Program-made: the position numbers and the translations under genes
In this document: piece after piece, positions 1 through 32,000 of the stretch
How the letters are laid out: every line of letters starts with the position of its first letter
How positions within the stretch are numbered: the first letter of the stretch is position 1
The notes under the pieces: generated by a model
Seen by the model: only the letters and a program-made list of their open reading frames with translations
What the model was told of the DNA's origin: nothing
The model's database searches: none
From: Vibrio alginolyticus NBRC 15630 = ATCC 17749
GTDB lineage: Bacteria > Pseudomonadota > Gammaproteobacteria > Enterobacterales > Vibrionaceae
Direction of reading: 5' to 3'
NCBI RefSeq assembly: GCF_000354175.2
Contig: NC_022349.1
Span: 2,430,001-2,462,000, forward strand
DNA length: 32,000 nt

Positions 1-628
1 TGGAAGAGGGGTTTTCTCTGGCTTCACAGCACCTTGATATTAGATTCCTGATCTCGCCTAGGCTCGTCGGAATGACGGACTCATTCATTTTTAAAAAGAA
101 CAGAGGCCAATCCTAAAGTTCGTCATTTTGAACAGCAAGAGACGAGCGTGATTCAGAATCTACCAACAAAAAGTGCTGTGGAAGAGGGGGTTTTCTCTGG
201 CTTCACAGCATTTTGCTATTAGATTCCTGATCTCGCCTAGGCTCGTCGGAATGACGGATTCATTCGTTTTTTGGAAAGAACTGAGGCTAATCCCAAAGCT
301 CGTCATTCTGAACAGCGAGGGACGAGCGTGATTCAGAATCTACCAACAAAAAGTGCTGTGGAAGAGGAGTTTTCTCTAGCTTCACAACACGTTGATAGTA
401 GATTCCTGATCTCGCCTAGGCTCGTTGGAATGACGGATTCATTCGTTTAAAAAGAACCGAGGCCAATCCTAAAGCTTGCCATTCTGAACTGCGAGGGACG
501 GTCGTGATTCAGAATCTACCAACAAGAAGTGCTGTGGCAGAGGAGTTTTCTCTGACGTCATAGCATGTCGATATTTGATTTCTGATTTTGCTGAGGCTCG
601 TCGGAATGACGAGGTCTTTCTTCTCGCC
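1..628. repeat. Tandem array of a ~176-180 bp unit. Copies start at 1, 179 and 359. A degenerate 4th copy starts at 535 and runs up to the edd stop codon.
   Basis: Read directly. Each unit starts tggaagagg and ends ctaccaacaaaaagtgctg. Copies 1-3 are near-identical with scattered substitutions and indels. Each unit contains an imperfect internal inverted repeat (agattcctgatctcgcctaggctcgtcggaatgacg versus cgtcattctgaacagcgagggacgagcgtgattcagaatct). The array may continue upstream of the window. Confidence 0.9.
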
Positions 629-2425
629 TTAAACAATGAAGCTTGCGCCTTCTTCTGCGCTAGAGACGTTTTGGCGGATCACGCTAAACAAGCCTCGTCC
701 CCAGGTTTGTTGGGTAGATTCGGTGTCGAAATGAATCAACTCGCGACCAGTGGTATCGCTTAAGTTGTTCAGTTCGCCCGTTTGGCAATCAAGGCGAATC
801 AAATCACCGTTGCGCACCAAACCAATCGCGCCACCACGAATGGCTTCTGGAGAAACATGAATCGCAGACGGAATTTTACCTGACGCGCCAGATAAACGAC
901 CGTCAGTAACCAACGCCACTTTAAAGCCCGCTTTTTGCACGTTACCTAAAATTGGCATCAGCTTGTGCAGTTCAGGCATGCCGTTTGCTGCTGGGCCGTT
1001 GTGTGTGACTACAACGATGCAATCTTTGTGCAGCTCACCACGTTTGTACGCGGCTTCCACTTCATGTTGGCATTGGAATACGATCGCTGGTGCCACAATC
1101 ACGCGTTGCTCTTCTTTCACCGCAGACACTTTCACCACGGCTTTGCCTAAGTTGCCAGTCAATACGCGAGTGCCGCCAGTATTTTGGAATGTGGCGTCTG
1201 GTTTGGCGATCACGTCACCGTCTTGGCTGCCTTGGCACGATGTCCAGGTCAGTTGGCCATCGACAAGGCTCGGTAGCGTCATTTGGTCTTCAAATTCACC
1301 AAACACGGGTTTCACATCGCGATGCAAAAGCTCGGATTGGTTCAAGCGGTGCAATAACGCTGGCACGCCCCCCGCGTCTTGGAACGCGTTCATATCGGCT
1401 GGGCCGTTCGGGTAAACGCGCGCTAATAAAGGAACCACATCCGACAGATCGCTGATGTCTTGCCAGGTGAGCAAGATGCCAGCAGCACGCGCCACGGCGA
1501 TCATATGAATGGTGTGATTGGTGCTGCCGCCAGATGCAAGTAGAGCGATGATGCCGTTGACCAAGCTCTTTTCTGTGACCACCTCGGCCAGCGGACGGAA
1601 GTGTGCAGAACCCGCCGTCATTGAGGCGATTTTCAGAGCCGCGTGATTGGTTAACGCTTTACGCAGTTGGGTATGGGGATGAATGAATGCCGAACCTGGC
1701 AGCATCAAGCCCATGGCTTCGAACACCAACTGGTTGGTATTGGCGGTGCCGTAAAATGTACACGTACCCGCAGAGTGGTAAGCGCGACACTCCATATCCA
1801 GCAGAGCGTCTTTGCCGACTTCTCCCGCTGCGTATTTTTGGCGCACGTCGACTTTCTCTTCGTTGCTGATGCCTGTTGCCATCAGACCCGCTGGCACAAA
1901 CGCCGTTGGTAGGTGTGCGTAAGACAGCGCGCCCATCAGTTGCCCCGGTGCGATTTTGTCACAGATGCCAAGCAGTAATGTGGCATCAAAGACATTGTGA
2001 CTCAAAGACAACGCCGTTGATTGCGCAATTAAGTCACGCGAAAACAGCGACATATCCATGCCTGCTTGACCTTGAGTCACCCCATCGCACATCGCTGGCA
2101 CACAACCTGCGACTTGCGCCGTATGGCCGTAGTCCGCCAGCACTTTTTTGATTTGTGCTGGGTAGTCTTGGTACGGCTGGTGGGCGCTCAACATGTCGTT
2201 GTAGGCGCTGATCAGCGCGACATTGGCATGAGTAAAATCGAGAATATTTTTCTTTTCAGAAGAGCAAGAAGCGGCGACTGCATGGGCTAAGTTACCACAA
2301 GATAAACCAACACGGCCTTTGCCAGCTTCGGCTTGCACTTCGGTGCGAGCAAGAAAGGCTGCGTGCGCTTCACGGCTGCGCTCGGTCAAGCGTTGTGTGA
2401 CCTCAAGAACAACAGAGTGAGTCAT
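629..2425 (-). CDS. edd: Phosphogluconate dehydratase (Entner-Doudoroff), ILVD/EDD family
   Basis: 598-aa ORF, close to the length of E. coli Edd (~603 aa). It carries family motifs GICDKIAPG and [14 protein letters not shown]. Its start overlaps the gntK stop (TAATG). It lies in a gluconate/ED gene cluster. Confidence 0.93.
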
Positions 2426-2949
2426 TACGCCACCTCGATCGCTTGCATTTTGATTAGCTCAGCGGCAGAGCGTTCCACCACGTCGCTGATGTCTCCGTCG
2501 ATACTGACGATCAGAGTTTGAGGCTCGTTGTCTGGGCGCTCTAGTGTCTCGAATTGGCTCTTCACCATGTTTTCTTTCATGAAGTGGCCTTTGCGCATAC
2601 GCATGCGATTAAGGATCAACTCCCTATCGCCATCAAGGAACAGGAAGGTCACGTTGTTGTTGCCTTCGCGGATCTGATCGCGGTAAATCTTTTTCAGTGC
2701 TGAACAGACAATAATGCCGTGTTCGTTTTTGCTTTCTAGGCTGTACGCCGCATCACGAATGCGTTCTAGCCATGGCTTGCGATCATCATCGTTCAGAGGC
2801 TGGCCCGATGCCATTTTCTGAATGTTCGCTCGTGGATGAAGATCATCACCATCAATGAATTTACGCCCTAGCTTTTTCGCTAGATGCTCACCAATTGTGC
2901 TTTTACCACTAGCACAAACGCCCATAACGATGACACTACTACCAGCCAT
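2425..2949 (-). CDS. gntK: Gluconokinase
   Basis: 174-aa ORF with P-loop GVCASGKST. The FIDGDDLHP...N..KM..G.PLNDDDR.PWL pattern is typical of GntK/IdnK. It is translationally coupled to edd. Confidence 0.9.
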   Translation of the reverse strand: MAGSSVIVMGVCASGKSTIGEHLAKKLGRKFIDGDDLHPRANIQKMASGQPLNDDDRKPWLERIRDAAYSLESKNEHGIIVCSALKKIYRDQIREGNNNVTFLFLDGDRELILNRMRMRKGHFMKENMVKSQFETLERPDNEPQTLIVSIDGDISDVVERSAAELIKMQAIEVA

Positions 2950-3024
2950 AACTTATCCTCATAACCAAATTTGCGCGTGATCTCAATTTTTGAATTCACT
3001 TTAAAATATGGGTTTATCTTATTC

Positions 3025-3053
3025 ATGTTATCGGTAACATGTTACCGGTAACT
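3025..3053. promoter_or_regulatory. Two overlapping GntR-type operator palindromes in the divergent gntK / permease promoter region
   Basis: ATGTTAtcggTAACAT (3025-3040) matches the E. coli GntR operator form ATGTTA-N4-TAACAT as I recall it. It shares its last AT with a second site, ATGTTAccggTAACtg (3039-3054), whose core gttaccggtaac is a perfect 12-bp palindrome. Confidence 0.7.
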
Positions 3054-3102
3054 GAAATAAATGTGAACCATAACACAAACAATAATTCTTAAAGGTGAAC
3101 CT

Positions 3103-4479
3103 ATGGAGCAATTAACCCAAGCCCCAGATCCTACGTTCCTACTGACGATTGCAGGCCTTGCCATTGCAGCGTTACTCGTTCTGATCATTAAACTGAAAGT
3201 CCATGCTTTTGCTTCCCTTACTATGGTGAGTTTAGGTACGGCAATCGCCACTGGCGTTCCTTCAGAGAAAGTCGTATCGACCATGATGGGCGGCTTCGGC
3301 GGCACGCTAGCTTCCGTGGCATTGCTGGTTGGTCTCGGTGCGATGATCGGTAAAATTCTTGAAGTGACTGGCGGTGCGAAAGTGCTGGCAGACACTTTGA
3401 TTGGTCGCTTTGGTAAAGAGCGCGCACCATTTGCTTTGGGCGTCGCTTCATTACTGTTTGGCTTCCCAATCTTCTTCGATGCTGGCCTTGTAGTGATGAT
3501 GCCAATCATCCTAAGTGTGGCGGCTCGTTTTGGTGGCTCACCAATTAAATACGCGTTGCCTGCAGCTGGTGCTTTTGCGGTTATGCACGCGTTTGTTCCA
3601 CCACACCCAGGTCCGGTTGCAGCGGCAGAATTCCTTGGCGCAAACATCGGTCTGCTATTGGTGGTGGGTATTTTGGTTGCTATTCCAACTTGGTACCTTG
3701 GCGCTTACCTATTTGGTTTGTACGCGGGCAAAAAATTCGATATCCCACTATCTAAAGCCTTCTTTAATGGCGAAGCGATGGTGGATGAGCGCAACGCACC
3801 AAAATTTGGCACGGTTATGACCATCCTTGTGCTGCCAGTCCTGCTAATCTGTTTGGATACGGTATTGAACACACTGGCGGTTGCGGGTGTGATTGATGGC
3901 AAAACGGCACTGGTTGAGTTCCTACGTATGCTAGGTAAAACCCCAGTTGCGTTGCTGATCACTTTGATTGTCTGTCTGGCTGTGTTTGCCAAAGACTACG
4001 GCATGGCAAAACTAGAAAAATTATGTGGTGAGTCATTGGCTCCTATCTGTGGTGTTATCCTAGTCACGGGTGCAGGTGGCATGTTTGGCGGCGTACTGCG
4101 TTCAAGTGGTATCGGTGATGCACTGGCTGACGTTCTTACAGACACAGGTATGCCTGTGATTGTGGCGGCGTTTGTGATTTCAACCTGTCTGCGTGTTGCT
4201 CAAGGCTCGGCAACCGTAGCGCTAACCACTACGGCGGCTCTTATCGCGCCGGTTGTGGCAGCATCAACAGGTTTGAGTGAACTCGACCTTTGCTTTATCG
4301 TAATCGCGATTGCGGGTGGTGCAACGGTACTGTCTCACTTCAATGACTCTGGTTTCTGGTTGGTATCTCGTCTGCTTGAGATGGATGAGAAAACCACATT
4401 AAAAACTTGGACGGTAATGGAAACGTTACTTGGCGGTATCGCGTTTATTATCGTCGCAACATTAAGCTTTATTCTTTAG
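3103..4479 (+). CDS. Gluconate:H+ symporter, GntP family
   Basis: 458-aa highly hydrophobic multi-TM ORF. Its size and sequence character fit GntT/GntU/GntP permeases. RBS aaaggtgaacct lies before the ATG. It sits between the GntR operators and eda. Confidence 0.88.
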   Translation: MEQLTQAPDPTFLLTIAGLAIAALLVLIIKLKVHAFASLTMVSLGTAIATGVPSEKVVSTMMGGFGGTLASVALLVGLGAMIGKILEVTGGAKVLADTLIGRFGKERAPFALGVASLLFGFPIFFDAGLVVMMPIILSVAARFGGSPIKYALPAAGAFAVMHAFVPPHPGPVAAAEFLGANIGLLLVVGILVAIPTWYLGAYLFGLYAGKKFDIPLSKAFFNGEAMVDERNAPKFGTVMTILVLPVLLICLDTVLNTLAVAGVIDGKTALVEFLRMLGKTPVALLITLIVCLAVFAKDYGMAKLEKLCGESLAPICGVILVTGAGGMFGGVLRSSGIGDALADVLTDTGMPVIVAAFVISTCLRVAQGSATVALTTTAALIAPVVAASTGLSELDLCFIVIAIAGGATVLSHFNDSGFWLVSRLLEMDEKTTLKTWTVMETLLGGIAFIIVATLSFIL

Positions 4480-4488
4480 AGGTTCCCC

Positions 4489-5100
4489 ATGACAACACTT
4501 GAACAACGATTAAGAGAAATCAAAATCGTCCCAGTTATCGCAATCAACGACGTAGCACACGCTCTGCCACTGGCAAAAGTGTTGGTAGAAAACGGTTTAC
4601 CATGTGCGGAAGTGACATTCCGCACCGAAGCGGCGGCGGAGTCGATTCGCATCATGCGTGAAGCGTACCCAGAACTGTTGATTGGCGCGGGCACCGTTCT
4701 GACCACAGAACAAGTCGACATCGCAATCGAAGCTGGCGTGGACTTTATCGTTAGCCCAGGCTTCAACCCAACCACAGTGAAATACTGTCAGCAACGTGGC
4801 GTGACTATCGTACCGGGTGTAAACAACCCAAGCTTGGTTGAGCAAGCGATGGAAATGGGTCTGCGTACGTTGAAGTTCTTCCCTGCTGAGCCATCAGGCG
4901 GCGTAAACATGCTGAAAGCACTCACGGCGGTTTACCCAGTGGAATTCATGCCAACAGGTGGCGTAAGCCCATCCAACGTGGAAGATTACCTAGCGCTGAA
5001 ATCGGTTGTAGCTTGTGGCGGTACGTGGATGGTGCCAACCGCAATGATGGACAACGGCGATTGGGAAGGCATTGCTGAATTGGTTCGCGCAGTTAAGTAA
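4489..5100 (+). CDS. eda: KDPG / 4-hydroxy-2-oxoglutarate aldolase
   Basis: 203-aa ORF with Eda hallmarks: VPVIAI, EVTFRT, GAGTVL, FIVSPG, and LKFFPAE (the Schiff-base Lys context). Confidence 0.93.
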   Translation: MTTLEQRLREIKIVPVIAINDVAHALPLAKVLVENGLPCAEVTFRTEAAAESIRIMREAYPELLIGAGTVLTTEQVDIAIEAGVDFIVSPGFNPTTVKYCQQRGVTIVPGVNNPSLVEQAMEMGLRTLKFFPAEPSGGVNMLKALTAVYPVEFMPTGGVSPSNVEDYLALKSVVACGGTWMVPTAMMDNGDWEGIAELVRAVK

Positions 5101-5150
5101 AACGCACAAACGGCTCCGAAATACCCCCGAACGTTAGAAAACGTGATACG

Positions 5151-5190
5151 AAAAAGGGTCATCAAGTTACTTGATGACCCTTTTTCTTTT
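5151..5190. terminator. Bidirectional rho-independent terminator between eda (+) and xapA (-)
   Basis: aaaaa-GGGTCATCAAG-tta-CTTGATGACCC-tttttcttttt. This is an 11-bp perfect stem flanked by an A-run and a T-run. Confidence 0.85.
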
Positions 5191-5205
5191 TGGAATGAAG
5201 CAGCT

Positions 5206-6030
5206 TTAGAAGTGATGCTTCATAAAGCGCTTAATAAAGCGAATGAAATCTGCTTCGGCTAGCTTCGCGCACTTCAATGTTTGAGCGTGAGACAATTCTA
5301 CATCTCCCAAGCCTTCTGCCATGTTGGTGATCGCACACACTGCCAATACGGGTAAGCCGCAATGCGCCGCAGAAATCACTTCTGGCACGACCGACATGCC
5401 CACGACATCACCACCGATGATTTGCATCATGCGGATTTCGGCTGCGGTCTCAAAGTTGGGGCCTGTGTAAGAGACAAACACGCCTTCATTGAGGTGAATG
5501 CCATTGGCTTTGCCGACTTCAAACGCTTCTGCGCGCAGGTCTTTGTCGTAAACATTGGCGAGGCTGAAGAATCTCGGGCCGTACTCTTCATCATTCGGAC
5601 CGATCATTGGCGATTCAGGCATGGTGTTGATGTGGTCATGAAATACCACCAGAGAACCGACATCAATACGCTCAGGGCGAAGGGAGCCTGCCGCGTTGGT
5701 GACGAGCAGAAACTCACAGCCCAGCTTTTTAAAGGTGCGCACGGGCGTGGTCATGACCTTCATTGAGCCGTGTTCGTAGTAGTGACCGCGACCTTTCATG
5801 CACACTACGTCTACGCCGCCCATGGTGCCAAGTACCAACTCACCAGAGTGGCCTTGCACGGTGCTAACCGGAAAGCCTTCGAGCTCTTCGTATGGAATGA
5901 CCACTTTGTCTTGTAGTTCGTCTGCCAATACGCCTAAGCCAGAGCCTAAAATAAACGCCGCTTTAGGTTGGAAGTTTGGTTTGCGTTCGCGAATGGTTTG
6001 TAGTGCGCCGATTACTGGATCGTGATTCAT
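5206..6030 (-). CDS. xapA: Purine/xanthosine nucleoside phosphorylase, trimeric PNP family (XapA/PunA type)
   Basis: It matches XapA-type sequence as I recall it throughout: AFILGSGLG, GFPVSTVQGHSGELV, CMKGRGHYYE, NAAGSL, YTGPNFETAAEIRMMQIIGGDVVGMSVVPE. I prefer the start at 6030 (MNHDPV...), which is preceded by agaaggtga. The ORF-track start at 6111 adds 27 poorly supported residues. Confidence 0.85.
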   Translation of the reverse strand: MNHDPVIGALQTIRERKPNFQPKAAFILGSGLGVLADELQDKVVIPYEELEGFPVSTVQGHSGELVLGTMGGVDVVCMKGRGHYYEHGSMKVMTTPVRTFKKLGCEFLLVTNAAGSLRPERIDVGSLVVFHDHINTMPESPMIGPNDEEYGPRFFSLANVYDKDLRAEAFEVGKANGIHLNEGVFVSYTGPNFETAAEIRMMQIIGGDVVGMSVVPEVISAAHCGLPVLAVCAITNMAEGLGDVELSHAQTLKCAKLAEADFIRFIKRFMKHHF

Positions 6031-6106
6031 GTTAGTCACCTTCTGGTTGTGTGTTGATTCCATTGTGTGACTTTCTGCGCTGGTTATCTTTGCTTTATTC
6101 GCTACT

Positions 6107-6129
6107 ATCATCCTTAAAAAGAGGATGAT
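6107..6129. promoter_or_regulatory. Inverted repeat in the xapA / LysR-regulator divergent intergenic region (candidate LysR-type binding site)
   Basis: ATCATCCT-taaaaag-AGGATGAT, with 8-bp perfect arms. It overlaps the upstream ATG ATG of the ORF-track start, which argues for the downstream start of the regulator. Confidence 0.35.
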
Positions 6130-6151
6130 GAAATTCGCTAGGACTCAATGC

Positions 6152-7057
6152 ATGAAGTCAGAACCATTTGAGCGCGTGACGCTGAAGATGCTGCGTTACT
6201 TTTACGAGGTCGCACAAACCAAGCATTTCACTAAGGCGGCCGAGAACCTCAATATCACCAATTCGCCGTTGAGCAATCGCATCAAAGAGTTGGAAGAGGT
6301 GCTTAACGTCAAACTGTTTGAGCGCGATTCAAGAAATGTCATGCTGACGGAGGCCGGGCGATTGTTGGAGTCCAAATGCCAACTGATTTTTCAGACCTTG
6401 GATGTCTCGCTCAATCAAGTGCAGCAAGTGGGGTTGAACCAGAGAAATATCCTGCGAGTTGGTGTGGTAAGTAGCGCATTTTGGGGCGGATTTGATCGTC
6501 TGTTACAGCGCTTCCATGCTGAGCATGACACTTATCACGCCGACATTTTTGACCTTAACCCAGAGACGCAAAAGAAGCATCTGAGCGAGAAGAAAATCGA
6601 TGTGGGCATTGTGCGTTTTGCTGATGCACTCAACATTTATCCGTATCAGTCGGTATCTTTGGGCAAAGATGTGTTTGTGGTGGCGGTGTCGGAGCAACAT
6701 GAGTTAGCCAGCAAATCTTTGCTGCGGCTCCAAGATTTAAAGACGTGTGAGTTTGCGTTTATGAGTTTGGCGAATTCTGCCTCGGCAAACTTCATCATCA
6801 ATGCCTGTCTGCAAGAAGGCTTTTCACCCCATATTGGCAAACAAGTGGTGGAGCCAAGCACCTTGATGGCGTATGTGGCAAACAGCAATACCGTGACGTT
6901 GGTGCCGTCGACGTTTTCTCAGCATCATTGGCATGGGATTCGTTTTATCAAGCTGAAAGAGTCACTGCGTGCAGACTTGTGTCTGATTCATGATGGTAAG
7001 CAGGAGAGTGCTATCAAAGCCGAGTTTATTCGCACGTTATTGGAGAATGCGAGTTAA
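6152..7057 (+). CDS. xapR: LysR-family transcriptional regulator, XapR-like
   Basis: N-terminal LysR HTH (LKMLRYFYEVAQTKHFTKAAENLNITNSPLSNRIKELEEVLNVKLFERDSRNVMLTEAG). It is divergent from xapA, as in E. coli xapA/xapR. The start is ambiguous (6125 or 6152). The gene symbol rests on context and remembered similarity only. Confidence 0.7.
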   Translation: MKSEPFERVTLKMLRYFYEVAQTKHFTKAAENLNITNSPLSNRIKELEEVLNVKLFERDSRNVMLTEAGRLLESKCQLIFQTLDVSLNQVQQVGLNQRNILRVGVVSSAFWGGFDRLLQRFHAEHDTYHADIFDLNPETQKKHLSEKKIDVGIVRFADALNIYPYQSVSLGKDVFVVAVSEQHELASKSLLRLQDLKTCEFAFMSLANSASANFIINACLQEGFSPHIGKQVVEPSTLMAYVANSNTVTLVPSTFSQHHWHGIRFIKLKESLRADLCLIHDGKQESAIKAEFIRTLLENAS

Positions 7058-7070
7058 GCATGGGCTAACA

Positions 7071-7098
7071 AAAAAGGTCACCCTAAGGTGACCTTTTC
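7071..7098 (+). terminator. Rho-independent terminator of the LysR-family gene
   Basis: aaaa-AGGTCACC-ctaa-GGTGACCT-tttc, starting 14 nt after the stop codon. Confidence 0.8.
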
Positions 7099-7184
7099 AA
7101 ATGATTCGCTGAAATCAGCAATGCGATTAGAGCGTAATTAACGCATCGTTACAAACTACCAACACGGGTTGTTTCTGAAATAAA

Positions 7185-7228
7185 TCTGGAAAGGTGCATA
7201 GGAAGAGGCTTTTGAGCCTTTTCCAGAA
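7185..7228 (-). terminator. Candidate ancestral gor terminator, now separated from gor by the island. Its 5' arm contains the left copy of the island direct repeat.
   Basis: Read on the minus strand: tctggaaaagg-ctcaaaagcctcttcctatgca-cctttccaga-tttatttc. The stem is about 10 bp with one bulge and is followed by a T-rich tract. Assignment to gor is inference from a reconstructed empty site. Confidence 0.4.
7219..7228. repeat. Left copy of the 10-bp direct repeat ttttccagaa (candidate att core)
   Basis: An identical 10-mer occurs at 15353-15362 in the same orientation. The two copies bracket the recombinase operon, the cargo and the AT-rich tail. Confidence 0.45.
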
Positions 7229-7442
7229 AAATTGGCTATTGGAACGATTTTTCCAAAAATCCGAACTCAACCTTACCATTATTCCAGAGTAAATCGTCCT
7301 ACTTTCCGCCTTTTGTTTTCAATAGGTACTTTTATAAGGTTGGTGGAACTATGATCAGAATCTAATGTCAGATGAAAATACGAGCAATGTGTAATTTACT
7401 GTGTAATAATTAATTTAAAGAGTCCCAGAAAGGCGTATCAAC

Positions 7443-8228
7443 ATGTCAGATTATAAGAAGTTGAACAATCACCCGTTAGAACTTGTTCTCGTAGAGGTGA
7501 GATACTCACCAATTCTAAATGTGAAGAAATACATCCCAGAACTACACGATCAACTTCGTGGAGATTTTCCGAACTTCAACACTGTAGTTGATAAAGCGGT
7601 GAACTTTAATAATGACCAAGTAGATTTTTCAAACATAGAAAGATGGCTATTTACATCCAAAGATGGTCAACGAGTTGTTGACATTGATCAGAATAGAGTC
7701 GTTTATGCAACGACTAAATACGATCGGTTTGATGGGTTTCAGGAAGATGTTCAGCAGATAGTTGAGGTCTTGAAAAATATTGTTAACCCGTCGATTTACA
7801 CTAGGGTGGGTCTACGTTATTGCGATAACATTACATCGTTAGATGGGGGGGATGCTGGATTATCAGAGTTAGTCGTTCCTCAGTTGTTGTTTGATGATAC
7901 ATTTAGCAATATCGGTCAAAAAGGCTTTAAGCGTCAAGAATACTTAATTGCAACAGGGACAACACATCTTGTAATAAGAACCGTTCAGACAGTTACGCCT
8001 AATGTCTTGCCTGAAGATCTCGTTTCAATAGGCTTAAAAGTCAAAGCAGATGAAACCGCTAAACTGAGGCTTCTTTTAGACTTTGACCACTTCTGGCAAG
8101 ATTCAAATAACCCGAAAGACTTTGAAGTTGATAATATTCTAGAAACGTTGTCTGGTTTACATGAGGCTTCGAGAGAAGCATTTTGGAATGCGACGACTCC
8201 GTACGCAAGGAATGAAATATGGTTGTAG
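7443..8228 (+). CDS. Uncharacterised protein resembling the TIGR04255 family (cargo gene 1)
   Basis: 261-aa ORF. The N-terminal PLELVLVEVRYSP and central RVGLRYCDNI resemble, from memory, the conserved N-terminal ...V.fe.rF.P and RiGLRYiN blocks of TIGR04255 proteins. I found no Walker A, HExxH or nuclease motif. Its stop overlaps the next gene's start by 10 nt. Confidence 0.6.
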   Translation: MSDYKKLNNHPLELVLVEVRYSPILNVKKYIPELHDQLRGDFPNFNTVVDKAVNFNNDQVDFSNIERWLFTSKDGQRVVDIDQNRVVYATTKYDRFDGFQEDVQQIVEVLKNIVNPSIYTRVGLRYCDNITSLDGGDAGLSELVVPQLLFDDTFSNIGQKGFKRQEYLIATGTTHLVIRTVQTVTPNVLPEDLVSIGLKVKADETAKLRLLLDFDHFWQDSNNPKDFEVDNILETLSGLHEASREAFWNATTPYARNEIWL

Positions 8229-8812
8229 CAGATCACGCATACGCTGATTATGACGTAAGTAAAATCAAAAATTTAGCGGTTTCTGGTCAGCATGCCGTTC
8301 AATCAGCAGCACATAGTACGTACCAGAGCCCTAACGCTACGGAGATTTTTGATCTTATTAATTATCGTTCAGGGCAGCATAAGTATTGGACCCATACTAA
8401 GACAGATTTCCACGACGTTCTTGTTGAAGTTAGTACGACAGACGTTTTGACAGTGTCGCCTCAACAGAATCTATTAGTCAAACGATTGAACGAGTTAAAA
8501 AGTAGCCTTGGATTAGCAGATGAAGAATTAGCGAGTATATTAAAAACAACTCGTAAAACACTTCATAATTGGCAGCAGGGCAATACCAAACCAAACAAAA
8601 CAAAATTGTTACGGTTGGTGGATCAGCATAATCTTTTGAGCAAGTGGTTAAGCAACGGATATCCAGATATCGCCACATTGGATATTGAAGAAAAGAACCA
8701 AATCTTGCATAAGTTGCAACAAGATGAAGTTGATACTGATGACGTCTTGTACTTCGGTTCTGGTTTAATGTTGACTAGTGACTTTGACGTGATCGACGAT
8801 CCCTTTGCGTAG
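8219..8812 (+). CDS. XRE-type helix-turn-helix protein with long N- and C-terminal extensions (cargo gene 2)
   Basis: 197-aa ORF. Residues ~95-135 (LGLADEELASILKTTRKTLHNWQQGNTKPNKTKLLRL) are a classic XRE/Cro-type HTH. There is no internal Met in the first ~180 residues, so the start at 8219, overlapping gene 1 (atATGGTTGTAG), is likely. The C-terminus is acidic (DFDVIDDPFA). Confidence 0.65.
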   Translation: MVVADHAYADYDVSKIKNLAVSGQHAVQSAAHSTYQSPNATEIFDLINYRSGQHKYWTHTKTDFHDVLVEVSTTDVLTVSPQQNLLVKRLNELKSSLGLADEELASILKTTRKTLHNWQQGNTKPNKTKLLRLVDQHNLLSKWLSNGYPDIATLDIEEKNQILHKLQQDEVDTDDVLYFGSGLMLTSDFDVIDDPFA

Positions 8813-8821
8813 GTAGGTGAT

Positions 8822-9658
8822 ATGAACTTTGGAAGTACTTTAGAGACCAAAGGTTGGTTGCAAGGCTGCATTATTCCAAAGGAGCAAGCTGTTGTTTTAT
8901 TGGGACATGAAAATACTACGTGCATAGATGTCAATAAGGCTGGGCTAGTAGACGATAACTTTGTGCTTGTCGTTGCCTCTCAGTCTTGTGATATAGCGAG
9001 GGATGAGGTTCCTTCGGTACAGTTGCTTGTTGCGAGGGTTATTGAAGTTAGAGACCCTCAAAAAAGTTACAACGCCCATCCTAGAATTCTTGATACTCAC
9101 GTAACTCAAGTTCGTGAAGATGGACTGCAAGAGCTTTCACTCAGAGTTAGCATATTGGAGAAAGTCTTTACTCCAAAAGAAAACCTGATTGATATTGACT
9201 ATCTTGATGGTATCTCTTGGGGTATTCAAGAAGAGAGAAGTTATAGGAACTGGTTGGGAGAACATTATGATAGGCCCGCGTTGCCAACGTCGTTTAATGA
9301 TCTTTTAAAGCGTTCTGAGAGCAAGCTAAAGAAAGCTGCGAAGCAGTCCAATGATCACCTGTATGGGATTTACATTCGCCTCAACCCAAATCGTGAGCTT
9401 TTAGAAGGTGAACGCTATGACGTACAATTATTAGGTGCACTGACTAATGATGGTGATGCTAAAACAGCTCAGGATAGAATAGAGCGTTACAAAGATATCC
9501 TTAAAGGGGCAGGTATTAATGTCACCCATGCTCTCGTTAAAGAAAAAAAACAGATTAGCATGGCTACATTGGAGGGGATGACTAGATTCCATTTGGACTA
9601 TTTGTCTTATCGGAACGATACCGAGGAATTTCCTGCCGAAGTAAGCCCCGGAATCTAG
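8822..9658 (+). CDS. Hypothetical protein with no recognisable domain (cargo gene 3)
   Basis: 278-aa ORF starting 9 nt after the gene 2 stop, with strong RBS taggtgatATG. The N-terminal region has a hydrophobic strand followed by SQSCDIARDE (residues ~48-62). The C-terminal half is charged and helical in character. I could find no known catalytic motif. Confidence 0.6.
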   Translation: MNFGSTLETKGWLQGCIIPKEQAVVLLGHENTTCIDVNKAGLVDDNFVLVVASQSCDIARDEVPSVQLLVARVIEVRDPQKSYNAHPRILDTHVTQVREDGLQELSLRVSILEKVFTPKENLIDIDYLDGISWGIQEERSYRNWLGEHYDRPALPTSFNDLLKRSESKLKKAAKQSNDHLYGIYIRLNPNRELLEGERYDVQLLGALTNDGDAKTAQDRIERYKDILKGAGINVTHALVKEKKQISMATLEGMTRFHLDYLSYRNDTEEFPAEVSPGI

Positions 9659-9733
9659 ATACAAGCACCACGTGCAACCATTTCTCACGCAGGTTGTGGC
9701 CCACACATTGAAGGTGGGCTACATTTGTTAAAG

Positions 9734-10192
9734 TTACTTGATTGGTACTACTTTACTTCGTTTCAGCTTAGCAAGCTCCTCTCGAAGCTCCGCATTTTCA
9801 TATTCAAGATCATCTATACGAGCTAATGCTTGAACCAGCTTATCGTTTAGATGGTGCTGTGCTGCCGCAAACAGAGCTAACTTCTCTCGCTCTGCCTCAT
9901 ACTTGGCCTTGTAGTTATCCTTGATGCGCTTTTGCTCTTTGAGCTTGGTGCGCACAGTCAGGATCTCTGGTTGGACTATTCCACCTTTGCCTGTCGCAAT
10001 TTCACCTTTGGTCTGTTTAACTTTTTCCACGAAATCAGGATAGTAGTAACCGCTGCCATTGCCTAAATTTGCCTCTTCCTCGACAGCCCGTACACTGAGC
10101 TTGCGGTGAGTAGGAATGCGCTTAGGTTTACCCTGTTTAATACGCTCTAGGGCTGCCTCTAGTTTCAGTAGTGTATTTTCGCTCTTACTCAT
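9734..10192 (-). CDS. ginD: Small GinD-like protein (4th gene of the recombinase operon), coiled-coil C-terminus
   Basis: 152-aa ORF whose ATG overlaps the upstream recombinase stop (ATGA). It has a basic N-terminal part and a heptad-like C-terminus (LVQALARIDDLEYENAELREELAKLKR). Its position and size fit GinD of GInts; it is analogous to the small TnpC of Tn554-type elements. Confidence 0.6.
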   Translation of the reverse strand: MSKSENTLLKLEAALERIKQGKPKRIPTHRKLSVRAVEEEANLGNGSGYYYPDFVEKVKQTKGEIATGKGGIVQPEILTVRTKLKEQKRIKDNYKAKYEAEREKLALFAAAQHHLNDKLVQALARIDDLEYENAELREELAKLKRSKVVPIK

Positions 10193-12234
10193 AAGTTGGC
10201 CGCCTTTAAGTCAGGTTCAAAAGGGGTAAAGGGCATATCAAAGTCAGCCATGACTTTTTCTGCAGCTCTTACTTGAGTGACATAGTGGCTATGTTCACTT
10301 ACCGAAAATTCTTCGCCAGATTCCATGTAAGCAACTAGACTGCGGTGCTTTTTCTGCCACCACTTAGCCTGCTGCTCGTCAATGATGCTACTTCCAGAGC
10401 CACAATCAACACAGAACTGAGGAGTGACCACACCGTCCATATCGCAGTCATAACCAGATTTGCAATAACTGTGCATTGAGCCATGTAGTGTCAACTTACC
10501 ATCCTTTACGGCTTTGTAGATAACATCCCATGAGCTATAAATAGTCGGTACATCTCCTCGCATTTTCATGATCGCTTTGCCATGAGTGCCTGATAGCGTT
10601 TCATCTGAGTGCCATTGTTTAAAGATTTTATTTGCGGTGGTTTCTGCATTGATTTCATCGAGTGTCTTTTGCACTTGCTCGTCAACTTTCAGATCCCGTA
10701 GGCTCGCCAGCCTCCCACCATTGGTGTACCACTCGGTCATCGCGAGGTATAAGTGCTTGAACTGTTGTTTGAGCGCTACTAATGTCCCTAGGCGGTTCTT
10801 AATGCAATAAAAGGCTAAAGTGCGCCTAAACTGATGAGTTGTCATGTGCCAAGGACTTCCAACCGTTACGTCTTTTTTTACACGGTTTAATGAGCGAGGG
10901 TTTGACTCAAGGCATTCTGCGAAATCCTTTTCAGTTACAATAAAATTGAATTGATTACAAAAACGTTGTAGTCGGTGATTCCATCCTGTAATCAATGTGG
11001 GGGGCTTGGAGCGGTATGATTTATTTACCCAAATCGAGTCTTTGTATTTTTTATCCGGGTAAGTGATTTCTTTGCGCCATTCTTCAGTTAATGTGGTCAT
11101 TAACTCTATTGCAGTTTTGGAAGATGAAGCTGTGACCCATGTTTCTCGCTTATTGCCTAACTTAAAAGTGTGAGATTGGAGCATATGGAAATCACGTCCT
11201 TCAAAGGTATCCTTGTAATAACTTTTAGGCGTTAATTTATCGAGTTCGGAGTCTCGCATACCGCTAAAACCTCCACAAACGATATAGCAAGCATTAGTTA
11301 TTTGACCCCAGTAGCGTTTAAAGTCCGTTCCATTGTTTAGTCTAATACTTGGTACTTTTGCGGCTAATGGAGCGATGAGGTCTTTAACTTTATGTGATTG
11401 GAACTCTTGAATTGCGGAAGTGTATTTTCGCTCGTCAATGCTACCGTCCTCATTCATGAATGAGTAGCGGTTCCCTTGCTTGATTTTTTCTTCAAGATTG
11501 CGCACTCCTTCATCATAGTTATGCTGTAGAGACTTCTCTGTATTCAAAATTAATTGTCTATATGGGTGGGCACCATTGACCAGTTCTATAGCTTTTCCAT
11601 AAATGGCATCACATATACGTTCAGGTATAACAAGAGTTTGTTGTGCTTCATTGAAACTTATCCGTCTTGCTTCAGTGCTTGATTTTATTGGATTTAGGCC
11701 AAGCTCAAGCTTGTGCCATGACTCATCATTTATGGCGGTATTTATTGCCACAAAAGTAGACTCGATGGTTCCTTGGGCATAGTTACGATTTTGCAAGAAG
11801 TGTTCAAACTTAGTCCACACAACAGGCGAACCAAGATCTTTCAACGAGCTATAGTTACTCTCCATCAAGAAACTATAAACTACCTTTATATTATTTAGTC
11901 GAGTGCGAACGCTTGAGAACTTTACTGATTTTTTCTGTTTAGGACTTTTATTAAATAGCCAACCAAAACTCAGAAGCTTAAGTTCTCGTTGTAACTTAGG
12001 AGCACATTTGAATTCCTCTGTATTTAGATTGTTCTTATCTTTCTTTCGAGAGAAAGGTAAGCAATCCCAATTGTTTTGTCCAAAGGTGGCGGTAACGTTT
12101 CCGTCTTTATCCTTGCAGATGACGACGGCATCTAGCTCTTCATATCTTCTCTCATGGTAGAGCGTAACCACATCTACATCCTTGACCTTATGCTGTTGTG
12201 GAAAGTCAGGTAAATAGAGTTTAGATGTATCCAT
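10189..12234 (-). CDS. ginC: Tyrosine recombinase-like protein, GinC-like (681 aa)
   Basis: Catalytic-domain signatures are present: GMRDSEL (box I Arg), HMTTHQFRRTLAFY (H-x-x-R), KHLYLAMTEWY (His ... Tyr nucleophile). A C-terminal H-x3-H-x2-C-x5-C-x10-C-x2-C cluster follows. The start overlaps the upstream stop (TAATG). Confidence 0.75.
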   Translation of the reverse strand: MDTSKLYLPDFPQQHKVKDVDVVTLYHERRYEELDAVVICKDKDGNVTATFGQNNWDCLPFSRKKDKNNLNTEEFKCAPKLQRELKLLSFGWLFNKSPKQKKSVKFSSVRTRLNNIKVVYSFLMESNYSSLKDLGSPVVWTKFEHFLQNRNYAQGTIESTFVAINTAINDESWHKLELGLNPIKSSTEARRISFNEAQQTLVIPERICDAIYGKAIELVNGAHPYRQLILNTEKSLQHNYDEGVRNLEEKIKQGNRYSFMNEDGSIDERKYTSAIQEFQSHKVKDLIAPLAAKVPSIRLNNGTDFKRYWGQITNACYIVCGGFSGMRDSELDKLTPKSYYKDTFEGRDFHMLQSHTFKLGNKRETWVTASSSKTAIELMTTLTEEWRKEITYPDKKYKDSIWVNKSYRSKPPTLITGWNHRLQRFCNQFNFIVTEKDFAECLESNPRSLNRVKKDVTVGSPWHMTTHQFRRTLAFYCIKNRLGTLVALKQQFKHLYLAMTEWYTNGGRLASLRDLKVDEQVQKTLDEINAETTANKIFKQWHSDETLSGTHGKAIMKMRGDVPTIYSSWDVIYKAVKDGKLTLHGSMHSYCKSGYDCDMDGVVTPQFCVDCGSGSSIIDEQQAKWWQKKHRSLVAYMESGEEFSVSEHSHYVTQVRAAEKVMADFDMPFTPFEPDLKAANL

Positions 12235-13979
12235 TATCTTACCTCGGCTGGTGATTTTGGAATTAAGCTTAAAACTGACTCGCTGTCATCCCAAGCGGGG
12301 TGCAGGCCATCATCATCGAGTTTGGTTTCTGCCTTTCTCAATATTTGTTTATTTATGTTTGGAAGTATTTTTTGATTGATAAACAGTATGATGTTTTCAA
12401 AGTTTTGTTTGTAATGGCTGACATCCAAATGAAGGAATAGTGATTCCTCAACACAGGACTTGAATGAGAGCAGGCACCAGATATCTGAGACTGACTGTAC
12501 AATCACTTGGTCAGGACAGCCAAAGCACCCCAATAGGTCTGCACAGGCTAATCGTTCTCCCTCCTTAGCAAGTCCCTGTGTTTGGGCTTTCTTGGTGTAC
12601 TTTTGGGACTTTTCACCGAATGGGGCAGCGCAGCTACCGCCATTAGAAGTACGGCTTAAATTGGGAAGGTTAATCTTGTTTTCTTCCTCGATAACCAGTA
12701 CCTCAATACTGAGGTTTTTCTGAGCCTGCTTGGTGTTGACCCTGCTCTTGACCTGCTCCTCCCGAATTGACATCGTATCTTGCATCATGCCGTTATTTGC
12801 CAGCTTATTTCCCTCGCTATAGTGACGCTTGCGGGTGTTGGGCGTGTTGTTAAGCATAAGGTTATTAACCATTTCACCTTGATGATATGAGGTTAGTTGA
12901 CAGCCTGTTTCACGAAAGCGGCTTATGCTGGGGCGTAAGCGTCTTCCCATTTGATCTGTGAAGGAAAAATGTTTTTCTACCCACTTTTTCAAAAAAGACT
13001 GAAGTCTTGAAGTCTGTAATTTTTGCACCTTTCGTGAGGCGATGGTTTGAAGAAGAGTCGCATCTTCATTTGTGCTAATTATTCTTGAAGCATTGAGTAG
13101 TTTGTCGAAAAAGGTCATGGCATACTTGGGTATTTCTAACTCGTGCTCACCTATCTCAACTTGAATAGTTTTAAATGCACGACGTTTAAAAGCGGGCATG
13201 GTATACCATGTTTCCCCTGTTGAAATTGATGCGTTATTAGGCTGCTTTAACCTAAATAAATCAGTGGTGTTAGCGTAAGTGTAATAAGCGAGTAGGTAGG
13301 TGGCTGCACACATCATCTTCGTTATGCCACCGCAAAGTTTATACTCTCTACCTTGCCATTCAAAGATCATGGTAGGCGTGCTTTTATGAGCTTGAATATG
13401 CGCTTCAGGATTTTTGATAAACTGTGAATATGTTTGATTGAAAAGACGTCTTAGAAATGGGAGTAGTTGTTTTAAATCGCTTTGAGTGTAGGATTCATAA
13501 GATTCTCTATCGCTATTATCCATGATAACCACGTTATTAAAGTAATAGTGTGGTAGATCAAGATATCGAGAAAATAGGGTGACCATATTAGCTCGTCTAT
13601 TCTTATACGTGCTACTTTTGAGTTCGCCTAGCATTACTCTGGTTTGCAAGTGTACCATATACCCTTCTAATGAGCTTTGGGTAAATGCTGGCTCGCTTTC
13701 TTTATCGCACCACCTTAGGTATTGAGAGGCTTCAACATAAATGCCATAAAGTGAGTCGTGACTAACTCCTTCATCTATTTTTTCACTAAAACTGTCTTTT
13801 AACTGAAAAACGAACGCTTCACGATCTGCAAACTTGAATTGGTTGCTTTGTTGCAACTCTTTGCTTGATGGTAACTCATTGAATAAAAGGCGGTTAAAGT
13901 CTGCTAAAAGATTGTCCCTAACATCAAGCTTGATACAGAGGTCACTCCTCCATCCAGATAAATAGGTTAGCTCAGTCAT
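12234..13979 (-). CDS. ginB: Tyrosine recombinase-like protein, GinB-like (581 aa from preferred start)
   Basis: The RLRPSISRFRETGCQ ... NNTPNTRKRHYSEG region resembles the C-terminal Arg ... Tyr part of integrases. It is followed by a Cys-rich tail (CADLLGCFGCP). The preferred start is ATG at 13979, which overlaps the ginA stop (ATGACTGA). The ORF-track start at 14024 would overlap ginA by 53 nt. Confidence 0.65.
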   Translation of the reverse strand: MTELTYLSGWRSDLCIKLDVRDNLLADFNRLLFNELPSSKELQQSNQFKFADREAFVFQLKDSFSEKIDEGVSHDSLYGIYVEASQYLRWCDKESEPAFTQSSLEGYMVHLQTRVMLGELKSSTYKNRRANMVTLFSRYLDLPHYYFNNVVIMDNSDRESYESYTQSDLKQLLPFLRRLFNQTYSQFIKNPEAHIQAHKSTPTMIFEWQGREYKLCGGITKMMCAATYLLAYYTYANTTDLFRLKQPNNASISTGETWYTMPAFKRRAFKTIQVEIGEHELEIPKYAMTFFDKLLNASRIISTNEDATLLQTIASRKVQKLQTSRLQSFLKKWVEKHFSFTDQMGRRLRPSISRFRETGCQLTSYHQGEMVNNLMLNNTPNTRKRHYSEGNKLANNGMMQDTMSIREEQVKSRVNTKQAQKNLSIEVLVIEEENKINLPNLSRTSNGGSCAAPFGEKSQKYTKKAQTQGLAKEGERLACADLLGCFGCPDQVIVQSVSDIWCLLSFKSCVEESLFLHLDVSHYKQNFENIILFINQKILPNINKQILRKAETKLDDDGLHPAWDDSESVLSLIPKSPAEVR

Positions 13980-15297
13980 CCTGACCTCGTAGCACATCGT
14001 GCATAATGGAATCGAGAATGCCAAACTTTACTTTGAACGCCTCTTTGCGTTTTAGAAAGCGTAAATACTTCCAAGTCGTACTTTCATCTTTATGCCCCAT
14101 CCAGTCCATCAGAAGCTCCATACAGTCGACAAGGGGCAATCCAGCCTCTAGCAAGTCACTGAGGCGATAGGTGCCATAGGTGGCACGTAAATCATGGAAG
14201 CGATGGGTAAATGATGGCTCTGCCTGTTTTATTTCTGTCCTGAACTCAATCCACCTAGCTTCAATGGATTTCCCCGTAGCAGGGTTGCCTTGCTGGCTAA
14301 CAAAAAGTGGTTCATGACGGTCACAGCGCTCCAGTATTTCAATGGTCTTCTGGGTGAAGGGGGGAGCATCGCTGTCTAATTGTTCTATTTTCTCGTTGAG
14401 CCTAGTAACACGCCTCAGACGGCGTTCTGAAATTCGATACTCATTCAATGATTGGAACAAGTCCGATGAAATCTCGACAGTCCGAGTCTTTAGGAACTTG
14501 GTTTGTACGCCTGTAGAGCGGGGGCATAACAGAATTTCAAAGCGATGTTGGCTCTCAGCAAGTGGAGTTGCAGTATCTAGCGCATCTAGTGTTAGGGTTG
14601 CTACTTCTTCAACCCGCATACCTGTATCAATCGCAAGCAAGGCTTGTAAGCGCAACTCTTCAGACGTTTGTGGAAGGTGCTGCGTTAAAATACCAAGAGC
14701 ATCACGGCTTAGTGGAGATAGTGGCTTGATGTTTTTACTATCGGCATCCCTCGGTACTTTTATGCGTAAATCACTGGTCTCAACAATGAAAGTTGGAGAT
14801 ACGTGGGCAAGCATCCCACGATTCTGAACTGAGACGAACTCCATTTTGAATGGCGCTTCCTTCTCACTCTTTACGCTTAAGTAACCACCATGCATCAACC
14901 ATTTATAGTAGTTGACGATTTGGTTCATACGAACACTGGCTGTGCTATGTGCAAGTTCGCCTTGTTTTATTTTCTTGAGTAGGTAGGAGCGGAACAGGTA
15001 AGTTGGCTTTAGCCGTTTGACTGGTGGGAATTTATCCCAATTCAACCCCTTGTCCTCAAGAAATTGATAGTAGGCACGCAATGCCTGTGCGCAGGGAGAT
15101 AGGTCTTCTGCTTTCTTTACGACCTTGAGATAAAACAGGTAACTGTTGGCTTCGTGATTGAAGATGCCATCTTGCGAAAAGAGTGTTGGTAACGAACCGA
15201 TATTGTCATTGGAAGGTTGGCAATGGAATGTACCATCATCCAGTTTTTGTAGTTCAGTCTCTTTGAAGACATCGCTGGAGTGTACAAGGTATGTCAT
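13972..15297 (-). CDS. ginA: Tyrosine recombinase / phage-integrase family protein, GinA-like (441 aa)
   Basis: Canonical motifs are present: TGMRVEEVATL (box I Arg), HRFHDLRATYGT (H-x-x-R), MGHKDESTTWKYL (His ... Tyr). RBS cAGGAtgatttATG. It is the first gene of a four-gene overlapping operon. Confidence 0.85.
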   Translation of the reverse strand: MTYLVHSSDVFKETELQKLDDGTFHCQPSNDNIGSLPTLFSQDGIFNHEANSYLFYLKVVKKAEDLSPCAQALRAYYQFLEDKGLNWDKFPPVKRLKPTYLFRSYLLKKIKQGELAHSTASVRMNQIVNYYKWLMHGGYLSVKSEKEAPFKMEFVSVQNRGMLAHVSPTFIVETSDLRIKVPRDADSKNIKPLSPLSRDALGILTQHLPQTSEELRLQALLAIDTGMRVEEVATLTLDALDTATPLAESQHRFEILLCPRSTGVQTKFLKTRTVEISSDLFQSLNEYRISERRLRRVTRLNEKIEQLDSDAPPFTQKTIEILERCDRHEPLFVSQQGNPATGKSIEARWIEFRTEIKQAEPSFTHRFHDLRATYGTYRLSDLLEAGLPLVDCMELLMDWMGHKDESTTWKYLRFLKRKEAFKVKFGILDSIMHDVLRGQDD

Positions 15298-15313
15298 AAA
15301 TCATCCTGAAAGT

Positions 15314-15346
15314 ATCACTGTCCATACATACAGCATAGACAGTGAT
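15314..15346. promoter_or_regulatory. Perfect 9-bp inverted repeat 17-49 nt upstream of ginA (candidate operator or recombinase site)
   Basis: ATCACTGTC-catacatacagcata-GACAGTGAT, lying between the ginA start and the right direct repeat. Confidence 0.35.
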
Positions 15347-15352
15347 TAATTA

Positions 15353-15362
15353 TTTTCCAGAA
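15353..15362. repeat. Right copy of the 10-bp direct repeat ttttccagaa (candidate att core)
   Basis: Identical to 7219-7228. It lies 31 nt from the gor stop codon. Confidence 0.45.
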
Positions 15363-15393
15363 TTATTTACGTGTGTAAGATGCTTTTCCTACA

Positions 15394-16752
15394 CTAACCC
15401 CTCATGGTAACGAACTCTTCAGAGCCCGTTGGGTGGATAGCCACAACAGAGTCGAAGTCTGCTTTGGTTGCGCCCATCTTCATTGCTACGCCGAAGCCTT
15501 GGATCATTTCATCTACCGTGAAACCGATGCCGTGTAGGCCAACAACCGTTTCTTCTTCGCCCGCACATACAAGCTTCATCTTACATGGTTGACGGTGCTT
15601 AGTAACAGCGGTGTACATCGCAGTAAAGCCAGATGTGTAGACTTTGATGTTGTCTTTGCCGTACTTCTCTTCTGCTTCTTGCGTTGTTAGACCGATAGTG
15701 CCGATTGGTGGGTGGCTAAATACCACAGTTGGTACCAAATCGTAGTCCATCTTCGCGTTTGGTTTGTTGTTGAAAAGACGCTCAGAAAGTTGACGACCCG
15801 CTTTCACTGCTACTGGTGTTAGTTCGATACCGCCTTCCATGATGTCACCCACACAGTAGATGCCTTTCACGTTAGTTTCTTGGTATTCGTCTACCTTGAT
15901 GTAGCCTTTTTCGTTCGTTGCCACGCCGGTTGACGCTAGGTTGATTGCGTCTGTCGCAGGGTGACGACCGATTGCCCAAATCAGTTGGTCAACGTTTTGG
16001 CTTTCACCGTTTTCTAGGTGCAGAGTTAGGCTGCCATCGGCTTCTTTTACCACTTCTTTTGGTACAGAGTGGGTGTGCAGTTTTGGACCTTCTGCGTCCA
16101 TCACTTCAACCAACGTATCGATGATCATTGGATCGAAGCTACGTAGTGGTGACTCTTTACGTACGAACAGGTGCGTTTCTGTACCTAGCGCGTGCAGTAC
16201 GCCAGCAATTTCAACTGCGATGTAGCCTGCGCCCACAACCGCAACGCGTTTTGGTTGCTCTGCTAGGTCGAAGAAGCCGTTTGAATCGATGCCGTATTCA
16301 GCGCCTGGAATGTTCGGAATAGTAGGACGACCACCAACCGCGATCAGGATGTGATCTGCTGTGTAGTGTTCACCGTTTACTTCGACAGTTTTTTCGTCAA
16401 CAAACTTAGCAAAGCCTTTAATCACGTTTACTTTGTTGTTGCCAAGAACGCGATCGTAAGATTGGTGAATACGACCAATGTACGCCTGACGGCTCTCAAC
16501 TAGTTTGCTCCAGTTGAAACCTTTCACGTCGACATCAAAACCGTAATCTTCTGCGTACAGGTTCATTGCTTCTGCGATTTGCGCGCCATGCCACATCACT
16601 TTTTTCGGTACACAACCTACGTTGACACAGGTACCGCCAAGGTCTTGAGCTTCGATTAGCGCAACTTTCGCGCCGTACATCGCCGCACGGTTTGCAGATG
16701 CGATGCCGCCACTGCCGCCACCGATACAGATATAGTCAAAATGAGTCGCCAT
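15394..16752 (-). CDS. gor: Glutathione-disulfide reductase
   Basis: FAD motif IGGGSGG, redox-active [14 protein letters not shown]-terminal [12 protein letters not shown]. The preferred start is ATG at 16752 (MATHFDY), preceded by GGAGAAAGTA. The ORF-track start is a TTG four codons upstream. Confidence 0.95.
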
Positions 16753-16958
16753 TACTTTCTCCAAGAGCTTATAAATTTTATCTGGTACATAGATAGATTG
16801 GGATGACCTTGTCCGAACTCAATGCCACCGTTATCCCACTATCATAAATCGAATTCGACTAATTCCTAAATGGGAAAAAGCGACAATACTTATGACAAAT
16901 AGCGATGAGAGGCACAAAAAGAAGAATAAGCACGATTGGAGGGAGAAGGTGAGAGCAT

Positions 16959-16987
16959 AAAAAAGCGCAACGAGAATATCGTTGCGC
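16959..16987 (-). terminator. Rho-independent terminator of rlmJ
   Basis: On the minus strand: GCGCAACG-atattct-CGTTGCGC-tttttt, about 25 nt after the rlmJ stop. Confidence 0.8.
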
Positions 16988-17011
16988 TTGAAGATAGCAG
17001 TACTGAAGTGC

Positions 17012-17851
17012 TTACTCTGGCACAATCCAGTCCACTTTCCAGTGGCCAGTTGCTGGTGCGATCGCGTCTTGCAGGAATGGCAGAATCTCTTTCATCTGGC
17101 TTTCCAGTTTCCATGGCGGGTTAATCACAATCATGCCGGATGCCGTCATGCCGCGCTCGTTGGTATCTGGTGCAACACCTAACTCGATTTGCAGAATTTT
17201 ACGAATGCCCAGTGCTTCCAAGCCTTCGATCATATCTTCGATGTCGTGGCGGTTTACCACTGGGTACCAAATCGCGTAGATACCGGTTGCCCAACGTTTA
17301 TGGCTCTGATGAATCGCTCGCACCACATCGCGGTACTCTTTCGCGAGTTCGTATGGTGGGTCAATCAGCACCAAACCACGACGCTCTTGTGGCGGTAAGC
17401 TTGCTTTGAGGCGTTGGAATCCGTCTTCTTTGAAGATGCTCACTTGGCGATCACGATGGAATTCTTGCTCTAACAATGGGTGATCGGCCGGGTGCAACTC
17501 GGTCAGCACCATACGATCTTGTGGGCGGATTTGCGCGCGCGCTACACGTGGTGAGCCTGGGTAGTAACGCAGCTTCTCGCCATTGTTGAGCACTTTAATG
17601 GCATCGATGTAGCTTTTGATGTCTTCAGGAATGCTTGGGTTATCCCAAATACGTGCGATGCCTTGTTTGTATTCGCCCGTTTTTTCAGACCATTCGTGAG
17701 TCAGATCGTAACGGCCCACACCCGAGTGGGTATCGTGATAAACGAATGGCTTATCTTTTTGTTTCAGCGCATCAAGAATGAGGCTTTGAACGATGTGTTT
17801 GACCACGTCGGCATGGTTGCCAGCGTGGAAGCTGTGGCGGTAACTTAACAA
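17012..17851 (-). CDS. rlmJ: 23S rRNA (adenine2030-N6)-methyltransferase
   Basis: From the TTG at 17851 the protein begins MLSYRHSFHAGNHADV, as I recall for E. coli RlmJ (YhiR). It has a DPPYE motif and is ~279 aa. It lies between gor and prlC, as in E. coli. Confidence 0.88.
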   Translation of the reverse strand: MLSYRHSFHAGNHADVVKHIVQSLILDALKQKDKPFVYHDTHSGVGRYDLTHEWSEKTGEYKQGIARIWDNPSIPEDIKSYIDAIKVLNNGEKLRYYPGSPRVARAQIRPQDRMVLTELHPADHPLLEQEFHRDRQVSIFKEDGFQRLKASLPPQERRGLVLIDPPYELAKEYRDVVRAIHQSHKRWATGIYAIWYPVVNRHDIEDMIEGLEALGIRKILQIELGVAPDTNERGMTASGMIVINPPWKLESQMKEILPFLQDAIAPATGHWKVDWIVPE

Positions 17852-18250
17852 ATTAAACTCTCGAAACACTCTTTGGCTGAGTGTGGTCTGTGATTTTCAC
17901 TCTATGGCGGTATTATACTCAAGTAACTTAAAGATGTAGAACTTCCAATCAAATCTGTTCCTCTGATAAGGGGACGCTATTGAAATTTCTTTAAGTCACC
18001 CACACTTACTATTGGTAATCGAATTGAACTAGGTGAGTTTCTCGCACTCAAAAGGGTGTGAAATCTCATTTAGGTATAACAAGACTCAAGGACAGAGTAG
18101 CGCTGGTTGACTATAAGATGGTCATCGCGGCATAGAGAAAGGGAACGGAGCTCCCCCAATCCATGTTGCTGGCTCGTCTGTACATTGAGTTGGCCTATCT
18201 ACACAAAATAGACAGGCAATCACAGAGTCAAAACACAAAAGGAATTATTC

Positions 18251-20293
18251 ATGTCTAATCCTCTTCTGACGTTTACGGACCTACCTCCGTTTTCTCAAAT
18301 TAAACCAGAACACATCAAGCCTGCCGTTGAGCAAGCGATTGCTGACTGCCGAGCAAAAATCGATGAAGTTCTACAAGACAACGCTCACCCAACTTGGGAC
18401 AGTGTGATTGCGCCAATTGAAGAAGCGGATGATCGCTTAAGCCGCATCTGGTCGCCAGTGGGTCACATGAACTCGGTAGTGAACAGCGAAGAGCTACGTG
18501 AAGCTTACGAAAGTTGCCTACCAATTTTGTCAGAGTACGGCACTTGGGTTGGTCAGCATAAAGGGTTGTACGAAGCGTACAAAACCATCAAAGCGAGCGA
18601 AGAATTTGCAACGTTAACTCGTGCCCAGCAGAAAACCATCACTGATGCACTGCGTGATTTCGAGTTATCAGGCATTGGTTTGCCATCCGATGAGCAGCAC
18701 CGTTACGGCGAGATCAGCAAACGTATGTCTGAGCTGAGCTCTAAATTCTCTAACAATGTGCTGGATGCCACCATGGGTTGGACCAAGCAAATCACAGACG
18801 AGAAAGACCTAGCAGGTATGCCAGAATCGGCGCTGGCAGCAGCGAAAGCTGCCGCAGAAGCAAAAGAGTTAGATGGTTACCTCATTACGCTAGATATCCC
18901 ATCTTACCTACCTGTCATGACGTACTGCGATAACCAAGAGTTGCGTAAAGAAGTGTACGAAGCGTACGTGACGCGCGCTTCTGATCGAGGTCCAAACGCA
19001 GGCAAATGGGATAACTCAGAAATCATTACTGAGCAGCTAAAACTGCGCCATGAAATTTCACGTATGCTAGGTTTCAATACTTACAGTGAAAAGTCGTTAG
19101 CAACAAAGATGGCTGAAACGCCGGATCAAGTGCTGGGCTTCCTGAATGACCTAGCGACACGAGCGAAACCGCAAGGTGAACGTGAAGTCGAAGAGTTACG
19201 TCAGTTTGCGAAAAGTGAGTTTGGTGTTGAAGAGCTGAACGTTTGGGATATCGCTTACTACAGCGAGAAACAAAAGCAGCACCTGTTCCAAATTTCGGAT
19301 GAAGAACTGCGCCCATACTTCCCAGAGTCAAAAGTCGTGAGCGGTCTGTTTGAAGTGCTAAACCGCGTGTTTGGCATGGCCGTTACTGAGCGCGAAGGCG
19401 TAGACACTTGGCATGAGTCCGTGCGCTTTTTCGATATCTTTGATGCTGAAGGCACACTCCGTGGCAGTTTCTACCTAGATCTCTACGCTCGTGAACACAA
19501 ACGTGGCGGCGCGTGGATGGATGATTGTCGTGGTCGTCGCGTTACGCTATCTGGCGAGCTGCAAACGCCGGTTGCGTATCTAACGTGTAACTTCAACCGT
19601 CCAGTGGGCGACAAACCAGCACTGTTCACGCACGATGAAGTCGTGACGCTATTCCATGAGTTTGGTCATGGAATCCACCACATGTTGACGCAAGTTGATA
19701 CAGGTGCTGTTTCAGGTATTAATGGCGTGCCTTGGGATGCGGTTGAGCTACCAAGTCAGTTCCTAGAAAACTGGTGTTGGGAAGAGGATGCGCTGGCGTT
19801 CATTTCTGGTCACTATGAGACAGGTGAGCCGCTACCTAAAGCGATGCTAGACAAAATGCTCGCAGCGAAAAACTTCCAATCTGCGATGGGTATTTTGCGT
19901 CAGCTAGAATTCGGCTTGTTCGACTTCACGCTTCACACCGAATATGACCCTGAAGTGGGTGCGCGTGTACTGGAAACTCTGGCGAAAGTGAAAGAGAAAG
20001 TAGCGGTAGTTCCTGCGGTTGAGTGGGCGCGTTTCTCACACAGCTTCGGCCATATTTTTGCTGGTGGCTACAGTGCGGGTTACTACAGCTACCTATGGGC
20101 TGAAGTGCTGTCGTCAGACGCGTATTCTCGCTTTGAAGAAGAAGGCATCTTCAACAAAGAGACGGGCCTAAGCTTCCTGAATAACATTCTAGAAATGGGG
20201 GGCAGTGAAGAGCCAATGGAGCTGTTCAAGCGCTTCCGTGGCCGCGAGCCACAAATCGATGCACTGTTGCGCCATTCGGGTATTGCGGCGTAA
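18251..20293 (+). CDS. prlC: Oligopeptidase A (M3 family zinc metallopeptidase)
   Basis: 680-aa ORF with HEFGHGIH zinc motif. Its length and sequence character fit PrlC/OpdA. Confidence 0.95.
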   Translation: MSNPLLTFTDLPPFSQIKPEHIKPAVEQAIADCRAKIDEVLQDNAHPTWDSVIAPIEEADDRLSRIWSPVGHMNSVVNSEELREAYESCLPILSEYGTWVGQHKGLYEAYKTIKASEEFATLTRAQQKTITDALRDFELSGIGLPSDEQHRYGEISKRMSELSSKFSNNVLDATMGWTKQITDEKDLAGMPESALAAAKAAAEAKELDGYLITLDIPSYLPVMTYCDNQELRKEVYEAYVTRASDRGPNAGKWDNSEIITEQLKLRHEISRMLGFNTYSEKSLATKMAETPDQVLGFLNDLATRAKPQGEREVEELRQFAKSEFGVEELNVWDIAYYSEKQKQHLFQISDEELRPYFPESKVVSGLFEVLNRVFGMAVTEREGVDTWHESVRFFDIFDAEGTLRGSFYLDLYAREHKRGGAWMDDCRGRRVTLSGELQTPVAYLTCNFNRPVGDKPALFTHDEVVTLFHEFGHGIHHMLTQVDTGAVSGINGVPWDAVELPSQFLENWCWEEDALAFISGHYETGEPLPKAMLDKMLAAKNFQSAMGILRQLEFGLFDFTLHTEYDPEVGARVLETLAKVKEKVAVVPAVEWARFSHSFGHIFAGGYSAGYYSYLWAEVLSSDAYSRFEEEGIFNKETGLSFLNNILEMGGSEEPMELFKRFRGREPQIDALLRHSGIAA

Positions 20294-20300
20294 ATTGAGC

Positions 20301-20340
20301 AAAAAACATCAAGGCCAACCGTTCAGTTGGCCTTTTTTGT
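20301..20340. terminator. Bidirectional terminator between prlC (+) and asnC (-)
   Basis: aaaaaacatc-AAGGCCAAC-cgttca-GTTGGCCTT-ttttgt, with a 9-bp perfect stem. Confidence 0.85.
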
Positions 20341-20359
20341 ACATTTTTTATAAAAAATT

Positions 20360-20824
20360 TTACGGATTTACGTTGCGGTTGATCGGGTTCTGCAACGATA
20401 TCAATGTCTCTGTGGACTGAACCTCATCAATGGCTTGCAGCTTGTCGATCAGTACAAATTGCAGCTCTTCAATCGATTTGCACATCAATTTGACGAATAT
20501 GTTATACGCGCCCGTGGTGTAGTAAGCTTCAACGACTTCGTCGAGCGCGTTGAGTTTTTCTAACGCGGAGTGGTAATCACGAGCTGCATTGAGGTTAATA
20601 CCAATAAAGCAGCACACATCGTAGCCAAGCTTTTTGGTATTGATGATCACCTCCGTTCCTTCGATGATGTCCGCCGACTTCATCTTCTCGATACGCACAT
20701 GGATAGTGGCAGGGCTGACATCGAACTGCTTTGCCATTTCTGCGTAGGGCGTTCTGGCGTCAGCCATCAGTGTTTTTAATATTGCGCGGTCAAGGTCGTC
20801 GAGTTTCGGCAGGCTCGCATTCAT
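20360..20824 (-). CDS. asnC: Lrp/AsnC-family transcriptional regulator, AsnC-like
   Basis: 154 aa. LDRAILKTLMADARTPYAEMAKQFDVSPATIHVRIEKMK ... LGYDVCCFIGINL closely parallels E. coli AsnC as I recall it. Confidence 0.8.
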   Translation of the reverse strand: MNASLPKLDDLDRAILKTLMADARTPYAEMAKQFDVSPATIHVRIEKMKSADIIEGTEVIINTKKLGYDVCCFIGINLNAARDYHSALEKLNALDEVVEAYYTTGAYNIFVKLMCKSIEELQFVLIDKLQAIDEVQSTETLISLQNPINRNVNP

Positions 20825-20937
20825 ACTATGATTTCCGTTAGGGATAGAGTTTTACCTCCCTTTTATACTCATAGCGGATAGGATTCACAAGGTTTGGCAG
20901 GAGTAACTGCGGGTTAACTCCGAGCTATGGAGATAAT

Positions 20938-23900
20938 GTGCAGCGTTTTCTGGTTATTGCCGCGCTATGTTGGAGCGCGTTTGCTACGGCCTCAGATCCG
21001 AAGGTGTTGGTCGTGCACTCCTATCATCAGGGTTTTTTCTGGACGGACTCCATACAGCGAGGCATCGAGCAACAGCTGGGCGATCGAGCGCTGGACATGC
21101 GTGTGCTCTATCTAGACTCGAAACGTAACCAGAGTGAGCAGTTTTTTGCACAACTAAAATCCTTATATCTTACGAAATTACGCAAAGAGCGATTCGATGC
21201 CATTTTAGTGAGCGATAACAATGCGCTTGAACTCATGCAGCGTTTAGCCCCAATCATCAAAGACACCCCAGTTATATTTAACGGCATTAATAACTACCAT
21301 CCTTCTTTACATCGTTCTCTGAATGCAACCGGAGTCATGGAAGATGTCGATTTGGAAGCGAATCTCGCTCTTATTGAGCGCTTACATCCGAACTACACAC
21401 AAGTTCTCATCGTCAGTGACCACTCGGTGACCGGTGAGGTGTTGCGTTATCAAATCGACAATTTTGTCCTCAAGTTCCCGCAATATCGAGACAAAATCGT
21501 ACAAGTTGTCCCAGACAGTATCATCGATCTAAAACAACAAGTCGCAAAACTGAGTTCCGATAAAGTCGTCTTGTTCTGGACCTATTACCGAGATAAACAA
21601 GGTATGGTTGGCAGCGAGCGTGACTGGGTTGGTGTCAACAAAGTCTCAAACGCGCCGCTGTTTATGGTGCATGACATTGGTTTGGGTCATGGCGCAGTTG
21701 GAGGGGTTATTCAAAGTGGTTATCGGCATGGTATTGAGAGTGCAGAGATGCTTGAATTCGTTTTGGATAACCCTGATCAGCCTCTGCCTGCCGTGAAAAA
21801 AAGTGATTCTGAAATAAAGCTCGATTACCAAGCGGTAGCGCGTTGGGGATTGGGGGCTGAACAAGAGGTTTCTGCGGTATTTTTTAATAAGCCAATGAAG
21901 CTTTCTGAACGTTTTGCCAAGGAAATTCGCCTGTTTGGTAGTCTGTTTGTGGTGATGTCGGTGGTCATTTTGCTGATGGGTTATTATTTACAGCGGATGC
22001 GTCGCAGTGAGAGCGCTGCGCGAGAAAGCCAGGCTATTCTAGAATCGATTTTCGATCAGAGCATGCAGTATATGGGCATTTTGGATGCCAACGGTGTGCT
22101 TAAATCGGGCAACGATCACCTTCAATCCTTACTTTATCACCAAGGACTGCGCTTAGACCGACCACTTTGGTTTCACCCCAACTGGAGTGAAAAAGCACAA
22201 GCGTTGCTTGAGGAGTATTTCCACGCGCCTCACCATCAAGTGTCGACGTTTGAAGCTGAAATTTGGAGTAAAGAACACGGCGCCTTGGTATTAGAAGTTT
22301 CGCTCAAGCCTTTTTCTCAGCAAGTAGGGAATCATAAGCAATACTTGTTTGAAGCGCGCGATATTACCAGTCGTAAATTGATGGAGGACAAGCTCTACCA
22401 ACGTGAGTCAACCCTACGCAACTATTATGAGCAGCAGCCCGTGATGATGGTGACGCTTGATAGTAATAACCGAATTCAAGAAGTGAATCGATTTGCTCAA
22501 CTACTTCTTGGCTACAAACCGATGGACATGCTCGGACATCGCCTGAGGGAGTTCTATTTTGATGACAAAGTGCTGTTCCCTCGCCAAGTGTTATTGCAAC
22601 CCAACCAGCAAGTGCATGGTGTTTGGCGACGTGAAGTCGAGTATCGTCATGCAAATGGTCATCGTGTTTGGGTGCGCGAGAATATTCGTCCGCTGAGTGA
22701 ATCTGAGCAACTGCTGATTGTGGGCGAAGATATTACCGAAACCAAACTGCTCTCCGAGAAATTGGAATACCAAGCTCGCTATGACTTACTGACGGGGACT
22801 TACAACAGAAACCATTTTGAACTAGAGCTTAAGACCGCACTGTGCGAAGTGGACAGCCATCGTCGAGTCCACGCCATGTTGTACCTCGACTTAGATCAAC
22901 TAAAAGTCCTCAATGATACGGTTGGGCATGATGCAGGTGATGCGGCGATTCAATTCTGCGCCAGTATGCTGGAAGGCGTTCTGCCGTACAATTCCATCTT
23001 GGCTCGAATGGGAGGCGATGAGTTTGCGGTGTTACTCAAAGACTGTGACGAATATGGCGCCATCAATATTGCCAAACTGATCATCTCGACACTAAGCGAA
23101 CACCTCTTTATTTGGGAAGACACACGCCTGTTCATCAGTTGCTCAATTGGTATCCGTATCATCGATCATACCGCTGATACGCCACAAATGGTGCATGCTC
23201 AAGCAGACTCTGCTTGTCACGCCGCTAAAGAGCAAGGCCGTAACCGCTATAATCTATTCAGCTTAGATAACGAAGAGTTGCAGCGTCGTCAGATGGAAAT
23301 GCAGAGCGTCAATTTGGTGCATGAGGCATTGTCGAATCAACGTTTAGAACTGTTTGCTCAACCGATAAAAAGCTTACAAAAGCACGAGACTCAAATGTAT
23401 TTTGAGATTTTGGTGCGTATTCGCAATGGGTACGGTGATTATGTTTCTCCTGCGCTGTTTATCCCTGCTTCCGAGCGCTACAACATTGCCCATTGGATTG
23501 ATAAGCAGGTTATTACTCAAACGCTAGAGTGGTTTGAACAGCGTCCTGAGGTGGTTGAACAGCTTGGTCGCTGTTCGATAAACCTTTCAGGTCAATCTAT
23601 GGGGAATCAAGAGTTTATTGACTTCTTATTGGAGCGATTGGAAAGTTCGACTCTGCCGTGTGAAAAAATCTGCTTAGAAATCACCGAGACAGCGGCGATG
23701 AGCAATCTGGATCAAGCCATTGAGCTGTTTACCAAGCTAAAGGCTTTGGGTTGTATGATTGCATTGGATGATTTCGGATCTGGATTGTCTTCATTTGGTT
23801 ACTTAAAGAAACTTCCTGTCGATATCGTGAAAATTGATGGTCTTTTCGTGCAAGATATCAACGTAAATGAAATGGACCGCGTGATGGTTCGTTCAATCAA

Positions 23901-24063
23901 TGACTTGGCGAAGCAACTAGGTAAAGTGACGGTGGCGGAGTTTGTCGAAAATGACCAGGTTATGCAGCATTTGATAGACCTCGGTGTGGACTACGGTCAA
24001 GGCTACGGTATTGGTCATCCTAAGCCGCTTTCTGAGCTAGTGGAGCAACTGACGGTTGTATAA
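20938..24063 (+). CDS. Membrane sensor with a periplasmic substrate-binding-like domain, TM segment, PAS domains, and GGDEF and EAL domains (c-di-GMP turnover)
   Basis: GTG start after GGAGataat. Features in order: signal peptide; N-terminal periplasmic domain (KVLVVHSYHQGFFWTD); TM segment (LFGSLFVVMSVVILLMGYYL); PAS-like region; intact GGDEF (RMGGDEFAVLL); EAL-domain residues (EIL in place of EAL, FIPASE, NLS, EITET, DDFGSGLSS, KIDG, QGYG). Confidence 0.9.
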   Translation: MQRFLVIAALCWSAFATASDPKVLVVHSYHQGFFWTDSIQRGIEQQLGDRALDMRVLYLDSKRNQSEQFFAQLKSLYLTKLRKERFDAILVSDNNALELMQRLAPIIKDTPVIFNGINNYHPSLHRSLNATGVMEDVDLEANLALIERLHPNYTQVLIVSDHSVTGEVLRYQIDNFVLKFPQYRDKIVQVVPDSIIDLKQQVAKLSSDKVVLFWTYYRDKQGMVGSERDWVGVNKVSNAPLFMVHDIGLGHGAVGGVIQSGYRHGIESAEMLEFVLDNPDQPLPAVKKSDSEIKLDYQAVARWGLGAEQEVSAVFFNKPMKLSERFAKEIRLFGSLFVVMSVVILLMGYYLQRMRRSESAARESQAILESIFDQSMQYMGILDANGVLKSGNDHLQSLLYHQGLRLDRPLWFHPNWSEKAQALLEEYFHAPHHQVSTFEAEIWSKEHGALVLEVSLKPFSQQVGNHKQYLFEARDITSRKLMEDKLYQRESTLRNYYEQQPVMMVTLDSNNRIQEVNRFAQLLLGYKPMDMLGHRLREFYFDDKVLFPRQVLLQPNQQVHGVWRREVEYRHANGHRVWVRENIRPLSESEQLLIVGEDITETKLLSEKLEYQARYDLLTGTYNRNHFELELKTALCEVDSHRRVHAMLYLDLDQLKVLNDTVGHDAGDAAIQFCASMLEGVLPYNSILARMGGDEFAVLLKDCDEYGAINIAKLIISTLSEHLFIWEDTRLFISCSIGIRIIDHTADTPQMVHAQADSACHAAKEQGRNRYNLFSLDNEELQRRQMEMQSVNLVHEALSNQRLELFAQPIKSLQKHETQMYFEILVRIRNGYGDYVSPALFIPASERYNIAHWIDKQVITQTLEWFEQRPEVVEQLGRCSINLSGQSMGNQEFIDFLLERLESSTLPCEKICLEITETAAMSNLDQAIELFTKLKALGCMIALDDFGSGLSSFGYLKKLPVDIVKIDGLFVQDINVNEMDRVMVRSINDLAKQLGKVTVAEFVENDQVMQHLIDLGVDYGQGYGIGHPKPLSELVEQLTVV

Positions 24064-24095
24064 CCTCTTCGTAGCAAGCTCAACCTAGCATTAAT

Positions 24096-24139
24096 AGGTA
24101 ACTTAGGTATACACTCAGCGCCAGTTACCTCGATTTTTA
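24096..24139 (+). terminator. Candidate terminator after the GGDEF-EAL gene
   Basis: AGGTAACT-19 nt loop-AGTTACCT-cgattttta. The large loop lowers confidence. Confidence 0.4.
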
Positions 24140-24152
24140 TTGGAGCCTCCTT

Positions 24153-24932
24153 TTGCAACTGCAATTGATCTGTGAAAACCCGTCTCAACAATCTCATCTT
24201 GATGAACTCGCTGCGCGTTGGCGGCTTTCTCATACTGACGATAGCGATTTTGCTTTGGTGCTAACCACCGAGCGTTTGGAGCTACGTAAAGTGGATGAGC
24301 CAAAGCTGGGTGCAATCTTTGTGGATTTGATTGGTGGTGCGGTCGGTCATCGTCGCAAGTTCGGTGGTGGTAAAGGTCAGGCAATTGCGAAAGCGGCGGG
24401 GTTGAACAAAGGGGCAACGCCAACCGTGTTAGACGGCACGGCAGGTCTTGGTCGTGATGCGTTTGTGCTCGCCTCGCTAGGTTGTAAAGTGCAGATGGTC
24501 GAGCGTCATCCAGTCGTAGCGGCTTTGTTAGATGATGGCTTGGATCGAGCGAAACAAGACTCAGAAATCGGCACCTGGGTATCTGAGCGCATGTCGCTAA
24601 TCCATGCTTCTAGCCATGATGCGCTGGAACAATTGGCGCAAGATAAAGACTTTGTCCAGCCAGATGTGGTGTATCTTGACCCGATGTATCCGCACCCAGA
24701 AAATAAAAAGAAGTCGGCGCTCGTGAAAAAAGAAATGCGCGTTTTCCAATCGTTGGTTGGCGCCGATTTGGACGCCGATGGCCTACTAGAACCAGCCATG
24801 GCGTTAGCCACAAAGCGTGTAGTAGTTAAACGCCCAGACTATGCTAACTGGCTGAACGAGAAAAAACCGACCATGGCGATTGAAACGAAAAAAAATCGCT
24901 TCGATGTCTATGTTAAAGCATCGATGGCATAA
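24153..24932 (+). CDS. rsmJ: 16S rRNA (guanine1516-N2)-methyltransferase
   Basis: 259 aa from a TTG start. It matches RsmJ/YhiQ as I recall it: [95 protein letters not shown]. Confidence 0.9.
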
Positions 24933-25118
24933 CTTCCTGACGGCTCAACTTTTCTTGTCACAGTACGGTGTATCGTGCTGTGACTCGGCTTCTCTTTCCT
25001 CGTCTCTATTGATAGTTTTCTCTTGCTAATTCCCTTTCCTGACTGTATATCTAACTAAGAATTATTATTATTTCACTTGTTGTGATGCGGTCGATAACTG
25101 GGAAGCTGGAGTAGTAGA

Positions 25119-25691
25119 ATGGCTAAACGTTTATGTAAAATGAGTCGCAAACAGATCGCGGCAGAACTTGGTGATATCCATCGTTTAGTTGTCGCACCAA
25201 AATTCGTTTGTCGTTCTTGCGCACGCTCTTCATCGGCCAAAGATACCCTTTGTAAGCCAGCCGCAATTCCTCCACAAAAATGCCAAGACAAGCCATTGAG
25301 TGAGCAACAAGCATGTGGCTTATTGGTTGAAGCTCTGCCATCACAAGCGATTCCAGTGACCACTAAACAAAGCAACGAAAAAGCCGCGATTGTGAAGCGT
25401 GTTGTTGAGCGCGTGAAAGAGAAAAAACAAGCCGAAAAATCTCCGGAGCCAGTAAGAGCCGACGCATCAGTATGGTTTGATTTAGCGGATAAAAAATCGC
25501 TCAAGAAAGCGAAAAAAGCACTGAAAAAGCACTATAAGCAGCAAAAGAAGTTGCTAAAAGTGGCGAAAAAACAACAAAAGTTACTTAAGCGTCAGCGTAA
25601 ACTGGAAGCGCGTAATGCGAAACTAGAAGTGTTGCTGCCAACGCCACCTAATGCTTTGATGAACGCAATCTCACAAGCCAAAGTGCATTAA
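25119..25691 (+). CDS. Hypothetical protein with four N-terminal Cys residues and a very lysine-rich C-terminal half
   Basis: 190-aa ORF with RBS gGGAAGctGGAGtagtagaATG. Cys residues occur in the order C-x24-C-x2-C-x10-C (RLCK ... FVCRSCARSSSAKDTLCKP). The C-terminus is KKSLKKAKKALKKHYKQQKKLLKVAKKQQKLLKRQRKLE. A strong terminator follows. Confidence 0.6.
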   Translation: MAKRLCKMSRKQIAAELGDIHRLVVAPKFVCRSCARSSSAKDTLCKPAAIPPQKCQDKPLSEQQACGLLVEALPSQAIPVTTKQSNEKAAIVKRVVERVKEKKQAEKSPEPVRADASVWFDLADKKSLKKAKKALKKHYKQQKKLLKVAKKQQKLLKRQRKLEARNAKLEVLLPTPPNALMNAISQAKVH

Positions 25692-25697
25692 TCAAAT

Positions 25698-25732
25698 AAA
25701 AAAAACGCTCTCCAGTCGGAGAGCGTTTTTTA
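25698..25732. terminator. Bidirectional terminator between the lysine-rich gene (+) and the yigM-like gene (-)
   Basis: aaaaaaaa-CGCTCTCC-agtc-GGAGAGCG-tttttt. Confidence 0.9.
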
Positions 25733-25761
25733 TTGTCGAAATGTTTATAGGATTAGCTGCG

Positions 25762-26640
25762 TTACTTATTGGCGTAGCTCATCTCTACGCGCTTTTTCAC
25801 CCAGGTTTCGTTAATCCATAGGGATAGCATGATGATCGCACCGCCAATGGCGAGTCGCATGACATCAACATCGCGGTTCCAAATCACAATGTTTACAATC
25901 AAGCCCGCCGGAACCAATGCATTGTTCATTACTGCCAGTGCACCTGCGTTCACCATAGTCGCGCCTTTGTTCCAAGCAAAGTAACCAAAACCAGAAGCAA
26001 TCAACCCAAGGTATGTCAGAATGCCCCATTGTGTTGCAGTGGTAGGTAGTTTGTCGAGGTTACCCATGAGCGCGAAAGCCACGGTTGCTACACAAAGTGC
26101 ACCTAAGTAGAAGTAGCCAAACACGGTGTGTTGTGGCAAATCGACGGGTTCACTCTCCATGATATATTTGTAGCCCACCTGACCGATGGCAAAGCAGAGG
26201 TTTGCTCCTTGTACGACCAAAAAGCCCAGTAGGAAATCTTCATTAATGCCTGCAAATTTAATCCAGGCGGCACCAAATACGGCTATTGCAGCGGTAACTA
26301 AGTACCAAGGTGAAAAGCGACCTTTCAAGAAGTCATAGATTAGCGTGACGTAAATGGGTGTGAATACGGTGAACAGCAATACTTCTGGCACGGAAAGGAG
26401 TAAAAAAGATTGGTAGTAGAAGCAATACATCAAACCGAGCTGGAAGCCACCGACGGTCATCAGTTTCGCGATCAGGGATTTGCTAACGCCACGGAATTTC
26501 AAAAAGGGAATGAAAACCAGGCTCGCCAGTGCCACGCGCATGAACACCGAGAACCAAGAATCAACCTGACCGGCGAGGTAAACGCCGATCAGGCTAAATG
26601 AGAATGCCCAAAGTAGGGTAACTGCGGATAGATAAGCCAT
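25762..26640 (-). CDS. yigM: EamA/DMT-superfamily transporter, YigM (BioP biotin transporter)-like
   Basis: 292-aa, ~10-TM ORF. LLWAFSFSLIGVYLAGQVDSWFSVFMRVALASLVFIPFL and GYFAWNKGATMVNAGALAVMNNALVPAGLIVN parallel E. coli YigM as I recall it. The substrate is not demonstrable from sequence. Confidence 0.7.
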   Translation of the reverse strand: MAYLSAVTLLWAFSFSLIGVYLAGQVDSWFSVFMRVALASLVFIPFLKFRGVSKSLIAKLMTVGGFQLGLMYCFYYQSFLLLSVPEVLLFTVFTPIYVTLIYDFLKGRFSPWYLVTAAIAVFGAAWIKFAGINEDFLLGFLVVQGANLCFAIGQVGYKYIMESEPVDLPQHTVFGYFYLGALCVATVAFALMGNLDKLPTTATQWGILTYLGLIASGFGYFAWNKGATMVNAGALAVMNNALVPAGLIVNIVIWNRDVDVMRLAIGGAIIMLSLWINETWVKKRVEMSYANK

Positions 26641-26704
26641 GGATGAGAATCTTTATCAACAACAAATGTGCCCGCAGTCTAACCAAGTTTTATCGTTGCG
26701 CCAA

Positions 26705-27130
26705 TCAGTCTTTTAGCGGTACGACCAGCATATCGACTGGTGAGCAGTTAATAAGCTGTCGAGTCGAAGATAGAATCTTGCTCCAGAAATCTTGGTGATG
26801 ACCACAAACCACCAAATCGATACTGTAGTCTTGAATGGTATCGCACAGCTCATTACTCAAATCGCCACTACCGACCAAGGTATGGGCAATTGGGTATTGC
26901 GCATATTCTGCGAAGTTTGCCAATTGTGTGCGCGATGCTTCCATTGCTTGATGTTGCGCTTCTGCCATATTGATATCGATAAGCCCAGTGTAGAGTTCTG
27001 CGTAGTTCACGTCGATGTGAATAAAAGAGACTTTCGCATCCAGAGGTTTAGCCAGTGATACGGCTTTCTTAATCAACACTTTACTGTCGTCTGAAAGGTC
27101 GACTGCCACAAGTATGTGTTTGTAACTCAT
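26705..27130 (-). CDS. uspA: Universal stress protein A
   Basis: From the ATG at 27130 (RBS AAGGAGatagcaat) the protein reads [13 protein letters not shown] ... [11 protein letters not shown] ... QLIN ... DMLVVPL. It is 141 aa and near-collinear with E. coli UspA. Confidence 0.92.
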
Positions 27131-27256
27131 ATTGCTATCTCCTTGTAAGGTCATAGTTTTAGATTAGCACCAACCCCAAAAAAAATTTGCTGAAGTGATC
27201 TCATATCGGTGCCGTAGGTACAAAGTCTTGTCTCAGTAATCATGTTATAGTGGCGT

Positions 27257-27385
27257 TATACCCAAGTGACTTTGATATGCTGAAATAAGCGTAGTGTTAC
27301 TGACTAGAGTTGAAGTGAAACTTCGCCGTGTCTGCCGACCAAGCTATTCTCGCAGCGTCACTTATTTCGAGGTTACTTGGGTATA
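27257..27385. repeat. MITE-like element of ~129 bp with 14-bp terminal inverted repeats, in the uspA-ftnA intergenic region
   Basis: The left end tatacccaagtgac and the right end gttacttgggtata match 13/14 as reverse complements. A second internal pairing joins gaaataagcg and cacttatttcg. The element ends 26 nt before the ftnA ATG. Confidence 0.55.
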
Positions 27386-27411
27386 TTGCATGCACAATAA
27401 TAGGAGTTAAC

Positions 27412-27939
27412 ATGCTGTCTCAAACTATGGTCGAACAATTGAATGAGCAAATTAACCTAGAATTTTTCTCATCCAATCTATACTTACAAATGAGTGCTTG
27501 GTGTGAAGACAAAGGTTTTGAAGGTGCGGCTGAATTTTTACGCGCTCACGCCGTAGAAGAAATGGAGCACATGCAACGCCTATTCACTTACGTGAGTGAA
27601 ACTGGCTCAATGCCAATCTTAGGCGCTATTGATGCGCCTAAGCATGACTTTGCGAGCCTAGGTGACGTTTTCCGCGAGACATTTGAACATGAGCAAATGA
27701 TCACGGAAAAAATCAACAAACTGGCGCACGTTGCATTTACTAGCCAAGACTACTCAACGTTTAACTTCCTACAGTGGTACGTGTCAGAACAGCACGAAGA
27801 AGAGAAGTTGTTTAAAGGGATTTTAGATAAGATCGAATTGGTAGGTGAAGACGGTAAAGCGTTGTTCTTCATTGACAAAGATCTAGCACAAATGGCGAAA
27901 GAAGGTTCATCTTCAATCATGGATGCTCCAGCTGCGTAA
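27412..27939 (+). CDS. ftnA: Non-haem ferritin
   Basis: From the ATG at 27412 (RBS taGGAGttaac) the protein reads [31 protein letters not shown] ... [19 protein letters not shown]. It is 175 aa and collinear with E. coli FtnA. The ORF-track GTG start at 27328 runs through the repeat element and is unlikely. Confidence 0.92.
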
Positions 27940-27969
27940 ACGCGTTTTGGGACGTTGTAAGTAGCGGGT

Positions 27970-27996
27970 AAAGACGAAGTGTTGATCGTCTTTTTC
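27970..27996 (+). terminator. ftnA terminator
   Basis: AAGACGA-agtgttga-TCGTCTT-tttc. Confidence 0.6.
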
Positions 27997-28012
27997 TCTT
28001 GAGCATTGTTGA

Positions 28013-28354
<342 letters not shown>

Positions 28355-28404
28355 GAGTCAATAATCTAGATAGTTGTTCTGTCTGAGATTTTGCGGACAT
28401 ACAG

Positions 28405-28434
28405 AGCGCTTAGAGTTTAAGCGCTTTTCCCTTT
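28405..28434 (+). terminator. First of two tandem hairpin terminators after uspB
   Basis: AGCGCTTA-gagtt-TAAGCGCT-tttcccttt. Confidence 0.55.
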
Positions 28435-28469
28435 CGGTATTTGTCGGTAGAATGTCGCGCCTAGAAAGC

Positions 28470-28500
28470 AAGGATGTGCAATGTGCACATCCTTTTTTAT
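28470..28500 (+). terminator. Second hairpin terminator after uspB
   Basis: GGATGTGCA-atg-TGCACATCC-ttttttatttt, with a 9-bp perfect stem. Confidence 0.7.
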
Positions 28501-28534
28501 TTTGATTCGATACCAATCAGTCTAAGAGCTACCG

Positions 28535-29728
28535 ATGAGTAAGAAATTTGATGTTGTTGTAATTGGCGCAGGCGCAGCAGGTTTAATGTGTGCTGCAGAA
28601 GCTGGCAAGCGAGGTCGCCGTGTTTTGGTGCTCGATCATGCTAAAAAGCCAGGACGTAAAATCCTTATCTCGGGCGGTGGTCGTTGTAACTTCACTAACT
28701 ACGACGTTTCAGCTAATCACTATTTGTGTCAAAACCCGCACTTTGTTAAGTCGGCGCTCTCCCAATACACTAACTGGGATTTCATCTCGATGGTGTGTAA
28801 ACATGGCATTGAGTTCGAAGAGCGTGATCACGGCCAGTTGTTTTGTGTCGATGCATTTACGGCCAAAGATATCGTGAAGATGTTGTTAGCTGAGTGTGAC
28901 ATGCCGAACATCGAGCAGCGTTACCAATGCGATGTTCATTCGATTGAAAAAATTGATGGAGGCTTTCGTTTGCATGCTGGTACTGAGATTGTCGAATGTG
29001 AGTCTTTAGTTATCGCAACAGGTGGCTTGTCGATGCCAAAACTGGGAGCGACACCATTTGGTTATAAAGTCGCGGAACAATTTGGTCTTCGAGTTATCCC
29101 AACCACGGCAGGGCTTGTTCCATTTACTCTGCATAAAGAAGACAAAGAAGACTTTGCTGAGTTATCTGGTATCGCGGTACCTGCGGAAATTACGGCTGAA
29201 GATGGCACCATGTTCAAAGAAGCCCTGTTGTTCACACATCGTGGGTTATCTGGTCCAGCAGTGTTACAGATTTCTTCATTCTGGCGGGCCGGACAAAAGG
29301 TGTTGATCAATCTTGTGCCAAACGATGATGTTGCTGAGTTATTAGAACGCAGTTGTGAGAAGCATCCAAATCAGTCACTCAAGAATACGCTTGCCAAAGT
29401 GCTGCCTAAGCGTCTGGTTGAAGTCTTAATTGAACGTAAAGAGCTAGTCGATAAACCGCTAAAACAGTTCAATCAAAAGGAGCTTGCGGCGATTGTGGAG
29501 CGTCTAGAGCATTGGGATATCGCCCCGAATGGCACCGAAGGCTACCGAACTGCGGAAGTGACACTCGGCGGTGTCGATACTGATCACTTATCCTCGAAAA
29601 CCATGGAATGCAAAGACATTAAAGGGCTTTATTTTATTGGTGAAGTGATGGATGTGACTGGTTGGCTAGGGGGCTACAATTTTCAGTGGTGCTGGTCGAG
29701 CGGCTTTGTTGCGGGGCAGTGGGTTTAA
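28535..29728 (+). CDS. yhiN: NAD(P)/FAD-dependent oxidoreductase, HI0933/YhiN (BaiN-like) family
   Basis: 397 aa. It has an N-terminal dinucleotide fold (DVVVIGAGAAGLMCAAEAGKRG), ILISGGGRCNFTN, and C-terminal GLYFIGEVMDVTGWLGGYNFQW, all typical of this family. Confidence 0.88.
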   Translation: MSKKFDVVVIGAGAAGLMCAAEAGKRGRRVLVLDHAKKPGRKILISGGGRCNFTNYDVSANHYLCQNPHFVKSALSQYTNWDFISMVCKHGIEFEERDHGQLFCVDAFTAKDIVKMLLAECDMPNIEQRYQCDVHSIEKIDGGFRLHAGTEIVECESLVIATGGLSMPKLGATPFGYKVAEQFGLRVIPTTAGLVPFTLHKEDKEDFAELSGIAVPAEITAEDGTMFKEALLFTHRGLSGPAVLQISSFWRAGQKVLINLVPNDDVAELLERSCEKHPNQSLKNTLAKVLPKRLVEVLIERKELVDKPLKQFNQKELAAIVERLEHWDIAPNGTEGYRTAEVTLGGVDTDHLSSKTMECKDIKGLYFIGEVMDVTGWLGGYNFQWCWSSGFVAGQWV

Positions 29729-29770
29729 TCAAACACCAAACGCAGCCTAACTGCATAAAAGATAAGATAC

Positions 29771-29806
29771 AAAAAGAGCAGTGAATAAAAGCCAGTGCTC
29801 TTTTTG
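29771..29806. terminator. Candidate bidirectional terminator between yhiN (+) and the sigma54 activator gene (-)
   Basis: aaaa-AGAGCA-15 nt loop (gtgaataaaagccag)-TGCTCT-tttt. The stem is short and the loop is long. Confidence 0.45.
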
Positions 29807-29821
29807 TATTCCCATAGCGAG

Positions 29822-31165
29822 TTACTCGTCTTGATACTTTTCGAGTTTGTTATAGAGCGTTTTCACGCTAATGCCTAACTCCTGCGCTGATTCCGTTTTA
29901 TTGCCTTGATTCTCTTCAAGGGTATTGAGAATGGCGGCTTTTTCTAGCTCTTCTAGCGAAACGCCCGCCGGAACAAGGTCTTCGATGCTGGTGCCTGTTT
30001 CCAATGGTGGTGTGTCGAAGATCAGGTGTTCATCTCGGATGGTGTCATCAGCCAAAATAAATGCACGCTCGATCGTGTGTTTGAGCTCACGGACATTACC
30101 TGGCCAGTCGTGTGCAGCGATTTTTTGGATCGCAGAGTCAAGAATCGTTTTGGTTTTTGCCTCATTGGCGTTGCGGTGCGCAATAAAGTGCTTGGCCAGA
30201 CCGACGATATCACCGCCTCGTTCTCGCAGTGGCGGTATCGTTAATGGGAAATGCGATAAGCGGAAAAACAGATCTTCACGCAGGAACTGCTCCTCAATGG
30301 CGATTTTAGGATCACGGTTTGTAGCAGCAATGATGCGAGTATTAGCGATATGAACTGTATTACTGCCAACTGGGCGATACTCTCCGGTTTCTAGCACCCG
30401 CAATAGCTTCACTTGATGCTCGATAGGCATCTCGGTGATTTCATCTAAAAATAGGGTGCCGCCCTCTGCCTGCTTAAATACACCTTTGTGAGTTTTATTT
30501 GCTCCGGTAAAAGCGCCTTTCTCATGGCCAAACAGTTCACTATCAACCAATTCAGGGCTAATGGCACCACAGTTAATCGCTATAAAGGGCTGTTGTTTAC
30601 GCTCACTCGCTAAGTGGATGGTCTGCGCCACCAGTTCTTTGCCTGATCCACTTTCACCGACAATAAGGACGTTGGCTTCGGTTTTTGCAACGCGCCTGAT
30701 CATACGATAGAGCTGATGCATCGGAGAGGAAGAGCCGACCAAAAGACCAAATTGGTCAAGATCGCTGGTGGACACTTTACGCCCTTGATCTTGTTTGTGT
30801 TGATAGTACTGGCTGACTTCGCCCAGGGTGTCCGTCAGAATGGCAATATCAACGGGCTTTCTGTAGTGAAAAATAGCACCCAAGTTCATCAGCTTATCCA
30901 AGTTCTCATTTGGAGCGCCTGAGCTAATGATGATCAAGTCCATATCGTAGATGTCTTCGATATTAGAAAGACGTTGATAATCTGCACTAGTAAAGTGGGC
31001 GACTTCAACAATCGCAACTTCCGGTTTGAGTTGTAGAAAATCTTCAATCCATTGGTCTGCGGCATCGATGTCATGCAGACGAAATTTGTTCAGTTCCTGG
31101 CAAGAAGCGATGGCATTTTTAAGTGATGGATCTTGTATTCTTAGAAACAGGCTTGGCATCGACAT
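29822..31165 (-). CDS. Sigma54-dependent transcriptional activator (bacterial enhancer-binding protein) with an atypical receiver-like N-terminal domain
   Basis: AAA+ core with Walker A GESGSGKE, GAFTGA motif, and Walker B LFLDEI. C-terminal Fis-type HTH (ESAQELGISVKTLYNKLEKY). The preferred start is ATG at 31165 (RBS aAGAGGAcatttct). The ORF-track start at 31228 adds 21 Cys/His-rich residues that are unlikely to be real. Confidence 0.88.
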   Translation of the reverse strand: MSMPSLFLRIQDPSLKNAIASCQELNKFRLHDIDAADQWIEDFLQLKPEVAIVEVAHFTSADYQRLSNIEDIYDMDLIIISSGAPNENLDKLMNLGAIFHYRKPVDIAILTDTLGEVSQYYQHKQDQGRKVSTSDLDQFGLLVGSSSPMHQLYRMIRRVAKTEANVLIVGESGSGKELVAQTIHLASERKQQPFIAINCGAISPELVDSELFGHEKGAFTGANKTHKGVFKQAEGGTLFLDEITEMPIEHQVKLLRVLETGEYRPVGSNTVHIANTRIIAATNRDPKIAIEEQFLREDLFFRLSHFPLTIPPLRERGGDIVGLAKHFIAHRNANEAKTKTILDSAIQKIAAHDWPGNVRELKHTIERAFILADDTIRDEHLIFDTPPLETGTSIEDLVPAGVSLEELEKAAILNTLEENQGNKTESAQELGISVKTLYNKLEKYQDE

Positions 31166-31549
31166 AGAAATGTCCTCTTTACTATGACAGAAACAATGTA
31201 CGTGGATTATTCTCACTTCACAAGACAAAATATTGTCAGCATAGATTTAAGGATTTGTTCGATATTTTTATGTTGTTAGCCCCTTTTTGATATATATCGG
31301 TGAGAGCCATCAGTAGATATTTCCTTTTGTTCTGATTTTTTTATTTAAAATAATAATTTTGCTATTAATTGATTCTGGAGAAATAGCCTTTCTGTTTTAT
31401 CAGGTTATTTAGGCACAAGTGACGGAGGCTTTATCACCGATTAAAAATTACATTTATTACGTGTAAATAATTCATGCTTATACTTTATTGCTCATCTCAT
31501 TTTTACCTCTTTCCCTTATTAGTTGCTTAAAAACAATAAGTTATAAAGT

Positions 31550-31565
31550 TGGCACATGGTTTGCT
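31550..31565 (+). promoter_or_regulatory. Sigma54 (-24/-12) promoter of the BON-domain gene
   Basis: TGGCAC-atggt-TTGCTt matches the consensus TGGCAC-N5-TTGCW. It ends about 37 nt upstream of the ATG at 31602 and is divergent from a sigma54 activator gene. Confidence 0.8.
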
Positions 31566-31601
31566 TCTAGGGAAGTGCAACGTCAATAAAGGAGAATTAC
31601 C

Positions 31602-32000
31602 ATGAATAACATCGCAGCTAAAATTGTACTTACGTCAGTTCTTGCTACTTCATCTACAGCAGTCTTAGCGAGTGATAAATGGCAAAAAGAATCCATGGAC
31701 GCTTGGCTAGATGGTAAAGCTGAAACCACGCTACTGCTAAACAGCAATCTCAACTCTTTTGATATCAATACCGATGTTGAGAATCAGGTCGTTACCCTTT
31801 CTGGTTCGGTAAACAATGATCTTGAAAAATCACTTGCCGAAGAGCTTGTTACTGGTCTTGATGGTGTGAAAAAAGTAAACAACGAATTGTCAGTAGTGAA
31901 TGAAGGCAAGAAAGAAACTGATTCAGAAGCTTTAGCTACACTGACCGATTCTAAAATCACGACTATAGTTAAAACGCGCCTACTAATGGATACCAATGTG
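31602..32000 (+). CDS. Secreted BON-domain (OsmY-like) protein, 3'-truncated by the window end
   Basis: My own translation from the ATG at 31602 (RBS aaaGGAGaattacc): MNNIAAKIVLTSVLATSSTAVLASDKW ... NQVVTLSGSVNNDLEKSLAEELVTGLDGVKKVNNEL ... A signal peptide is followed by a BON-domain pattern. The frame stays open to base 32000. It is absent from the ORF track because no stop lies in the window. Confidence 0.75.
   Translation, partial: MNNIAAKIVLTSVLATSSTAVLASDKWQKESMDAWLDGKAETTLLLNSNLNSFDINTDVENQVVTLSGSVNNDLEKSLAEELVTGLDGVKKVNNELSVVNEGKKETDSEALATLTDSKITTIVKTRLLMDTNV

Follow-up and report, generated by a model that had tools for sequence, protein, structure and literature searches.

The compact island at the gor 3' end of Vibrio alginolyticus ATCC 17749 is almost certainly SE-ValAT17749, a strand-biased circularizing integrative element

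To which family of mobile elements does the island lying at the junction of a LysR/xapR-like gene and gor, two convergent genes of Vibrio alginolyticus ATCC 17749, belong? [quoted passage not shown] The window analysed here, a 32-kb stretch of contig NC_022349.1, contains a compact island that was acquired horizontally, is integrated site-specifically and is run by a tyrosine-recombinase operon of four genes. Its G+C content is 41.6% vs 47.1% in the flanks, in line with the AT-richness noted in an initial annotation of this DNA. That annotation, which proposed a GInt, was right in kind in recognizing a site-specific integrative island whose cargo is small and whose far end is AT-rich. We are nonetheless close to certain that this 8.25-kb island is the published SE-ValAT17749, an SE integrated site-specifically in the 3' end of gor.

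SE-ValAT17749 is already known, having been named, delimited and laboratory-tested by Idola, Mori, Nagata, Nonaka & Yano (2023, Mobile DNA 14:7; PMC10214605). Additional file 8 of that article places it at NC_022349.1 2437157-2445409, with a length of 8253 bp and a G+C content of 41.597%. The ends derived independently here (window positions 7157-15409) give 8253 bp and 41.597% G+C, both equal to the published values, and the published tfp and srap coordinates correspond to those of the window at a constant offset of 2,430,000. Additional files 3 and 8 give Tfp as WP_017821119.1 and Srap as WP_017821121.1 for this element. Furthermore, the dominant attS read reported for it (422,125 copies), which contains ...GGTA ACGAAC TACCAAC..., exactly matches window positions 15357-15416 joined to 7154-7214. 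The identification rests on this agreement in coordinates, length, G+C content and attS junction; the host locus is also the same, and no difference was detected between the two. The anatomy of the island, its ends, its family membership and its identity with the published element are established here.

Alignment to empty sites places both ends inside the gor 3' end. Such sites, which the initial annotation had proposed to look for in relatives, were found in seven of the ten contexts encoding an identical LysR protein, in conspecific and related genomes. The island had been described as inserted between the convergent xapR-like gene and gor; the convergent flanks are as described, but the element sits in the last gor codons, and the boundaries first proposed (7219-15362) lie too far in by 62 bp on the left and 47 bp on the right. 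At the right end of the SE, terminal motif C' occupies 7157..7176 on the minus strand, and its 14-bp core (7157-7170) reads TACCAACACGGGTT on the plus strand. The published attS read resumes in a shared AACT at 7154-7157, and the empty-site alignment fixes the end at 7157. Terminal motif C, at the left, intA-proximal end, occupies 15390..15409 on the minus strand, with a 14-bp core at 15396-15409, and the published attS read passes through it. Compared with the reverse complement of C' (TACCAACACGGGTT), motif C (TACCATGAGGGGTT) forms an imperfect inverted repeat with 11 matches over 14 positions.

Beyond each motif lies a 6-bp spacer. The attL spacer (15410..15415, minus strand) reads GTTCGT in element orientation; it equals the central 6 bp of attB, and attS, the circular joint, receives a copy of this hexamer. 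The attR spacer, or footprint (7151..7156, minus strand), separates motif C' from the native 3' end of gor that was displaced (7140-7150, TTAACGCATCGTT..., as placed by alignment to empty sites) and reads GTTTGT, differing from the GTTCGT of attB. Sister elements carry other attR hexamers, namely GAATGT in L002 and TGCAGT in L103, a V. parahaemolyticus-like genome, and this pattern of attR spacers agrees with the published SE model. The locus therefore has an attB split between attL and attR, imperfect inverted repeat ends and a 6-bp spacer, as SEs do. The target, gor (15394..16752, minus strand), encodes glutathione-disulfide reductase (NCBIfam NF004776, 1.4e-231), and its start at 16752 (a 452-aa call) was placed by offset from the L006 and L015 gene calls. 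Motif C supplies the new last gor codons and the stop (15394-15396), so that the Gor C-terminus changes from ...VTMR* to ...VTMRG*; gor stays intact because motif C imitates the gor codons that were displaced. As observations in their own right, SEs of Vibrio and Shewanella have repeatedly used gor as their target, and the 6-bp footprints record separate integrations.

The core operon is a chain of four minus-strand genes joined by overlapping stop and start codons (ATGACTGA, then TAATG, then ATGA), exactly as the initial annotation had it. The first gene, intA (13972..15297), encodes an ordinary-size tyrosine recombinase of 441 aa (Pfam Phage_integrase, 3.3e-11) with the residues R, K, HxxR, H and Y. 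The second, tfp, encodes a protein of 581 aa when read from the ATG at 13979 (12234..13979), the open reading frame reaching back to a TTG at 14024 (12234-14024, 596 aa). This protein has a tyrosine-recombinase fold devoid of the catalytic set: only an SRFR / Y-x-x-GN remnant and a weak SAM-like N-terminal match were seen, and no Pfam integrase match was obtained. This protein, to which a weaker integrase-like C-terminal region had been attributed, is degenerate. The third gene, intB (10189..12234), encodes a large tyrosine recombinase of 681 aa with R, K, HxxR, H and Y and a C-terminal Cys cluster. IntB gave no Pfam Phage_integrase match at E<0.01 and is predicted to be catalytic from its alignment with IntB of SE-6283 and its conserved residues. 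The recombinase boxes recognized earlier in the first and third proteins are complete, with R (in G-x-R-x-x-E), K, H-x-x-R, H and Y invariant across eight IntA and seven IntB homologues. The fourth gene, srap (9734..10192), encodes the small recombination accessory protein, whose 152 aa had been called coiled-coil; weak coiled-coil matches at its C-terminus concur.

An SE is most simply told from a GInt by where the catalytic residues lie among the three large proteins. In SE-6283 (Tn6283) and SE-6945 of Vibrio alfacsensis (Nonaka et al.; PMC9345347), the overlapping genes follow the same intA-tfp-intB-srap order and only IntA and IntB have catalytic residues; these elements also share imperfect inverted ends, a 6-bp spacer and site-specific insertion with SE-ValAT17749. 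The order found here, with IntA catalytic, Tfp a non-catalytic fold, IntB large and predicted to be catalytic, and Srap small, is that of an SE. In GInts, by contrast, GinA and GinB are catalytic, GinC is degenerate and lacks the first Arg, and GinD is small. The GInt reading (a ginABCD island in the sense of Bardaji et al. 2017; PMC5385486) does draw on a broad likeness, since GInts such as the ssb-associated one of P. aeruginosa plasmid pPAD8 (L014) also have a four-gene recombination operon encoding three integrase-like proteins and a small one, then cargo and, last, an AT-rich end; they insert site-specifically at the ends of genes, have imperfect flanking repeats and in some cases leave no empty site. 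The layout cited by the initial annotation (operon, cargo of at least 2.5 kb, short AT-rich end, imperfect direct repeats) is indeed present, but it does not discriminate because it is common to SEs and GInts. Pfam Phage_integrase matches place the catalytic proteins of the pPAD8 GInt at positions 1 and 2 only; in the present element, conserved residues and alignment place them at positions 1 and 3. GInts also differ in host range, and their published median size is larger than that of SE-ValAT17749.

Sequence comparison leads to the same answer. Profile HMMs of the clade of window proteins (hmmbuild, hmmsearch), built without SE-6283, scored its IntA, Tfp, IntB and Srap at 123, 87, 124 and 32 bits (8e-11 for Srap), Tfp and Srap being orthologous to their counterparts in SE-6283 and SE-6945. 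The same profiles gave at most 13 bits against GinA-D: a faint 13 bits for IntA against GinA, -3.5 bits for IntB against GinB, 0.2 bits for Tfp against GinC and at most 4.4 bits for Srap against GinD. BLASTP to SE-6283 matched IntA, Tfp, IntB and Srap position by position (2.6e-24, 6e-5, 4e-19 and 0.04); against GinA-D nothing fell below 0.1, Tfp and GinC matching at E of at least 2 and Srap and GinD giving no match at E<=10. In pairwise comparison, Srap thus shows only a weak likeness to its SE-6283 counterpart (E 0.04), and it took a profile to make the relationship clear. The Gin references were two full GinC/GinD pairs together with the P. stutzeri DSM4166 GinA, GinB and GinC fragments (Bardaji Fig. 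S1), and these fragments led to two plasmid-borne GInts, one of which (pT75-VIM) is truncated by an IS; NZ_LC081338.1 was located through a tblastn match in the search for the pSEA1/pSEA2 SE reference. Idola et al. used a tfp-srap synteny block for SEs and a GinC-GinD block to define GInts; in their MCL clustering Tfp and GinC fall into separate clusters, as do Srap and GinD, and the element is listed among the SEs (PMC10214605). The GInt assignment fails because the order of catalytic and degenerate proteins differs and the sequence matches go to SE-6283; proteins 2, 3 and 4 have no significant similarity to GinC, GinB and GinD, and beyond the generic integrase fold no sequence similarity to GInts was detectable. 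We consider a GInt highly improbable. The initial annotation had allowed that the four proteins might side with another recombinase family than GinA-D, and in spirit this is what they do, the family being that of the SEs.

Within the SEs, SE-ValAT17749 is a distant relative of SE-6283 and SE-6945, with amino-acid identities of only 22-24%, a different target gene and cargo, and a much shorter Tfp (581-596 vs 773 aa). The target of SE-6283 is bcp, of which it carries a copy, whereas SE-ValAT17749 inserts in gor and restores the gor end. In favour of a Tn554-like or RIT-like tyrosine-recombinase transposon, Tn554 of Staphylococcus shares one ordinary and one large recombinase, a small third protein, TnpC, structurally like Srap, target specificity and a 6-bp footprint. 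Set apart by description, Tn554 (tnpA-tnpB-tnpC) has no Tfp counterpart, whereas here tfp lies between the two recombinase genes, and it belongs to the Firmicutes, being known only from Staphylococcus and Enterococcus. Nor do the Tn554 and RIT descriptions fit four genes with 14-20-bp ends, the proteins here being of 441, 581 and 681 aa and the second non-catalytic. On these descriptions, we give such a transposon a negligible probability.

The island is real and mobile, its mobility being documented by published circle formation. For ATCC 17749, Idola et al. detected attS and no empty attB, with bottom-strand products below 0.01%; 422,125 top-strand reads were counted vs 42 bottom-strand reads, a bias of ca. 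10,000:1 (PMC10214605). These data from PCR and deep sequencing weigh heavily against a decayed, immobile integrase island, as do the four intact and coupled core ORFs and the two intact ends. An inert remnant would be consistent with the lack of mobilization genes and with our search for a V. alginolyticus locus devoid of the SE, in which every contig returned for the exact PrlC allele carried the island, as expected of a fixed clonal marker; we give this reading next to no credence. In the working SE that we favour, the translationally coupled intA-tfp-intB-srap operon encodes two catalytic recombinases, one non-catalytic recombinase-fold protein and one small coiled-coil protein, and these four, whose individual roles we infer, would work at the terminal motifs C and C', which are imperfect inverted repeats. 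In the published experiments, recombination between attL and attR exchanges essentially the top strand alone, giving a circular copy whose attS carries the 6 bp left of motif C and leaving no empty donor site; the published model takes this for a copy-out-like route. Upon integration, attL retains the 6 bp of attB, and those carried by the circle go to attR.

Several non-coding features near the ends may contribute to this process. The initial annotation took the TTTTCCAGAA copies at about 7221 and 15354, which coincide with the boundaries it proposed, for flanking direct repeats; they are subterminal motifs inside the element and not att repeats. At the C' end, within the non-coding AT-rich right-end region (7157..7442), a cluster of TCTGGAAA-like sites spans 7185..7288 on mixed strands: 7185-7192 (+), 7220-7227 (-), 7250-7257 (-) and 7281-7288 (-), the last two with one mismatch each. 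The three on the minus strand are spaced by ca. 30 bp. A single TCTGGAAA site occurs at the C (intA) end (15354..15361, minus strand). The three exact TCTGGAAA copies of the 32-kb window each lie within ca. 70 bp of an SE end, and distant SEs that target gor keep the motif at their attL ends. These sites are presumed to be accessory (arm-type) protein-binding sites. Between motif C and the intA start, an inverted repeat with a 9-bp stem (15314..15346, minus strand) is kept in structure, with a different sequence, in other gor-targeting SEs; this hairpin is a possible operator or regulatory site. An Rfam search of the window returned no match.

The cargo consists of three plus-strand genes. Gene A (7443..8228) encodes a TIGR04255-family protein of 261 aa (NCBIfam TIGR04255, 2e-43) with no PDB sequence match. 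Gene B (8219..8812) encodes a protein of 197 aa with a C-terminal XRE-type HTH (Pfam HTH_19, 5.9e-8), to which its PADLOC RmrA matches are confined. For the 278-aa product of gene C (8822..9658), no family assignment was found, and its structure model (pLDDT 85) gave no PDB fold match. Synteny of A-B-C recurs in unrelated genomes (Psychrobacter, Alteromonadaceae and Tatlockia). The three cargo genes form a conserved module, of which we found no published description. In the available parts of PMC10214605, neither the name of the target gene (gor, by term search) nor the subterminal TCTGGAAA sites nor the cargo module was found.

The V. parahaemolyticus-like genome L103 shares cargo and right end with SE-ValAT17749 (97-99.6% identity), and its core operon, only 63-74% identical to that of SE-ValAT17749, is joined to the shared cargo within srap. 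A joint proposal, which we rate as less likely than not, is that cargo A-B-C travels as one block between Vibrio, Psychrobacter, Alteromonadaceae and Legionellales, possibly acting in defence or addiction as a system not yet characterized, and that gor-targeting SEs exchange cargo by recombination. Over window positions 618-9617, identity to L103 is 96-99.6%. Co-transfer of the left chromosomal flank, the attR end and the cargo as one tract was considered and not adopted: the attR spacers of the two elements (GTTTGT vs TGCAGT) differ at five of the six positions, which points to independent integrations.

The element itself adds nothing new because it had already been named, delimited and laboratory-tested. 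The main value of the analysis lies in its correct classification, and the side observations provide modest leads for the biology of SEs.

The LysR/xapR-like regulator gene (6125-7057, plus strand), which follows xapA (5206-6111, minus strand), is separated from gor (minus strand, from 15394) by seven ORFs, the three flanking genes being recognized through Pfam and NCBIfam searches. Three of these ORFs are on the plus strand (A, 7443-8228; B, 8219-8812; C, 8822-9658) and form the cargo. The other four are on the minus strand and encode, in order, IntA (13972-15297; 441 aa), Tfp (12234-14024; 596 aa for the full ORF, 581 aa if started at ATG 13979), IntB (10189-12234; 681 aa) and Srap (9734-10192; 152 aa). 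The overlaps by which the initial annotation had chained these four genes, ATGACTGA, TAATG and ATGA, were found in the window sequence, and the window profile places the G+C content of the island as low as 36-46%, against 45-54% outside.

This island is a real feature that the initial annotation described for the most part correctly, except for the ends, but its assignment to the GInts, islands defined by ginABCD, is wrong. In GInts, the full recombinase motif occurs in GinA and GinB, and the first arginine is absent from GinC (Bardaji et al., PMC5385486). Integrative elements that circularize with a strand bias (SEs) resemble them and carry intA, tfp, intB and srap in that order, intA and the large intB being catalytic and tfp non-catalytic, with Tfp and GinC, as well as Srap and GinD, falling into separate clusters (Idola et al. 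2023, PMC10214605). SE-6283 of plasmid pSEA1 served as the SE reference, and two plasmid GInts, retrieved with the GinB fragment of Bardaji Figure S1, as GInt references. Pfam matches occur at positions 1 and 3 in SE-6283, whereas those of the pPAD8 GInt are at positions 1 and 2. BLASTP of the window proteins against SE-6283 IntA, Tfp, IntB and Srap gave E-values of 2.6e-24, 6e-5, 4e-19 and 0.04, respectively, and nothing better than 0.1 against GinA-D of the available GInt references. Profile HMMs built on the clade of the window proteins, but not on SE-6283, scored the four SE-6283 proteins at 123, 87, 124 and 32 bits, and every GInt protein at 13 bits or less. With Pfam positions, BLASTP and profile HMMs concordant, a GInt identity was rejected.

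The Pfam Phage_integrase profile matched IntA (3.3e-11), and Pfam searches with Tfp and IntB returned no significant match. Each protein was examined by alignment with the homologues recovered and SE-6283. The arginine of G-x-R-x-x-E, the lysine, H-x-x-R, the histidine and the tyrosine are invariant in both IntA-type and IntB-type alignments, and Tfp retains just the S-R-F-R and Y-x-x-G-N stretches, so that the earlier description, with recombinase boxes in proteins one and three and a weaker second protein, was accurate. Past its catalytic tyrosine, the IntB C-terminus (10189-10600, minus strand) carries conserved cysteines, three of them invariant in seven aligned homologues, in a stretch that reads HSYCKSGYDCDM...CVDCGS in the window. 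These cysteines, of which the consulted portions of the papers make no mention, may form a zinc-binding module.

A lookup of the exact LysR protein returned 10 contexts. In seven, gor lies 80 bp downstream of LysR, and these are thus empty sites. Two others are occupied, L006 by the same island and L002 by another element, also of four genes, in the same position. In the last, L010, the locus is rearranged or disrupted by an IS: no gor follows the identical LysR at L010:11000-20933, which holds instead a pentapeptide-repeat gene, an IS4-type transposase (DDE_Tnp_1), a LysR fragment of 29 aa and several genes for regulators and transporters.

Occupied sites aligned with empty ones gave, in element orientation, GGCTCTGAAGA-GTTCGT-AACGATGCGTTAA for attB, ...GAAGA-GTTCGT-TACCATGAGGGGTT for attL and AACCCGTGTTGGTA-GTTTGT-AACGATGCGTTAA for attR, so that the element spans 7157-15409 (8253 bp). 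The two ends form an imperfect inverted repeat (11/14 matches), each junction has a 6-bp spacer, and the site thus shows the three features by which SE termini are recognized in Idola et al. (PMC10214605). The boundaries first proposed, 7219-15362, coincide with copies of TTTTCCAGAA that lie inward of the element's ends by 62 and 47 bp. Insertion is within gor, the native ...VTMR* becoming ...VTMRG* with new codons from motif C, the intA-proximal terminal motif. Exact copies of TCTGGAAA occur three times in the 32-kb window, none more than 70 bp from an SE end; with one mismatch allowed, the C end has one site and the C' (far) end four, three of which are spaced by about 30 bp. The overall motif count in the window shows no enrichment. 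Also present in distant gor-targeting SEs, these subterminal motifs probably serve as accessory binding sites.

The element is known from earlier work, including laboratory tests. SE-ValAT17749 of V. alginolyticus ATCC 17749 was reported at NC_022349.1 2437157-2445409 (8253 bp, 41.597% G+C), with Srap WP_017821121.1 and Tfp WP_017821119.1 (Idola et al. Additional file 8, PMC10214605). The ends set independently here give the same length and G+C content, and subtracting 2,430,000 from the published positions of tfp (2442234-2443979) and srap (2439734-2440192) gives those in the window. The dominant attS (circular joint) amplicon of this strain, printed in Additional file 9 (Idola et al., PMC10214605), opens with 60 bases that correspond to window 15357-15416 and closes with 61 that correspond to window 7154-7214, matching the predicted junction of motif C, ACGAAC and motif C'. 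The outward-facing PCR suggested by the initial annotation had thus been performed: attS was detected and the repaired, empty attB was not, with 422,125 top-strand against 42 bottom-strand reads (Idola et al., PMC10214605). This outcome is of the SE type, not classical excision.

In the published SE model, the four proteins recombine attL and attR on one strand only, yielding a circle, double-stranded but nicked, in which the 6 bp left of motif C are included; after integration, attL has the hexamer of attB, and attR the one brought in by the circle (Idola et al., PMC10214605). The window hexamers fit this model: GTTCGT at attL is that of attB, and GTTTGT at attR is a different one, found in gor of genomes with a TTT codon there (L002, L025), consistent with an earlier residence of the element in another gor allele.

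Among 80 species-representative gor loci, intA-tfp-intB-srap directly follows gor in five (V. mytili, V. tetraodonis, V. ostreicida, V. aestuarianus and Shewanella waksmanii), with 28% to 86% protein identity to the window. The junction GT|TAC(C/T)ATG and an in-frame stop are common to all of these, and Enterobacter and Proteus SEs share this junction (Idola et al. Additional file 6, PMC10214605). Across Vibrio and Shewanella, SEs have repeatedly integrated at the gor 3' end, about 100-170 bp past the gor stop in comparison loci L017, L025, L029, L034 and L094, with L002 as a further case. Each provides gor with an in-frame stop (VTM*, VTMRG* or VTMTG*), and two sublineages, only ~30-38% identical in protein sequence, occupy this site.

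One relative, L103, is mosaic. It comes from a V. parahaemolyticus-like strain and its flanks match L001, an empty-site locus of V. parahaemolyticus type, at 98-99% identity, and between L103:9700-17960 and window 7117-15409 the cargo and right end share 97-99.6% nucleotide identity, with core genes only 63-74% identical and the transition within srap. This suggests that cargo and end modules are swapped between SE lineages that have one target site in common. The attR hexamers differ among the window, L103 and L002, which indicates separate integrations and module exchange among SE lineages sharing the gor site. When window 618-7157 and 15403-25297 were compared with L001, identity to V. parahaemolyticus was unusually high at the insertion site, with 96-99% across the 6.5 kb from edd to xapR on the left side and 95-96% across gor, then 89-92% and 70-84% further right, and 78-79% far left (seen in L006). 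Judged from this between-species comparison, an interspecies recombination tract may surround the attB region. Upstream of edd, window 1-611 is a tandem array (3.4 copies of a 179-bp unit, 87% matches), with extra copies left of the window start in L006; V. parahaemolyticus loci are without it and have SMR genes directly before edd.

The cargo (7443-9658, plus strand) encodes a TIGR04255-family protein (261 aa), an HTH protein (197 aa) and a 278-aa orphan protein. No match of note was returned by PADLOC, PDB-sequence or Foldseek searches, and the model of the 278-aa protein (pLDDT 85) had no PDB fold match. The same three-gene order occurs outside SEs in Psychrobacter, an Alteromonadaceae genome, where it adjoins an nSTAND1 NTPase, and Tatlockia, where it adjoins a PriCT_2 primase (L097-L102). 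Follow-up might be worthwhile only for this cargo module and for the exchange of modules among gor-targeting SEs.

Follow-up and report, generated by a model that had tools for sequence, protein, structure and literature searches.

A compact three-gene operon in Vibrio alginolyticus NBRC 15630 = ATCC 17749 is a self-contained, horizontally mobile cassette that is undescribed in the libraries and literature that we searched. The operon lies within a 32,000-nt stretch of DNA (NC_022349.1, positions 2,430,001 to 2,462,000), which we refer to as the window and to whose first base all of our coordinates are counted. The most likely function of the trio, which we hold at roughly even chances, is that of a conflict system: anti-phage defense, abortive infection, or a tripartite toxin-antitoxin (TA)-like module. 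The case for such a function is circumstantial.

Architecture of the operon

All three genes lie on the forward strand. Gene 1 (7443 to 8228) encodes a 261-aa TIGR04255-family protein; gene 2 (8219 to 8812), whose start overlaps the gene 1 stop, a 197-aa XRE-type HTH protein; and gene 3 (8822 to 9658), a 278-aa protein from a family without a name. The overlap between genes 1 and 2 is 10 nt long (ATGGTTGTAG, 8219 to 8228), and the 9-nt spacer between the gene 2 stop and the gene 3 start, GTAGGTGAT, includes an AGGTGA Shine-Dalgarno sequence. The three genes form a translationally coupled operon. A first-pass annotation, made from the letters of the DNA, had described same-strand open reading frames (ORFs) joined by a 10-nt overlap and then by a 9-nt gap with a ribosome-binding site (RBS), and its coordinates and spacings agree with ours. 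The AT-rich right arm of the carrier element doubles as the upstream region of the operon (7171 to 7442, forward strand) and holds sequence motifs, a putative −10 element, and an RBS. By eye, we read a putative extended −10, TGtAATAAT, at 7402 to 7410 upstream of gene 1 and a weak RBS, AAGG, at 7430 to 7433 ahead of it; a strict scan returned no promoter upstream of gene 1.

The carrier is a strand-biased circularizing-type element

The trio resides in an integrative element of ~8.25 kb (about 7157 to 15409) at the 3′ end of a gor-like (glutathione-reductase-like) gene. When the window is aligned with a copy on the Vibrio furnissii plasmid pMT14, homology is confined to 7150 to 15416, which maps the ends of the element. 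Because homology is limited to this interval and recombination genes fill 9734 to 15297, the trio is the sole cargo of the element, and these bounds bear out the earlier description of it as such. The GC content of the element is 38 to 46%, versus 46 to 53% in the flanks. At the cargo-side end (attR side, 7151 to 7170), the spacer ACAAAC (7151 to 7156) adjoins an imperfect terminal inverted repeat, TACCAACACGGGTT (7157 to 7170). The intA-side end (attL side, 15298 to 15415) comprises a palindrome (15314 to 15346), sub-terminal motifs (15349 to 15378), the terminal repeat AACCCCTCATGGTA (15396 to 15409), and the 6-bp spacer ACGAAC (15410 to 15415); TACCAACACGGGTT agrees with the reverse complement of AACCCCTCATGGTA in 11 of its 14 positions. 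The gor-like gene runs into this end with its last codons, and its stop codon lies at 15394 to 15396.

Four core genes, all on the reverse strand, separate the trio from the intA-side end. The intA-like gene (13972 to 15297) encodes a 441-aa tyrosine recombinase that matches Pfam Phage_integrase (E = 3.3e-11). The tfp-like gene (12234 to 14024; 596 aa as listed) encodes a protein without a catalytic R-H-R-Y that is recognizable by eye. Its true start is probably near 13979; the tfp homologue of pMT14 begins 8 nt within intA in RefSeq. The intB-like gene (10189 to 12234) encodes a large, 681-aa tyrosine recombinase in which we could read R (GMRDSEL), HxxR (HQFRR), and H...Y (KHLYLAMTEWY) by eye, and the srap-like gene (9734 to 10192) encodes a small coiled-coil protein of 152 aa that was named from its position, its size, weak coiled-coil-type matches, and the gene order of strand-biased circularizing elements (SEs; PMC10214605). 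Homologues of tfp were found on 197 plasmids, among them plasmids of Vibrio, Shewanella, Leclercia, and Enterobacter.

The carrier is an SE-type element of the order intA-tfp-intB-srap, an assignment that we base on gene order, catalytic-motif position, and terminal repeats. The four co-directional core genes by which SEs are recognized are present, as are defined ends with imperfect terminal inverted repeats in the range of 13 to 19 bp and 6-bp spacers. What the first-pass annotation had left as an unclassified recombinase operon is, on the evidence of these features, the SE-type core. SEs, including SE-6945 and SE-6283, were described by Idola et al. in 2023 (PMC10214605). Our element shares with the described SEs its gene order, ~14-bp imperfect terminal repeats, 6-bp spacers, Vibrio host, low GC content, and size of ~8 kb (SE-6945 is 7.2 kb long and has one cargo gene [PMC10214605]), but its cargo is the trio and not an antibiotic-resistance gene.

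Two other classes of element were considered. A GInt is less likely than an SE, given the gene order and the catalytic large recombinase in third place. A GMT island was rejected: the NCBIfam GMT models matched no protein of the four-gene core, and GMT islands have three core genes where this element has four. The element is like GMT islands and GAPS in being a small, recombinase-defined Vibrio island, a setting in which “hypothetical” cargo proved to be anti-phage (bioRxiv 10.1101/2023.03.28.534373), but its recombination genes are different, and neither the text nor the supplements contain the trio in the GMT paper (Mahata et al., bioRxiv 10.1101/2023.03.28.534373).

The SE of pMT14, a conjugative plasmid, carries cargo near-identical to that of the chromosomal SE on a diverged core, which shows that cargo has been swapped between elements. 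In a V. cholerae SE whose core has been deleted, the trio is all that survives of the content. Two sub-terminal motifs in the right arm, ATTATTCCAGA (7278 to 7288) and ATTTACTGTGTAA (7394 to 7406), each occur twice in the window, once per element end, against an expectation of 0.01 to 0.03. We ruled them out as operators for gene 2 because the same motifs stand 5′ of intA in an SE that lacks the trio. The overlap between the operon upstream region and motifs shared with the region upstream of intA, together with the location of the trio in the right arm of the element, might suggest that the trio serves the SE itself, with gene 2 and its partners controlling excision, integration, or copy number. 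We consider this highly improbable. SEs with other cargo retain the motifs without the trio, and in phyla that have no reported SEs the trio is found together with P4-like integrases, on plasmids, next to a prophage, or with no mobile element; this distribution largely refutes such a role.

Gene order in the trio is kept from phylum to phylum

The order gene 1-gene 2-gene 3 was found in 40/40 of the gene 3-bearing loci checked for all three genes. These comprise 29 loci fetched first and 11 later ones, the latter including copies on a Robbsia plasmid and a Gloeocapsa plasmid and chromosomal copies in V. cholerae and Salinivibrio. This synteny, along with confident AF2 models for genes 1 and 3, shows that the ORFs are not chance occurrences. 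The trio ranges over the Gamma- and Betaproteobacteria, Bacteroidota, and Cyanobacteria, and the 10-nt overlap of genes 1 and 2 recurs in 33 of 38 loci, at protein identities of only about 20 to 38%. The trio is carried by SEs and plasmids, on islands with a P4-like integrase, and at the edge of a prophage. The order of the trio is conserved across phyla, and the trio moves among unrelated mobile elements. No relatives were found among the viral contigs of IMG/VR, and two database matches labeled “Acinetobacter phage” proved to be a bacterial contig beside prophage genes.

Many of the copies keep company with known defense genes. In Acinetobacter baumannii, the trio occupies a variable slot in P4-like integrase islands beside type I restriction-modification (R-M), SIR2, or AAA_15/21 genes; in Tatlockia, it sits in an integrase/AlpA/primase island, and one integrase island couples it with type I R-M. 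Elsewhere, it adjoins an nSTAND1 NTPase at one locus and a SLATT protein at another, and at a third it borders on prophage genes and has DGQHR and methyltransferase genes close by. Among the 74 neighboring ORFs at nine species-representative loci are genes for SoFic (2), R-M of types III and II, DrmD, MzaA, BrxH, AbiU, HipA (2), integrases, and IS66. As raw counts, many trio loci have R-M, SIR2, SoFic, DISARM (DrmD), AbiU, HipA, SLATT, or nSTAND neighbors and others have none; the Psychrobacter and A. junii copies lie amid housekeeping genes with no mobile or defense neighbor. Two of the checks proposed in the first-pass annotation thereby found their answer: the same trio occurs in the same order in other genomes of several phyla, and it does so on mobile elements, often with known defense genes alongside.

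The encoded proteins and their closest comparisons

The resemblance of gene 1 to TIGR04255, noticed in the initial reading, extends over its full length: residues 6 to 259 align with positions 1 to 251 of the 252 in NCBIfam TIGR04255.1 at 149.1 bits (E = 2e-43), far above the cut-off of 30. TIGR04255 proteins are also found without genes 2 and 3, an example being an AICE locus of Micromonospora. The AF2 model (pLDDT 94.8) shows two beta-alpha-beta4-alpha repeats in the manner of a TBP-like pseudo-dimer, and the majority of the conserved Arg, Asp, His, and Tyr residues fall on its beta strands; the conserved positions are Y93, R95, R121, G123-L-R125-Y126-x-D128, R179, and L212-D213-x-D215-H216. 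Foldseek matched the model to an AdoMetDC prozyme, TBP, VETF-L, and viral TBP at low TM-scores (0.27 to 0.39), RnlA was not among the top matches, and profile searches against PDB sequences returned no match. A CYTH/TTM enzyme was rejected as an identity for gene 1, with low-probability matches only (0.2 to 0.4). In RnlA and bacterial Schlafens, where they stand in an anti-phage or TA setting, TBP-like domains serve for substrate binding or sensing (PMC8266594, PMC13056530). Gene 1 is predicted to be a tandem TBP-like protein and in this respect would resemble the anti-phage RNase toxins RnlA/LsoA (TBP1-TBP2-HEPN) and the TBP-like-fused Schlafens, a likeness at the level of fold only and with low TM-scores. 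Unlike those systems, the trio has no HEPN or Schlafen nuclease, and the TBP-like unit of gene 1 is a separate protein.

Gene 2 is the fastest-diverging member of the trio. Its N-terminus is variable; then come an HTH at residues 88 to 148, helices in the C-terminal region, and a conserved tail whose last residues are DPFA. The HTH matches Pfam HTH_19 at 32.9 bits (gathering threshold, 30.2) in agreement with the central, flanked XRE-type HTH of the first reading, and 16 of 22 orthologues match HTH_3. The closest solved relatives are antitoxin HTHs, namely, HigA-2 (1e-4), MbcA and Xre/ParS-like proteins (0.01), and HipB (0.02), and the only match in PADLOC is to the HTH portion of RmrA. Scores against MqsA_antitoxin (15.1 versus 30), Xre-like-HTH (15.8 versus 25.8), Xre-MbcA-ParS_M (13 versus 27.8), NF049845 (14 versus 90), and TIGR03830 (19.4 versus 61.8) all fall under the respective cut-offs. 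As far as sequence comparison goes, the likeness of gene 2 to named antitoxin families is one of the HTH only.

Gene 3 had been described as having no nameable domain, and our searches of Pfam, NCBIfam (2026), PADLOC, PHROGs, and PDB sequences, the last of these by profile, came back equally empty. Scans of its homologues gave scattered noise only in Pfam (46 proteins) and no matches in NCBIfam (66 proteins). The family comprises 2,196 clusters at 50% identity (E ≤ 1e-3); among the best 150 of these, members are 130 to 302 aa long, mostly ~255 to 290, and give a single match without an extra domain. W12, Q14, and Cys56 (motif VASQSCD) are invariant in the N-terminal domain, and Cys56, which sits at the N-terminus of a helix, is so across 66 diverse members. 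Next comes a helical hairpin, which contains W144 and RPALPTxF, and the C-terminal domain is ferredoxin-like. Searched with the AF2 model (pLDDT 87.5), Foldseek matched only this last domain in the PDB, weakly, to the C-terminal domains of MamM/ZnT. Several catalytic identities were rejected by eye: a papain/NlpC or caspase-like “QxCxG” peptidase, since the alignments have no conserved His; a PD-(D/E)xK nuclease, since (D/E)xK is absent and the Vibrio clade has Q in place of E67; and an R-S-E ADP-ribosyltransferase, RES, or E2-like HPN protein, for which either the order of motifs or the residues are wrong. To propose a peroxiredoxin-like SxxC-plus-Arg site is pure speculation.

Neither gene 1 nor gene 3 matched PADLOC-DB v2.0.0, and PADLOC searches with 66 gene 3-family and 68 gene 1-family members gave scattered single weak matches and nothing consistent, an outcome in favor of the undescribed system that the first-pass annotation had suggested. 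A literature search on the trio proteins and TIGR04255 found no paper. In family and fold searches, neither gene 1 nor gene 3 showed a toxic, nuclease, or NTPase domain or any other effector domain that is known; the first-pass annotation had likewise seen no known catalytic motifs in the trio. Both proteins are large and acidic, with a median pI of about 5.4. Classic toxins are small and basic, from which these two proteins differ, and the acidic gene 1 is no obvious general nucleic-acid binder.

A candidate conflict system

The first-pass annotation placed the trio among defense, abortive-infection, or TA modules. The contextual part of that argument stands, as the trio is mobile and has defense neighbors; against it are the lack of any toxic or catalytic domain and the copies amid housekeeping genes. 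We suggest a working mechanism in which the antitoxin-like XRE HTH protein of gene 2 would act as a DNA-binding autoregulator and neutralizer, with its DPFA tail docking on a partner protein and the conserved 10-nt overlap ensuring its production in a fixed ratio with gene 1. By analogy with the substrate-binding domains of RnlA, the tandem TBP-like saddle of gene 1 may be a sensor or ligand-binding subunit. Gene 3, which has a new fold and whose invariant Cys56 begins a helix, would be the effector, its ferredoxin-like C-terminal domain probably serving dimerization or regulation. Upon infection, or once control by gene 2 was lost, this effector would attack the invader or bring the cell to arrest. 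The only clear natural knockout that we saw, an IS insertion in a Salinivibrio gene 3 with genes 1 and 2 intact, fits a dispensable or toxic gene 3 better than a protective one. The boldest form of this scenario, an unrecognized multi-phylum immune system in which gene 1 senses phage nucleic acid or nucleotide, gene 2 silences, and gene 3 is a cysteine-dependent effector, is one that we entertain only tentatively.

The trio could instead be a tripartite TA or addiction module that stabilizes its mobile elements without any anti-phage activity, with gene 2 as the antitoxin, a reading that we rate as unlikely. The toxin would be either gene 1 (toxin-first, as in higBA and mqsRA) or gene 3 (antitoxin-first), and the remaining protein would be an accessory. 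The HTH of gene 2 resembles those of the antitoxins HigA-2, MqsA, and MbcA; genes 1 and 2 are tightly coupled; the trio is found on plasmids and integrative elements; and it alone persists in the core-deleted V. cholerae SE. In its HTH protein and its compact, coupled, mobile operon, the trio is like toxin-first type II TA systems such as HigBA-2 of V. cholerae, MqsRA, and Xre/MbcA/ParS. It differs from them in having three genes rather than two, in the additional N- and C-terminal regions of gene 2, whose every antitoxin-family score is below the curated cut-off, and in partners of 260 to 280 aa that are acidic and are not RelE-, MqsR-, RES-, or ART-type toxins. Genes 1 and 3 are indeed unlike every known toxin family, their size and acidity are also against a TA module, some chromosomal copies have no recognizable mobile element, and the frequent R-M/Abi neighbors suit defense islands more than pure addiction. 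TA or addiction and defense roles may coexist, as they are not mutually exclusive.

The copies amid metabolic genes raise a further alternative, a hitch-hiking accessory module outside of any conflict, in which an HTH regulator would govern two enzymes or binding proteins for a small molecule or stress signal, for example, by thiol or redox chemistry at Cys56 of gene 3. The Arg/Asp/His/Tyr residues of gene 1 and the invariant Cys at a helix N-terminus in gene 3 are possible enzyme or ligand sites, and both proteins are acidic and look soluble. SEs do carry non-defense cargo, such as a beta-lactamase (PMC10214605), and in the cargo of another SE, a TetR regulator accompanies PEP-hydrolase-family and Tm-1-like ATP-binding genes. 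The adjoining pathway genes, however, differ at every locus, and the trio has no enzyme-family similarity. Its patchy cross-phylum spread with a nucleotide-exact operon architecture is typical of selfish or defense cassettes. We regard an accessory module as slightly less probable again than an addiction module.

Implications

SEs have so far been known mainly as carriers of antibiotic-resistance genes. If the immune reading of the trio is true, these elements also shuttle defense cargo and exchange it between chromosomes and conjugative plasmids, and the exchange of cargo between chromosomal and plasmid SEs would bear on the spread of defense genes within Vibrio, V. cholerae among them. An immune or abortive-infection function would make the trio a widespread new system (~2,200 clusters at 50% identity) built around two families that have no known function: gene 3 would contribute an effector fold that is new and carries an invariant cysteine, and an immune role for the cassette would be the first biological role for the orphan TIGR04255 family. 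Even if the trio serves addiction alone, or is just an ordinary accessory operon, it would still provide a clean assignment for three “hypothetical” families.

The three-gene cassette and its carrier element

The three genes, g1, g2 and g3, lie on the forward strand at 7443-8228 (261 aa), 8219-8812 (197 aa) and 8822-9658 (278 aa), where the first-pass annotation had placed them. Its account of their packing also stands: g1 and g2 overlap by 10 nt (ATGGTTGTAG), and g3 starts 9 nt past the g2 stop, preceded by GTAGGTGAT. The likeness that it saw between g1 and TIGR04255 is a full-length match (E = 2e-43; 149 bits versus a cut-off of 30), and the XRE-type helix-turn-helix (HTH) that it saw in g2 is HTH_19 at residues 88-148 (32.9 bits versus 30.2). 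g3, in which it could name no domain, matched nothing in Pfam, NCBIfam, PADLOC, PHROGs or PDB sequences.

Downstream of the trio lie four overlapping reverse-strand genes: intA (441 aa), a tyrosine recombinase (Pfam Phage_integrase, 3e-11); tfp (596 aa), from which recombinase motifs are absent; intB (681 aa), in which R, HxxR and H...Y recombinase motifs can be read by eye; and srap (152 aa), encoding a small coiled-coil protein. They form the core of an integrative element of the strand-biased circularizing (SE) type; a GMT island was rejected as the carrier because there were zero NCBIfam GMT matches. Homologues of Tfp were found by tblastn on 197 plasmids, among them Vibrio furnissii pMT14, which carries the trio too. 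Alignment of both copies confines homology to 7150-15416 of the window, and because it stops at these positions the SE ends could be mapped; the element is therefore ~8.25 kb, with the trio as its sole cargo, as had been claimed. The terminal repeat is TACCAACACGGGTT at 7157-7170, set against the reverse complement of AACCCCTCATGGTA at 15396-15409, with 6-bp spacers ACAAAC and ACGAAC. The insertion point is the 3' end of a glutathione-reductase-like (gor-like) gene.

The last codons and stop of the flanking gor-like gene (15394-15416) come from the SE end. At the left (attR) junction, 7139-7156, ACGCATCGTTACAAAC is similar to GCGCATGGTAACAAAC, with which the native gor of Salinivibrio ends; this looks like an attB-derived partial duplication. 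The tfp ORF as listed has a TTG start and a 53-nt overlap with intA (13972-14024 region); since its RefSeq homologue on pMT14 starts later (~13979 equivalent, overlap 8 nt), the 596-aa length is probably over-extended by ~15 residues. The motifs ATTATT(N0-2)CCAGA and ATTTAC(N0-1)TGTGTAA each occur exactly twice in the 32 kb (expected 0.01-0.03), at 7278-7288, 7394-7406, 15349-15361 and 15365-15378. Each has one copy near either SE end, in the same orientation, and the two are adjacent upstream of intA and 105 bp apart upstream of g1. An SE with unrelated cargo (locus L046, 7640-7680) has both upstream of its intA, and we therefore rejected them as g2 operators; they are SE sub-terminal sites, for recombinase binding or intA control.

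The window SE (7150-15416) and its pMT14 counterpart (7329-15596 of that locus) are mosaic. Identity is 99-100% over 7150-9900, the cargo side, which takes in the right arm, the trio and the end of srap; in the core genes it is 77-93%, with a minimum of ~77-80% over tfp and the 5' part of intB. This suggests that diverged SEs have recently exchanged the cargo module, or that gene conversion has occurred. In Vibrio cholerae strains (L044 and L045, 8314-12432; aligned to window 7139-9729 and 15253-16764), the trio occupies the gor 3' site used in the window, and the SE ends are retained on both sides. A clean deletion, equivalent to window 9730-15252, has removed all four core genes apart from ~10 intA codons; with the trio as its sole content, this copy is a non-autonomous 'mini-SE' or else a fixed relic. 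On the Vibrio sp. gvc plasmid (L031, 2707-5234), the trio and upstream arm are 90% identical, an IS3 element replaces the SE core and a 45-bp intA fragment survives (6537-6581); this is another decayed SE retaining its cargo. In Salinivibrio proteolyticus (L043, 8519-12196), the trio adjoins a gor that retains its native 3' end, no SE terminal motifs are recognisable, and an IS (DDE_Tnp_1) interrupts g3, leaving g1 and g2 intact; this locus may be a decayed SE or an older SE-free state.

Conservation and genomic setting

Whether the three genes co-occur in order in other genomes had been raised by the first-pass annotation, and the order is the same in every g3 locus tested. The g3 homologues of Psychrobacter, a Legionellales metagenome-assembled genome (MAG) and an Alteromonadaceae genome have g1- and g2-like neighbours of matching size and order. 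Scanning one genome per species for the pattern gave 19 loci, and tblastn found g1-g2-g3 encoded in order in 29/29 loci, from Glaciecola, Alishewanella, Rheinheimera, Idiomarina, Cellvibrionaceae, Endobugula, Neisseria, Pelistega, Alcaligenaceae and Capnocytophaga. The same ordered trio appears at loci reached via g1 homologues (Acinetobacter baumannii, A. junii and MAGs) and on plasmids of Robbsia (Betaproteobacteria) and Gloeocapsa (Cyanobacteria). The 10-nt g1/g2 overlap is retained in 33 of 38 loci despite protein identities of just 20-38%, which speaks for selection on the translational coupling. When 1.84 billion representative proteins were searched with a profile (E<=1e-3), 2,196 clusters fell in the g3 family; the 150 best-scoring of these are 130-302 aa long, mostly ~255-290, and each shows one match and no extra domain. 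TIGR04255 extends beyond the trio: a distant member lies in an actinomycete integrative element with RepSA, integrase and NUDIX genes (Micromonospora echinospora L039, 6001-6855), in which there is no g2 or g3 homologue; the family serves at least one other partnership.

Mobile elements and defence genes were both found around the trio, though not at every copy. Besides the SEs of the window and pMT14, its settings comprise P4-like integrase/DUF927 islands in A. baumannii, where the next genes vary (type I restriction-modification [R-M]; R-M plus SIR2; AAA_15/21 plus a methyltransferase), a Tatlockia integrase/AlpA/primase island, an integrase island with type I R-M, an integrated plasmid-like region, sites adjoining an nSTAND1 NTPase or a SLATT protein, and a site by prophage genes with DGQHR and methyltransferase genes close. 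Among 74 neighbour ORFs of nine species-representative loci, annotated by PADLOC and Pfam, a raw tally gives SoFic (2), type III and type II R-M, DrmD, MzaA, BrxH and AbiU, together with HipA (2), integrases, IS66 and housekeeping genes. The Psychrobacter and A. junii copies are flanked by housekeeping genes, and no relatives turned up in the viral contigs searched. An SE accessory function is largely excluded by this distribution.

Structural features of the three proteins

The AF2 model of g1 is confident (pLDDT 94.8, pTM 0.90) and contains two beta-alpha-beta4-alpha repeats. Its top Foldseek matches in the PDB were AdoMetDC prozyme (1e-4), yeast TBP (8e-4) and Med18/20, with low TM-scores; viral structural matches included giant-virus VETF-L and a viral TBP; CYTH-type matches had low probability. 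On this model we read g1 as a tandem TBP-like pseudo-dimer. The residues conserved in 68 diverse members (R20, Y93, R95, R121, G123-L-R125-Y126-x-D128, R179 and L212-D213-x-D215-H216) lie mostly on strands or an adjoining loop of the model, which suggests a ligand or substrate site.

g2 comprises a variable N-terminus, the HTH, a ~60-aa helical region and a conserved C-terminal tail. Its HTH is nearest to those of the HigA-2, MbcA, Xre/ParS-like and HipB antitoxins, with scores under the curated cut-off for every antitoxin family. Two flavours were observed in alignment (examples: L007:8864-9430, L024:9408-9971, L027:9443-9982 and L037:7347-7958). The majority have a DPFA ending and a non-hydrophobic N-terminus; the second, from Acinetobacter, Psychrobacter, Neisseria, Alcaligenaceae and Capnocytophaga, has a hydrophobic ending (LI, LF or LL), and in several of these proteins the N-terminal segment resembles a signal peptide or TM segment, odd in an HTH protein.

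In the g3 model (pLDDT 87.5), an N-terminal alpha/beta domain is followed by a helical hairpin with W144 and RPALPTxF and then by a C-terminal ferredoxin-like domain. The invariant Cys56 (VASQSCD) lies in the first of these, where it opens a helix directly after a strand; PDB matches are confined to the last and are weak (MamM/ZnT C-terminal domains, E>=0.03). No Pfam or NCBIfam model matches the family consistently. W12, Q14, C56, W144, P155 and F158 are invariant in 66 diverse members. Residue 67 (window ~9020-9022) is a near-invariant Glu across the wider family. The window protein and its relatives in Vibrio, Alteromonadaceae and Aliivibrio have Gln instead, so that a conserved acidic position has changed in this clade specifically.

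A candidate conflict cassette

A patchy cross-phylum distribution, an operon layout kept to the nucleotide, mobile carriers of unrelated kinds, defence and toxin-antitoxin (TA) genes as frequent neighbours in the raw tally, and an antitoxin-like HTH in the fastest-evolving, middle gene all fit a selfish or defensive cassette. At the level of fold, g1 is likened to the TBP-like domains with which RnlA binds its substrate and to those fused to Schlafens. From this analogy, from the invariant cysteine of g3 and from its one natural IS knock-out, in Salinivibrio with g1 and g2 intact, we infer that g1 may be a sensor, g2 a regulator or neutraliser and g3 an effector. Against the assignment count the absence of a known effector domain from the trio, the acidity of both large proteins, g1 and g3, and the weakness of the structural matches; a pure addiction module and an unrelated regulated two-enzyme module are the rival readings.

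Beyond the generic HTH and TIGR04255 the trio matched nothing in PADLOC 2023, Pfam 2025, NCBIfam 2026 or PHROGs; only the HTH falls in a characterised family. Full-text searches found no literature for TIGR04255 or eight protein accessions, and the trio is absent from the supplements of the GMT/GAPS study. We rate the trio as a candidate mobile, HTH-regulated conflict cassette (a defence, abortive-infection or TA-like module) whose parts are undescribed, with a real chance of its being a separate, new system.
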